NCBI RefSeq assembly: GCF_037042905.1 | Contig: NC_087251.1 | Span: 23,190,001-23,254,000, forward strand | Length of the DNA stretch: 64,000 nucleotides | Reading direction: 5' to 3' | From: Lytechinus pictus | Lineage: Eukaryota | In this document: piece by piece, positions 1 to 64,000 of the stretch | Numbering within the stretch: the stretch's first letter is position 1 | Layout of the letters: every line of letters starts with the position of its first letter | Translations under genes and position numbers: made by a program | The notes under the pieces: generated by a model | What the model was told of the DNA's origin: nothing | The model's database searches: none | The model's input: only the letters and a program-made list of their open reading frames with translations

Positions 1-1288
1 TTCGCAGAAGACAATTCAGATGCTTTGTTTTTTTAGGATGAGTTTTGTGAGAAGCCCCTTTCACCTTTTCGCGGGATGAAGAACATGAAGTGGCTGGTCG
101 AGATTCTAACCCTGGGAGTCTTTGATGTAGGTGCTCATTAGCGAAGTACCGCACTGTGGTTGATGCCTATTACAAATCATGTGCAAGACAGATATTGGCA
201 CCCAAAATAGCCTCAACTACGTTTCACAGCTGCCACGTTCACTCTGAGTCGGTACGGGTTGTGCAAACCCTGCGATTGACACAGCAAACATGATCAGCCG
301 CTAATGATCCGCATTCCTGATCCGTTGGCACCCTTTCTCTCATTAAGTGAACATTTTTGTGTGTTTACACGTACCAATGCATGCTTCTTGGACTCGAGAC
401 AACGGCGCTGTTAGCATTCAAGAAGTGGACCTTAGTGTGTTGGCCCATGTTCTCCCGCCGTAGGCTTTGTGTGACGTGCATTAATAAAATGGTTCATCTG
501 TACTTTTTAATTCTGTTGCAAGATACGATACCTTTGAAGGTATCGGTTTGGTTACTATAGCATCAATTGATTCCAAACTTCAGAAACAGCTTTTTAACTG
601 TCTCCATTAAAAGGTCACATGATTTTAATTGTCATAGTGGTTTTAATTAAGTTTTTCTTGAGAATTCATCCCTGCAGAATGATCAATTACTATCTCACTA
701 GAATTGAAATGCATCTGCCAACAAGAATAGATCATTGCTTCAGACGTGTAGAATACTAATTTTAGAAAAGTACAAAGTTGAGTCCCTTGCTACATTGTGC
801 AATATTCGAACTTTTATCAACATTAATTACTTGAAGATTATTACCATGTGGTTACAAAACTTTCCACAATGACTAAATTTCTGTTTCTACTATCATCTAA
901 TCCGAAAGTTCCTAACATGATCATCAGTGATCCAGCATTATTATACAACAAATTACAATTACCTTGAGTCATCCGTTTGAACCTTTTACATGTTGATGCA
1001 CCTCATAATACTGCGTAAAATTGTCCGAATATTTCCTTCCCGTCTTTCCGTGTGGATTAACTCCATATCTCCTACCATCTAGGGGAAGTGGAATTGTTTG
1101 AAATCGTCGAAAGGCCTACTATGTCTCACATTGATAATCTATACACAGTAAGCGTGCCTGATACAATCATAATGTATGACTAGTAGCATGACCCAGTTTT
1201 TGTAAAGATTTTTTTGGACAATAGTCTGAAAATACATTTATTACCTAAAATAAACACCCGTTATGTTTGTTTGTTTTTTGTCTTACAG

Positions 1289-1363
1289 GCCGTATACATG
1301 TTTATTGCACTGGCCATTGTCTGTGATGACTTTTTTGTGTCTTCGCTGGAAAAAATATGTGAG
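1289..1363 (+). CDS. SLC24A: NCKX exon ([25 protein letters not shown])
   Basis: ttacag acceptor, gtaaga donor; typical NCKX TM1 motif. Confidence 0.92.
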
Positions 1364-4300
1364 GTAAGATTCAAATAAGCCAACAGCAATGTTAACAAGC
1401 AAGATTTAAACAAAGTCACAAAGGCCACATGCTGCTTTAGTGTAACTCATGCAAGTACCTTTCTTTCCAATATTTTTCAATAATTACACATTATGATGAC
1501 AAAAACGTAAATACAGTACATCATAACAATGCCATGTTGGTAAAGTGCAAATTCCACTTTTGTTTGGAGACGAACAAACCTTATATCTGAGCAGATTGGT
1601 TTCAAAGAGGAAACGGAAATTGTTTCGTTAAAATTCTGATCCATGATAATCCACGTCCCTTACGTAATTTTATCATTCAATTTAACGGTACACGTTCCAG
1701 AAATATGGAACTTTATTTTTGTCGAAGTCGATGGCTCTTCTTCCATTCTATTGATGTGCATAATCAAAACAAGATCAATAGTGTAAGAAAACGTTAGTTC
1801 TTTATTCCAAATAAGCAGCAAGAATTAATGAGATATGAGAAATACCCAGCAAAGTACTTCATTCCCCCTAAAAAAAATATGAATTTAAGGTCATGTGGTT
1901 TTCATCCCTTGAGCAGCTAAGGGTTAGGATTTGAATCTTATGGAAATATTGGATTACGTATGTATTTGTGATAGAGTTTATCTAGATCATACTTTTCTTT
2001 TCATGTAAATTTTAGAGTAAGAATTATAAGTAATCTTTATAACTTGCAATAGGACCCGTCTTTAAAAAGGTGCATATCTATTATCAGATCCCCCAAAAGA
2101 TACAATAACAATAGTTTAAAACATGGCGTACGATGACTTGGTATTTGGCGTTGTTTTTCTCAATGTATGTATGTATGTATATACTGTAAACGTACTTTGT
2201 CGTGACGGGATTGGCATTCATTGCGAGTTGGGTAACATTCTATCTCGTCTTTATCTTTTCATTGTAATCATCTCCCACACGATTTTCTTCCTCACATCAC
2301 ATTTTCCCATCATCTTTATTCAGAGACTCAACTTAACGGAGGACGTTGCCGGGGCAACCTTCATGGCTGCCGGAAGTTCTGCACCAGAACTCTTCACTTC
2401 AGTAATAGGTAGCCAACTAATGCTTCTTATCTCCATTCATACACACATGATCAAATTCAATTTGTTGCCTTGTTAAAGAGAAAGAGGGGGGGGGGGTAGA
2501 TAGAGTGGGATGTAGTAAATCATAGATTGAAATTGTGAAAGATTATGTTCATTCTGTGGTGCCATCACAAGTTACGTTGTTGGCTTCAATCGTGGTGAAG
2601 GCGTATTTGTGTTTTGCTTTACACAATTTTGATGGTGATGGTAAGTTCCTCGTGACAATATCCAAGGTATATCGTTCGCAACTGACATGTTCTATGCTAA
2701 AGTAATAGCACTGTTGCGTCCGATACCAATGATGACAAGTTATTACCTTTAAAACCTCAATGTATGCGAAGGAGGTTGTCATATTGTTTCTCTATATGAC
2801 CATCCCTAGTTGCGATTGACGATCATGTACCTGAATCATTTACCATGTTTACATCACAATTTGGTGTCCCTCAGGAGTCAGTGATTGAATCCAAATGCAA
2901 GTTGCATCACCATTTGCAGACATAGTAAAGCAGTATCCCCTCTTTAAGAAAAAGGTTTTTTTTTCATTAGTTTTCCCGCTTATTTTATGTTAATTTTACC
3001 TGTTTCCATGTTTCAAGGTGTACAAGTATTTTTTTCAAAGTTAATTGCTTTGATGCAAGAATTTGGTTAATATAATACTGGCTTGCAATTTTGTCTCGCC
3101 CATCAGAGGTGAAGGCGAGACTTAGGGATCCAATTGTCGTCCGTCCGTCGTCTGTCGTCCGTCCGTCACAAACCTTATGACACATAACTCCACAACCGTA
3201 AGTCGCTTTTCAACCAAACTTGGATGAGAGATGGACTTGGGAGACCTGCATGTTGTGCTAAAGTCGGAGGTCACATGGTAAGGTCAAAGGTCATTTTCAG
3301 GTCAACTTTAAAATTTACATGCAAGACTCTCTTATGACACCTAACTCCACAACCGTAAGTCACTTTTCAACCAAACTTGGATGGTAGATGTACTTAGGAG
3401 ACCTGCATGTTATGCTGCAATCGGAAGTCACATGGTAAGGTTAAAGGTCATTTTCAGGTCAACGTTAACGTTTCCGTGTAAGACTCTCTTATGACACATA
3501 ACTCTGCAACCGTAAATCACTTTTCAACCAAACTTGGATGGTAGATGTACTTAGGGGACCTGCATGCTATTGTGTTGGGAGGTCACATGGTATGGTCAAA
3601 GTTCATTTTGAGGTCAACATTAAAGTTTACGTGCAAGACTCTTATGACAAGTGTTATTCCATCCCAGTCATTTCACAATGAAGTTTCGATACAATTCTGT
3701 TTCTGGTTATTTTCATAAGTGGGCGAGACACAAAATCGCTTTTGCCTTGTTAACATTTGTATTACTTTCTCTATTTGAACAATTTTTAAATATTGTTTCA
3801 TGAAAAAAGCTAAGGAAGTGATATTTTGCTTTCCATATAACTTTATCAACCTTTCATCAATCAGTACAATTGAACTCTTGAGGAGCTTGTGAGATAGTTC
3901 TTCCAACTTCCGGAACAAAGGCAAAATAAAAATAAACATGAGAGAGATGTGGCATGATGAAGAAACTGAGTGTTTGCAATGATCTATCTGCGCAGGACTA
4001 CATTACTCCTACATTTCGTCAAGCCCAATGTCCAATTTGGCATTTTAGTCGTGTTGGGAGGGATGTAGTGAAAACATTAAGTGGATTACGATGAAGTGGC
4101 GCACGCGACATAAGAGGATGGCATCCTTAGAAATCCATCTCGTGGGAGAGCAAATTTCAGCTTGTTTAGACGGGAATGAGATAATAATGCTCATGGCAAA
4201 ATTGCTCTCGCGTTCTTGGATTGCTCCGTTAGTGGCCAGGCTCATTGTATATTGGTACCTGTCCTCGGGCTGTATTATGAATGTTATTTTGGCTAAGGGT

Positions 4301-7300
4301 TGCTCCGTCATGTTGTGGGTGTCAAAACACCTTAAAACCGACAAAAAGGATGAGCTTATTATGAATCAATGTTTCCGAAGTGTTTCTAAAATATTCAACA
4401 AATATACACTGCACAATTGATTACATAGGAATCTGAATAAGTCTGCGGAGGGTAAAACAAACTTTTGGTGCTCTAATCACCCCAAAAGTAATGGCAAGAC
4501 ATTAGTAGACCAAAAATGTTCCATTCTGTATTATGTGTTCGATAGGGGGAAAAGTAGATTGTCGTTTGCTCTGCAATATGACTCTGCAATAAGAACCCAA
4601 TGCCGTCTGTCTGAGATACCACATAATCGTGGGTAGAGGATGCGCATGCTTTATCCAAAATGTATTATGTACAGGGAAATAGGAAAATAAGAGTGACATT
4701 ATTGACGAATTTTTGCGTACCTTCCATTGACCATTCCTAAATGATAAACCCCAAATTAATGATGACAATGCTTATAATCTTTTCTGAGAATAACCAGATT
4801 AATGAATGTGTATCAAGAGTCAAACTCTATCCTCATGTTTAGATTATGATGTCTTAGATAGTGTACAGACATCATGGACGTTGAAGTTATTCATGTATTA
4901 GCTCCAATCAAATAAGTAACCACAAAACATTGGATCTTAAGCACTTTAATTATTGTCTTATTCCTCTATATAATGTTTTTTAAGAGAGAGGGAGATAGAG
5001 AGTGTGAAGTTAAAGAGAGAGGTAGAAACGAGGGACATGGGGGAGGGAGGGATAGAGAGAGACCATTAAGCATAAGTTATTTGATTGATGATACCAGTAA
5101 TGTTAATCTCATGAGGAGTCCCAGATGATATCGAGGCGAGTCTTCCGGGGTGTAAAGTGGCGAGAAGATTGAAGAGTTGCATCTTCATGAGGAAAGAATA
5201 CCGAGGGTACAGGATAATGCTTGATAATTAATTGCAAACAAGCCAAACATACCACCGCGTTCCATAGAATATGGGTCGATAATGAAACCACTTCTCTATT
5301 TTTGTTATCACTCAAACTCTACGAATATGGGAAATTTACCGTATCTTAAATTGGGTGTTTCTAGCAATAGTGTGTGTATCAGTGGACGAGGGTGTGCGCG
5401 TGTGTATTTCGGGATGTGAGTGTATTTTATGTTATCATTCAAAATATACAAATACGGGATGATTTGATTAAATTTAGCTTAAAATAGGTGTTTTAAGTGA
5501 TAGTGTGTGTGTGTCTGTAGAGGAGGGTGCATGTATGTGTGTTTTGGGGGTGTGAGTGTATTTTATGGCATCGTTTCCTAGAGGTTGAGGTACTGGAATG
5601 GATATGCGCGGATTATGTGTTAATTTCCTGCTTAAGCCAAATGAAAATATTGAACACATACGGATGTGCTAATATCTTTCATTTATTCCATTGATAACAT
5701 ACAATTTTTATTGTGTGTATGAACTTCTGGTCTCTCATTTCCATACAACTTGTGTTTAACATTTGACTGATTTGTGAAAATGAAGCAAAACAACTTCGAA
5801 ATTTTGGGATTCTCCGTTTATTCAAATTCATGTATTCTTAAATTTAATTTTGATTTGTTTGTCTAGGTGTCTTTATTGCCAAAGGAGACGTGGGCGTTGG
5901 AACTATCGTAGGATCGGCTGTTTTCAACATTCTTATTATCATTGGTATCTGTGGGCTGTTTGCTGGTCAGGTGATTAATTTTGCTTTTAATTTCTACCCA
6001 ATATCATGAACTCATTATTTTATGTACTCCATTATATATTTTTTTATGCTGGCACAGTAGCCTAATAGAGTTTGACGACGTCTGAGCTGGGCGTGTGGCG
6101 TCGTGATAATTCCTAGTAGCTAAACGTAAGCGCAATTACCATTCAACGTGGCGTCGCGTTTTCTTAGGTGGAAATGCCGCTAATGTTCGACATTGTAGGG
6201 ACCTTAATTTCTGTCTTCAAAATCACAGAAGATGAAGGTCCAGGATTGCATTTGCCGTTGGAAAGATGTATTTTATAATATTTGTTTCTTTTTTATGACA
6301 AGGCAAGGTAAATTGGAAGCGATGAAGAAATAGATATGTGAGAATAATCAATTCAATTAAAAAATGGGCTTTATTGATGATCAAACATGTTAATAACAAT
6401 CGCACATGAAAAACAAAAAAAAAAGCCGGAGCTGGAAAATTCATGTTAACAAGTTTGTGTTGTCACAATAAATTACATAGTAAAATGCATTGAAAAGTAT
6501 ATACATTTTAAAAGCTAATGCAATTTCAGATAAAGCATAAAAATTAATGAATGTAACATGATAATGGCTGACTTTGAAGTTGACAGAGAGGAGACTGGCA
6601 CTTTATTTTAATGACAAAAGTGACTCTATTGTGGTCGGAGGGGAGTGACCATTGTCCATTGCCTTTTCCCAGTCAACACATTTTTATCAATAGTGTGAAA
6701 AATAACTTATTCATATCTTATACCTTGCATCCGAATAGACATTTAGCCCTCATGGATGCTGTCAAGTTTAAAAGTTAATTTGCTCCATCTCTTACATTTA
6801 TTTGAGCTTGTAATCATTTTAAATTCGGTGGAATTTGTAATTGGATAAATTCTTACTTGTTTTATGTTAATAATGCTGATAATTAACATGAAATCCACAC
6901 TTTGAGAAAATGAATAGATTCGAATTGATTTATCTATAAATCATAGTTAGCTTATCAACAAAAATGTCCGCTCTGCATTTCAAATGAGTTCATGTCACAT
7001 TATAAAACCTAAGACTTATTCAATTAAATCAATTGAATGCAAACCAGATAAATGAGGTAGTAGGAAATTTTTATACGAATTAACATAGTCCCATTGCGGC
7101 AAAACCGAAAAACCGAGATTACTTTGCTTGAAAGTACCCCCCCCCCGGAAAATTATATAACTTAATTCGTAAGAAGGAAGGTAGGTGGGAAGGAAGACAT
7201 AAACGTAATTAAACTAAATCTATATCTATAATCAATTTATGTTCAGCGTTTCGAGGTAGTTGTTCGAAAATTTTGAAATCCCTTTTAAGGGTTACGTTCA

Positions 7301-10300
7301 TGCGTAATATAACGCGTAATCAATACCATTTCCTGTTTTGCCACCGCATTTAATTCGATCAATACAATATTATTCACGTAAACCCATTTTTGTTCACTGA
7401 GATTTTCCGAACCGAAAGTGTCTTATCAAAATCATAGTTTTATTCAGGATAATGATTTCACTGTCCACTAAATATGTGATTTTTTCCGTATGCTTAATTT
7501 AATTTCTAATCTCCTCTTCAGAAATAGTTGGCATTATAGAATATGTATTCACAAAACTTTTCTTATTTTCCATGTTTCTTAAAATCCTTTATTTAATAGG
7601 ATATAGTTCATTCCAATCAACTATAAAGTGATCATACTGTATACAACTAGATGTTGTTGGGAGATATTGGGGGATTATGTTGATCAACGTTTGTGGGAAT
7701 GAGAAAGAGTAATTCAATCAATGTTTGTGACTTAGCTCTTGTAAGGATGATAGACATTTTTCGGGAATTGTTATTTTCAACGAAATATTGATACGTGCAA
7801 ATATTTGGAAAATTTGACAAGAAGGTATTACACTATATCTAACAAAGAATCATACAGGAAACACATGTTGTGAGTGTATGGAGGCTATTTTGTGTATTGT
7901 TCAATGGATGTTGTAACCGATTAAGAAAAGGCTATACAGGCACCACCTGAAACTAATAAAACAGTAAAGCTCTTGTACCGTTATGATGTGGTTTCTTCCA
8001 AACCTTTGGCGCGGAAAGTACTTATTAGCTGCCTTCCTTGGCGCAAGCTTATGAAGATTTTATCCAAAGTGGCCCTAGGTTCACATAGTTGAGCATTCTT
8101 GACATGCTTGATTTTTTTTTCTCGCCAGGTTGTCCATTTGTCATGGTGGCCTCTCTTCAGAGACACATTGGTGTACTCATTGTCAGTAGTCACTCTTGTC
8201 TTGGTCATTAGGGATGGCTGGATCAGTTGGTAAGTTCTATGATTATTCAATATAGGCCCTTTCTAACTCTAAGAAGTAAACATTGTAAGTAAAATGATTT
8301 AAAATAGCCATATCCACGTCTACGTTCCCCCTCCCTTGTCTTTACTTTTTTTTAATTGGTCTAATGCCAATTCGTCCAATTGTCAACTCGTCTACTTTCA
8401 TTTAGTCTACCATCAGTTCTTCCACTATCCATATGGTCTAATTGCCATTTCGTCCACTTACCATTTCGTCTAATAACGAGTTGGTCCAATAACCATTTAG
8501 TCCATATACCATCCGGTCTAATTGGAAAAAAAGTGTTAATCAGGTGAAATGAATGGGGAAAAAATTGATATAAGACCAACTGACCATGAGACGAAATGGT
8601 CATAGGCGAACTGGTGATTGGACGAAGTGGTGATTGAACCAAATGGTTATTGGACCAAATGTTTATTGGACCAAATGGTTGTTAGACGAAAGTTTGATGG
8701 ACGGAATTGCATCAGACTAAATGAAGTTAGACCATGTGGTGAGTGGACGAGTTTGCAGTAGACGAATTGGCAATTTACCGTCTTGTACTACACACTTTGA
8801 TATACACCCTAGCAAAAAAATTGCACATCAGTCTCCCACTCTTGCTCCAAATTTGTTTCCAAGTTGTCGCCTATTTTACCAACTTGTCTCCAATCCCTCT
8901 TTTTGCTCTCACTCTCACTTCTCTTATATTGCATTTATTAATTGCACTTACACACACACATCTGCACACACACGCCGCTGCACCCACCGAAACCCACCTG
9001 TCTTATCTCTCTTTATCTTATCTTTTAATTCTGTCTCCCTACAATCATATAAATCAGTTCATCTTCCTCTCCCACACTCACGTCTTTTGGTCACACACTC
9101 CTCCCCCCACACACACCATTTTTTTATGCATATTTATTTAGTTCCATATTTTATACAACATGATTACACAACCATACTATTTATTTGATTATTATTTTCT
9201 TGGAATTTAATATTTGACTTCTCATCTTTTTTTAATCACATGAGGCTCTAAAATCATCATAACTGCCCTTTTTATGTCATTTTTATTTTCATTTCGTTTA
9301 TTTCCATTTTCAACAATTACATTTTGTTTTGTACGTTTATGATTGTATATACATATATGATTGTATATATATATGATTGTATATACATTATCATTATAGA
9401 GTTATATTGTTATATTCATGATGATCGATTGTATATACAGTGCCTGATAATTATATCTTTCTTTCTTCCATATTCATTTCTATCCAGGTATGAATCATTA
9501 ATCATGCTTATTATGTATCTTTGCTACGTAATCATTATGTGGTGAGTAAAAGCGGCTACATAATTTCTATCAATTTAGTAATGCAGCAATATTGATTGAT
9601 TGATTGAATTTATTCTTCTTCATTTCAAACAAATTTACAAAGTAAGTAGGAACAAATCAGAATATGAATAACAGAAATTAAAAAAGGGAACTCACTGGAA
9701 AGCATCGCGTGTTTATATGAGTCCCCTGAAATTAATAACTGATTAAAATTTATCAAATACAAATAGAAATTACCAATGTTCAATAGAATAATTGAAAAAT
9801 ACTAATATGAAACTGAGACAAGAACTATAATGGAGAAAAGAATCACGGAAAACTCATACGATGTCGAAAGAAAACCTTTTATTTTAATTCTATCATCCAA
9901 AACGTGGTGTGATTTGATGTGAAGATGTGAACATGTGAACTCGTGTCCATTTTGAATATCTTGGTAAAAAGAGCTGGTATGATTACTAATATGATTTCTT
10001 ACAGTTGACAGACTGTCCGTTACTATAATCAACTACAGATTCTTCCTGATTCCTTAAAACACAAAAATTCACGCATGTTAAACATATATATATATATACA
10101 TATATATTCTTTTGTTTTTACCTCCTAGGTGCAATCCTCGCCTGTTTAAACATGCTCAGAGGTTAAGCGAAAGGAGAAGAAAGAAGAGAGAAACGTGCAA
10201 TAATGGCAAATCAGCAATTCAACTCGAGCAAGGTATAATGCATAAAGCAATTAAAAGAAAATATGTTTTAGAATATGCTTTTACAATACCTTCTTTTTTA

Positions 10301-13300
10301 AATGCATACAAAGATTAAGTTTTTGTTAGTTCTATCTTGAAACTGAATAGAATCCTATATAGAGGAATCGGAATGCACCGTACAGCGCTTAACGCACAAA
10401 ATTTAGGTTTGTATAAAAAATAAAGGGTATCGCGCTGGTCAATCACGTCAAGAGGCGCATATTGTGACTTCATGGAGGGAAAAAGAAATAATTAGAGGAG
10501 AATTAAGGGGCACTTTACCCACCCCCGCTTGGGATATATCAGGAGTAATGGTGTTTGTTTTTGCAGCTCTGTAGACCCTGTCCAGATAGATATTTGATCG
10601 CGATGACGTCATAAGCAGATTGTTTGCTGTAGAATGAAGGCATGCAAAGTAGGGCAGTGGGGGAGAAGCGCTCATTCGAAGAAAAGGCATCAATTTCCTA
10701 GACGAATCCCTCAACATGCCTTTCATACAGTGGCAAAATAAAATTTATCCATTTCATTTTTCTTACTCTTGACCAATTAGATCATGGAGTTAAGTTTCAA
10801 TTATTATCTTATTCTTATGATATCGTTCTTCTGACTTTATTTTTCTTTTGTAACTGATATTCCTTATAACTGAAGGGGAAAAAGTAAGTTTATTATTTCA
10901 TAAATAATCAGATTTTTTTTAAATGTATGTTCATCACAAGTTGTACTCCGTCTATGATAAGTACCGACAATAGATGGCGTTAAACAAGAGATTTGTCGAG
11001 GTGTATTTGATGAAAGAGAGTGGGCTTGACGGCTAGTTAGGAAAATAAGAGGATGAAAGTGATCTATTCTACAAGAGAATATTATAGGCTTATTTCAAAT
11101 TCCTTGCAAAATATAATGAGGATTTCAGCAACGATTTTGTGGGTCCGTTTCAGACATATCATAAATTGTAGATACATCTATGTTGTGACTCATTTATAAC
11201 TGTTGGGCAATTCTATAAAATATGTACATTCGACCCCCTATATGTGGGACCTTCATGAAATTGTTTTTGCCTCTGATTTCTTGTTCTTTTGGGAGTCTGT
11301 AATGTTCTCAAAGGACCATGACTTGGTCAGTTTATGAAGTGAAGTAAGGCTTGAGAAAAATGAGGTACAACAAGGTTGATCAATTAATGGAATTGCCCTG
11401 TTGCATAATTATCTAAGAGAGTCATCTTATTCTAAAACTATAATACATATCCTAAAAAAAGTAATCATAATTTAGAGGACTAATATGAAAAAAAGGAATA
11501 TTACTCGATTTACCAGAATGCAAAAGAACAACCCCTCATCTTTTTATAGATATCTTATACCAATGACACCACACATGGACGAATGAATTCATTTGAAAGA
11601 CAAGAGGTGCAGATCTCGGATTCCCAAGTTTTGATGAAATGGAAATAGGTTTTTTAACCTGCCTTGCCGTCATTAACATAATGTGCATATAATGCTCTAC
11701 ATAGGGACCTTATATGATTTCTTAGTAATCACTTTTCTGAGGATATCATTAAGGGATACATCTACATCTGGACCTAAATTGCCAAAACTTAGTTGGGGAA
11801 AATGAAATTCGTACCTGATGACTTCAACAAAGATCAGTTGACCACAAGTGGTGTAAGAGAAGTAGGTTGGATATCGATTACAATATCTGATAAATTCTAA
11901 TTGTAATATCCAATAATCTATGAATATTTACCCCTCGAAAATCGGATTACCTTTTCTGATACCCCGGTATTACTATTTGTACCTTGTTTACCAGTTTATC
12001 GTAAAATTTTAAATAGATTCGATGTACATTTGGAATAAGCCATCGTTGGATTATACTGAATAATATCATCACTGTAGTTGTCATCATTACCACCACCACA
12101 ACCACCGTCATAATCATCGTCTCCACCACATCATCTTTATTATCATTATTATCATGTTGTATTTTGATATATATCCGAATTTCCTTTGTTTCACATCACA
12201 GTTACGCCGCTCAATGCCACAGAAGATATCACGACGAATGGAGAAAAGAAAGACGTTGAAGACGTTGATGAAGAATACAGTAATTCACCCAAAAGGTATA
12301 TTTTCCCCAACCTTATGTCAAAAGATAATGCAAATTAGGTTGTATGTGAGTGAGTTCATCGTATCTGCACCGTCATTATCATATGCAGACATATCCCGCG
12401 ATATTTCGAGGGTGGTACGTAGCATTACCTACGGCATGGACCTACTACTCTGACAGAGTAGTAGGTCCATGGGGTAGGTCAGAGTAGTAGGTCCATGCCT
12501 ACCCTAAGTCAGCCAGTAGGGATTAAAGAATAGGTTTCAGAGACAATTCTTCGTTTGACGTAGGTCATTTTGCAGAAATATCTACGTCTAAAATGCAAAC
12601 TCATAAAACGAGTCAAGCGTGTGTTTAGAACAGGGGACCATTTCATAAATGTTGTAAGCACCAACAATTAACCTTAATTATTCTCTGACAGTTCTTATAG
12701 TACGTAGTCCGAGGCCAGGGCTTGTTTCACAAAACTTGTTATAAAAACAAATTTGGAATAACAGTTCAGCTTCTGAAATCGTGCATTTGTTATTGTAAAA
12801 AAATGTTTATGAAATAGAGTCTCTCGCAACAATCAACCAATCTGGAGATAAGTCATCGGAGACAGTTGTCTGTGGACAAATCTTGATTATTTCATTAGTT
12901 AAAGACCAATGTACTTTTTAATTTAGAGCTGCATTTGATGTTGACCCTTTCTGCAACTTTGAGCTCAAAAGTAGTTCAATACTCTGTCGTTTAATTTACC
13001 ATTTAGAACCTTGTGTGTGGTTATGTGTGTGTGTGTATGTGTTTACCCGAAGGTTTATTAAGGCTTTCGATCGGTAAAGTAGACAGTATGCTATAGATCA
13101 AGATTATCTATGTTAGATTCATGTTAAATGTCACAAGAGGCATCGTTTATTGGAATGGAATAGATGTCGGTACAGGTGTCCTCACCTGGGTATTATGTAC
13201 AGTGTGTCGAGTTCATGTCTAGTTCTTTTTGTCCATTCAATCCCAAGAACTCTGTGTAAGAGAACGATTTATTTCACTGCTGAGATCAAATCATGGTTAT

Positions 13301-16300
13301 TGTTTTTGTTACAGGTTAACATTTTCTGATGCTGGTTTGAGGTTGATGTTGACCAAACAATTTCCTGCTCGCACGCGATTGAGGACGGCGTGTTGGCTCA
13401 TCATTACTGAGGTATGAACTCTGAAATCATTCAAATCAACTGGTTGGATAATTTTCGTTAAATATATGGATTAGAGATCACGTAAGGAAAAAAGTAAAGT
13501 GCAGCATGCAACTCAAAGAGGCATAAAGTTAGCCCAACAATTTGACATATGCATATTCGGATGAATCGTTCCAGTTTGCTTGGGTTTACCAGCATCTAAA
13601 CATTTTGTATGGACTCAAATATTATTAGTACACATGCCACTTATATGCATACGAGCGTGCAAAGAATAGTCACTCCAATTTACATGAATTTTGTCGCTCA
13701 CATAGTAGGCCTATATGTTCGAATCATAAGAACCATCATTCTTCCTTCCACGACAGCAAAAACAAATGGAGGCTGAAAGTGGCGGGAAGTTTCCAACAAC
13801 ATACACCCACCGTCCAAGTCTACCAGAGACAGAGAAGAATGGAAATGTACCTCGGAGTGACTCCATCTGCAAAGATGAGAGGTAAGCATTCCTATCCTGA
13901 TCGATCATTCAGTGGTTAAAGAAAAAAATCACTCATTGAAGCTGGTTGAAAAATCAAGCATACACTGAAAGCAATATGATGGTTTGGAAAAATCTTTCTT
14001 GGATGGTCCTGGGAAGCGGGGGTGCTGGGGTGTTATTCTCCTTGGGCAGCACCCCTAGAATTCTGGTAGATGTGGCAAAATGGAGAAATATAATCAAAAT
14101 GACCTTCATTTTTTAGTGAAACTCTTTTTTTTGCTTGTCAAATTTCCGGAATCAAAATGACTTTATTTTGTAGCGAAACTCTTTTTTCCTTATTTTGTTG
14201 CCTATCAAATTTACATCAGCACCCCCTGTAAAAAAAAATTGTTCCCAGGGCCCTGCTTTCTTGGTTCATTTCATACCATATTTTTTTGTGCGTGGAATGT
14301 GTATATGTCTGGATGAACATGAAACCATATGCCGAGAACGCAAATATCCCATTGTGCATTCTCATGCTAATAATGCACTGAAGCGAACTGCAATTTTTAG
14401 TTTCAAAAGGATTTTGACCTCTTCTTGCTGATCTTGACTGTGGGCGATTTTTGTACTCTCGCTAACAATTCCTCTTGTAAGAGTATTAACATGAGATACT
14501 ACTCAAAAGTTATACCGACATTAATATATTACATTTGATTTGAAAAAAATATTGATAATGAAAAACATTTCAAAGATTAATTCAATTATTACAGATGCCA
14601 GCATTTGCAATCGTTAATCCAGAACAGCCACATTACGAGCTTCGATTACTGGTGTTATGCCCGTTTCTTTGTGTCCGTTGATATCCATATTCTTAGTTTC
14701 AGTATGAAGGTGTTATCTTTGGTAACAGGTTTCCTGGAGTCTCAATAGATATCTCGTGACTAAAATAATTGTTTGACTGCCGTAAACCTTACATTTCGAA
14801 ATTCTTTTTTATTTACTAGAACTAATGAGTAGACCTAAGAGTTGTTTAATTTTTTTGTTTTACTGATTATCACAGTGTTGATTTGTCAATCGATAAAGAT
14901 GGAACAGAAGATGTAATCAGTGAAAGAAGCTTTCCAGAAATAGATTCTCCTTTCTGTGTACCAGGTGGGTTATTTCATTTTTCTTTTCTTGTTGTTTATT
15001 TGTTAATCCTGTACAATGATTGGTCAAACATGACGTCATATGACCAAACTTAAGGTCGCTATAATGTAACTAACATATACTATCCTGTGAGTTACACATT
15101 ATTCCTTTTAAAAGCATGTTGCGCTCACTAAGTACAAGAGAATTCCAATCACTTTAAAACATCACGATTCATGTAAGATGTCTCGTAATGTGCAATTTGA
15201 TGGGGTATTTTTTTATATTAAAAGTGGAATGTTTACAAGATTTGGCTAATGAAAAGCATTTCAATTAAGGAGGCTTCAACCTCCTAAAAATACCTCCATC
15301 AAATTGCAACTTTTTTCCTTGGGCCACTCGTTTTCAGACCTAACAATATGGGGTAAAAAGAAGTCGCAAGCTATGTAGATTTTCAAAAAAAATATGCATG
15401 ATACCCTGATAATCTAGTGTTGCCAACGGTGGCCGTACCTCGATGGATAAACCAATAAGATTGACCGATTGAAGTTAATGGAAATTATACTCTATACATC
15501 AAAAATACCTTTTCATCTTTCGTTTTGTCGCACCAATTTCTTTCCCGTTACAGATGGTTTAATGAACATAATCAAATGGTTCGTCACACTACCTATCTGT
15601 ATTCTACTGTTCTTCACTATACCGGATTGTAGGAGAAAACGTTTTGACCGTTGGTACATGGCTACATTCTTCGCTTCTGTCGGTTGGATCGCAATCTTTT
15701 CCTATGTTATGGTTTGGATGGTGGCTTATATTGGACACACACTTCACATTCCTGACACTATAATGGGTATTACCTTCTTAGCGGCTGGCACTAGTGTTCC
15801 CGATGCCATCGCCAGCTTACTGGTTGCCAGAGAAGGTATGAAGCTAAAAAAGACATGCTTAAATTATTTTCTTATGCATATGCTATTGAATGGTTATTCC
15901 AATTAGATAGACAAGTATTGATTCCCTTCTTATCAACAAGTATTGTCGAATCGCAAACCACTTCATCTGCAGCAGACAATATTCATCAACTATTAGAGTG
16001 ATTAGAGTGAAGGGAATGTCTATCTCTCTATTTTTTGAGCCATCATCTCTCGATTCGAAATTGCACCTTTAAGTTATGTTGGAATCCTATATATCTTGAC
16101 TTCATCTGATATTAATGATTACGAAAGTACAAACGAAACAACACCGCCATACCCCTATACGCCCCCATTTTGGCACCATTTTCATTCTTTCCAATAAAAC
16201 TTTATATTAAATCTCAAAATCCGATAGTTTTATCATTTGTTACGATATTTTAAAATCGTTGCCTGTTGAATTTTAGATCATTAATCTCGTTATGAACTTT

Positions 16301-18596
16301 TCACCTCTTCCGCAATACAGCATTTCCCCCAGAAAGCTGAGAATTGTCGATGTTTTATCAAAGCTTAATACTAAATATTAATTTTTAAATGAAATATTAT
16401 CGCGAAACTATATGTCTTTTCTTTCTATGGTGCAACTGTATGATACAGCGAGTTTACAAAAAATGAAGAAAGGATACCAAAAACTAAAGATTTCGTTCTC
16501 GATAATTACATCTGCTCTTTAATATACCTCCATTGAATAAAATAATCAACGCTATCATGTAAATCTTCATGCCATTTTTAGATTGCTTCATGTGGTCATG
16601 TATTGATATCGTTATTATATATACTAGATTTTCATTTTCATTTTCGACGATACGAAAAGTAATGTCCTATTCGTTGGTACTTTTTGTTTTAGCGCCTCTA
16701 AATATTCATTATTATTATTAAATATGAAGAAATATGCTTCAACTCAAATATCAATTCAGAATAAAACCTAAAAATAATTTTCACATGTTTGTTTTACGTT
16801 CAGGTTTGGGTGATATGGCAGTATCTAACAGCATCGGTAGTAATGTTTTTGATATTCTTATTGGTCTTGCCCTTCCCTGGTTTATTAAGACAACATTCGT
16901 CAGTTATGGCACCAGAGTAAGTAGTTTATATTATTTTTTTAATACTGAATTTTATTTAATTGTCTGTCATTGCTCAAGAAGTCAGTATTTATACAAGTTT
17001 TTTTTAATGTTACATGGTTAGTGTGTGAATTTAATATGAGATGCTAAAGAAACCAATATTACTTCCAAAAAGCAGTATCACCATCTTCTAATGAATTATG
17101 AATTCATGAATCATAGAAGTATAACTCCATATATGAGGTGCCAAATGGAATTACCACATTAAATATCAGGTTTTCACTTGAATGATAGTAATATTAATGA
17201 GAATAATGATAATAATTTTAATGATAATGATATGAAATAAAAACTAGTAATGATAAAGAAAAAAAGAGCATGATTGTAATAACTTTTTAAGGCAATCCCT
17301 TCCCAGCTCCTGAATAATGAGTTTATAGTAAATGCGATTATTTTCTTTGTTTTCTTCTTCTTCTTTTTTGTCATAAGTAACTTTTAAAACCAGAATCGAC
17401 CCTACGACACGCACACTCACACATACGCTCACACCATATAGATATGCATGCATTTTATGCATGTTGAAATCATCATGAAGCAGAAAATCGATAATGGTTG
17501 TTCGCCCTTTTTTTTATTTTGAGTTGGTGATTGCAATGAAACCATAAAATCTAATGATGAATGTGTGCAATTTTCTTAGCAAAATTACCAAAATTTCTTT
17601 GCAGAAAGGGGTTTATATAAGCCTAATGATTATTTACTTGTGCATAATGATTTTTCCAGTGTGTGGGCTATGTTATCAAAAGAGAAAAATCATATATCAT
17701 TGGATATGCTTTTTCCATTTTCTCTTTGAGAAAATATCTAGAAAGTTTCCATTGCCAGTCGTAGCGTCATGTGTTTTCAATGTTTAATTACAAAGTCATT
17801 TTTACTGTGTAGGCGTTTGTTACTCTTTCCATATTCGCTCCATTGTTATATTTTGACTAAATTTGCTGGTATTTTCTTTTTGGAAAATAGATCAAGATTA
17901 ACAGCAAGGGTCTTCTATATTCGGTTCTTCTCTTATTTGCATCTGTAACTGCAACGGTAAGAATAAATATTGTTTCTTCGTTCTGTTCTTAATCCATTCT
18001 ATAGAAGTTCCTTGTCATACAAACTGTAAGTCAGTACACAACCCAAAATTTGTAAACTGTACATGACATAGGAGGGAAAATATCAGATGCTAACACTTCT
18101 AATGGTGGTTACAGTTCCCCTCTTGTCATTTGATTTATTCATTTAAGCTGATGTCTTTTCTATACTTTGATTCATTTCATTTGAATAATTATCACGTTCT
18201 TTCGTTTGTCAGTCAATCTGTGTAGTATATTTCACTAATTCAAATTTATCCATCAGTTCATGAAAATTATCAAAACGAAGATTGAAATGAGAGCAACGGA
18301 AAAATGACAATCATTTGGGTTTTCTTTCTGTCTTTATAGATCAGACCGAAAAAAAATTGTTGAGATCATCCTGCAATAAACGTTACATGAGATTTTGTGA
18401 GTTATGGGTAATAACAAGTTCGTACATTCCATTTTACTTTTAAACGCAGATATTGGCGATTCATTTCAACAAATGGAGGTTAGATCGACGACTCGGTATT
18501 CTACTGACTTTGTTTTATGTGGTCTTCCTCTCATTCTCAATCATGGTAGAAATGAATGTATTCGGTTATGTGAACCCACCGATATGCAAGAATTAG
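1289..18596 (+). CDS. SLC24A: SLC24-family K+-dependent Na+/Ca2+ exchanger (NCKX3/4-like), multi-exon, 5' exons outside window
   Basis: 14 exons with AG/GT boundaries and consistent phases splice into one frame. It contains alpha-1 ([23 protein letters not shown]), alpha-2 ([23 protein letters not shown]), the NCKX3/4-type loop segment [17 protein letters not shown] and the C-terminus [13 protein letters not shown]. Exact paralogue not assignable. Confidence 0.95.
2324..2408 (+). CDS. SLC24A: NCKX exon, alpha-1 repeat ([28 protein letters not shown])
   Basis: ttcag acceptor, gt donor; alpha-1 signature. Confidence 0.95.
3089..3751 (+). mobile_element. Non-autonomous Helentron-type (HINE/DINE-like) element
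   Basis: T-rich ends, subterminal IR gtctcgccca / tgggcgagac plus an extra near-5' partial copy, (CGTC)-like microsatellite, about 3 tandem ~157-bp units. Confidence 0.7.
5867..5970 (+). CDS. SLC24A: NCKX exon ([34 protein letters not shown])
   Basis: ctag/gtga boundaries, phase matches previous exon. Confidence 0.95.
8129..8229 (+). CDS. SLC24A: NCKX exon ([34 protein letters not shown])
   Basis: ccag/gtaag boundaries; WWPLFRD motif. Confidence 0.93.
8358..8779. mobile_element. MITE-like element built from inverted short subrepeats
   Basis: tgccaattcgtc / gacgaattggca ends; ccatt(t)cgtc subrepeats on the left mirrored by (g)accaaatgg on the right. Confidence 0.55.
9488..9541 (+). CDS. SLC24A: NCKX exon ([18 protein letters not shown])
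   Basis: ccag/gtgag boundaries; phase consistent. Confidence 0.9.
10129..10232 (+). CDS. SLC24A: NCKX exon, start of cytoplasmic loop (CNPRLFKH...QLEQ)
   Basis: ctag/gtata boundaries; phase consistent. Confidence 0.82.
12202..12295 (+). CDS. SLC24A: NCKX cytoplasmic-loop exon (TPLNATED...SNSPK)
   Basis: acag/gtata boundaries; bridges phase 1 to phase 2. Confidence 0.75.
12435..12497. repeat. Perfect 37-bp palindrome plus a third arm copy
   Basis: catggacctactactctg-a-cagagtagtaggtccatg, then a second cagagtagtaggtccatg. Confidence 0.85.
13315..13411 (+). CDS. SLC24A: NCKX loop exon ([32 protein letters not shown])
   Basis: acag/gtatg boundaries; resembles the conserved NCKX3/4 loop segment. 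Confidence 0.9.
13757..13881 (+). CDS. SLC24A: NCKX loop exon ([10 protein letters not shown]...ICKDE)
   Basis: pyrimidine tract plus acag acceptor, gtaag donor; phase 0 to 2. Confidence 0.75.
14876..14964 (+). CDS. SLC24A: NCKX loop exon (VDLSIDKD...SPFCVP)
   Basis: cacag/gtggg boundaries; phase 2 to 1; SPFxxP precedes the TM block. Confidence 0.8.
15554..15835 (+). CDS. SLC24A: NCKX exon, alpha-2 repeat (GLMNIIKW...[23 protein letters not shown])
   Basis: acag/gtatg boundaries; TIPDCR and alpha-2 signature. Confidence 0.96.
16804..16916 (+). CDS. SLC24A: NCKX exon ([29 protein letters not shown]...)
   Basis: tcag/gtaag boundaries; GSNVFD contains the Asp typical of K+-dependent NCKX. Confidence 0.96.
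17891..17956 (+). CDS. SLC24A: NCKX exon ([22 protein letters not shown])
   Basis: atag/gtaag boundaries; INSxGL motif. Confidence 0.9.
18450..18596 (+). CDS. SLC24A: NCKX terminal coding exon ([16 protein letters not shown]...PPICKN*)
   Basis: gcag acceptor, TAG stop at 18594-18596. Confidence 0.93.
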   Translation: MLAIHFNKWRLDRRLGILLTLFYVVFLSFSIMVEMNVFGYVNPPICKN

Positions 18597-19220
18597 CAGC
18601 ATCGTACACCATCTTATATCTCATTCATCGATGCCGAGAAACTTTGGTTGGCAACCAGTTGCAATATATTTGAAGTTTGTTTCAAAGATTTCATTGTGAA
18701 GGAAATCACAGTGGAAAAAAAAGAGGACATGCCAAAAAGTTACTTCATCAACTCATCATAATGAAAGGAAGTACACTTTAATCTGATAATGATGAATTAT
18801 GGATAGTTCATTTGGGAATGCTGAGGATGTTTTTTCGCTACTTTGTTGAATGGAGTCAAGCAGGGTAGTCCGGATGAAACCCCAAAACGGTGGAATAATT
18901 CAAGATTTATGAACATCACAACCAGCATTATTCGCCAACGATGCTACAAGTGTGCTCACCTATCTGTGACGTCAATGCTCAAACTCAAAAGAATAATTCA
19001 ATTTATGTGTACTGGTACATAGATAAAGATATGACTTAATACCGTAATAATATTCGTTTGCTAAAGGGATGCAATTTTTATAAGTCTTCATATTCGATTA
19101 TACAGATAACTGTCCAGCGTTAAATTCTTTAAAATCTCCAAGGTACAATGAGCAACCATTTTTTTTCTCAATCTGTTAAAACGAAATTGAAAAACGGATT
19201 ATGGCAAACATGCCTAATAG

Positions 19221-20232
19221 TTTTTTGTTTCGCCTGCATAGCAGAGCAAGACTATAGGCGCTGCTTTGGCGGCGGCGACGTCGTCGACATTGAAATCTTA
19301 ACCAAGGTTATGTTTTGGAAATGTCATCAGAACTTAGAAAGTATAGAATATTAGTTCATGAAACTTGGAATTAAGAGTAACCAAGTATTACTGAACATCT
19401 TGTCTGAGTTTCAGGGCACATGACCCAGGTCAAAGGTCATTTAGGGTCAATTAACTTAGACCGCGTTGGGGGAATAAGTTTTTGAAATATCGTCATAACT
19501 TATCAAGTATATGGACCTAGTTCATTTAATCTTAGACATAAGGTAATGGTGCTTCACTGAAGATCCTGCCTGATTTTCAGGTCAAATGACCAAGGTCAAA
19601 AGTCACTTAGGGTCTACGAACAACTTTGGATATATTAGGATATTTGTGGAATTGTCATCATAACTTTGAAATTGTATGGATCTAGTTCATGACACTTCAG
19701 TGGACATAAGAGCAATTAAGTATCCCAGAAAATCCTATGCGAATTACAGGACACGTGACCAAGGTCAAAGGTTATTTCAGGTCAACAGGCTTTTGTAACG
19801 TTAGGGGTATTTGTGGAATTGTCATAACTTTAAAAGTTTATGGATCTAGTTCATGAAACCTTGACATAAGAGCAACCATGTATCCCTAAATATCATGTGC
19901 GCGTTTGAGATCACGTGACCAACATCAAATGTCATTTAAGGTCAATAACTTTGTACCTGTTGTTGAATTGGCATCGTAACTTAAAAAGTTTTTTAATCTA
20001 GTTCATGAAACGTAGATATAAGGTTAATCAAGTATGAATCATTGTTTTGCACACGTCTTAGGTCATATGATCGTGGTCAAAGGTCATTTCGGGTCAATGG
20101 ACGTAGTATTTTATTATCATATGAAGGTTTTCATTTGTGAATAATTATTCAATAATTGTTTTCAAAGTCAGCACTTGTGCTATATCGAATCGCGTAATGC
20201 GGGCGAGACTGCCAGAGACGTTCCACTTGTTT
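19221..20232 (+). mobile_element. Non-autonomous Helentron-type (HINE-like) element downstream of the NCKX stop
   Basis: gtttcgcctgcat / atgcgggcgagac subterminal IR, GGC/GAC microsatellite, about 5 degenerate ~160-bp units, T-rich ends. Confidence 0.65.
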
Positions 20233-22551
20233 TTAATAAGAGGAAGATAAACGATAATCTGAAGCACGAAACTTGATGAAAGGTTTATTGAATAAAATTG
20301 TTTGACTCAGAAGGATGAAAATAAATGGAACATTTATCTTGTTTTGTTGACACAACAATTAGTATTCATAAAATTAAAATGGTTTTGAAATGATATAGCT
20401 GATGTGACACTCGTGTTTGTTAGAATCAACTTGGAGGTTTAAATTTGCATTAAACTCGATAATACTTGACCATGGCAGATTTTTTATCGTTTAGTAGATC
20501 GAGTGATTGATAAAGTATTGTTTGTCATTCAACATTCTGTTGCAATAATATAATATTAGTGTAGTTAATGATTTTAGAGTATTGTAGGTTGAAGGATTTC
20601 TGGCAATACACGTTTAGTAATGTAAAGTACGAAAAGTGCACTTGTAAGAAGTTATTTTTAATTCGGTGATTACATGTGCCTATTGCATGATCGATCACGT
20701 GGATTTAAATGATTAGGCTTTTAGTTAAATTTGTATTACCGAATATCTTAATTCATAAATGTAGGTTTGATATTTTCCCCTTGTGCAATCGTGCAATGAA
20801 CTATAGTATTGGTGATGGGACGACATGGAATGTTTTTGATATGCCAAAATAATGCCACCATGTGTGAAATAATGTCTCGATAGCCATTACGATGAGAAAG
20901 GCGAGTCTCTTTGGTTTATATAAAGAGATTTGATATCAGTTTTCTTTGTATTCGACGAGTCCCATGTCCTAATAAGTTTGTTGTGATAGTTTATTCACTT
21001 ACGACGTAAATCTATGCATTGAAGAGAATAAGAATGTTTATTTCAGTAAAAGAGATATTTGATTTGATACTAAATTTTATTAGGATAATGAGAGATGCAA
21101 TGTTGTGTAACTATTTATCAAGATATTTAATATTTTGTGAAGTGTTTTGTATATATGCACATAATTAAAGTGTAGTTGTATAAATGGATGAAGTTGATAT
21201 TTATGATAACATTTATTTAAATTGGTCTATTCGTAACGGCACAAAGACATGTACATTCTAATTAATTATGCCTCGATGGCAATGTTATTTGTAATGTTAA
21301 AGCATTATCAAAGCAACTCCCAGATATTTGGAAAGGCATATTTTTAAATCCACTTTATTTTTCCATTGAACCACATGATGTATCTTGCCAATAGATGAAG
21401 AATATAAAAATGAGTATGATAATTAATAAATCTGTATAGTCTAATATACTTTCCAGATACTTTTATTCCTTGAGAATGCAAGGCATTTCAATCAAGGGAA
21501 TTGTATTGCACATATAAGCACGAGGGGTAAGTCGGGTAATACCGAACAACATTCTATTTGGGCCAATAAGTCAAGTTTAGTAAATGTAACCATACCATAC
21601 AAAGTTTATGCAATGCTTGAGCTAGGAGTTTTCGTTGATTCAAATACTATAGATAAAAAAGAAAATGAAACATAATGTCCGTTCGTGATAACCCCCACAC
21701 TTCGCTGGCAATCCCGAACGATCTTCAATCCTATTCTCCCACCATTGATGTGTTTTGCTTCTAAAATCCCACCCAAAGATTGATCTACACGGTGTTCATT
21801 TAGATTGAAACACTGTCTCAATTTATGCAGCGTGGTATTTCGATAGGTGCCGGGCGGACCGAAACAAAGGTGACGTCACTTTATCTCGATTGAACTACAG
21901 GGGAAATAAAGGTTAACTTTAAACACGTCTCACTTTTTTAAATTCTTCTTTGATTTACTTTCTCGCCCCCACTCTCTCTTCATTTCCTTCTTTCTCTCAT
22001 CCTTTTAAAAATAAGTTTCTCTTCTTTAAAAGTGTTGGGGCAGTCATCCCCTAACCCCTGCATGTAGCGCGACGCCCCTGTCACAATACAAACACTTTTT
22101 TGTAAACACGAATCATTTTTATTATCTGGAACAAAAATATGCCCTAACAAAGACTAATTCATGAATTACTTTAGTGAAAGTAAAATTTACACAAGAAACA
22201 TAATTGGGGTAGTCCCGGACGGTCGTTAGAAATTCCCCTCACCGTTAAGTATTATTATTTTTCTTTCTTTGTCCTCATGGAGCATCTTCGTTGACTTCAA
22301 AGATATACACCTGCAACCTGCAAAAGTAAGCTCTACACAAGATTTTTAAAGGGAGCCCACCGTAATTCATCTAAGCATTGTTAAAAAAATTAATCATACT
22401 ACGAATATTCACATGAACCTTCTCAAAATTTCTCTTTATGTTGGTCAATCAAATGACAACAATGAATTCCAATGTGTCACGTCTATAGGGTCAGTGGGAC
22501 AACAGCTTTCATTATTGGATATCATTAGAGCGCCATGATTCGTCAGTTGAA

Positions 22552-22733
22552 CAGGGGCCGTTCCACAAAGCTTTTCGTAAGTTAAGAGCGACTTTAAGAA
22601 CGACTGGTGAACCTTTCTTACGCGCTAATCAATCACCAATGAACATTTAATGGTTCATTTACTACAAGGAAGGATCACCAGTCGTTCTTAAAGTTTCTCT
22701 TAACCTACGAACAGCTTTATGAAACACCCACCA
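22552..22733. mobile_element. Palindromic MITE (~180 bp)
   Basis: ctttaagaacgactggtga / tcaccagtcgttcttaaag, with further imperfect pairing out to both ends. Confidence 0.7.
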
Positions 22734-24112
22734 GGACAAGCGTGTTGGGGGTTACTCCTCGTTCAGCAATACCCGTCTCACTCCTTTTATCCGGTTATAA
22801 CATTGAGCAAATGCAGTACATGTTTATTGTATTATTTCAGTCGTGCATTGGCAACATTAGATTTTGTTATCATGAATGAAAGGTCATATTCTCAATCAAC
22901 AGTAATTTGTTTGTAAAAGTATCAATGGAGCTGTGCGTTCCAAGACGCAATGCATTAATTTCTCGACAGTTGTGGAATTAGCACTTCCCAAACACAGTGA
23001 CCACATTTGTAATGTTTTGTGTAGTCTTCCTGAAACTTAGTTTAAAGCAAAGTTTGTCGTTTATTTATATTTTTTCCGTTCAAAATATCGCTAGAAAAAA
23101 TATACAAAGTATATCTTATGGTATATTATGATAGATCAGGGAATTTATACTGAATTGTAAAATGTACAAATTGTGACATCAGAATCTTTGCATATATGGG
23201 TGTGAAATATTGTATATCGTATTCTGACTTCTTCTTTTTTTTTTTTTTTTTTTAAATATGCTTAGTAACATGTTTGACAAAACTATTGTCCCCGCGAAAT
23301 TATATTGTTTCAACATGCTACACTCTAAAAACACTGAGCAAAAATTTACCCAATATTGGGTAGAAAGGGAACATGTATGTTTGCTGGGTATTTTTCATCC
23401 CATGCATATTGGGCTATTTCAACGCAACATTGCAACCAACATGCATGGTCCCATTTTCCTTAATAATGGGTAAACCTTTATTTTTTAGAGTGTATCCTAC
23501 AGTAACATTTTGTACTTGTGGCGATACATAATCTCCTTCAAAGAATTATGTTCATTTTCGTTGTGAAATCAATCTAAAAGGAAATCTTTTAGGATTTTTT
23601 TCATAAAGAGATATTTCAGTTTTGGTGAAAAATATTAAATTGTTTCTCAAACTTTTTTTTTTTTTAATTTTTGACATATTAGGTATGTAATTGAATTTAT
23701 CACAATTTTTATACTCACACCAATTCGGATCAATTTCAGAAAATCATTTTCATGCTCTTGATGATTATAATACAGTCCTGCTTAGTTTGTTATATCCCCA
23801 TGGGACCTAGATATGAGTTCTGAGTGAAAAATTAATTTACAGTACAACTGATTCCTCTCCAGAATCAACAGACTCGAGTTTGTATGAAGTAAAAAGAAAC
23901 CATTTGATTACGATTTAAGTTTATTATTAAAAACACAACATTATGCCTAATTCGACCAATTTCTTGTTTTTATTACAAAAATGTTTTGCAATTAATTGAG
24001 CATAAGTGTAATAAAATTGGGAAAATGTATTGGAATGAACCACATGAGTAAAATGTCATCATTTTATCTTTCAAAAAAAGGGGGGGCTTACGATTGAAAC
24101 CCTCTTTCGAAC

Positions 24113-25064
24113 GGTTCTAGGACAATTACCTCCCGAGGACAATTACCAAGGACAATCACCCCGGACCATAATCCCCGAACAATTATCTCTGACATATACC
24201 CCAGGACAATTACTCCCTGAAAATTACCCCCCCCCCCCTCCTCTCCGGCATCGATGTTAGAATCAAGCGGGATCCATTGTAAGTCTTGGCCGGTGGCACA
24301 GGTTTTTGAAATATTTTCGACTTTATCTTATCTTAAATCTTTCTATTTCTCTTTCCCTTTCTCTTCTATATTCCTTTTTTTCCATTTCTCTCTCTCTCTT
24401 TCACTTTTGTCTTTTTTCCCTTGCTTTCTCCCTTTTCCGCCCCCTTTTCCTTCCTTTTTGTTTAGCGGCGCCTTCTGCGCGATGAAAAAAAAGGGGGGGA
24501 CTTGCGCCCCAAACCTCCCGTTTGGCTACCATAATTATATGCATCAGAAAATATGTTAACTGTCCCTCAAACTACCTTTTATTTTCAAGTTTTTGTAGGA
24601 CAATTGAACATTCATGAAAGGACACGATTACACATAATAATCACAAATGTTGAATATCTCTGATTCCAACTGATCTGATTTTTATTTATTTTGGGTTTGA
24701 TTTCAGGAAAAATATCAGGCAAATAGATAAAACGTTAAAAGGACACCTTCATAGGTAGAAATTTTGAAAGTCGCTAACGCAAACAATGAACACTAACACA
24801 GACAAGTATTAAACTGTTATTTTAAAACGATTCAACAAACAAGAAGCGTAGAATTATCAAACAATTGGTGCACAAACGTACGGCCGTCGTATGACTTTGT
24901 CCTCTCCCTTTGTCTGGGGGTAATTGTCCTCGTTGGGTAATTGTTACCGGGGGTAATTGTCCTCGGGGGTAACTGTCGGGGGTAATTGTCCGGAGGTAGT
25001 TGTTCTCGGGGGGGGGGGGGTAATTGTCCGGGGGTGATTGTCCAGGGGGTAGTTGTCCTGATAC
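24113..25064. mobile_element. Element with inverted arrays of ggacaattacc(c) subrepeats at both ends
   Basis: gacaattacc arrays at 24120-24230 mirrored by ggtaattgtc arrays at 24915-25060. Confidence 0.55.
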
Positions 25065-25420
25065 GCATTCGGTTGCATGCCACGTCTGTTACGGCACATT
25101 TTGGTAAATTACCGAAATGTGGAATTTACCAAAATGTGCCGTAATTATTTTATGACAAATTTTGGTAACTGCACATTTTGATAAAATGATTTTTTACCAA
25201 AATGTGCCGATAGTGTATCTATGCCAGACAGGATTTTTTTTTAAACAAAATGTGCAGTTATAATATGATGAGCCTGCTCATTTTGGTAACAACTTAAAGG
25301 GATGCTCCGAGCTGAAAATATTTATATCTAAATAAACAAAGTAAAATTAACAAAGCAGAATGTTAACGATTTTGTTGAACTTTGGTTCACAACACAAAAA
25401 ACAGAAAATAACGAAGAGTT

Positions 25421-25465
25421 ACCTCGAAATTTTCGGCTGCTAACTGCAACCTTCGTCAGCGATGT
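25421..25465 (-). ncRNA. Second hammerhead copy in the inverted pseudo-LTR
   Basis: Exact reverse complement of 27061-27105. Confidence 0.78.
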
Positions 25466-25522
25466 GACCCGATTTGACCTTAGTGACGTAATGGTCGATG
25501 ATCGGGTCGTAGACATTCGGAA

Positions 25523-27086
25523 GCTTGTTAGTGCTCTACAAGAAATAGAGAGAGACGGTGGTATCAACAGAGACGAATATCGCAGGTTATACCCAACTAC
25601 AGATACCCCTCCTAAGTTTTATGGTCTCCCTAAAATCCATAAACCGAACATTCCACTTCGACCGATTGTAAGTAGTATTGGATCAATTACTTATAACTGT
25701 GCCAAGCATCTTGCCTACATTATGTCACCTTTAGTTGGTCAGACTTGTCACCATGTAACTGATTCTCAATCTTTTGCTGAATGTATTAAGAATACGCGTG
25801 TTGAGGAAGACGAGGAACTGAGATCATATGACGTGACAGCTTTTTTCACTTCAGTTCCTATTGACAAGGCCCTGAAGATTATCCAATCCAAACTTCAGAG
25901 CGTGAACACTTGGAAAGATAGGACTCGCTTATCAGTGGACCACATTGTGAAACTGTTGGATGTTTGCCTGCGATGTACTTATTTTGTTCACAATGGCATA
26001 TATTATCAGCAGATCCATGGAGCAGCGATGGGATCGCCAATTTCCCCCATTGTTTGTAATCTGTACATGGAACATTTTGAACAATTAGCTCTTGAGTCAG
26101 CACCTCATCCTCCAATATGGTGGTTTCGATATGTTGATGATACACACACTAAACTCAAGAAAGAATTCTCGCAGGAATTTACTGATCATCTGAACTTGAT
26201 TGATCCGGACATTCAATTCACCACTGAAGGTGAGGAAGGACTGTCGCTGGCATTTCTTGACACTTTGACGGTTATTCAACCAGACGGCAACTTGGATATC
26301 AAAGTTTACCGTAAACCTACGCACACCGACCAATACCTGAACTTTTCCTCTAATCACCCACTTGAACATAAGCTTGGTGTGACCAAGACTCTTTTCCATC
26401 GAGCGGAAGCGGTTATCACAGATCCAGTCACCGTTTCTGAGGAAAAAGCGCACGTTAAACGGGCTCTCTCCAAGTGCGGCTATCCTAGTTTGGTCTTCAA
26501 CAAGATCGATAACTCAGCTAAAGGAAAGTCTCCGCCTAGAAAGGACAACCCCAAGCCACCCAAAGGACAGATTGTACTTCCGTACGTTAAAGGATTATCG
26601 GAAGCCCTTCGTAGGAATTTCAGACAATTTGGCATTAGGGTGTGCTACAAACCAACAAGGACCCTTAGACAGTATTTGGTTGCGCCGAAAGATAAGACAG
26701 AGAAGAAGGATATCACCGGTCCTATTTATTTGATTCCTTGTCAAGGACAGACGACTAAGGAATCTTATATAGGAGAAACAGAACGTTCCCTTAGGACAAG
26801 ATTCCTTGAACACCGACGCCCTAGCTCCACTTCCTCCGAGGTATCTCAGCACATCCACATCGAATCCCCTGGCCATTGTGTTGACATCAACAAGGTACAA
26901 GTGCTGGACAGGGAGCCGCGGTACTTCGAGAGAGGTGTGAAAGAGGCCATCTACATCCGGGCGTTCAGACCTTCTCTCAACAGAGACGGGGGGCGATACA
27001 AGCTTCCGAATGTCTACGACCCGATCATCGACCATTACGTCACTAAGGTCAAATCGGGTCACATCGCTGACGAAGGTTGCAGTTAG
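25523..27086 (+). CDS. Penelope-like reverse transcriptase + GIY-YIG endonuclease (N-terminally truncated)
   Basis: FYGLPKIHK, LRPIVS, SYDV..FTS, GAAMGSP, RYVDD, FLD, YRKPT, GPIY...YIGET.R, E.I.I...LNRD.G motifs. Confidence 0.92.
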
Positions 27087-27105
27087 CAGCCGAAAATTTC
27101 GAGGT
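27061..27105 (+). ncRNA. Minimal type I hammerhead ribozyme in the pseudo-LTR
   Basis: CUGACGA core, stem II GGUUGC/GCAGCC, GAAA, loopless palindromic stem III AAUU, stem I ACAUCG/CGAGGU (one mismatch). Confidence 0.8.
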
Positions 27106-30100
27106 AACTCTTCGTTATTTTCTGTTTTTTGTGTTGTGAACCAAAGTTCAACAAAATCGTTATCTTTTACCAACACAGATGAACTTTCATGATCGTAAAG
27201 CAGAATGTTGAAAGTTTCATCAAAATCGGAAAACAAATAACGAAGTTATTGAATTTTGAAATTAGCAATATTAGCAATATTTAGTGAAAATAGTTATATG
27301 CACGTCATCATGAATATTCATTAGGTAGACTGATGATGTCACATCTCCTTTTTCCCTTTTCTTATGTTATTACATGAAATAATATTTTTTTCATACATGT
27401 GTGAATAATGTGTCTTCTTTATTATGAAATCAGTTGCAACAATGAATATCAAATGCACTAATTAAAACCAGTTGTAAATCCAATTTGGTCGGTTCTTGGT
27501 AGAAACAAAATTGAATAAACCTAATTTCATATAATAAAATACAAAAGAACAAAAGGGGATATGACATCATCAAGTTGCTCATTTAATATACATGAAGACA
27601 TGCCTAGAACTGTTTCACCGGAATAATGCAAATCTTTAAAATGCCATGCATAACTTTGTTATTCCGAGTCCGATTTGGATCAAATTTTCGGTGTTTGTCT
27701 GAGTTTTCTTTATCTGTTTAATTCATATTATTCTTAGCCCGGAGCATCCCTTTAAAAACCAGATTTGACGGTTATAGTGGAATAAAGATTATTAATTATG
27801 ATATTGGGTTAGAGACAAAGTCAGGGGTAGTTTTTTTTTTTGTGTGAGGGTGTGTGTGTGGGTGAGGGGGTGATTAGCATTTACGTCCAATGCCATTTCG
27901 TCCAATGACTATCGTCTAATTCCGTTTGATCCAATATCATTTCGTTCAATAGTCATTTCGTCCAATAGCAACGATGACCATTGCTTGGGTTCAAGTGCCT
28001 CTCTGTAGGCCTATGCCTTGTCCCCAAGTTTTACGAGACGTTTGATTCTGTGAGTCATCCAAGACAAAGGAAGCGAAGAAGGGAAAGTAATCACCATTGC
28101 ATGTTAGATACATTCAGAGCTCTGCTGTTTTTTATGTTATTTTGCCACCTTGTGTCGCATTGGCTTGTAGAAGATCATTGCGTTGTTCATGAACTTTGTT
28201 AGTTGCCACAGAGAAGGAGTTTATTAGCCTCGATACGTCTTTCGCCCGATCAGATTATTCTTGCAGCCAATATGTAGAATGAAGCCAAATAAGAGAATTT
28301 CCTATTTCCTACTTTTTCTGTGTACCCATACGAATAAAAATTGATTTTCCAGTATTAATGTTTGTTATGGATCACTTAAGGCCTGGTCCGACTGGCCGAC
28401 GGACACAAAACGTATTCATAAATTAAGGACACGGCGGACGATCAAAATTTCGGAGGTGGCTCCATCCGTTTTCACCCGCTCCAGAAAAGGACAAAATTTG
28501 CGAAAACAACGGAAAAGAACGGACGTGGGTAGTATGTAGCGCGGTTGTCAAACAGATGTTCATCGGGAACCTATAGCAGATGAAAGCGGGATGGAAGTGG
28601 ATGGCAGCTCCGAAGGGGTTACCGGGGTTTTTTAATAGGCCTACTTTATATACGAGATGCATACGCTTACATCCTTTCTATTTCCGCGCTCCTAACGATG
28701 TATAGACGTTCCATGTACCTTATCTTCCATCCCTCTTTCCGTTGCTAGTTTTATTAGCTGAACATAGAGAACATTATTCAAAATTTTCTTTATTTAATAG
28801 AATCATAAGAACGCCTTACGAACTGAGATCCTTATGCCGCTCCGTATCCGAATCTCTTGTTCGTATAAGCCGTTCTTACGAACACGCCGGTAAGAGTCTT
28901 CTATATACGAATAACTAAATGTGTTCTTGCGATCCTCGTAAGATTTTAAGGCTTCTTGAGTTGTCTCTTAGCCCTAAAAAATCTTGCGTGGATATAACGA
29001 TATTATTATGACGTTCTTAGGGTCGCCTGTCCTTACGAAGAGAGGGTTCCGTAACTTAAAAGATCTACGAACGGTATGCCAAAGGTCTGCGAACGCTGGA
29101 TTCGTACGGCATTCTTGAGAAGATCTTACGGAATGGTGTAAAACCTTTCGTACAGCGTTCGTTTTCATCCTTAATTGTATTTTTGAACGAGGCTTTAATC
29201 AATCCGTATATACAAGCATGTATTTTGTTCTGAATCTGTTTGTCACTGTTAAAACAAATTCACTTCCTATCTTCTAACAGGAAAATAAATGATTCTGATG
29301 TAACATGATCATATTTAAACGTATGGTAGTTATCTAATATCAATGACTTTTCTGCTGTCGTATTATTAGCATGTAGCATTACTTGAAACATCAACTCAAT
29401 TTATAGTCCCAATTATGGTACTAATTGGTTGGTTGAAAGGTGCTATCTTTTGTATAACATTAACTGATATTACTCATGACTGTATTGCGTATTACATAAA
29501 TTTTATATCAAAATTTATACCGTGGTGATAACTTTATTGTAATAATTCATTACAAAATACTTTCCCATGTTTTCATGGTCTAAATTTTTCGAACTCATAA
29601 TTCATCAATTGTGCAAATGTAAAAAGTTCTCGTTACTTTTGCACACACAATATCTTACTGATCCAATTGATACTACTAAAGTCACTTCTAATTCAAACTG
29701 GTTGTTTTAATTGTCATTCAACCGCTAGTTTTTTACACTTTTTAATGTGCTATATAACCAGATGTCAATCTATACCTGTCTATGCAATATGCATAATGCT
29801 TTTTTTTTGCACAAGGATAGTCTTTATCATGTATACTCAAGTTCTTCCAAATTTGCTTTCATTTCTTACCTAAACTTTGCAGCCTTACAACTTCCTGTTT
29901 CTACCTCCTCTGTTTTTCTTCCCTTAATTTCCTGTTCTATCTCTACTTCCCCTCCTTTTTCACTTTTGCTAAATCCTACCGTTCTTGCTCTCATTCCCAT
30001 TTCGTAGTTTAAGTTGATGGACATGACGTGTGTGTTTTAAATGAATTGCCTCTTTTAACATGCGTTTCTATACTTTGTTTCTTCAAATAATGCATGATAT

Positions 30101-33100
30101 ATTACGAACTAATTTATCTTGACAAGTTTGTTTAAAGAGATCGTATAACTATTTTGATTTATTAAGCATTGTGTAATTATGAATTTATTACAATGTTTGT
30201 ATTATTATACTTGTACAAGTTTCTGCAATTCAGCCTTTGGCTGCTAATTAATTTTTGAAGAAACAATTACTATTAGCCGTCAAGAGATTCATCAGATTGG
30301 TAAAACTCAAATAGAACAAATTTTCATCTTTCCACAATCAATTTTGTTTTTATCTTGTGAGCTTTTGCCTACTCGTTCTGCAGGCTTCTTCAGTCTAGAG
30401 CGCTGACTCGCCGTCGAGGGGTAGTATCTACAACGCGGCAGTCCGTATAATTACCATTAAACCAACTAACTTTATTATGTTGATAACGTTTTTAGGCATT
30501 GAGACTTTCATAAGGATGTATTTTCAGCGTTCAATTAGTCAGTTGTGCGCATGTCATGGTTGCCATAGACACACAATCTAATGTGTTTTGAATTCAGAAT
30601 TCTCCCGAGTACTCTTCTTCTTCATCATTATTCTTCGAGACTCTGAAGGATGATGACGTTTTACTTTGTAGAAAATATTCAAGTAAGGTAAGATTTCACA
30701 TTTCAGATAAGTTATTTTTGCCTAATCCTATAGTAGAAATGAATACAACTTTTTATACGTAGACCTTGTATTTCGGGGTTCTGACCTGTTTGTGAGTTCG
30801 TGCATGTCTATAAGTGTATAAAAATGAATTCAATGCAGATGAATATTTCAACCTGATAGTTCGTCTTTGTTTGGTTGTTATATTTTGCAAAGTGATCAAT
30901 TATTTTTTTATCTTTACATAATATGTGATGTTGAATTGGTCAGGGTCGATTTTGACAAGTGTCACATCACTAAAGGCTGTGAACTTTTTTCCCCCTAAAA
31001 TCATTATTTTTAAAAGGTCCATGGTCTATTTGGGTTAGAGGTCGGAAGTCACGAATCGTGCACACTGGATATTGTCCAACTGTGCTTTGATCCAAGTGTT
31101 TATAGCTTTCATGGCGTAAGAAATTGTTGGGGAGGGGAGGGGGGGGGGGCTGCCTCCATCAAAATAAAGAGTGCACATTTTTTCGCTCTTTTTTATCCAT
31201 CAAGTTCATTAATTAAAAAACATAGTGTGTTACATAAAGTACTTGTTTTGTAACAAAATATAGAAGGAAAAAAATCACATTTTTAAAATCATGTTAGAAA
31301 AAATAATTATGAACATTTTACATCTTCCATTCTGCACCAAGTATCAATGACCAACAAAATTATGGAGATATAGATAACATTTTTTTTACTTACTTACTTC
31401 TTTATTCAGCAGAGAAATATTTAAGACTGGAATGGTATTTTTGCTTTCAATAGTGCAATGTTTGTATATGAAGCAATTGATGGATGTCAGACTGGAAAGC
31501 AAGGTTGACAATTTCCATGAAAATATCAATATTTTCTACACAGGTATAAGGGCCTACCTGTAAGTCTTGGAAAGAATGGAAATTATTGAAAATCCTATTG
31601 CCAGTAAATGGGCAGTATAGAAGTTTATACCTAAAATAATCGAATCTAAATCTAAATAGAGACAATGATTGAATGTAATTTGATGTATTTCATTTTTTAT
31701 GACAAGGACACTCAATTTGGAGGCTTAGGGTTTGACATAATAATCACCCTTGACTTTTATTTTTGAAGAAATCTCTAATTTTACTTCTGATAGTACTTCA
31801 AATTTCATATTGTTTCACCTTGATGATAGACGTTGTTTTGTACTACGAAATATTACTCAACTTAAAAAAGGCGGCATATTTCCTGTGCTATTGTGTCTGC
31901 TCTCAAGTCTTTGTGGTACGTTTCCACTTGTAGATATTTGAAGAGTTTTATTGCAAAACGAGTAAAATGCACGTAAGTCGTTTTTTATTCACCACTTTCC
32001 CTAATCCGCTGCTATTTTAGTGTCATATATGTAATATATATTTATAATTAGCGGTATATGTATCATAATATGCATATACATATTATATTATGAAAAAAAA
32101 ATGAAAATTTCATTTCCTTTGAATTAGCTCTTTTTGGAATAAAACGTTAATCGAATGTCAATTTTTGCACATTTAAACATATTTAACAATGAAAATATTA
32201 ATCGAAACACATTGGTATTGCTAGTGGAGTACAGTTTAATTTTTTCTGATGTTTATCCATGTGGAATTCAAATCAGGAAAAATTTCGGAAATTCTTGTTA
32301 TCTTGCCTAAAGAGATAGATTTTTACATTTTATTTCAAAAGGAGCTAAAAACTTCAAATATCTATTATAGTAAAAGCATTTTGATCAAAATTTGCACTGG
32401 TAATGTAAACTCGTAGGCACAACTTGCACTTAAAAAATTTAATACATAAATATATGTAATATGGTTATATTAATAAATCCTCTATGACCATCGCGGATTG
32501 AGCTCCTATGGGCTTCCTCTTAGAATTAGTTCATTTTGGAATAAAACGTAACGTTTAATCAATCTTTGCCAATCCTCCAAACAATCTCTTTCTAAAGCGA
32601 TATGGTGCATTTGGTTCATTTATCTAAAAATATAAATTTTGGTCAAAAGTGGATTTAGCCCCTTTTGGAACTAAGTTCTTCATTTACTTGTTATCTTCTT
32701 TATTCTTTGTACTAGAGAAGGAAAATTAGCTTCTATGCTTAAGTACCATCTGTGGCAATTGTAAGTGAGGGGTTTACAGGAAATTTCGTCACCCTCGACT
32801 CAGATTCAATTCAACACAAACAAAGATAATTGCATATTTTGAACAGACAGAAGATTTAGAGTGTCATCGACTTTTAAGAATGGCGAGACAATTTAGCTCT
32901 CCATGTTGTAATATAACGAACGCCAAATCGACTTTGCGAGATAAATCTTAAGTCAATGGCTAGTTGAGGCCTCTGGAGATACTAGATGAAAATAATCCAA
33001 TCCTCATTTTCATTGTTTTAGTCTTTCATGAATATAAGATTTTTGCGAAGACATGGATGAAGAATACTGGACCTTTCATTTTCATTTCATTTATTTAACC

Positions 33101-33741
33101 ATTGAAAATCAACAAAGTTCATGAACATCGTAAAAATAAATACACTATCCATTGACATAAACAAAATAACAATTTAAAAATGGTCAGGACCCAAAAGAAG
33201 CTAAGCCTGTTTATATGCTGAGCCCTACAAAAAAATGCATATGCATTTAAATATTAAGTTAGAATATAGGGCATACATACATACATACAGTCACACACCC
33301 GTATATACACCCATAAACCCACCCACGGACATACCCATCGGATCCCAATACACACATACATATAGCTCGAGATCCTAGAGGTAATAAGAAAGGGAGTGAT
33401 ACATGTAAAAAGGAGACCTTAGAAGATGAATGAAATAACCTTCTTAGCCATGGACAACGTTTTATTTAATTTAACTTTCAAATGCAGATACTTAAATCTA
33501 CTTATATTATTGTAGTACTGGATCTTGTATCGCAGTTAAACTGTTCCAATCACGTACCCCCAGCAAAAGATAAAGAAATATAGAGCAATGTTGACTGACA
33601 AGAGGAATGTGCAAGTTTTTGCTTTAAGCCCCTTTCGCAATTGGTGGTGCGACAGCTTACAACCGTTGCGATTGTGTGCTACATATATTGTGACCAAATG
33701 ACCGCAAACGATCGTACAAGCAATTGTGAAAGCCCCTTTAA

Positions 33742-34169
33742 AGGGATGGTCCGGGCTGAAAATATTTATATCTTAATACATAGAGTAGAATTCACTGAGA
33801 AAAATGCCGAAAATTTCATCAAAATCGGATAACAAATTATAAAATGTCTCCCTTATAATTAAATAAGTTGCAGCAATAAATATCTAATGCACTAAATCAG
33901 TTGTGGATCCAATTTTTCTAGTTCTTGGAGGAAAAAAATTGAATAAACCTAATTTCATTTAATAAGATACCAAAGAACAAGTGGGGATGTTACATCATCA
34001 ACCCACCTAATGAATATTCATGACGGCTGTTTTCACAAAATATTGCTAAACTTTAGAATTCAATAACTTTGTTATTTGTTATCCGATTTTGATGAAATTT
34101 TCGGCATTTTGCTCAGTGAATTCTACTCTATTTATTAAGCTGTAAATACTTTCAGCCTGGACCATCCCT
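33742..34169. mobile_element. TTAA-type MITE, same family as 25298-27751
   Basis: ttaa|agggatggtccgggctgaaa ... ttcagcctggaccatccct|ttca; ~95-bp imperfect IR. Confidence 0.75.
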
Positions 34170-34927
34170 TTCATGACTTGAATAATTATGAACTGCAGAA
34201 TTCGTTTGGAACAAATTAATGAAAAAACGGGCGTTGAAAAAGATGTTTGTGAAATTTGAACATGAATGTGGATGTATTTAAATTTATCTCGTAAGTTACA
34301 GGAATAATTTTCAGTTCTAAAAACAGTGGTAAACTTGAGGATAAATGATGGCTGTTTAGAATTAACCGAGCTATACATTTATGTAAATTATAAATATATT
34401 GTCTAATTTTGTTTTGTAGGTATTCCCCCAAATAGCATTGCAATAATTTAAATGGGGAAAATTGTTGAATTATAAATTTTCATCAAGATGTTCCTTGGGA
34501 GAATATAATGTTAGCTTATACAAGACACCATACGGGATATTTTATAACAGAAGTAATCAATATGACGTTTCCAATCAAGACATCCCCGAAGTAAATTCCT
34601 AAGCAAAATCTGATTGGTGAGGTTGAAAATATGTTTACTGACGGTCCATCGAATTGGGTTCGTCCTAACCACTAAAATCAGGGTACTAATGGATAATTCG
34701 TTTTTCATTCCTGATTTTCGTAGAGCAAAACGGAAGTCAACCTCATGGATTGGTCTTTGAAAACACAAAAACGAAATCACAACGAGAAAAACCCCGTTGT
34801 GATTTCATTTTTGGAGATCAAAAACAGAAGAATGAAATCAGAAATACTTTTGGTCCTCTCTGATACCTCATTCTATACCTGTGTTTGTTATATATTAAAA
34901 ACAAAATCAGAACACGCTTTCTACCCC

Positions 34928-37900
34928 TAGTAGAGCGGATTAGCTCCAAAAATCACAACAATTGTGCAAATTTTGACTAAAGCATGAAACTTTCACAAGT
35001 ATTAGTATATGCCGTAAGATTTATTTTAAAGATGGGAGGTAAATTTTTAAATGCCATTTTCGGCCGTTGCCATGGCAACGGATTAATTTCTCCAAAACAA
35101 CATACATTCTCATGTAAATGGTAAATAAACATGATATAGATGACCAAAATGATAATTTTTAGGCTCCCGATTGAATACATATGAAATTTAGAAATATTCA
35201 AGATCATCAAGATGGTTCCAATTGGTCCGTTGCCATGGCAACGGCTTGTTTTTCCCCAGAAAAATAAAAATATTTGTTTGAAAAACCTTGTAGAATATGA
35301 TTTATCTTTAATTTCCCCTAATTTTACAGTGCTTAACAAAGATATTTTGGTTGCTAAATGTGTAAATTACATCTCAAGCCATTGCCATGGCAACCAAATA
35401 TAATCTAGTTTACAAAAAAAAACATGGTTGACAAGACAATGGACAGGTGGAAAATACAATTGGAATTGACTTTAATCTGTATGCTTAAGTTTTGACCTCC
35501 TCATTTGAACAAAATATACAAAAAGTGTTCTGCAGGAGTTCTTTATAAAGATAAAGAATTATGTTCCCTTGGTTATGCTTGAATTAAATTTATAAAGGAA
35601 CAATTTTACAAAGGGCCTGTTGCCATGGCAACAGCTTATTTCTCTCTAGAAAGGTAAAAATATCGATAAAAATGTAGAATACATGTACGGTATGATCATC
35701 ATTCCATTTTCCCAAATTTAAAGGTACTAATCGAGATATGTTTGTGACTAAATTTATAAATATAACATCTTAAGCCATTGCCATGGCAACCAAATAACAT
35801 CTAATTTTTTTTTTAAAGTGGATGATAAGGTTCACAACAGGTGAAAAATACAATGAATATTAACTTAATGTACATGCGTAAGGTTTGACCTACTCAACTA
35901 ATTTAGGGGAAAATGATACAGTCAGTGTTCTGCATGAACTAATTAAAATGATAAACATTGATGTTGCCTTGGTAATATTTGAATTCAACGATAAATATCA
36001 ATGTTCCAAATGGCCTGTTGCCATAGCAACGGATCATTTACTCAAGAACAGTACCAGTTTTGATTTAAAAAAAGGACTGTATAATCTGATTTTCCTTAAT
36101 TTTAGGATTAGAATAGATATGTTTGCTGTTAACATGCAAATAATATCTAAATCCATTGTCATGGCAACCAAATAACATCTGATTTGAAAAAAAAATATAA
36201 CATGGTTGACATGATAATGGACAGGTGGAAAATGCAATTTATAACAATTAACTCAAGGTTTGACCCAGTCATTTAATTTTGAACAAAGATTACAGTGTTT
36301 CGCATTAGTTCATTAGAATGATGAAATTTGAGATTGCCTTGGTAATGCTTGAATTTAATGATAAATATCAATGTTGCATATGGGCCGTTGCCATGGCAAC
36401 AACTCTTTTTTTCCCCAAGAAAAGCACCAAATTTGATCGAAAAACAGTTTAGAATCTGCATTTTGTCATAAATTTCCCCTAATTATAGGGTGCAAAGCAT
36501 AGATATGTTTGCTGTTGATGTACAAATAACTTAGGCCATTGCCATCAATGCCATGACAACCAAATAACATCTAATTTAGTGGCTTAATTTTGTTTCTATT
36601 CAATGGTTTTCAGGGTGAAGTAGTACATTGGGACTAGTTACAAGGACAGCCAGTGGTCTGACGTGTCCAAAACCCTAAGACGGCTTCCAAAAATGGAGTT
36701 TTAAATGGCTGTTGATATATAAATGGACATAGCTCATTTCATACATGTATCCGTCTGAGATATATGATTTTGGTGTCTAGACCATGGTTTCAATGGTCAA
36801 ATAATACACTATGACAAGTTGAACGGACAGTCAGTTGTCCAGTATATAAAAAATCCAAGATGACTTCCAAGAATGGAGTCTAAAATTGCTGTTGCTGCAT
36901 TGAAAAACGTAGTTTGTTTGATATCCCGGAATATGTTTATGTCATGGTTGAATGGGTCAAATAATACATTAGGACAAGTTACAAGGACAGTCAGTGGTCA
37001 AGTATGTCCAAAAATCCAAGGTGGCTTCCAAAAATGGAAAAGCTCCTGTTACTAACAAATGGACATATTTCGTGTAATATATGCCAAAGGCATATTATTT
37101 TGATATCTAAACCATGGTTTGAAAAGTCAGTAAATACATCATGTACATTGGAACAAGTTACAAGGACAGTCAGTAATCCAGTATGTCTAAACATCCAAGA
37201 TGGCTTCCAACAATTGGAGTCTAATCGGAGTCTGTTACTTTAAAATTGACATAGTTCATTTAAAATCCACCAAGTAAAAATATTTTGGTGTTCACACTTT
37301 GGTTTCAAGGTTTAAAAAATATGTTTAGACTGGTTACAATGATATCCAGTTGTCCATTTTTTCTAAAAAAATCCAAGAGGGTTTTCAAATTGGCGTCTAA
37401 AATGACTTCTATCACTCAGAAATTATCTGAGTTCATACAACATCAACCTGTGAGAAATATTTTTGGTGTCTACACTGTGGTATGAAGGGTCAACTATTAC
37501 ATTAGGACAAGTAACAAGGATGATTAGTTATCAATTTTGTCCGAAATCCAAGGTAGATTCTAAAATTACATCAAAATGGGTGCTGTTGCCAACTCATACC
37601 TGCTTGCATTTTGAATGTAGACACCAACATTATTTCTCACAAGTGGATATTACATCCACTTCAAAGTAACAGTCGTCATTTTAGAATCCATTTAAGGAAG
37701 CCATCTTGGATTTTCAGGCAAAATGGGCAATTGTAACCAGTCCCAAAGTATATTTTGATCCTTGAAACCCTAGTGTAGACACCAAAATAACATCCCCAGG
37801 TGTATTTTTGATGTACTATGTCCAATTTTAAGTAACATTAAAACCCCCATTTTTTAAGCCATCTTTGATTTTTTTTACACAATAATGACACCTGACTGTC

Positions 37901-40900
37901 GTTTCAACTTGACCAAATGTACAGTATTACTTGACCCTTTTAATACTAGTTTAGACACCAAAATCATATCCCCAATGTATATTATTAATGAACTATATTA
38001 TGTCCATATTGAAGTACCAACAGTCAATTTAGACCCCATTTTGAAGGCCATCTTGGATTTTTTAACATACCAGTCCACTGACTGTCCTCATAACTTGTTC
38101 TAATGCATTAAACCATGGTTTTATGATTATGGTTTAGACATCAAAATCATATTCCCCAGACAGATATTGAACAAACTATGCCCTAATTTATTATTTGACT
38201 CTTGAAAATATGGTTTAGACACCAGAATCACATCTCACAGGCGGATATAGAATGAACTATGCCAATTTTTAAGTAACAACAGTCAATTTTAGACCCCATT
38301 TTTGGAAGCCATCTTGGAATTTTGGACATACTAGACCACCGACTGTCCGTGTAAGTTTTTCTTAATGTATTATTGGCCTTTGAAATCATAGTTTAGACAC
38401 CAAAATCATATCTCACAGGTGAATATAAAATGAGCTATTCCACTTTTAAGTATCAGCAGCCATTTTATAATTATTGCCCTTTGAAATCATAGTTTAGACA
38501 CCAAAATCATATCTCACAGGTGAATATAAAATGAGCTATTCCACTTTTAAGTATCAGCAGCCATTTTATAATTATTTTCGGACATACCTGTCTGTCGTTG
38601 TAACTTGTCCTAATATTATTAGACTCTTGAAACCAATGATTTAGAGTCAAAATCACTTCCCCAGGGCCAATATGAAATGAGCTACGTCCACTTAAGGTAT
38701 CAGCAACCATTTTAGATTCAATTTTTTGAAGCCATCTTATGTTTTTGGACATTCCAGTCCACTGGCTGTCCCTGTAACTTGGCCCTATGTACTATTTGAT
38801 CCTTAATAACCAATGAATAAAAAACAAATTAAAGCCATTTTATGAAGTAATGGATGAGTTGTGGATTTTAGCATACGGCAGCCAGTGAGGGCACCATCTT
38901 GGATTTTCCTGTTACCCTGGAGTACTTAATTTTTCTTTTCAACCTTTCAACCAGTATAAAGGGTATTTAAATTTTTTAAATATTTTAATAAGTCTACTTG
39001 TCATGTAAAATTAGCAGTGAATAGATCATACTTCATGTTGATTCCATTCATATTCATGTTAATCTAAAAATTATCACAGCATTTCAAAATCTTCTTCGTC
39101 AAAATCAGTAGCGTAATTTGGAGGGGTCCAGATATGATGTATCGAGTGAAATGTATTTTTAAAAGTTGTCAGCTAGCCCAGCGAGGAGTAAAACCTTCGA
39201 AATTTTTCATTTTTTTTTACAAAAATAAAATTTTGGGTATAGTATTCGGAAAATAATCATATTTTATCCATCTCTCTTTCACTTTCTCTTTATTTTTTTC
39301 TTGGTAATGATTTTTTTGGGGTGGAGTGGGATTGCAGAATTCCCGGGAATTTTCTTGATGGAATCTTTTCATGGGTATAAACGGGAATTTTGTGGGAATT
39401 TTCAAGAAATGATGGGAATTTACAAAAAGTAACAATTTTCTATGCAGAAATTAACATGCATACCCTAGCAGATGATACTTGATGATTCTTTGCCTTCAAA
39501 TTTCAAGCCAGGTATTATGCTAAAACAGTCAGACAAAGCAAAATTTTAATGATTTCCATGTAAAAGTTGATTTACTGTATTTACTTTGATTAGGAGCTCA
39601 AGACCATGTCAACTCCTCAAATAGACTTAAGATTTTGATTTATCAACGCCTATAATCCCCTAATATATTGATATGATGAACGGCCTTAAAGCACAAATCA
39701 CACCAAGACGCTTTCTTCAAAATGGCAGCCTGCGAATACTTTGAACGAAATTGACCAGCGTCGAAATTAGAGTTTCGGGAATTTATTTGAGCCAAAAAAA
39801 GTCTGATATGATTTTTGTAGGTCTTATTTCGATGCCATGTATAATGAAATAAATTGGTGCTTATCATTTAGCATATTTATGTTCAGCACCCTCAAATAAG
39901 GGAAAAGGAAATAAAAATAAACATATTATTTTCATAAAAATTGGTACTTTTAAGGGACCATTGGCAACATTGATATTTATCATTATGTTCAAGCATTACC
40001 AAATCAACATATCGTAATGAAATCATGCATAACACTTAATGTGATTTTAAAATTAAAAGAGTAGGTCAAACCTTACACATATTAAGTTAATTTTATTGTA
40101 TTTTCCACCTGTCCATTATCTTGTCAGCCATGTTATTTTTTTGGAAAATTAAATGTTATTTTATTGCCATGGTAATGCCTTAAGATGTTATTTATACTTT
40201 TAACAACAGAGATGTACGTGTATGTTTGGCACCCTAAACTTAGTAGAATTGAATGAAAAATAAGATTCTACAAGGCATTTTTTAATCAAAGATGGTATTT
40301 TAGGGGGAATAAAATGACCCGTTGTCATGGGAACAGAACACACATTTGCAAACATTAATATTAAATTCAAGCATTACCAAGGCAACTGTCAGTTTTTATC
40401 ATGCTAATGAACTCATGCGGAACACTGTATTTTTTGTTCAAAACTTAATGACTGGTCAAACCTTATGTAGATTAAGTAAATCTTTACTTTACATTCCACC
40501 TGTCCATTATCATTTCAACTGTGTTAGTTTGTTTTAAAAATTATATCTTAAGTGGTTGCCATGGCAATGGCTGAAGATGTTATTTATTTATTAACAGCAA
40601 GCATATATATGCTTAGCTCCCTAAAATTGGGGCAAATGAAATAAAAATCAGATTTTACAATTTTGTGTTTTTCAAAGATGATACTTTTCTGGGGGGAATT
40701 GAGCTGTTGCCATGGCAACGGTACATTTGAAACACTAATATTTATCATTAAATTCAAGTATTACCAAGGCAACATCATTTTATTATTCGAATGAACTCAG
40801 AATACAGAACTCTTACTGAAATTTTTGTTCAAAAATTAAATGACTGGCCAAACCTTTCGCATATTGAGTTATTTGTAATTGTATTTTACACCTGTCCATA

Positions 40901-42365
40901 ATCTTGTCATCCCAATAATTTTTTTTTTGTATTAGATATTATCTGGTTGCCATGGCAATAGCTTCAGATGTTATACATTTTGCATCAAACATATCGATGT
41001 TTAGCACACTAAGATTAGGGGAAATGCAGTCCCTTTTTTAAGCATACAGATTAAGTCAATTCCACTTGTATTTTCCACCTGTCCATTGTCTTGTCAACCA
41101 TGTTATTTTTGTAAATTAGATGTTATTTGGTTGCCATGGCAATGGCTTAAGATGTTATATTTATAAATTTAGTCACAAACATATCTCGATTAGTACCTTT
41201 AAATTTGGGAAAATGGAATGATGATCATATCGTACATGTATTCTACATTTTTATCAATATGTTTACATTTCTAGAGGGAAATAAGCTGTTGCCATGGCAA
41301 CAGGCCCTTTGCAAAATTCAATTTAATTCAAGCTTTACCAAGGCAACATGATTTTTTTTATCTCTATAAAGAATTCCTGCAGAACACTTTCTGTACTTTT
41401 TGTTCAAATGAGAGGGGTCAAATCTTAAGCATACAGATTAAGTCAATTCCACTTGTATTTTCCACCTGTCCATTGTCGTGTCAACCATGTTATTTTTGTA
41501 AATTAGATGTTATTTGGTTGCCATGGCAATGGCCTAAGATGTTATATATATAAATTTAGTCACAAACATATCTCGAGTAGTACCTTTAAATTTGGGAAAA
41601 TGGAATGATGATCATATCGTACATGTATTCTACATTTTTATCAATATGTTTACCTTTCTAGAGGGAAATAAGCTGTTGCCATGGCAACGGGCCCTTTGCA
41701 AAATTGTTTCTTTTGAAATTTAATTCAAGCTTTACCAAGGCAACATGATTTTTTATCTTTATAAAGAACTCCTGCAGAACACTTTTTGTATTTTTTGTTC
41801 AAATGAGAGGGGTCAAAACTTAAGCATACATATTAAGTTAATTCCACTTGTATTTTCTACCTGTCCATTGTCTTGTCAACCATGTTATTTTTGTAAATTA
41901 GATGTTATTTGGTTGCCATGGCAATGGCTTGAGATGTAGTTTACACATTTAGCAACCAAAATATCTCCGATAAGCACTGTAAAGTTAGGGGAAATTAACG
42001 ATAAATCATATTCTACAACGTTTTTTAATCATTTTTTTACTTTGCTGGGGAAAAACAAGCCGTTGCCATGGCAACAGACCAATTGGAACTATCTTGATGA
42101 TCTTGAATATTTCTAAATATCATATGTATTCAATTGGGAGCCTGAAATTATTATTTTGGTCATCTATACCATGTTTATTTACCATTTACATGGGAATGCA
42201 TGTTATTTTGGAGAAATTAATCCGTTGCCATGGCAACGGCCGAAAATGGCATTTATAAATTTACCTCCCATCTTTAAAATAAATCTTACGGCATATACTA
42301 ATACTTGTGAAAGTTTCATGCTTTAGTCATAATTTGCACAATTGTTCGGCTAATCCGCTCTACTA
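34928..42365. mobile_element. Non-autonomous Academ-like DNA transposon
   Basis: tagtagagcggattagc / gctaatccgctctacta termini and ~0.9-kb TIRs; 3-bp TSD ccc (5 C in the uninterrupted mirror arm versus 4+4 here); no long ORF. Confidence 0.8.
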
Positions 42366-42734
42366 CCCCTGGTTCTGTTTGGAAAAACGCAGACAGCGAA
42401 AACGAAATCGGGTAGTTCGCTTTCCACTTCCTGCTCTCTGATTTCGTCTTTCGCACAACCAACAGCCTTATCGAAATACGTTATACACACGGGCACGCAG
42501 TACAGTGCATGCATGATACGACCATGAAGCTATTACGTAATAGCTTTATGTTACGACCACGTGCAACAAAAATTCACGTTAACATGGCTTTTAATTTCCA
42601 GCGTTTTCGGATCTTCACAGACAGTGGCGTAGCTAGGATTTTCCCTCCCCCGGGGGGGGGGGGGCAATGGGGGGGTCCTTGCTTTTTCAGGGGGGGGGGG
42701 CACCGGCCATTTTTGGCGGTGTGTGTGTAATAAA

Positions 42735-44397
42735 GTAATTTTTCAAGGGGCGCCCCAGGGATATCCCGACGGCCTAGCCAGGGTAACCACGTACCCTAAC
42801 TTGTAGAGCTCGACACGGGCAACCAGTTAAACACTGACTTGACCCGGCGCATGCACATTAAGGGGGCTCAAATTAACAAAATTAAAGGGAATAAAGGGCT
42901 ATTTATCGCATTTTTAAAATTAAAATAAAGTAAATTTTCAAGGGGCCCCAGGGATATCCCGACAGCCTAGCCAGGGTAACCACGTATCCTAACTTGGAGA
43001 ACTCGACTCGGGCAACCAGATAAACACTGATTTGACCCGGCGCATGCACATTTAGGGGGCTCAAATTAACAAAATTAAAGGGAATAAAGGGATATTTATC
43101 GCATTTTTAGATGATTAAACTAAAGTATTTTTTCAAGGGGCCCCCAGGGATATCCTGACGGCCTAGCCAGGGTAACCACGTATCCTAACTTATAGAACTT
43201 GACTCGGGCGATCAGATAAAAACTTATTTGACCCGGCGCATGCACATTTAGGGGGCTAAAATTAACAAAATTAAAGGGAATAAAGGGCTATTTATCGCAT
43301 TTTTTAAATTAAAATAAAGTATTTTTTCAAGGGGTCCCCAGGGATATCCCGACTGCCTAGCCAGGGTAACCACGTATCCTAACTTGTAGAACTTGACTCG
43401 GGCGATCAGATAAAAACTGACTTGACCCGGCGCATGCACATTTAGGGGGCTAAAATTAACAAAATTAAAGGGAATAAAGGGCTATTTATCGCATTTTTTA
43501 AATTAAAATAAAGTATTTTTTCAAGGGGCCCCCAGGGATATCCCGACGGCCTAGCCAGGGTAACCACGTATCCTAACTTGTAGAACTTGACTCGGGCGAT
43601 CAGATAAACACTGACTTGACCCGGCGCATGCACATTTAGGGGGCTAAAATTAAAGGGAATAAAGGGAATAAAGGGCTATTTATCGCATTTTTTAAATTAA
43701 AATAAAGTATTTTTTCAAGGGGCCCCCAGGGATATCCCGACGGCCTAGCCAGGGTAACCACGTATCCTAACTTGTAGAACTTGACTCGGGCGATCAGATA
43801 AACACTGACTTGACCCGGCGCATGCACATTTAGGGGGCTAAAATTAAAGGGAATAAAGGGCTATTTATCGCATTTTTTAAATTAAAATAAAGTATTTTTT
43901 CAAGGGGCCCCCAGGGATATCCCGACGGCCTAGCCAGGGTAACCACGTATCCTAACTTGTAGAACTTGACTCGGGCGATCAGATAAAAACTGACTTGACC
44001 CGGCGCATGCACATTTAGGGGGCTAAAATTAACAAAATTAAAGGGAATAAAGGGCTAATTATCGCATTTTTAAAATTAAAATAAAGTAAATTTTGAAGGG
44101 GCCCCCAGGGATATCCCGACGGCCTAGCTAGGGCAACCACGTACCCTAACTTGTAGAACTCGACTCGGGCAACCAGATAAACACTGATTTGATCCGGCGC
44201 ATGCACATTTAGGGGGCTCAAATTAACAAAATTAAAGGGAATAAAGGGCTATTTATCGCATTTTTAAAATTAAAATAAAGTAAATTTTGAAGGGGCCCCC
44301 AGGGATATTCCAACGGCCTAGCCAGGGTAACCATGTATCCTAACTTGTAGAACTCGACTCGGGCAACCAGATACACATTAGCTTGACCCGTTGCATG
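42735..44397. repeat. ~194-bp tandem array (about 8-9 units), left arm
   Basis: Repeated ...gggatatcccgacggcctagccagggtaaccacg...; spurious ORFs recur at 194-bp spacing. Confidence 0.92.
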
Positions 44398-46188
44398 CAG
44401 TGGCGTAACAGGGGTCGGTGGCTGGGGGGGGGGGCAAGAACCAAGAATTTCCCGGTCACATCATAAAGCAGGCAATGGAGTCATAAGGCAAAAATTTTGA
44501 GGGGGCGATATTATGGAGTATCGGACAAAAATATATATTTATGCGAGCGAGCGGAGCGTTCGAGCAAAATTTTTGACATTTTAATGGCAAAAATGAGTGG
44601 GGTCCGGGGTAGAGCCCCGGAACCTCTTGATATTAAAGCCATTTTAAACCTTACAGATGGCCACTAATTTTAATCAAATTGCGTGTATATTTATATAGCT
44701 TTCACACTACACATAAATTCAGTGCTGCAGTTGACAGTTGTGTACCGTAATCATCTAAATATTTTGAGGGGGTCTACCATAGCAAATGTGGGAAAATTTG
44801 TAAAAAGTCGGCAGCGAGCGAAACGAGCCAGAAGAAAAATGGCCTTTTGAAATAAAATTGAATTGTGTGATAGACTTTTACCTCACAGCAAATATCATGT
44901 CTTATATTTTTTTTATTTCATTCATCTCATTTCGCTGCCTCCTTCATATTCTTTTATTTCCCCTTGGCTGTGGAACCAATCCCCCCCCCCGTACGCCAGT
45001 GCTTCAACGCAATAGACTTTCATACGAAATTATGCTATATACCATCCATCTTTTTTTCCCGCTCGTTATCTTCAATCCTCAGCAGCCCGGTAGTAATATC
45101 TTGTCCCTTTTTTTTATTTTCCAATTTAGATTTTGCCTCATTCCATTCTACCTTCACTCGCTTTTGTTTGCCTTTATCATCTTTAATTTATTTCCCTGTC
45201 TTTTAAAATTATTTTGAAATTAAATTCTAATTATGTGATAGTCGCTTTGGAAATTTAGTCGATCAATCAATCAATCAATCAATGTAGTTGTGTACCGTTA
45301 TCATCCAAATATTTTGAGGGGGCACACCATAGCAAATGTGGGAAAATTTGTTTTAAAAAAAAGTCGCCAGCGAGCGAAGCGAGCCAGAAGAAAAATGGCA
45401 TTTTGAAATAAAATTATAATTATGTGATAGATTTTTACATCATAGCAAATGTCATGTCTTATATATTTTTTTAAATATTTTATTCATCTCATTACGCTGC
45501 CTCCTTCATTTTCTTTTATTTCCCCTTGGCTGTGGAACCCCCCCCCCCCGTACGCCAGTGCTTCAACGGAAGGATCCATATAGGGGGCCGTTATAGAACC
45601 CTTTAAAGGTTACAGGTTAAGAGCCTCCACTGCACGGGGTCTTGACTCTTGGACAGAGCCCCCGGTAGCTTTGGATATTTAGCAAGTTTATAATAGACTT
45701 TCATACGAAATTATGCTATATACCATCCATCTTTTTTCCCTCTCGTTATCTTCAATCCTCAGCAGCCCATCTTGTCCCTTTTTTTTATTTTCCAATTTAG
45801 ATTTTGCCTCATTCCATTCTACCTTAATTTCCCGCTTTTGTTTGCCTTTTTGTCATCTTTAATTCATTTCCCTGTCTTACTAATCATGCTAATGTATGTG
45901 TATATCTGGGAAAATTGTTCTTCCTCACATGTTCTTCTTTCCTTCCTTTTTCCAAATTCTTTCCGTTTTCCCTTTTTTTTCCTTAGTTTTATTTTCCCTT
46001 ACCCTTTTCTATTCCCCTCCCTTTTCCCCCTTTCATCTTTTTTCCTTTCCTTTTCCTTTCCCTTTCTTTCTTTCTCCCCTTATTTTTTCCTTTTCCCGGT
46101 TTTTTTTTCTTAACATTTTCAGGTGAACTCCGCCAGGGGGAAGGGGGGCAGCTTGCCCCCCCCCCCCCCCCCGCCTGTTACGCAACTG
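44398..46188. mobile_element. Non-autonomous hAT-like element with 8-bp TSD
   Basis: gttgcatg|cagtggcgtaacagg ... cctgttacgcaactg|gttgcatg, inserted in a 194-bp unit. Confidence 0.82.
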
Positions 46189-47928
46189 GTTGCATGCTCA
46201 TTATGGGGGCTAAAATTAACAAAAGTAAAGGAATACGGGCTTTTTCAAGCATGGGGAACCACGGTCCTGACTTTTCCCCCCATCCCTTAGTGCTGCCGAT
46301 GGGTAGAGTAAAAAACAACAAGGAAAGAGAGAAGACAAAATAGAAGAGAGAGAAGCGAAAGGGAGAGATAGGAAAGAAAAGGAGGGGGAAAGGGAGAGAA
46401 AGAGAAGGGAGAACGGAGGGGTCATATCATTGTATGAACAGGATATTTTATGATTATGCCCCGAGCATTAGTGCGAAGCTCAATGCGAGATAAGAACAAA
46501 ATAGAGGGGGCACACCATGGCGCACGCAGCAAAAATTTGCTTAATAATAAGTCTCCAGCGAGCGAAGCGAGCGAGAAGAAAAATCACCTTCAATTTTGAG
46601 ATTGATTTTGACATGGTATGCAGAAAATGACATATCTTTCCTCTTCCTTTTCTTTCTTTCCTTTTATCATTTTTTTTTCTCGGTTGTAGAACTTTTTTTT
46701 TTGGGGGGGGGCAGTGCTATGCGGTTCGGGTCCGGTGCAATGACGGTACTAGGGTTTTTAACCTAGGAGGAGGCAAACAAACATTTTGGGGCCGGGGGGA
46801 TGGCACACATTTTAAAAAAAAATCGAGCGAGAAGCGCGAGCTAATTTTATTGCAAATGCAGTCCCTACTGATTTAAAAAGGGAACTGTTAAGAATCAGCT
46901 GTTTGCATTAATTGGGTCATGAAGATGATATCTCACCAAATGAATAATGCGAGCGCGAAGCGTGAGCTGAAAATTTTTGATATCCGGGATGATACCTGGC
47001 CGTTCTAAGCTTTTTTTTAATTATAAAATGAATGGCTATCTAATTCGCTGAAAATAAATCCTCTATGGAAATTATGAATACGCAGGATATGTATCTCGCT
47101 AAAACAAATAATGAAAACTCTAATAACATTTGATTTTTAAGCCCCATGTGAACAGATAATCATTAATAACTGCGAGCGCGTATCGCGAGCTACATTTTGA
47201 ATTTTATATAATGGCCTGAAAGATTTATGTTAGTGACCAAAATTGTTGGGACCTAAATGCTAACGGTGAATGGATGAGAATATTTGTAAAATTTAAAGAA
47301 CAAAAAACATTTTTGTAGTATTATGACAACGTTTACTATACATTTTGTTTCTTCAAATTTCGGGGGGGGGGGCAACTCACTGAAGACTCCCCATTCGGTG
47401 GCGCCACTGGTCTGGGGCGGAGCCCCCAGAACCTCGTGATATTTTTAAACATTGCAGATGGCCATTTTTTTTTTAAAATCAAATCGCGGGTACATACATC
47501 ACATATTATATTAAGTTGCTAATTAATTGAATTGAAGGCTACACGTGCAAAAGAAAATGTCTCATGAGAATTATTCGAAGATTTGAGGAGCTTTATACTC
47601 ATATTTTATATTTTGACAATACGTTTTCTATCGATATACGCCCCCATCTTTTCTCCAAGAGATGACGATCTACAACAGAAGGCTGAAGATATTCATTCGA
47701 CCCAACCCATTCTCATTTTTTTAATTTGTAAGTTGATTACAAAAAAGAATATGTATAATGATTAGACTGATTCTAGAAACAGAGAATGGGCAACCATTGA
47801 ACATATTTTGTGCAAATAAAAGAAAAATACAGGTGTCACTCAGCTTTCGGAACTATTTTATTGGCGGAGGATTTAGGACTGAGTATAATATATGAATAAG
47901 ATCTGCTCATGAGATGCTTTAACCAGTT

Positions 47929-49025
47929 GCCCCCTAAATGTGCATGCGCCGGGTCAAGCTAGTGTTTATCTGGTTGCCCGAGTCGAGTTCTCCAAGTTAG
48001 GGTACGTGGTTACCCTGGCTAGGCCGTCGGGATATCCCTGGGGGCCCCTTGAAAAAATACTTTTAATTTAAAAAATGCGATAAATATCCCTTTATTCCCT
48101 TTACTTTTGTTAATTTGAGCCCCCTAAATGTGCATGCACCGGGTCAAGCTAGTGTTTACCTGGTTGCCCGAGTCGAGTTCTACAAGTTAGGATACGTGGT
48201 TACCCTGGCTAGGCCGTCGGGATATCCCTGGGGGGCCCCTTGAAAAATACTTTATTTTAATTTTAAAAATGCGATAAATAGCCCTTTATTCCCTTTAATT
48301 TTGTTAATTTAAGCCCCATAAATGTGCATGCGCCGGGCCAAGCTAGTGTTTATCTGGTTGCCCGAGTCGAGTTCTACAAGTTAGGATACGTGGTTACCCT
48401 GGCTAGGCCGTCGGGATATCCTTCGGGGCCCCTTGAAAAAATACTTTATTTTAATTTTAAAAATGCGATAAATAGCCCTTTATTCCCTTTAATTTTGTTA
48501 ATTTGAGCCCCCTAAATGTGCATGCGCCGGATCAAATCAGTGTTTATCTGGTTGCCCGAGTCGAGTTCTACAAGTTAGGGTACGTGGTTGCCCTGGCTAG
48601 GCCGTCGGGATATCCCTGGGGGCCCCTTGAAAATTTACTTTATTTTAATTTTAAAAATGCGATAAATAGCCCTTTATTCCCTTTAATTTTGTTAATTTTA
48701 GCCCCCTAAATCATGCATGCGCCGGGTCAAGTCAGTTTTTATCTGATCGCCCGAGTCAAGTTCTACAAGTTAGGATACGTGGTTACCCTGGCTAGGCCGT
48801 CGGGATATCCCTGGGGGCCCCTTGAAAAAATACTTTATTTTAATTTAAAAAATGCGATAAATAGCCCTTTATTCCCTTTACTTTTGTTAATTTGAGCCCC
48901 CTTAATGTGCATGCGCCGGGTCAAGTCAGTGTTTATCTGGTTGCCCGTGTCGAGCTCTACAAGTTAGGGTACGTGGTTACCCTGGCTAGGCCGTCGGGAA
49001 ATCCCTGGGGCGCCTCTTGAAAAAT
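47929..49025. repeat. ~194-bp tandem array (about 5-6 units), inverted, right arm
   Basis: Reverse complement of the 42735-44397 units. Confidence 0.92.
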
Positions 49026-49893
49026 TACTTTATTACACACACACCGCCAAAAATGGCCGGTGCCCCCCCCCCCCCCTCTGAAAAAGCAAGGACCCCCCAT
49101 TGCCCCCCCGGGGGGGGGGGAATCCTAGCTACGCCACTGTCTGTGAAGGTCCGAAAACGCTGGAAATTAAAAGCCATGTTAACGTGAATTTTTGTTGCAC
49201 GCGGTCGTAACATAAAGCTATTACGTAATAGCTTCATGGTCGTATCATGCACGCACTGTACTGCGTGCCCGTGTGTATAACGTATTTCGATATGGCTGTT
49301 GGTTGTGCGAAAGACGAAATCAGAGAGCAGGAAGTGGAAAGCGAACTACCCGATTTCGTTTTCGCTGTCTGCGTTTTTCCAAACAGAATCAGGGGGTAGA
49401 AAGCGTGTTCTGATTTTGTTTTTAATATATAACAAACACAGGTATAGAATGAGGTATCAGAGAGGACCAAAAGTATTTCTGATTTCATTCTTCTGTTTTT
49501 GATCTCCAAAAATGAAATCACAACGGGGGTTTTCTCGTTGTGATCTCGTTTTTGTGTTTTCAAAGACCAATCAATGAGGTTGACTTCCGTTTTTGCTCTA
49601 CGAAAATCAGGAATGAAAAACGAATTATCCATTAGTACCCTGATTCACTAACCCGTCTCTGTGGTCGAATGGTTAATACCTCAGTCACATTTCCTGTACA
49701 CGGCCGCCTTACGGCGAGTCGAAAACTTCCGTTTTATCTAACTTTATTCAAACCACCCATATATATGAAGCTGGTACAAAAAAAATAAACGGCTGTTTTC
49801 GACTCGCCATACGATCCCCTGCGGGTTCGGGGATTAGAGAATAGGCCCGCTGTATTCTCTGCATGTCGTAAGAGGCGACTAAAAGAGACAGTA

Positions 49894-50378
49894 GGTGGTT
49901 TCAGACCGCCTCGAAGTTCGCCAGTTCCAGGTATTCTCTGATCGGGAAATTTACCCCGATCAGAAAATACCAGGTATTTTGGCGGTCTGAAAGCAAACTA
50001 CGCGTAATATCCCCGAAAGAAAATACCCGATAAATAGTAGGTACTTGGCGAAATTACGAGAACTTTCGCGGGGATTTTTCCAAGGTCGTGGGTATTTTGG
50101 CGGTCTGAAAGCAAATTACGGGAACTTTTAGCCCAGCGTGTCGTTGGGTGCGGCGCCGTGGGTGGCTGCTGGGCTAGTGATTTTAAATTTCGCGCCTTGC
50201 TTGCTTATCAGACCATACTGCGCATGCTCGTAACTTCAGGAACTACTTCAGGAACTTATCCCGAAGGGTATGTTTCAGGGCGGTGTGAATGCAGGAATAA
50301 TTAATGGGTATTTTTCAGCCTAAAAAAGTTCTCGTAATTTAACGGGGATTCTTGTGATCGAGGCGGTTTGAAACCACC
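49894..50378. mobile_element. TA-flanked MITE inserted in the LINE 5' UTR
   Basis: ta|ggtggtttcagaccgcctcga ... tcgaggcggtttgaaaccacc|ta (21-bp TIR, 1 mismatch). Confidence 0.82.
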
Positions 50379-50871
50379 TACTCTGTTTGCCGTGGACTGC
50401 CACCCGTGTTGGGGGATAAAGGGATCCTGATGATTGAGTGGATGGTGTGACTGCGGTCCTCTTGAAACAACACGTCATTTTGGCCCTGGATTCTCCTAGT
50501 CGGGAGGTTTTATAGGCCTGGTAAAAATCAATCGGCTGGTGGTGTTCAGCCCTAAGATGCTATTTTAACTGGTTTATTTCTTGTTGTCTCTCGATGTGTA
50601 TTTTTGGGTTCTGTGTTGTTTGATCTCAAGCGATGTGATAGTTTGAACTTTGATTCTTTTGACACTACTTTCAATTTACTTTGGTATAGTATTTTAGAAG
50701 GCAACTGCTTAAACAGGTCAATCAGGGTGGATTTTGGTTTGCTCTGAGTATAGCACTGCTGTATCTCTGGCGTCAGTATAAGTGATTATCCTTATATATA
50801 TATATGACGTCCCCTTGTTGGACTCCGATGGTGGGTGGGGAGCAATGGTGCTGAATTAAAAAAAGAATAGT

Positions 50872-52162
50872 ATGGCTAATTTCAACAAACAATCCAATAA
50901 GCGGAGTAGAAGTAATTCCAATGATGGTACTGAGCCAGTTAACTTCCCACATTTTCTGGTCATTCAGGGTAGTGATCCAAATAAACCACTCAAACTATCG
51001 CCATTTGCTATAAATAAAGGTGTCGAGTCATTAGCTGGACCTGTGAAATCAATCAAAAGGTTAAGATCAGGTGATATTCTGGTGGAAGTCGAGAGAGCTG
51101 GTCAGGCGAGTAATTTGCTCAAGACCGACAAATTTGTCAATATTCCTATTAAAGTCTCACCTCATAAGACCTTAAACTCGTGTAAAGGGGTAGTTCGCTG
51201 CCCTGAACTTAGAGACTGCGACGATGATGAAATTCTTGAGGAACTTGCTGATCAGCAAGTAATCGATGTCCATAGAGTAACAGTCAATCAGAATGGAATT
51301 AAGAAACCAACTAATACCTTGTTTCTAACCTTTAACAGATCTACCATTCCTCCATATATCAAGGTTGGCTATTTGCGAGTTAAGGTGGATATTTACATCC
51401 CAAACCCCATTCGATGCTTCAAGTGCCAAAAATTTGGCCATTTCAGGAGCTATTGTCAACTGAATGAGTGTTGTGAGAATTGTGGCAAGGATGATCATAC
51501 TGGCTCTCCCTGCCAAGTTCCATCAAAGTGTATTAACTGTGGTGGCAGTCATCCTGCTAATTCTCGGTCGTGTCCAAAATGGATCGAGGAGAAAAGAATC
51601 CAAGAATTGAAAGCTTTGGGTAACCTATCCTGTATCCTATCCTGAAGCACGGAAGCTGTATCAAACACAACATACTCAAAGTTGTTCATACGCAGATAAG
51701 ACCAAACAAAGTACTGGAGGAACTAATCAACAATCTAAATTAACTCAACAGCCTAAGGCTACAGCTACTACCCAAACTGACATAACTTGGTTAAATGGTG
51801 ATTTCCCTGTGACTCTTGAAAATAATAAAGCAACAAATACAGAGAAACCTAAATCTCAAACTAAAAAACAAGATCAACAGAAGAAGGGGCAGACTAAGAC
51901 TAAGGATGGTCGTCGAAGTCGAAGTCTCTCACGGGATCCTCCCACTAGAAATACTTCAAGTAATCAAGAAACTAAAAAACCATCAACTAAAGTGAAAAGT
52001 AAACCTCAGATAAATGTATCAAAACCAAAGTTAACTGACTCAGTAGTAACTAAAAATAAATATGATGTATTATCAATTGAGAGAGATGATGATATGGATA
52101 TTTCTCCAATTCATCAACCCTCCTCTAAAATTAAATTGGTTCAAAAATTAGATAATACGTAA
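50872..52162 (+). pseudogene. LINE ORF1 nucleic-acid-binding protein, frameshifted near 51630
   Basis: CFKCQKFGH...C, CENCGKDDH...C, CINCGGSH...C; small duplication tatcctg/tatcct breaks the frame; basic tail continues to TAA 52160-52162, directly abutting the ORF2 ATG. Confidence 0.85.
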
Positions 52163-54719
52163 ATGTATTATCATGGGAAGGAAAAAGCCGTTGTTCAATG
52201 GAACTGTCGAGGAGTAAAACCTAATTATGAGGAAATCAAATGTCTTTTACTTAATCATAATCCATATGTTATGTGTTTACAAGAAACATTTTTGAGAGAT
52301 TCAGATAATATTTCATTTAGGGGTTATGATATGTTTAATAAAACTAGTACTTCTTTGATAGATGGTAGACCTATTAGAGGTTCATCAATATTGATTAAGA
52401 AAGGAGTTCCACATGAAGCTCTTGAACTTCATACTAATCTACAAGCTGTTGCAGCTAAGATAACCCTCCACTGCACTTTTACAATATGTTCCATATATAT
52501 TCCACCTAGACATGAGCTTTCAGAAGCTGAATTAGTTAGACTAGTTAACCAGCTTCCTGTACCTTTTTTGTTAGTAGGGGATTTTAATGCTCACAGTTCC
52601 CTTTGGGGCTGTCAGAACTCAAATAGATTAGGTAATATTGTTGAGCTAATGCTTGAACATTTTGATTTATGTCTTTTAAATGATGATTCTCCTACATATC
52701 TTCATCCAGCTTCTGGTTCCATGACGGCTATCGATATATCTATTTGTTCACCTAATATTTTTATGGATTTCCAATGGAAAGTCCATAGTGAACAATGTGG
52801 TAGCGATCACTTCCCTATTCTTATTGAAATTGTAAGACCTTTACCAGAGGAAAAAGTTCCTAAATGGCAACTTCACAAAGCAAATTGGGATGCTTTCTCA
52901 AATCAGTGTTTATTAAATATTAATAATGGTAATTTTCAGGATACAGAGGATCCTCTTGCTTTGTTTTCTCATACATTACTTGATATAGCTACCAATACGA
53001 TACCAAAATCTGGTTCTTCTCATCGTAAACATAATCCTTGGTTTAATGCTGAATGTAAAGAAGCTGTTAAATGTCGTAAAAAGGCCTTAAGGAAATTTAA
53101 AAAATACCCAAATAATAACAATTTGCGAAAATATCGAGAAACAAGAGCAAAGACACGCAATATTATCAAGAAAAATAAACGTCAATCTTGGAAAAATTAT
53201 GTTTCTAAACTGAATATTCATACTCCCATTAATAAAGTGTGGGAAATGGTGAGGAAAATATGTGGAAAACATCTGAGTAATTCTGTATCTTATTTGACTA
53301 AATCGGATGGTGATAAATGTACAGAAAGGACAGATATTGTTAATTTACTGGCAGAGGAATTCGAACATAACTCATCATCTAATCATTACTCTCCTACATT
53401 TCAGATTTATAAAAATCAAGCAGAAAGTCAGGAACTCAATTTTTTATCAAATAATGTAAAGGATTATAATATCCCATTTACTATCTCTGAGTTGAAAAAC
53501 TCACTCGGTAAATGTCATGATACTGCAACTGGTCCAGATGAAATTCATTATCAATTTTTAAAACATCTACCAGAAGCATCTCTTTTAGTTCTTTTAGATA
53601 TATTTAACAAAATTTGGAGAACAGGTGACTTCCCAGATTCGTGGCGGGAAGCTATCATTATTCCTATTCCGAAACCTGGTAAGGACACATCTAAGCCTAC
53701 GAATTATCGTCCCATCTCTTTGACTAGTTGTCTTTGTAAAACCATGGAAAGAATGATTAATGCCCGATTAGTTTGGTTCTTGGAGAAGCGTGGTTTGATT
53801 TCAAAGTTTCAAAGTGGTTTTCGTCATAATCGAAGCACTGTTGATCAACTTATTCGACTTGAATCTTTCATTCGTGATGGCATTATTCGAGGTCACCATG
53901 TGGTATCTGTCTTTTTTGATCTTGAAAAGGCCTATGATACTACTTGGAAGTATGGAATTATGAGAGACCTTTTCAATCTTGGGTTGAGGGGCAGGTTGCC
54001 CATTTTCATTCAGAATTTTCTTTCGAATCGTGTGTTTCGAGTCCGCCTAGGGTCAACTTTTTCAGAATTACACAATCAGGAAATGGGTGTTCCTCAAGGT
54101 AGCATACTTTCTGTTACTTTGTTCTTATTGAAGATCAATAGCATTGTTGACGTTGTAAATCCTAGGTTTGATAAGTCCTTGTTTGTGGACGACTTCTGTA
54201 TTTCTTGTTCGTCACGAAATATGTCGACCATTGAAACAGTATTACAAAATTGTCTAAATAGAATTGAAAGGTGGGCAGATGAGAATGGTTTCCGCTTTTC
54301 AAAAACCAAGACAGTTTGTGTACATTTTTGTACTAAACGATCAGTGCATCCAGATCCTAAAATTAGAATAAATGGCTCTATCATTCCTATAGTTCAACAA
54401 ACTAAATACCTAGGCTTAATCTTTGATAATAAACTCAATTTTAAAGCTCATATTGATTATGTAAGACAAAAGTGTCATAAAGCTTTAAATCTTTTGAAGG
54501 TTGTGTCCAAAATGGATTGGGGTGCTGATCGCATTGTCCTCCTCCGTTTATATAGATCTTTAGTTAGATCTAAGCTTGATTATGGCAGTGCAGTTTATAG
54601 TTCCGCCCGAAAGTCATATCTTGAAAAATTGAAACCCATACAGAATCAAGGACTTCGACTTTGTCTAGGAGCATTTCGTACATCTCCTATGGAGAGTCTT
54701 TATGTGGAGGCTAATGAAC
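52163..54719 (+). CDS. LINE ORF2: AP endonuclease + reverse transcriptase (C-terminally broken)
   Basis: QWNCRG, LQET, GDFNAH, SDHFPI; GPDEI, YRPISL, FFDLEKAYD, GVPQGS, FVDD, KYLG. Confidence 0.93.
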
Positions 54720-54724
54720 TAAAA

Positions 54725-56357
54725 GAAAAGAGGAGTAGGTTTTTTAACGTGCAAATGGTGTGACTCTCCCTTACACGGGACCGACGGCTTAGAGTCTCCT
54801 CCGAAAGACTAGACAATTGGAATAAAATACCTTGCCCAAGGGTATACCTGTTGTGATTGGGAATCGAACAGTTTCCCACCTAAAATCTAATAAACAGATT
54901 GATCTCCTTTAGGAAATTTACAATACATAATCGTGAAATATCTCTAAATAATATCTTAAGGTCAGGAACATCATAAAAGTTAGTACGAATATGTGCAAAA
55001 TCAGCACATTCAATGAGGATGTGTTTTACTGTAAGTGTACAATTACATGATATGCATTGAGGTGGATTTTCTCCTGCAAATAAATATGCATGTGTTAAGT
55101 GAGAATGTCCAATACGAGCACGGGTCAATACAATGTCTTCCCGTCGTTTAGCTAATGGAAGAGTATTTTGTGATTCAAGTCTTGGTTGGTGTTGATGGAG
55201 TTTATTATTAGGATTTAGATCCCATGATGTTTGCCATTTATTTCTAATATAAGTATTAACCTTTGATTTTAGATCAGTGTAAGGTATCTGTATTTCTGTT
55301 ATATCCAGATCTAAAGCTTCTTTAGCTAACTTATCAGCTTTTTCATTACCTTGAATACCTGTCTGGCTTGGTATCCAAACAAATATTATTCGTTTATCTA
55401 GTGTATTAAGTTTATACAGAATTTCCAATAACTGAACAATATAAGGATGTTTATGATTTCTATTTTGTAATGCCGTTAAAGAAGACAAAGAATCTGTATA
55501 AATAACAAAAAGTCTACCGACACAGTTTTCTACAACACCTAAAGCCATTTTCAAAGCTAATAACTCATCAGTATATATGGAAGAACTATCTGGCAATCTA
55601 ACTTGTCTTTGTATAGGACCACTGATACAAGCCGCACCTACTTTATTCTGGTGTTTTGATCCATCTGTATAGATTGCACGATAATTACTATATTTATGTC
55701 TCATTTCTCCAAATTTATTTAGGAAAACTAAATCACTTGTAAAACCCTTTTTATATGTTCTTAGTGTAAAATCAATTACTGGTTCAGCAATCATCCATGG
55801 TGGCATATTAGATATCAAGGAAGGAGCTACGTTAGTAGCATCCAGTATATGTGTTAAAGCTTCTTTCGTACGTAAACCAAAAGTTTTGATGGCTGATGGT
55901 TTACTAGTATAAAAATTAATATATCGTGGCGTGAATGTACAATCATATGTCGGATTATGAGAGTTATTTTTTAACTTTATCGCATAGTGTAAAGAGAGTT
56001 TTTCGTATCTTAGATGTAAGGGGGGTTCATTAGCCTCCACATAAAGACTCTCCATAGGAGATGTACGAAATGCTCCTAGACAAAGTCGAAGTCCTTGATT
56101 CTGTATGGGTTTCAATTTTTCAAGATATGACTTTCGGGCGGAACTATAAACTGCACTGCCATAATCAAGCTTAGGTCTAACTAAAGATCTATATAAACGG
56201 AGAAGGACAATGCGATCAGCACCCCAATCCATTTTGGACACAACCTTCAAAAGATTTAAAGCTTTATGACACTTTAGTCTTACATAATCAATATGAGCTT
56301 TAAAATTGAATTTATTATCAAATATTAAGCCTAGGTATTTAGTTTGTTGAACTACAG
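54725..56357 (-). mobile_element. 5'-truncated LINE copy B (end of RT, RNase H, CCHC, partial 3' UTR), inverted
   Basis: ORF 54880-56397: KYLG..., IYTDGSK, YTDS, WIPS, GNEKAD, CISC...H...C; several substitutions relative to copy C. Confidence 0.9.
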
Positions 56358-57870
56358 GATTGATTGATTGATAAAAATTTAACGACACTATCAACACATG
56401 CGTGTCATATAAGTGTCGGACAGTTAATCTGGAAAGGTTACTATAATACAGTACAAATTACCCTAATGCAACTTTACAAAGGAACAGGATTATAAATAAG
56501 TGATTATCAGCAATAAATTAATATGTTAACTACTTCCCCGGGATAACTTCCCTACTCTTTACGAAAAGAGGAGTAGGTTTTTTAACGTGCAAATGGTGTG
56601 ACTCTCCCTTACACGGGACCGACGGCTTAGAGTCTCCTCCGAAAGACTAGACAATTGGAATAAAATACCTTGCCCAAGGGTATACCTGTTGTGATTGGGA
56701 ATCGAACAGTTTCCCACCTAAAATCTAATAAACAGATTGATCTCCTTTAGGAAATTTACAATACATAATCGTGAAATATATCTAAATAATATCTTAAGGT
56801 CAGGAACATCATAAAAGTTAGTACGAATATGTGCAAAATCAACACATTCAATGAGGATGTGTTTTACTGTAAGTGTACAATTACATGATATGCATTGAGG
56901 TGGATTTTCTCCTGCAAATAAATATGCATGTGTTAAGTGAGAATGTCCAATACGAGCACGGGTCAATACAATGTCTTCCCGTCGTTTAGCTAATGGAAGA
57001 GTATTTTGTGATTCAAGTCTTGGTTGGTGTTGATGGAGTTTATTATTAGGATTTAGATCCCATGATGTTTGCCATTTATTTCTAATATAAGTATTAACCT
57101 TTGATTTTAGATCAGTGTAAGGTATCTGTATTTCTGTTATATCCAGATCTAAAGCTTCTTTAGCTAACTTATCAGCTTTTTCATTACCTTGAATACCTGT
57201 ATGGCTTGGTATCCAAACAAATATTATTTGTTTACCTAGTGTATTGAGTTTATACAGAATTTCCAATAACTGAACAATATAAGGATGTTTATGATTTCTA
57301 TTTTGTAATGCCGTTAAAGAAGACAAAGAATCTGTATAAATAACAAAAAGTCTACCGACACAGTTTTCTACAACACCTAAAGCCATTTTCAAAGCTAATA
57401 ACTCAGCAGTATATATGGAAGAACTATCTGGCAATCTAACTTGTCTTTGTATAGGACCACTGATACAAGCCGCACCTACTTTATTCTGGTGTTTTGATCC
57501 ATCTGTATAGATTGCACGATAATTACTATATTTATGTCTTATTTCTCCAAATTTATTTAGGAAAACTAAATCACTTGTAAAACCCTTTTTATATGTTCTT
57601 AGTGTAAAATCAATTACTGGTTCAGCAATCATCCATGGTGGAATATTAGATATCAAGGAAGGAGCTACGTTAGTAGCATCCAGTATATGTGTTAAAGCTT
57701 CTTTAGTACGTAAACCAAAAGTTTTGATGGCTGATGGTTTACTAGTATAAAAATTAATATATCGTGGCGTGAATGTACAATCATATGTCGGATTATGAGA
57801 GTTATTTTTTAACTTTATCGCATAGTGTAAAGAGAGTTTTTCGTATCTTAGATGTAAGGGGGGTTCATTA
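56358..57870 (-). mobile_element. LINE 3' part (copy C: RNase H, 3' UTR, (AATC)n tail), inverted duplicate
   Basis: Mirror of 62335-63847. Confidence 0.9.
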
Positions 57871-58069
57871 TGAGGCGCCGAATGTACCAATATTATATAG
57901 AACAATTATTTGTTATATAATCATTATTTATTAAATAATAACTATTATTTATATATAATTTACATTTTATTTGTAAATAACTACTATTATATAAAATATC
58001 ATTTCTAATTATTTATATATAATTCCAAGTAATACTTCATTATTTGTAAATAATAATAGTTCGACATTC

Positions 58070-58835
58070 CATTATTTATAAATAATGATTATTTGTTTTT
58101 CATTATTTATAAATAATGATTATTTGTTTTTCATTATTTATAAATAATGATTATTTGTTTTTCATTATTTACAAATAATGATTATTTGTTTTTCATTATT
58201 TATAAATAATGATTATTTGTTTTTCATTATTTATAAATAATGATTATTTGTTTTTCATTATTTACAAATAATGATTATTTGTTTTTCATTATTTATAAAT
58301 AATGATTATTTGTTTTTCATTATTTATAAATAATGATTATTTGTTTTTCATTATTTATAAATAATGATTATTTGTTTTTCATTATTTACAAATAATGATT
58401 ATTTGTTTTTCATTATTTATAAATAATGATGATTTGTTTTTCATTATTTATAAATAATTTGTTGAGTTTTCCATTATTTATAAATAATGATTATTTGTTA
58501 AATAATGAAAACGTCTACTTCATTATTTATAAATAATTTTTTCGAGTGCACCATTATTCTCATTATTTATAAATAATCATTATTTAATGTTCGAGTTTTC
58601 CATTATTTATAAATAAAGATTATTTGTTAAATAATGAAATATCTACTTCATTATTTATAAATAATAATTTTGTTTCAATATCCCATTAATCATTATTTAT
58701 AAACAATTTTTACAGTTTGCCATTATATACAAATAACCATTATTTATTAAATAATGCCATTATTTATTAAATAATGCCATTATTTATTAAATAATGCCAT
58801 TATTTATTAAATAATGCCATTATTTATTAAATAAT
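58070..58835. repeat. 31-bp AT-rich minisatellite (about 12 units) followed by 20-bp repeats
   Basis: (ttatttataaataatgattatttgtttttca)n and (ataatgccattatttattaa)x4. Confidence 0.92.
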
Positions 58836-59544
58836 GGAAAACTCGCTATAACATGCAAATGTGGGACCGCCCATGATATGAATATTCATGATGCGATTTC
58901 CTTTTTCGTGATTTTTCTTCACAAATTTTTGTCCATTTCCTCTTCATAATGACATTTCTTGAAGCAATTTTCTAGGGATATGGTCTGATTGTAATATTCT
59001 TCATTTTCTATATAACTTCGTCTTCGTAGAAATATAAAAAAGTGTAATTTTATACGATTTTTCCTACAGTTCACAATCCCCATAGGCGCGCGTGTACGGT
59101 AGGGACAACCGGTGAATCGACGGAGTGCTCTTCATCGAAATACTACGTTGGTTGGTCCCCGGAAGTGGCGGGCGGAATTTAGCCCGAATCCTCGATGGAA
59201 GTCGATCAAGTGCATATGAGCTGAGAGAGTGAAATATCAGTGTACTTGTACAGGCCCTTCTACTTTTTATAAATATTTCTTGTTGCTTTTTTTGTTAAGT
59301 TAATTTTTCCTGGTGTAGAGATAAGTTTCAGTTCTAATAATGCACTTCAAATACATTTTGGAGTGTCTGTTTGAGGCGTTTGGGGCGATTTCACCCTGGC
59401 CCCAAAATGCTCGCAACGACAATACGGGGGCATGATGACCCCTAAATTTTTAAAAACTTATTTTTCTATTGAAAATTATCACAAAATTCACCAAAAGTGT
59501 GCACGAAAGCCTTCGTATTTCACTTTTAAAACTCCATAAAGTGC

Positions 59545-60211
59545 CCAAATGACAAGCTTGGTCGCTTCGCTGTGTCGCATTCAACTTGAGAACGTTTACG
59601 CGTCTGCTTCGATATATCCCCCCCCCCCTCCTCCGAAAGAAATTCTGTATACGGCCATGCTCTAAAGAGCCTGGCACATTGATTTATGTATACTTTCATT
59701 TTCATTATTTTTATCTCATTATCAACATGGCCTTACGCAGAATTTTTTCCAGGGGGGCCGGGGCCGGAGCATGACGCGCGTAAACTTTCTCAAAAAAATC
59801 TTGAAAGCGAGACAGCCACGGGACCAAGCCCAAATGACAAGCTTGGTCGCTTCGCTGTCTCGCATTCAACTTGAGAACGTTTACGCGTCTGCTTCGATAT
59901 ATCCCCCCCCCCCCCCCCCTCCTCCGAAAGAAATTCTGTATACGGCCATGCTCTAAAGAGCCTGGCACATTGATTTATGTATACTTTCATTTTCATTATT
60001 TTTATCTCATTATCAACATGGCCTTACGCAGAATTTTTTCCAGGGGGGCCGGGGCCGGAGCATGACGCGCGTAAACTTTCTCAAAAAAATCTTGAAAGCG
60101 AGACAGCCACGGGACCAAGCCCAAATGACAAGCTTGGTCGCTTCGCTGTCTCGCTTTCAACTTGAGAACGTTTACGCGCGTCTGCCCCCACCCCCCGAAA
60201 GAAATTCTGTG
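59545..60211. repeat. ~291-bp tandem units in the left arm
   Basis: gcccaaatgacaagcttggtcgcttcgc recurs at ~59545, ~59830 and ~60120. Confidence 0.85.
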
Positions 60212-61388
60212 TAAGCTAGGCCATGATGATAATGTGATAAAAATAATGAAAATGAAAAGTACATATAAATCAATGTGCCATATGCTCTTTTGAGCATGGC
60301 CGTTCACAGAATTTCTTTCGGGGGGTGGGGGCAGACGCGCGTAAACGTTCTCAAGTTGAAATCGAGACAGCGAAGCGACCAAGCTTGTCATTTGGGCTTG
60401 GTCCCGTGGCTGTCTCGCTTTCAAGATTTTTTTGAGAAAGTTTACGCGCGTCATGCTCCGGCCCCGGCCCCCCTGGAAAAAATTCTGCGTAAGGCCATGT
60501 TGATAATGAGATAAAAATAATGAAAATGAAAGTATACATAAATCAATGTGCCAGGCTCTTTAGAGCATGGCCGTATACAGAATTTCTTTCGGAGGAGGGG
60601 GGGGGGGATATATCGAAGCAGACGCGTAAACGTTCTCAAGTTGAATGCGACACAGCGAAGCGACCAAGCTTGTCATTTGGGCACTTTATGGAGTTTTAAA
60701 AGTGAAATACGAAGGCTTTCGTGCACACTTTTGGTGAATTTTGTGATAATTTTCAATAGAAAAATAAGTTTTTAAAAATTTAGGGGTCATCATGCCCCCG
60801 TATTGTCGTTGCGAGCATTTTGGGGCCAGGGTGAAATCGCCCCAAACGCCTCAAACAGACACTCCAAAATGTATTTGAAGTGCATTATTAGAACTGAAAC
60901 TTATCTCTACACCAGGAAAAATTAACTTAACAAAAAAAGCAACAAGAAATATTTATAAAAAGTAGAAGGGCCTGTACAAGTACACTGATATTTCACTCTC
61001 TCAGCTCATATGCACTTGATCGACTTCCATCGAGGATTCGGGCTAAATTCCGCCCGCCACTTCCGGGGACCAACCAACGTAGTATTTCGATGAAGAGCAC
61101 TCCGTCGATTCACCGGTTGTCCCTACCGTACACGCGCGCCTATGGGGATTGTGAACTGTAGGAAAAATCGTATAAAATTACACTTTTTTATATTTCTACG
61201 AAGACGAAGTTATATAGAAAATGAAGAATATTACAATCAGACCATATCCCTAGAAAATTGCTTCAAGAAATGTCATTATGAAGAGGAAATGGACAAAAAT
61301 TTGTGAAGAAAAATCACGAAAAAGGAAATCGCATCATGAATATTCATATCATGGGCGGTCCCACATTTGCATGTTATAGCGAGTTTTC

Positions 61389-62135
61389 CATTATTTAATA
61401 AATAATGGCATTATTTAATAAATAATGGCATTATTTAATAAATAATGGCATTATTTAATAAATAATGGTTATTTGTATATAATGGCAAACTGTAAAAATT
61501 GTTTATAAATAATGATTAATGGGATATTGAAACAAAATTATTATTTATAAATAATGAAGTAGATATTTCATTATTTAACAAATAATCTTTATTTATAAAT
61601 AATGGAAAACTCGAACATTAAATAATGATTATTTATAAATAATGAGAATAATGGTGCACTCGAAAAAATTATTTATAAATAATGAAGTAGACGTTTTCAT
61701 TATTTAACAAATAATCATTATTTATAAATAATGGAAAACTCAACAAATTATTTATAAATAATGAAAAACAAATCATCATTATTTATAAATAATGAAAAAC
61801 AAATAATCATTATTTGTAAATAATGAAAAACAAATAATCATTATTTATAAATAATGAAAAACAAATAATCATTATTTATAAATAATGAAAAACAAATAAT
61901 CATTATTTATAAATAATGAAAAACAAATAATCATTATTTGTAAATAATGAAAAACAAATAATCATTATTTATAAATAATGAAAAACAAATAATCATTATT
62001 TATAAATAATGAAAAACAAATAATCATTATTTGTAAATAATGAAAAACAAATAATCATTATTTATAAATAATGAAAAACAAATAATCATTATTTATAAAT
62101 AATGAAAAACAAATAATCATTATTTATAAATAATG
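61389..62135. repeat. Mirror copy of the 20-bp and 31-bp arrays
   Basis: Reverse complement of 58070-58835 with one fewer 20-bp unit. Confidence 0.92.
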
Positions 62136-62334
62136 GAATGTCGAACTATTATTATTTACAAATAATGAAGTATTACTTGGAATTATATATAAATAATTAG
62201 AAATGATATTTTATATAATAGTAGTTATTTACAAATAAAATGTAAATTATATATAAATAATAGTTATTATTTAATAAATAATGATTATATAACAAATAAT
62301 TGTTCTATATAATATTGGTACATTCGGCGCCTCA

Positions 62335-63847
62335 TAATGAACCCCCCTTACATCTAAGATACGAAAAACTCTCTTTACACTATGCGATAAAGTTAAAAAA
62401 TAACTCTCATAATCCGACATATGATTGTACATTCACGCCACGATATATTAATTTTTATACTAGTAAACCATCAGCCATCAAAACTTTTGGTTTACGTACT
62501 AAAGAAGCTTTAACACATATACTGGATGCTACTAACGTAGCTCCTTCCTTGATATATAATATTCCACCATGGATGATTGCTGAACCAGTAATTGATTTTA
62601 CACTAAGAACATATAAAAAGGGTTTTACAAGTGATTTAGTTTTCCTAAATAAATTTGGAGAAATAAGACATAAATATAGTAATTATCGTGCAATCTATAC
62701 AGATGGATCAAAACACCAGAATAAAGTAGGTGCGGCTTGTATCAGTGGTCCTATACAAAGACAAGTTAGATTGCCAGATAGTTCTTCCATATATACTGCT
62801 GAGTTATTAGCTTTGAAAATGGCTTTAGGTGTTGTAGAAAACTGTGTCGGTAGACTTTTTGTTATTTATACAGATTCTTTGTCTTCTTTAACGGCATTAC
62901 AAAATAGAAATCATAAACATCCTTATATTGTTCAGTTATTGGAAATTCTGTATAAACTCAATACACTAGGTAAACAAATAATATTTGTTTGGATACCAAG
63001 CCATACAGGTATTCAAGGTAATGAAAAAGCTGATAAGTTAGCTAAAGAAGCTTTAGATCTGGATATAACAGAAATACAGATACCTTACACTGATCTAAAA
63101 TCAAAGGTTAATACTTATATTAGAAATAAATGGCAAACATCATGGGATCTAAATCCTAATAATAAACTCCATCAACACCAACCAAGACTTGAATCACAAA
63201 ATACTCTTCCATTAGCTAAACGACGGGAAGACATTGTATTGACCCGTGCTCGTATTGGACATTCTCACTTAACACATGCATATTTATTTGCAGGAGAAAA
63301 TCCACCTCAATGCATATCATGTAATTGTACACTTACAGTAAAACACATCCTCATTGAATGTGTTGATTTTGCACATATTCGTACTAACTTTTATGATGTT
63401 CCTGACCTTAAGATATTATTTAGATATATTTCACGATTATGTATTGTAAATTTCCTAAAGGAGATCAATCTGTTTATTAGATTTTAGGTGGGAAACTGTT
63501 CGATTCCCAATCACAACAGGTATACCCTTGGGCAAGGTATTTTATTCCAATTGTCTAGTCTTTCGGAGGAGACTCTAAGCCGTCGGTCCCGTGTAAGGGA
63601 GAGTCACACCATTTGCACGTTAAAAAACCTACTCCTCTTTTCGTAAAGAGTAGGGAAGTTATCCCGGGGAAGTAGTTAACATATTAATTTATTGCTGATA
63701 ATCACTTATTTATAATCCTGTTCCTTTGTAAAGTTGCATTAGGGTAATTTGTACTGTATTATAGTAACCTTTCCAGATTAACTGTCCGACACTTATATGA
63801 CACGCATGTGTTGATAGTGTCGTTAAATTTTTATCAATCAATCAATC
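62335..63847 (+). mobile_element. LINE 3' part (copy C) completing the element begun at 49814: RNase H + CCHC, 3' UTR, (AATC)n tail
   Basis: Starts NEPPLHLR in continuity with ...YVEANE; stop at 63487; tail atcaatcaatcaatc 63833-63847. Confidence 0.9.
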
Positions 63848-64000
63848 CTGTAGTTCAACAAACTAAATACCTAGGCTTAATATTTGATAATAAATTCAAT
63901 TTTAAAGCTCATATTGATTATGTAAGACTAAAGTGTCATAAAGCTTTAAATCTTTTGAAGGTTGTGTCCAAAATGGATTGGGGTGCTGATCGCATTGTCC
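63848..64000 (+). mobile_element. Start of 5'-truncated LINE copy B, runs off the window
   Basis: Mirror of 56205-56357; VVQQTKYLGLIFDNK. Confidence 0.88.

Follow-up and report, generated by a model that had tools for sequence, protein, structure and literature searches.

Organization of the locus

The window (i.e., the whole stretch of 64,000 nucleotides that was analyzed) contains a young I/Nimb-like non-LTR retrotransposon (LINE) encoding an endonuclease, a reverse transcriptase (RT), and an RNase H. Its exact 5' terminus is a conserved motif on the forward strand (positions 49814 to 49892), a 5'-terminal module of the "LP head" type that was delineated from 14 genome copies and from metagenome homologues. 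Positions 49814 to 49888 read AUCCCCUGCGGGUUCGGGGAUUAGAGAAUAGGCCCGCUGUAUUCUCUGCAUGUCGUAAGAGGCGACUAAAAGAGA. Directly 3' of the motif, the 5' untranslated region (UTR) of the LINE is interrupted by a MITE-like element of ~490 bp (49893 to 50382, no strand assigned), which has terminal inverted repeats (TIRs) of 21 bp with 1 mismatch and is missing from three other aligned copies. The rest of the LINE 5' UTR (50383 to 50859, forward strand) is collinear with the intact copies L003, L005, and L007. It is followed on the same strand by the ORF1 region (50860 to 52162), which consists of two overlapping open frames in the window copy. This region had no Pfam match at an E value of ≤0.01; CCHC-type knuckles were recognized by eye in copy L007. 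ORF2 (52163 to 54719, forward strand) encodes an AP-endonuclease (~52193 to 52810) and an RT (~53666 to 54421), as indicated by Pfam matches to Exo_endo_phos (4.6e-12), Exo_endo_phos_2 (6.9e-20), and RVT_1 (2.3e-32), and the copy breaks off at ~54719. An inverted piece belonging to this LINE family (54725 to 56407, reverse strand) carries the C-terminal part of ORF2 with RNase H (RNase_H, 1.2e-11 on P0001) and the 3' region. The 3' tail of the LINE, read from the window's own copies, is (ATCA)n. This architecture (AP-endonuclease, RT, RNase H, and CCHC knuckles) is of the I-superfamily type and is consistent with Nimb, an assignment based on domain content and not on a tree.

The 14 5' ends of the LINE family found in the genome have mutually unrelated upstream flanks, and their starts fall within 3 nt of one common base. 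Upstream of (A/G)(U)CCCC, the sequence differs in every copy. A 23-mer of the LINE 5' end had 14 exact matches in the genome (control, 1 match at up to three mismatches), and a 78-mer had 12 matches at ≤3 mismatches (control, 0); a diverged query also recovered the 14 family copies. Contigs from two public runs (X1 and X14) switch to other flanks precisely at the LINE 5' boundary. The bases preceding CCCC are AU in 8 of the 14 family copies and other bases in 2, and a subfamily of 4 has an extra C after G. Among 49 metagenome copies, A, AA, or TAA was found in excess before CCCC, with a further extension in 2 only. The fold described below therefore starts ≤3 nt from the 5' end. Two raw RNA runs from a related organism yielded 0 and 5 reads on the element, too few to define a start site; 3 reads cross the 5' boundary from upstream.

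A genome search with positions 49700 to 49960 revealed that this query is composed of two unrelated repeats meeting at ~49892. The motif was present in 9 of the 40 scored matches, in addition to the window itself, and the other 30 matched the sequence from ~49888, i.e., the 5' end of the TIR element. The motif in other copies continues into CTGTTTGCCGTGG, a continuation that occurs in the window only at 50383. The insertion of ~490 bp from 49893 has therefore severed the window motif from the remaining 5' UTR, which resumes at 50383. A preliminary description of this DNA, prepared from its sequence, had placed the motif at the 5' end of a LINE, as we find, but had overlooked this insertion.

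Homologues in other element bodies

The same genome contains one diverged copy of the motif and two relics. The diverged copy (L048) is a singleton that is 77% identical to the window family over UTR positions 3 to 253; as a closer relative, it has 250 nt in common with that family. A decayed relic (L047) has a motif-bearing part that is unique in the genome. At L050/L051, 46 nt of the motif (38/46 identical) immediately precede, in the same frame, a C-terminal fragment of an RTE-like ORF2. This arrangement would fit an origin of the motif as decayed coding sequence from the C terminus of an RTE ORF2, with hairpins arising by chance. However, 0 of 29 other RTE-like loci match the UTR at the DNA or protein level, and conservation of the motif, with covariation, extends over many lineages. 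We rejected this origin as highly improbable, since it is suggested by a single chimeric locus; L050/L051 is better read as a chimera carrying the head.

A scan of metagenome contigs with GCATGTCGTARRAGGCGACTAAAAG detected at least 120 stretches, of which 80 were retrieved. Most represent a nonautonomous element of ~560 nt, which is headed by the motif and has an (ATGG)n tail. Five (L125, L131, L142, L144, and L167) are relatives of the LINE-UTR type, and two (L097 and L158) carry motifs in tandem. The part that the metagenome elements have in common with the window LINE is the block of ~75 nt only; homology stops after the motif. Words resembling A and B boxes were recognized by eye behind the motif of the ~560-nt element; for tRNAs, ARAGORN reported 0 in 10 loci and Rfam gave no match at an E value of ≤1. 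A comparison of the 5' half of the motif with viral contigs gave 0 matches. These comparisons show that the motif is portable between unrelated element bodies. The preliminary description had stated that GTCGTAAGAGGCGACTAA recurs at the 5' ends of invertebrate LINEs, and we did find it at the 5' ends of other invertebrate-type elements, in the genome, in the metagenome contigs, and in supplementary rows of a published study of SINEs (PMC4758252).

Conserved pseudoknotted fold of the motif RNA

The fold drawn in the preliminary description comprises pairings that are all present in the sequence (forward strand throughout). It begins with a hairpin, S1 (49816 to 49832), in which CCCC (49816 to 49819) pairs with GGGG (49829 to 49832) around a 9-nt loop, UGCGGGUUC. 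S1 had been drawn in full as AUCCCC (49814 to 49819) with GGGGAU (49829 to 49834), but only its CCCC/GGGG core is conserved, with CG in 44 to 62 of 83 aligned rows per pair; the AU/UA extension is confined to subfamily A. Part of the loop, GCGGG (49821 to 49825), pairs with CCCGC (49846 to 49850) to form a pseudoknot, S2 (49821 to 49850), which contains covarying pairs. This pseudoknot had been described as 7 bp long; five of the pairs are conserved, and the other two are not. A purine-rich linker, AUUAGAGAAUAGG (49833 to 49845), is unpaired in the conserved fold and has a conserved AGAAU core, in which A28, G29, A30, A31, and T32 are each conserved in ≥90% of the 83 rows. The 3' part is a stem, S3 (49856 to 49888), in which UCUCU (49856 to 49860) pairs with AGAGA (49884 to 49888), with five fully paired haplotypes among homologues. 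S3 encloses an internal loop, GCAU (49861 to 49864)/UAAA (49880 to 49883), and a cap, S4, in which GUCGU (49865 to 49869) pairs with GCGAC (49875 to 49879) around the loop AAGAG. L134 suggested a further element, a 5' extension of 10 nt that would pair with the linker; it was discarded, as only 2 of 49 copies have ≥5 matching bases.

The single motif sequence gave no thermodynamic signal. RNAfold returned −22.3 kcal/mol (z = −0.55); of 200 shuffled sequences, 55 folded equally well or better. In the minimum-energy fold, a middle hairpin (AGAGAAUA/UAUUCUCU) takes the place of the pseudoknot and the outer stem. For 200 nt of the UTR of an intact copy, the folding z score was +0.43, and the long-range pairing predicted there was dropped on this ground.

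We compared the pseudoknotted fold with the minimum-energy alternative on 83 instances aligned with MAFFT. Dead copies of one element make up most of the alignment, and its cells are therefore not independent events; read with this in mind, 90.3% of cells were paired in the pseudoknotted fold, versus 87.8% ± 0.3% in shuffles, and 50 cells were changed on both sides, versus 18.5 ± 3.3. The covariation score was 0.135, versus 0.100 in shuffles. For each of these three measures, 0 of 500 shuffles reached the observed value, and slid controls had 44 to 59% of cells paired. The minimum-energy alternative behaved like its shuffles, with 71.6% of cells paired versus 71.4% (149 of 500 reached the observed value), 9 both-side changes versus 8.9, and a covariation score of 0.056 versus 0.060; its slid controls had 42.5 to 50.1% of cells paired, and its two middle helices had 54% and 41%. 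The middle hairpin was rejected, as it is confined to the window LINE family and its pairing is not conserved among homologues. RNAalifold, applied to 17 lineage representatives, independently gave a 5' hairpin, S3, and S4, and the middle hairpin of the minimum-energy fold did not appear.

Because S3 adjoins an invariant anchor, it could be scored by offset without an alignment. In this test, Watson-Crick pairing was found in 87% for 86 copies, versus 74% ± 1.4% in shuffles (0 of 2,000), and in 74% for 39 unique haplotypes, versus 59% ± 2.7% (0 of 2,000; slid controls, 31 to 54%), figures that are to be read against the composition of S3 (pyrimidines versus purines), for which three of four transition combinations still pair. 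The fully paired haplotypes are UCUCU/AGAGA (the window LINE family), CCUCCU/AGGAGG, CCCCU/AGGGG, UCUCCU/AGGAGA, and CCUUCU/AGAAGG. A further variant, CCCAU/AUGGG, was recognized by eye in scallop SINE rows of the supplement of PMC4758252. RNA reads of the related organism contain the paired change U45C with A73G.

In S2, one pair is AU in 47 and GC in 24 of the 83 rows, and the next pair is CG in 62 and UA in 4; both covarying pairs lie in CpG dinucleotides, at which double transitions are the commonest changes. Lineage variants of S2 include GCGGG/CCCGC, GCAGG/CCUGC, GUGGG/CCCAC (L142), and GUAGG/CCUA (L047). In the diverged copy L048, S2 and S3 each contain a single unpaired change. Because the search pattern itself prescribed S4, the GCAU/UAAA internal loop, and two positions of S3, the invariance of S4 and the loops is not evidence. 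Wobble pairs (46 cells) and C·A oppositions (41 cells) are equally frequent, as predicted by neutral decay, and wobble asymmetry was thus uninformative about the folding strand.

On this comparative basis, support is good for pairing in S3 and moderate for the S2 pseudoknot; S1 is conserved but shows no informative covariation that would bear on its pairing. The covariation among homologues that the preliminary description had proposed to look for was found in both the pseudoknot and the UCUCU/AGAGA stem. The alignment thus supports a motif RNA that folds essentially as drawn there, with S1, a 5-bp H-type S2, the linker, and a two-part stem, and this support comes from the homologues and not from single-sequence energy.

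Probable correspondence to the published LP head

A sequence domain of this kind was described by Matetovici et al. in 2016 (PMC4758252). In that paper, a LINE-derived (LP) 5' domain of ~68 to 70 bp is assigned to the 5' UTR of Nimb-clade LINEs. The domain is common to Nimb-17_LMi, I-3_DR, RTE-9_CPB, and the LP-SINEs of Littorina, Haliotis, Ostrea, and Saccostrea, and it also occurs in pectinoid (scallop) MESC SINEs, in which it precedes a tRNA head. Homology among the carriers is limited to ~70 bp, and a putative promoter role was proposed. LP-SINEs are further described there as having polyadenylation signals typical of RNA polymerase II (Pol II) transcripts.

Compared by eye on the printed rows, the window motif appears to be the same sequence domain as the LP head. 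Scallop SINE rows of the supplement (PMC4758252), which read ..CCCCCTGCAGG..AAGAA-TTG..CCTGCTG..TTGCAT / GATCGTAAGAGGCGACTAAG.., contain the same words in the same order. The Pan_3 row (..GTGTCGTAAGAGGCGACTAAAGT) has the same word order, also by eye, and the supplementary rows carry GTCGTAAGAGGCGACTAA or near variants of it. The LP head and the motif both occupy the 5' extremity of an I/Nimb-like LINE, have homology confined to ~70 to 75 nt, and are common to short nonautonomous elements, in some of which the block stands upstream of a tRNA-type head. The two accounts differ in that the LP head was presented in the consulted text (PMC4758252) as a putative promoter without an RNA fold, whereas the window motif has a fold that includes a pseudoknot and shows compensatory changes. 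A search of the main text of PMC4758252 for "pseudoknot" found no occurrence, and the passages on secondary structure there all concern the Vhc domain. In our literature search, the seed string was found in no paper, and "LP SINEs," "LINE-derived head," and "Nimb-17" were found only in PMC4758252.

Within the literature searched, the sequence module therefore appears to be known, and its conserved pseudoknotted RNA appears to be undescribed. The suggestion in the preliminary description of a conserved and possibly undescribed 5' element thus has to be divided. A 5'-terminal conserved motif of the pseudoknotted RNA type is upheld and its RNA fold may be called new, but its sequence domain appears to have been in print since 2016 (PMC4758252).

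Proposed role at the 5' end of the element RNA

We propose, with a probability of roughly 60%, that the motif is a conserved 5'-terminal module of ~75 to 79 nt of the LP head type that has a pseudoknotted RNA fold and serves both as a promoter and in defining the 5' end. As a self-contained, cis-acting module, it would create or preserve a defined 5' end of the RNA to be reverse-transcribed. The DNA of the block would act as an internal promoter, and the transcribed fold would either process the 5' end, by self-cleavage at its 5' edge, or shield it. Since the block occurs on differing LINE bodies (Nimb and RTE) and on a noncoding short element, it probably acts alone or with host factors, and since nonautonomous derivatives keep it, it is likely needed in cis at the 5' end. 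The components of this proposal are not mutually exclusive and differ in likelihood. Some RNA-level function of the block is very probable, and for a putative promoter activity of the same DNA, the odds are about even. A putative self-cleaving ribozyme is rather doubtful, as is protection, host-factor binding, or RNP binding in place of catalysis.

A simpler account follows the LP hypothesis (PMC4758252), in which the block is an internal Pol II promoter acting as DNA and the RNA fold is functionless. Its authors' own proposal and the Pol II-type polyadenylation signals of LP-SINEs speak for it. The location of the block at the extreme 5' end, the near-uniform starts, and the missing thermodynamic signal of the single sequence also fit this account. 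Internal promoters in the first bases are a feature of LINEs of the I and jockey groups. Against this account, S3 and the pseudoknot are kept paired by compensatory changes across lineages. A protein-binding DNA site would keep its sequence and not its complementarity, so these changes argue against a promoter alone and suggest that the folded strand functions, and not the duplex DNA alone. We consider the promoter-only account improbable.

How a complete, defined 5' end arises is a question that concerns most non-LTR clades and their SINE parasites. The block of ~75 nt, which is mobile between unrelated LINE bodies and SINEs, gives the label "promoter" a concrete RNA hypothesis. Should the block prove to cleave or shield RNA, it would represent a widespread metazoan RNA class that is absent from Rfam, and it would offer a reason for the use of a LINE 5' end as the head of SINEs.

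Comparison with known ribozymes and other 5'-terminal RNAs

Searches against Rfam 15 left the motif unmatched in the window at 47000 to 57000 (E ≤ 10), in 13 loci (E ≤ 1), and in two stretches of 190 to 240 nt (E ≤ 10). The preliminary view that the motif is not an HDV, hammerhead, or twister ribozyme agrees with Rfam 15. Weak matches of the miRNA type were confined to neighboring palindromes.

The HDV-like ribozyme is a nested double pseudoknot with the order P1-P2-P3-P1'-P4-P2' and a catalytic C before P2'. The motif departs from this fold in several respects: no C is conserved in the linker that leads to the second pseudoknot strand, no HDV-type match was found in Rfam, and with only 9 nt between the S1 strands, there is no space for P2 and P3. 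It also has no P1.1, and its large stem follows the second pseudoknot strand instead of preceding it. In the literature consulted, the HDV-like ribozymes of R2, R4, RTE, LOA, and others are likewise 5'-terminal, pseudoknotted, portable, and kept by internally deleted nonautonomous derivatives, and both 5' ribozymes and bipartite nonautonomous LINEs were treated by Kojima (2018).

With regard to twister, the motif has the cap loop ARRAG and no conserved GAGGG strand, and it had no Rfam twister match. In twister ribozymes, the L4 loop forms T1 (GC) and T2 (CCC:GGG) with L2 and L1, and cleavage occurs at UA beside P2. The L4 loop bearing the CCC and GC tertiary pairings is missing from the motif, and a cut at the equivalent UA would strip the first 40 nt, which all copies keep. 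The S3/internal-loop region (in the haplotype CCUCCU GC AU .. UAAA AGGAGG) does resemble P2/L2 of the Schistosoma twister (CUCC GC .. GUAAA GGAG), a likeness that we treat as a lead only; in order, it comprises UA, a pyrimidine stem (CUCC), GC, a hairpin, UAAA, and GGAG. Twister and T-variant ribozymes were reported at the 5' end of Perere-3, likewise a LINE, by Liu et al. in 2021 (PMC8501958).

No helix II of a hammerhead was recognized by eye and no hammerhead match was obtained in Rfam, although CUGAUGA and GAAAC words are present at UTR positions ~124 to 165 of intact copies. The hammerhead core is CUGAUGA ... GAAA with helices I to III. The motif may also resemble pistol in having a hairpin whose loop pairs with a strand beyond an A-rich linker; the pistol and hatchet models of Rfam 15 gave no match at an E value of ≤10. 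As judged by these models, the motif is outside the HDV-like, twister, hammerhead, pistol, and hatchet families.

The block might nevertheless belong to a new class of self-cleaving ribozymes that cut at, or within 3 nt of, their own 5' edge and free the element RNA from read-through transcripts, in analogy to the HDV-like ribozymes of R2, RTE, and L1Tc and the twister variants of Perere-3 in the literature consulted. In the literature compared, the portable structured RNAs characterized at LINE 5' termini are all ribozymes, and an RTE, from a clade usually equipped with HDV-like ribozymes, carries this block in their place. The compact pseudoknotted fold with strongly conserved unpaired bases, the irrelevance of the upstream sequence, and the likeness of the outer stem and internal loop to P2/L2 of the Schistosoma twister are consistent with this idea. 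Conversely, no Rfam ribozyme model matched, even at an E value of ≤10 on stretches of 190 to 240 nt, and the helix order is that of neither HDV nor twister, with the twister L4 loop and two tertiary pairings missing. The linker lacks the conserved C of the HDV-like type, and 3 RNA reads of the related organism cross the 5' boundary uncut. Weighing these points, we regard such a ribozyme as rather unlikely. A broader candidate class, of small self-cleaving or exonuclease-blocking pseudoknotted RNAs, would define the 5' ends of Nimb, some RTE LINEs, and LP-type SINEs in molluscs, insects, fish, and reptiles. Such a class would be the functional counterpart of the HDV-like ribozymes and distantly twister-like in P2/L2; we advance this reading as a speculative one and think it unlikely.

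The pseudoknot near the 5' end of the R2 RNA binds the R2 protein and has a role in integration. It resembles the motif in being conserved and in lying close to the 5' end of a non-LTR element RNA, but it is R2-specific and is placed further inside the RNA, whereas the window block is common across LINE clades. By analogy, the pseudoknot of the motif could bind a host or element protein for retrotransposition, or it could block 5'-to-3' exonucleases. The retention of the block by a nonautonomous element, its compact 5'-terminal pseudoknot, and its conserved single-stranded bases agree with such a binding or shielding module. However, the same block is found on Nimb and RTE elements, which, in the literature consulted, have different proteins, and this argues against recognition by element-encoded proteins. 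As the sole role of the block, binding or shielding seems unlikely to us.

The closest precedent for the dual promoter and 5'-end role is Pr77/L1TcRz, a 5' block of ~77 nt in the trypanosomatid elements L1Tc, NARTc, ingi, and RIME, which is described in the consulted literature as both a promoter and a 5' self-cleaving RNA. Like the motif, it is located at the very 5' end and is common to differing LINEs and their nonautonomous partners. L1TcRz has an HDV-like fold, whereas the motif, compared with it by description, has a different helix order and no HDV-type Rfam match. We favor the dual model for the motif because Pr77/L1TcRz does both within the same first 77 nt.

Arrangement of LINE copies in the window

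At two sites in opposite orientations, 56358-56372 (-) and 63833-63847 (+), a copy of the LINE that is truncated at its 5' end and begins within ORF2 comes immediately after an (ATCA)n 3' tail. The two junctions are identical over at least 170 nt. The arrangement suggests that the LINE copies form head-to-tail arrays within an inverted duplication. The copy that carries the motif ends at ~54719, where it adjoins a fragment of its own family in inverted orientation (junction at 54719-54725).

Inverted repeats at the 5' end of the LINE

The 5' UTR of the LINE is interrupted by an element of ~490 bp (49893-50382) bounded by 21-bp terminal inverted repeats (TIRs) with one mismatch; palindromes were seen in its interior. 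Copies of the 5' end of this element are young and very numerous in the genome: of the 40 scored matches, which were drawn from 2,096 first-look candidates in the genome search, 30 fell on it, at 95 to 100% identity. The target duplication is ambiguous because three junction bases are present at either end (AGT/ACT).

Immediately 5' of the LINE lies an inverted repeat (49708-49813), GGCGAGTCGAAAAC ... GTTTTCGACTCGCC. It yielded weak Rfam matches to miRNA families (E values of 1.3 to 8.6); possibly it is a further small TIR element, with the LINE inserted within or next to it.

Farther into the UTR (~125 to 170 nt), the hammerhead-like words CUGAUGA ... GAAAC ... GUC were noted in the intact LINE copy L007 (~1415-1460, minus strand), in the UTR region that lies at ~50425-50470 in the window. 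No helix II was seen by eye in this region, and there was no Rfam hammerhead match.

Other carriers of the motif

A 46-nt part of the motif (38/46 identical) lies in frame just 5' of a C-terminal fragment of an RTE-like ORF2 at a single-copy locus of the same genome (L050/L051; G000:C14:4127374-4127688, minus strand). This locus may represent a chimeric or internally deleted RTE with a motif head. A solitary, decayed copy (L047; G000:C15:6739572-6741676) adjoins a tandem array with a repeat unit of ~190 bp, as well as a dispersed repeat of ~95 bp.

Tandem pairs of the motif were observed in two metagenome loci, L097 (~540-640) and L158 (~589-749); in the upstream copy of L097, the GCAU strand of the internal loop is missing. 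The metagenome loci (L096 to L175) include a nonautonomous element of ~560 nt composed, in order, of the motif head, A/B-box-like words, and an (ATGG)n tail. This element comprises two subfamilies, which differ at the covarying pair of the pseudoknot and in having GTAGCC versus GTATCC.

What the first reader, a model, noticed from the sequence alone, without database searches (positions are those of the whole stretch)
54712..64000. Foldback element apparently caught generating an inverted duplication of its own flank
Seen: LINE part A ends at taatgaac (54712-54719). Part C restarts at the same 8-mer (62335-62342) directly beside the element end ...ggcgcctca, so this looks like an 8-bp TSD. But A is not joined to the element's left end: 3.1 kb of the right flank (C + tail + copy B), inverted, sits between them (54725-57870), joined to A through a 5-nt filler taaaa. 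Inference: a cut exactly at the left element end was repaired by using the right TIR as template, running into the flank and then end-joining to A. That would be a transposon-driven route to making large palindromes.
Basis: partly seen in the sequence, partly recalled or inferred. Interest (0 to 1): 0.8.

Follow-up and report, generated by a model that had tools for sequence, protein, structure and literature searches.

The report
Foldback transposon mirrors its own flank
A 4.5-kb hairpin-shaped jumping element that landed inside a retrotransposon has a nearly perfect upside-down copy of its right-hand neighbouring DNA on its left side, likely made when a break at one end was repaired using the other end as template, a rarely caught variant of a known kind of rearrangement that reads have not yet confirmed.

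Summary
The layout is in the assembly. LINE part A stops exactly at the element's insertion site. An inverted LINE block follows (54725-57868), then a 4,468-bp palindromic element, then the right flank. The arms differ by 2 substitutions in about 3.7 kb. Only 1,666 of the 3,146 inverted bases have their partner inside the window.

One correction: other copies of the element end, in three public runs, share the flanking TA. The ends are therefore probably TA..TA with a 6-bp target duplication (IS3EU/GingerRoot signature), not 8 bp. Two of the five "filler" bases may then be the element's own first bases.

Best reading (0.40): a one-ended cut, repaired by copying through the opposite arm into the flank. 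A polymerase stall at the hairpin base predicts the same breakpoint (0.25), so "transposon-driven" is unproven. No genome or source reads were available, so the 54720 junction and the predicted stop at 65480 are untested.

The scan found no look-alike of this stretch. It has noted IS3EU-type foldbacks in this genome and a fold-back duplication in a fungal transposon (both unchecked). Verdict: a new variant of a known kind.

The parts
50860..54719 (+). LINE part A: ORF1 in two frames (50860-51645, 51611-52162) and ORF2 from 52163 (endonuclease + RT), broken off at 54719; 5' end not mapped
   Evidence: (Exo_endo_phos_2 E 7e-20, RVT_1 E 2e-32)
54714..54719 (+).
   Evidence: 6-bp reading inferred
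54720..54724 (+). Junction bases taaaa; may be the element's first two bases (ta) plus aaa, or ta plus a slipped repeat of the adjacent aaaag
   Evidence: sequence; parsing is inference; no read support obtained
54725..56367 (-). Copy B, inverted: 343 bp of A-end, uninterrupted target site, RNase H region, cut off in mid 3' UTR at 54725
   Evidence: (RNase_H E 1e-11)
56368..56562 (-). Rest of the LINE 3' UTR with (tcaa)n tail, inverted
   Evidence: family contigs cover it and break off near 56357-56392
56563..57868 (-). LINE part C, inverted; ends in the reverse complement of the target duplication (57863-57868)
57869..62336 (.). Non-coding palindromic (foldback) element, 4,468 bp, probable TA..TA ends. 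Holds 31-bp arrays (58036-58499, 61706-62169), 20-bp arrays (58718-58836, 61389-61487) and ~291-bp units (59543-60118, 60397-60682)
60119..60397 (.). Centre of the palindrome: 93-bp arms with 1 mismatch and a 93-nt loop; a variant of the 291-bp unit, itself a small inverted-repeat module
   Evidence: -165.8 kcal/mol; 0 of 100 shuffles fold as well
62337..63837 (+). Right flank: target duplication (62337-62342), LINE part C with RNase H, 3' UTR and tail; presumed template of the mirror
   Evidence: RNase_H E 1e-14
63838..64000 (+). Start of copy B on the right; identical to the inverted copy over these 163 bp; runs off the window

Best explanation
A young non-coding foldback element sits in a LINE with the same LINE junction at both of its ends, likely because a one-ended cut at its left end, presumably by the family's transposase, was repaired by copying through the opposite arm and about 3.1 kb on into the right flank, and the new end was then likely joined to part A through a few untemplated or slipped bases. 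Inferred order of events: (1) the LINE inserts; (2) its 3' 1.85 kb is duplicated in tandem, giving copy B; (3) an IS3EU-type element inserts into the first copy with a 6-bp duplication; (4) break at the left end, possibly leaving the element's first two bases on A; (5) arm-templated synthesis, either primed by the cut element end or by fold-back of the new strand during gap repair after excision; (6) end-joining. Shown: anatomy, breakpoint position, arm identity, family-wide TA at the ends. Inferred: steps 1-6, and above all the transposase as the cutter.
For: A ends exactly at the insertion site. Both element ends abut the same part-C junction, which needs copying or exchange. The mirror has 2 substitutions in ~3.7 kb, against 15 in 1,638 bp between the A/C copy and B, so it is the youngest event. 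A/C and B share 4 bases where all four public runs read otherwise (these 4 sites were picked from the 40 rows shown, 69 hidden), which supports a local older tandem duplication. The inverted block ends in mid 3' UTR. The family looks young and multi-copy: an X1 contig matches 57869-58035 with 0 differences, and 23 contigs break off at 57869 into unrelated flanks. TA..TA ends with a usual 6-bp TSD define IS3EU/GingerRoot (PMC10045372 and PMC6839031, passages). Repair of one arm on the other arm, running past it, was proposed for Galileo in the inward direction (PMC3573991, passages).
Against: No read or contig shows the 54720 junction, a simple A-element junction or a C-element junction among the rows listed; the runs appear not to be the source animal and many rows were hidden. 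The end of the mirror lies outside the window. The breakpoint coincides with the base of the element's hairpin, so no transposase is needed. The ta after the duplication has a ~11% chance of being coincidence. I found nothing on how IS3EU transposases cut (passages). Both substitutions have the derived base on the right arm, the presumed template, so they would have to be later mutations or consensus errors. No second full-length copy of the element was seen, so a foldback shape before the event is assumed.
Confidence: 0.4

Rival explanations
1. Palindrome-driven, no transposase. A fork copying A stalled at the base of the element's 2-kb hairpin, switched without homology to the opposite strand about 3.1 kb downstream, copied back into the right arm, and switched back within the identical arms.
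For: In the inferred precursor the stem ends exactly at the terminal TA, and the centre folds strongly. One junction hidden in identical inverted repeats plus one with microhomology or a templated insertion is the pattern of human DUP-TRP/INV-DUP events (PMC11293582, passages).
Against: It needs a non-homologous jump of ~7.6 kb. Slippage between the target duplicates, which simply deletes the element, would be the commoner outcome of such a stall (own knowledge). There is no clear microhomology at 54720-54725 beyond 1 base.
Confidence: 0.25
2. Two steps through an inversion. An allele A | inverted(B, UTR, C) | element | distal UTR arose first, by a second local insertion plus exchange or by hybrid-end transposition and later excision. 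It was then joined to a standard allele within the palindromic element, by crossover or by a haplotype switch in the assembly.
For: A palindromic element is homologous in both orientations, so such an exchange gives exactly this layout. The arms differ in repeat-unit number and by 2 substitutions, as two alleles might. Alternative transposition makes flanking inversions and inverted duplications (PMC3744419 passages; bioRxiv 2020.01.07.897926 section 15).
Against: It needs three or more events and two element-bearing alleles that are nearly identical over 3.7 kb. No element end or recognisable second target duplication lies at 54720. No listed contig shows the element in this LINE in four other runs (weak, contigs show presence only).
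Confidence: 0.13
3. One long fold-back from the centre. The element was an ordinary one with unlike halves. After a cut at its left end it was resected to the small inverted module at 60119-60397, folded back, and copied the right half plus 3.1 kb of flank. The foldback shape and the flank mirror would then be one event.
For: The element arms (0 in 1,945) are as identical as the flank arms (1 in 1,666). The centre is a variant unit whose two sides are of the same type, unlike units 1 and 2, which is a fold-back signature.
Against: The left arm has an extra 291-bp and an extra 20-bp unit, and the central arms have 1 mismatch in 93 bp. Earlier scan notes (unchecked) report many IS3EU-type palindromic families in this genome, which makes a pre-existing foldback plausible.
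Confidence: 0.12
4. Pure sequencing or assembly artefact, such as fold-back or amplification chimeric reads.
For: The arms are near-identical, no spanning reads were seen, and artificial palindromes in long reads are documented (bioRxiv 173872, search listing and start of abstract only).
Against: A fold-back read gives two identical arms around one centre, but these arms differ in repeat-unit number. It also cannot explain a second junction that meets part A exactly at the insertion site.
Confidence: 0.08

Closest known systems
Galileo arm (TIR) extension in Drosophila mojavensis (PMC3573991; passages read)
   Same: Long, internally repetitive arms with unequal repeat-unit numbers. A proposed repair of one arm on the other, with the copied tract running past the arm and creating new inverted sequence.
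   Different: There the tract runs inward and recruits element sequence, and Galileo is P superfamily. Here it runs outward into 3.1 kb of host flank, with a junction at the insertion site.
IS3EU / GingerRoot DNA transposons (PMC10045372, PMC6839031, PMC12730594; passages read)
   Same: TA..TA ends (here TAT) and a 6-bp target duplication fit.
   Different: No transposase in this copy. Arms are ~2.2 kb, against 100-150 bp in GingerRoot. The passages read describe no flanking rearrangements.
Foldback elements: FB, sea urchin TU, Tetris (PMC4079207; passages read; TU details recalled)
   Same: Long arms with an outer tandem-repeat domain, an inner domain and a small non-coding middle.
   Different: Most are assigned to Mutator with 8-10-bp duplications. 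This one appears to have 6 bp and TA ends.
Ac/Ds sister-chromatid transposition and composite insertions; P hybrid element insertion; Tam3 rearrangements (bioRxiv 2020.01.07.897926 abstract and section 15; PMC3744419 passages)
   Same: A DNA transposon next to an inverted duplication of its flank.
   Different: Those use two ends and strand transfer, leaving a new element-target junction with its own duplication. Here no new element junction exists.
DUP-TRP/INV-DUP at inverted low-copy repeats (PMC11293582; passages read)
   Same: One junction inside ~2-kb identical inverted repeats, and one non-homologous junction with a short insertion.
   Different: No triplication and no duplication of the segment between the repeats. 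The scale is kb, and the repeats are transposon arms.
Maize Ae1-5180 (Mu1 flanked by inverted host repeats) and Antirrhinum niv-525 (both recalled; one search returned only starch papers citing the allele, none read)
   Same: As recalled, a transposon-associated inverted duplication of adjacent host DNA.
   Different: Not checked; different superfamilies.

Membership tests
IS3EU/GingerRoot | TA..TA termini | tested here: met
   Both ends in the window; 23 contigs in 3 of 4 runs break off at 57869. A TA target duplication would look the same.
IS3EU/GingerRoot | 6-bp target site duplication | tested here: inconclusive
   With TA assigned to the element, the A/C overlap is exactly 6 bp. No second copy with both flanks was available.
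IS3EU/GingerRoot | Integrase-like DDE transposase | not testable with these tools
   The only frame of 120 aa or more inside the element lies in its central repeats (not searched against Pfam). No genome is held in which to seek an autonomous partner.
Tc1/mariner | TA target duplication | tested here: inconclusive
   The ends shown are flanked by TA and the target has TA, but this reading leaves 6 extra bases on part A unexplained.
8-bp-TSD superfamilies (hAT, P, Merlin) with the end at 57871 | Variable flank immediately outside the terminus | tested here: not met
   The two bases outside 57871 are shared by the contigs listed; no row at 57870 or 57871 among the 20 of 94 loose-end rows shown.
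Foldback structural class (FB/TU/Tetris) | Long arms with outer tandem-repeat domain, inner domain and small non-coding middle | tested here: met
Foldback structural class (FB/TU/Tetris) | The palindromic form transposes as such (other full copies) | not testable with these tools
   Only the first 167 bp were laid on reads; collection scans found no true copy.
Alternative transposition (sister-chromatid, hybrid element, composite insertion) | New element-target junction with its own target duplication | tested here: not met
   Both ends abut the original junction, and at most 2 element bases lie at 54720. The site at 65480 could not be seen.
DUP-TRP/INV-DUP | One junction within identical inverted repeats and one non-homologous junction with a short insertion | tested here: met
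   definition
DUP-TRP/INV-DUP | Triplicated segment flanked by duplications | tested here: not met
   Only one extra inverted copy of the flank; the element interior is not duplicated.

The most novel reading that the evidence does not exclude
This is a frozen abortive reaction of an IS3EU-type transposase. It cuts one end two bases inside the element, leaving TA on the donor flank, and the free end is extended on the opposite arm into host DNA. That would be a first clue to the cleavage chemistry of this superfamily, and a one-step route by which foldback elements grow into giant palindromes and capture flanking genes in mirror copies.
Probability: 0.2. Interest if true: 0.65.

Novelty: new variant of a known kind. 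Interest (0 to 1): 0.35.

Why it matters
Large palindromes are unstable and can yield hairpin RNA. Here such RNA would be against a young LINE family, as inverted Ac duplications silence Ac (abstract). If arm-templated repair can run outward, foldback elements can enlarge themselves with host DNA, which could explain giant palindromic elements carrying mirror-image passengers. Both breakpoints are legible to the base, so the case can be tested cheaply. As one unverified allele of a known class of rearrangement, its present weight is modest.

Tried and rejected
No whole genome is held, so the contig could not be extended.

Run search: 24 runs listed, best share 0.50, all contigs, so probably no source data. 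Four of them were laid on 55990-58035. Two joints were listed: the intact LINE site (X1, X15) and a 40-base skip (X2). No junction of this locus appeared; 74 loose-end rows and 358 pieces were hidden, so absence is not evidence.

Collection scans for the element end found 0 hits in metagenomes and 0 in viral contigs. With shorter patterns there were 48 and 1 hits; none of the 49 loci matched over more than 22 bases, so they are treated as chance. The element has no second copy in 1-57800. Scan look-ups by sequence or relatives returned nothing.

Rejected: (1) Copy B as a LINE inserted tail-first at 54720, because the junction is mid 3' UTR. (2) Copy B made in the same event as the mirror, because it is 0.9% diverged. 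(3) An RNA-templated (LINE RT) patch as in human L1 foldbacks (PMC11702581 passages): not excluded, but no poly-A or tail lies at the junction.

The central-arm comparison was out of register and is replaced. The probabilities printed ignore hidden rows and are not used.

Literature searches listed no paper on an outward arm-templated flank duplication at an IS3EU or sea urchin foldback element. The library lacks most older subscription papers, and no supplements were opened.
Full report
OBSERVATION. Self-comparison gives one large palindrome, 56205-64000. To its left lies part A of a LINE, whose ORF2 has endonuclease and RT domains and breaks off at 54719. The rest of that LINE (part C, RNase H) resumes right of a palindromic element. 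Between A and the element sits an inverted block. It holds a partial LINE copy B with the target site intact (54725-56367), the remaining 3' UTR (56368-56562) and part C (56563-57868). Measured against the intact site, A and C overlap by exactly 8 bases. The mirror is nearly perfect: 1 substitution in 1,666 bp of flank, 0 in 1,945 bp of outer arm plus one 20-bp unit, and 1 in 93 bp at the centre, with one extra ~291-bp unit on the left. Only 1,666 of the 3,146 inverted bases have their partner in the window, and no genome is held. The host is a sea urchin according to earlier scan notes (not checked here).

THE ELEMENT ENDS WERE MISREAD. Contigs of four public runs were laid on 55990-58035. 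Contigs carrying the element end leave the window at 57869 (12 in X2, 10 in X4, 1 in X1; 2 more in X2 at 57867). No row at 57870 or 57871 is among the 20 shown, and 74 rows were hidden. Were the flank random, most contigs would break at 57871 and only ~11% would add TA (frequencies). So TA belongs either to the element or to a TA target duplication. With TA..TA ends the duplication is 6 bp, the signature of IS3EU/GingerRoot (PMC10045372, PMC12730594, PMC6839031; passages), and the ta at 54720-54721 equals the element's first two bases. With a Tc1/mariner TA duplication, A would carry 6 unexplained extra bases. I favour the IS3EU reading at about 0.75; no second copy with both flanks was seen.

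HISTORY. The A/C copy and B differ at 15 of 1,638 bases, yet share 4 bases where all four runs read otherwise (picked from the rows shown). This points to an older local tandem duplication. The element is absent from B and matches an X1 contig with 0 differences over 167 bp. The mirror is the youngest event. The inverted block ends about 195 bp short of the LINE tail, at a point through which X1 and X15 contigs run, so the 54720 junction is a break and not a retrotransposition end.

MECHANISM. Strand transfer makes new element-target junctions; it cannot put the old junction at both ends. The mirror must therefore come from copying or exchange through the arms (inference). What remains open is why A ends at the insertion site. 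The best reading (0.40) is a one-ended transposase cut, arm-templated synthesis into the flank, and end-joining with 3-5 extra bases. In the precursor the hairpin stem would end at the same place, so a stalled fork with two template switches fits as well (0.25); that junction pattern is known from human DUP-TRP/INV-DUP (PMC11293582, passages). An inversion allele joined to a standard allele within the palindrome, biologically or by a haplotype switch, gives the same layout in more steps (0.13). A single fold-back from the centre that also created the foldback shape is compatible with the equal identity of arms and flanks and with the make-up of the centre (0.12). A pure read artefact is unlikely (0.08), because the arms differ in unit number and the second junction hits the insertion site to the base.

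RESULTS AGAINST THE BEST READING. No listed contig supports any junction of this locus, and the runs appear not to be the source animal (best share 0.50). Both substitutions have the derived base on the presumed template arm. Nothing in the passages read describes how IS3EU enzymes cut. The retained ta has a ~11% chance of being coincidence.

COMPARISON. The event works like the arm-on-arm repair proposed for Galileo, but outward (PMC3573991, passages). It resembles the products of Ac, P and Tam3 alternative transposition (bioRxiv 2020.01.07.897926 abstract and section 15; PMC3744419 passages) but fails their defining test, a new junction with its own duplication. The element has the modular build of FB/TU/Tetris foldbacks (PMC4079207, passages). 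Maize Ae1-5180 and niv-525 are recalled as precedents and were not read (one search listed only starch papers). Searches listed no report of this for IS3EU or sea urchin elements; older subscription papers are mostly missing from the library and no supplements were opened. Earlier scan notes, unchecked, report IS3EU-type palindromic families and an autonomous IS3EU in this genome, and a fold-back duplication in a fungal transposon. No look-alike of this stretch was found.

VERDICT. The anatomy is present in the assembly, the TSD needs correcting, and the mechanism class is known. The initiating cut is unproven and the key junction is unverified. New variant of a known kind, interest 0.35. If the two-base remnant proved to be a regular IS3EU cleavage mark (probability 0.2), interest would be 0.65.

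Noticed in passing
window 34676-49645: A ~15-kb element with near-identical outer arms (34727-34927 and 49393-49593, 99%), ends starting aatcaggg, flanked by a 6-bp direct repeat (cactaa), and carrying inverted 194-bp arrays.
   Followed up: partly
window 34928-42365: A second foldback-like element nested in the left arm of the one above, with TAG..CTA ends. Comparison with the empty site in the other arm suggests a 3-bp duplication, which would fit Academ (ends recalled; 3-4-bp TSD mentioned).
   Followed up: partly
window 63490-63670: The LINE's 3' UTR holds a stretch resembling the Deu/Nin domain of deuterostome SINEs (resemblance recalled, not tested). It is present in family contigs of X1 and X15.
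   Followed up: no
window 49650-50400: The probable 5' region of the LINE is interrupted by two small inverted-repeat insertions, about 49705-49815 and 49890-50385.
   Followed up: no
window 25332-27245: A 584-aa frame that reads like a Penelope-type reverse transcriptase, with part of its start repeated in inverted orientation downstream (read by eye, no family search).
   Followed up: no
window 15451-15906: A frame that reads like an exon of a K-dependent Na/Ca exchanger (SLC24), suggesting the locus lies in or beside such a gene (read by eye).
   Followed up: no

Follow-up and report, generated by a model that had tools for sequence, protein, structure and literature searches.

The 3′ UTR of a Nimb-type LINE in the 64,000-nt stretch of Lytechinus pictus DNA analysed here (the window) is SINE-derived, and this architecture is probably family-wide. 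Behind the ORF2 stop (63485-63487), the UTR contained in order a B box, CORE, Nin/Deu, an AT-rich spacer, a Nimb-type stem-loop and ATC(AATC)3, with all coordinates given in Table 1. We consider it likely that this UTR belongs to a Nimb-type LINE family, small and young, in which a 5′-truncated SINE of the tRNA-CORE-Nin type was captured. Observed in favour of capture were the order of the modules, the native stop codon, the absence of an A box and the presence of the ORF2-UTR junction in an independent contig. The block should not be called a SINE in its own right, as it departs from SINEs in two defining features: it lacked a complete Pol III head, with no A box match having one mismatch or less nearer than 63213, and it was not a free non-coding unit but was fused to ORF2 in all three window copies as well as in the sequencing runs X2 and X8.

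Table 1. Positions of the LINE, the modules of its 3′ UTR and the neighbouring copies in the window, with the basis of each assignment.
Feature	Position	Strand	Basis
LINE 5′ end, ~70-nt hallmark of Nimb-clade elements	49816..49882	+	by eye
ORF1, three Cys/His knuckles, frameshifted near 51630	50872..52162	+	translations
ORF2 5′ part, AP endonuclease and reverse transcriptase, ends abruptly at ...VEANE	52163..54719	+	Pfam PF14529, PF03372, PF00078
'Copy B', first 155 nt of the tandem copy's UTR, cut by junction	54725..54879	-	100% over 155 nt
Tandem copy's ORF2 3′ segment	54880..56367	-	sequence comparison
Mirror copy of whole UTR, left palindrome arm	56358..56717	-	100% over 360 nt
Palindromic AT-rich element splitting ORF2	57871..62334	.	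8-nt direct repeat 54712-54719 / 62335-62342 at both break points
ORF2 3′ part, RNase H and Cys/His motif, up to native stop	62335..63487	+	Pfam PF00075
10-nt linker from stop to B box, LINE remnant or decayed T-arm	63488..63497	+	also in runs X2 and X8
Pol III B box without A box	63498..63507	+	motif scan
5′ half of CORE domain	63526..63554	+	22/29 ungapped versus BivaCORE-SINE2_MiYe, by eye
Nin/Deu domain, 3′ limit approximate	63555..63665	+	published rows, by eye
AT-rich spacer, 26% GC	63676..63785	+	base composition; some diverged X24 reads run into the spacer
Terminal two-stem hairpin, Nimb/I type	63786..63823	+	-14.1 kcal/mol (predicted)
Microsatellite tail ATC(AATC)3	63833..63847	+	same repeat type behind the stem in L004
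First part of second ORF2 segment, in tandem, with microhomology at the join to the tail	63838..64000	+	96% identical to 54377-54539

Modules of the 3′ UTR

A preliminary description of this DNA had placed a B box ten bases past the ORF2 stop, and GTTCGATTCC was indeed present at 63498-63507, as were the quoted CCTTGGGCAAGG from 63526, the middle block and the ATC(AATC)3 at 63833-63847. By itself this B box was at chance level (three matches in the window versus 3.0 expected), with all three matches being copies of the same UTR. All four sequencing runs that were aligned in detail had A at 63504 (three of four reads in X24), which gives GTTCGAATCC as the canonical B box of the family. ARAGORN detected no tRNA, no Rfam family matched 63300-64000 significantly (best E 0.086) and the whole UTR folded no better than shuffled sequences (z 0.40). 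Internal T runs (63540, 63638 and 63828) were dropped as evidence against Pol III usage, because true SINEs can have such runs. The terminal Phe of ORF2 was invariant in 16 of 16 aligned proteins, and the SINE-like block thus starts at most 10 nt from the native stop.

The CORE segment followed 18 nt behind the B box, with the corresponding distance being 21 nt in BivaCORE-SINE2_MiYe. As judged by eye, the ~65-nt CORE domain was represented only by its 5′ ~29 nt, with the remainder replaced by Nin; CCTTGGG is named as a conserved CORE motif in the available text of PMC5786205. For the Nin/Deu domain, identities counted by eye against rows printed in paper supplements amounted to 31 of 37 columns for 63558-63594 versus the bivalve Deu block of BivaMD-SINE1_NuNu (far above chance; that element has 110 bp of Deu/Nin), 18 of 19 for 63555-63573 and 14 of 16 for 63614-63629 versus Lsa_Nin_1, and 12 of 15 columns for 63641-63654 versus Lottia_Nin. 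By the same comparison the UTR had what characterizes the Nin/Deu superfamily, namely a Nin domain of ~70-120 nt in central position, with homology to the published rows. These rows supported the Deu/Nin identity that the preliminary description had suggested for the middle block, while both the nature of the CCTTGGG block as the 5′ half of CORE and the Nimb-type 3′ stem-loop had escaped it.

Scanning genome-contig and viral-contig collections with a Nin motif gave no matches, a second Nin motif scan gave two phage matches that we put down to chance, and phage records gave no match. Within the window, one weak match (11621-11662, E 0.018) was also considered, together with AATC runs close to 9600 and to 45270, but none of these contained a SINE when the sequence was read.

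The UTRs of related LINEs were AT-rich, like the spacer, and a 3′ hairpin followed by a microsatellite, a feature of the Nimb clade, was present as judged against these UTRs. The predicted hairpin is likely to be the recognition signal for ORF2p. In its outer stem, GACAC/GTGTC corresponds to GGCAC/GTGCC in the relatives through compensatory change, with five of five pairs kept in 15 of 16 relatives, a count biased towards pairing because the search was anchored on the motif; five of 21 rows had been left out of it (three near-duplicates, one at a contig end and one spurious). RNAalifold returned the inner stem only (-1.15 kcal/mol, two of five pairs with compensatory changes), because the outer stem had been misaligned. 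The tail, compared by eye, matched the bivalve SINE BivaV-SINE1_MyCa in 35 of 48 columns and LINE L001 in 29 of 42, thus being about equally like both and compatible alike with replacement of the LINE UTR and with insertion into it.

The LINE and its copies in the window

Three features of the Nimb clade could be recognized in the LINE, counting the hairpin with its microsatellite. The 5′ end, compared by eye with the 'Nimb-17 homology' rows in the available supplement of PMC4758252, had an identical start and 17 of 17 matches at 49866-49882, in agreement with the conserved ~70-nt 5′ end of Nimb-17_LMi, and Pfam assigned AP endonuclease, RT and RNase H to ORF2. According to the accessible parts of PMC4758252, one RTE element likewise has a ~70-nt Nimb-type 5′ end, and this hallmark is compared there with the terminal 77-nt promoter/ribozyme sequence of ingi and L1Tc; the 5′ end studied here matched no ribozyme family of Rfam. 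ORF1 had no Pfam match at E≤0.001, and the 5′ part of ORF2 was 87% identical to P0004 across 815 aa. The preliminary description had called the LINE autonomous, which holds for its architecture but not for the copy in the window, having a frameshifted ORF1 and a split ORF2. Neither an intact full-length copy nor a target-site duplication of the LINE was seen among the window copies and the run contigs, the latter being fragments.

The element that splits ORF2 includes 31-nt and 20-nt minisatellites and a 291-nt central repeat. Since its arms are almost identical, this palindrome is perhaps a very recent inverted duplication, possibly through aberrant DNA transposition, or else an assembly fold-back. 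The larger palindrome at 56205-64000 was near-perfect, with one mismatch in 1666 nt and none in 761 aligned nt of its inner part. The fusion behind copy B, earlier described as independently diverged, was identical over the 155 nt compared and lay within this local tandem-plus-inverted duplication. Both tandem copies had G at 63472 and T at 63504, where contigs from X1, X2 and X8 had T and A, and they are thus one local lineage; copy B was therefore rejected as independent evidence. The ORF2 part of copy B differed at 11 of 1153 positions, and these two synonymous and nine non-synonymous changes would seem to reflect neutral decay.

The LINE tail joins the internal ORF2 of the second copy via ATCAATCC/ATCATTCC microhomology, at 63838-63847 and again at 56358-56367, which could be due to either self-insertion or tandem duplication. 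A piece from X1 starting at 63841 had normal ORF2 upstream, unlike the join in the window. Among metagenome loci, L008, L068 and L073 had near-identical LINE 3′ ends, and two ORF2 ends each were found in L008 and L073, so that tandem or nested copies are not unique to the window.

Other repeats and frames were noted in the window. A decayed RT-like reading frame at 25332-27245, with a perfect 165-nt inverted repeat (25364-25528 / 26998-27162), presumably resembles a Penelope-like element, and from its translation we take an exon-like frame at 15451-15906 to resemble a potassium-dependent sodium/calcium exchanger. At 34676-49645 there was a large inverted repeat of nested structure, including tandem arrays (~194-nt and ~390-nt), and within it 42359-44399 and 47929-49400 were about 93% alike.

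The fusion and its modules beyond the window

Parts of the stretch were contained in 20 of 24 listed public runs, four of which (X1, X2, X8 and X24) were aligned in detail, and the fusion was found in runs bearing different organism labels. In X2 a single contig (record 8) spanned 63485-63487 as part of an alignment from 62900 to 63726, with seven other letters and no gap, this being the only listed record in the four runs to bridge the stop with at least 31 letters on either side. The seven letters were majority alleles shared with X1 and X8, and the contig had no allele private to either window copy, whereby it would represent a consensus-like copy or a collapsed set of copies. In X8, record 13 (depth 134.5) ran unbroken from ORF2 into the linker (63276 to 63497), and bin arithmetic implied that one more contig, with a depth of 216.5, started at 63468 and reached 63491 or beyond; the listed UTR contigs of that run had depths of 252, 308 and 211 and a mid-ORF2 variant had 38, with the ORF2 end being ~3% diverged. 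These depths, although contig depth in a run does not equal copy number, fit a family of multiple copies where ORF2 precedes the UTR start in most cases.

Two observations in X1 counted against a family-wide fusion: the junction itself (63477-63498) was uncovered, and one contig of similar depth had foreign sequence upstream of the linker, so that it could be a free element or else a copy that is truncated or interrupted. In the same run four contigs left the tail into differing flanks (agreement 0.6). The notion that the block travels with the LINE, for which the preliminary description had relied on copy B, is hence backed instead by the bridging contig of X2, by X8 and by these varied flanks. 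RNA reads of X24 were few over the stop region (depth 1 to 1.8); their first mates lay on the minus strand, as is expected of sense RNA with most stranded library types.

The Nin/Deu domain was common to other repeat families in X24, with 68 of 81 aligned reads matching only in part. One group of reads shared a Nin core of ~35 nt and then continued into other Deu-like sequence, 31 reads being loose before 63588 and 27 behind 63623; at 63588-63623, a transcribed Deu/Nin family distinct from the UTR gave most of the RNA reads. A second group was characterized by linked substitutions in the CORE block at 63538-63553 (four of 11 reads) and by four reads with a different sequence before 63526, and a related contig in X8 had a depth of about 1017. 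Diverged reads of X24 also spanned 63665-63703. Repeat families having a CORE-Nin body thus exist and are transcribed, and they are possible donors; the head of a donor SINE, with its A box, was not recovered from the X24 reads, whose loose ends were only 30 letters long.

For comparison with related LINEs, 80 metagenome loci were used, 34 of which gave 36 ORF2 ends with a stop. The terminal-stem motif was reached within 600 nt by 21 of the 36 UTRs (one probably spurious), and a B box, CORE or Nin motif was found in none of those 21, nor did blastn and nhmmer with 63488-63675 give any match in the 36 UTRs. The relatives compared in this manner were 32-55% identical at the ORF2 C-terminus. Closer protein relatives at 71-80% identity exist, and no closer LINE relatives were found by scans of the genome-contig and viral-contig collections.

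Origin of the UTR and relation to known systems

Whether the SINE domain was captured by the LINE or donated by it had been left open in the preliminary description, and capture is now much better supported. Donation, i.e. that the CORE and Nin domains of SINEs derive from the 3′ UTRs of such LINEs, has parallels in RTE and Vingi cases where pieces of LINE UTRs supply the middles of SINEs (PMC5786205, available text). We nonetheless find it very unlikely, because the block has a tRNA-type B box at SINE spacing, the modules were found in none of the 21 relatives, and Nin is more than 600 million years old in SINEs with L2/CR1 partners, whereas this LINE family is young. It is also quite unlikely that the fusion is an accident of this locus, with a truncated SINE having landed downstream of the stop in a single dead LINE copy and having multiplied solely by the local tandem and inverted duplication. 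Such an accident would agree with the single lineage of the three window copies, with their private alleles at 63472 and 63504, and with the uncovered junction and foreign upstream sequence of X1, but it accords poorly with a bridging contig in X2 free of those alleles, with an ORF2 end in X8 that continues into the linker at depths (134-216) well above the 38 of the variant contig, and with the finding of no second, native UTR or terminal hairpin behind the tail.

A rather unlikely alternative is that the UTR is an old lineage trait, resulting from an ancient capture, with CORE-Nin UTRs also in sister LINE families of the host group. In that case the family of ~90% similarity in X24 would represent a sister LINE, with modules passing between these LINEs and SINEs in both directions. 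The diverged X24 reads, which have CORE, Nin and probably some of the spacer in common with the UTR but another sequence ahead of 63526, point in that direction, as do the different organism labels of the runs with the fusion and the ~3% divergence of the ORF2 end in X8. The related contig of X8 was, however, several times deeper than the LINE's own pieces and in this sense SINE-like, the more distant relatives had the modules in none of 21 cases, and the B box of the family is still canonical, which suits a recent capture.

Capture of a truncated SINE by a young LINE family most likely proceeded by template switching, which is the accepted route to SINE hybrids. Priming by the reverse transcriptase would have taken place on the Nimb-type tail of a SINE RNA, and after copying as far as the B box the enzyme would have switched to the LINE RNA at the stop codon. 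That switch would have replaced the old LINE UTR, which we hold to be somewhat more probable than insertion of a SINE fragment between the stop and the native UTR. Since ORF2 had stayed intact and the 3′ hairpin had retained its Nimb type, retrotransposition of the chimera in cis could have continued, and, as there is no A box, the SINE part would be a passenger in the LINE transcript rather than a Pol III unit. As a tentative extension, an active LINE lineage might stably carry CORE and Nin in its 3′ UTR and thereby bridge SINE-LINE tail exchange, with Nin homology letting the RT switch between LINE and SINE RNAs, through which SINEs of the Deu type would receive the Nimb tail.

A young, self-copying LINE would in this case have acquired as its 3′ end the body of a short element, together with an ancient conserved domain known until now from short elements only. 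According to papers of 2016 and 2018, no such domain had been found in LINEs. A role of SINE domains in swapping tails with LINEs was rated less likely in the available text of PMC5804259, because no such domain was known in a LINE, and the accessible part of PMC5786205, comparing Repbase LINEs with SINEs, gave no source of the conserved bodies and mentioned only a tRNA-like piece in RTE-1_DAn and the possible recombinant Ingi-3_AC. No report of a LINE with a Nin/Deu 3′ UTR was found in the literature covered, which did not extend to Repbase, to Dfam or to the majority of subscription journals and which included the available parts of PMC4824008, PMC4758252, PMC11481361, PMC3747384, PMC3899998 and PMC7245038; examples may exist in further supplements, among them the PMC11481361 libraries. 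The conservation of SINE body domains over hundreds of millions of years is still in need of an explanation, and a young LINE family with CORE and Nin beside transcribed families of the same body makes the tail-swap proposal testable, with regards to the date of capture, whether the domain is kept or decays once free of Pol III, and whether SINEs regain a tail from the LINE. For annotation, it should be kept in mind that Deu matches can sit within LINE consensus sequences.

The mechanism of chimera formation is itself well known, and the UTR works like known retrotransposon chimeras. BovB LINE lineages, like the LINE described here, have been reported with SINE-derived ends, the SINE pieces in that case being themselves RTE-derived and not pan-animal conserved domains. 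The order of B box, CORE and Nin/Deu is also that of BflSINE1, a CORE and Deu hybrid SINE of lancelet, which like the sea urchin Deu SINE SINE2-3_SP was compared by its description in the available parts of PMC4824008, PMC5804259 and PMC3747384; these two are free and tRNA-headed with Crack or CR1 partners, whereas the UTR has no A box, is fused to ORF2 and ends in a Nimb-type tail. Nimb-clade LINEs, as described in the accessible text of PMC4758252 and PMC11481361, have in common the ~70-nt 5′ hallmark, an endonuclease-RT-RNase H ORF2 and a hairpin with a microsatellite tail, and the same sources report Nimb partners for V and Meta SINEs, not for Deu, as well as LP-SINEs, in which a Nimb 5′ end is joined to a partial Nin body and which are non-coding, unlike the LINE studied here. 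Ingi-3_AC (PMC5786205, available text) is a LINE likewise proposed to have gained sequence by recombination with a SINE, as a possible LINE/Ceph-SINE recombinant, but its gained piece is RTE-derived, lies in the 5′ UTR and is neither CORE nor Nin. The closest published case, as far as described in the accessible part of PMC6887750, is MER6/MER6A, where a V-domain SINE lies within a Mariner MITE, so that, as in the UTR, a conserved SINE domain is a passenger spread by another mobile element. The carrier in MER6 is a non-autonomous DNA transposon with a nearly whole V-SINE, whereas the carrier here is a protein-coding LINE in which the SINE part constitutes the 3′ end of the RNA.
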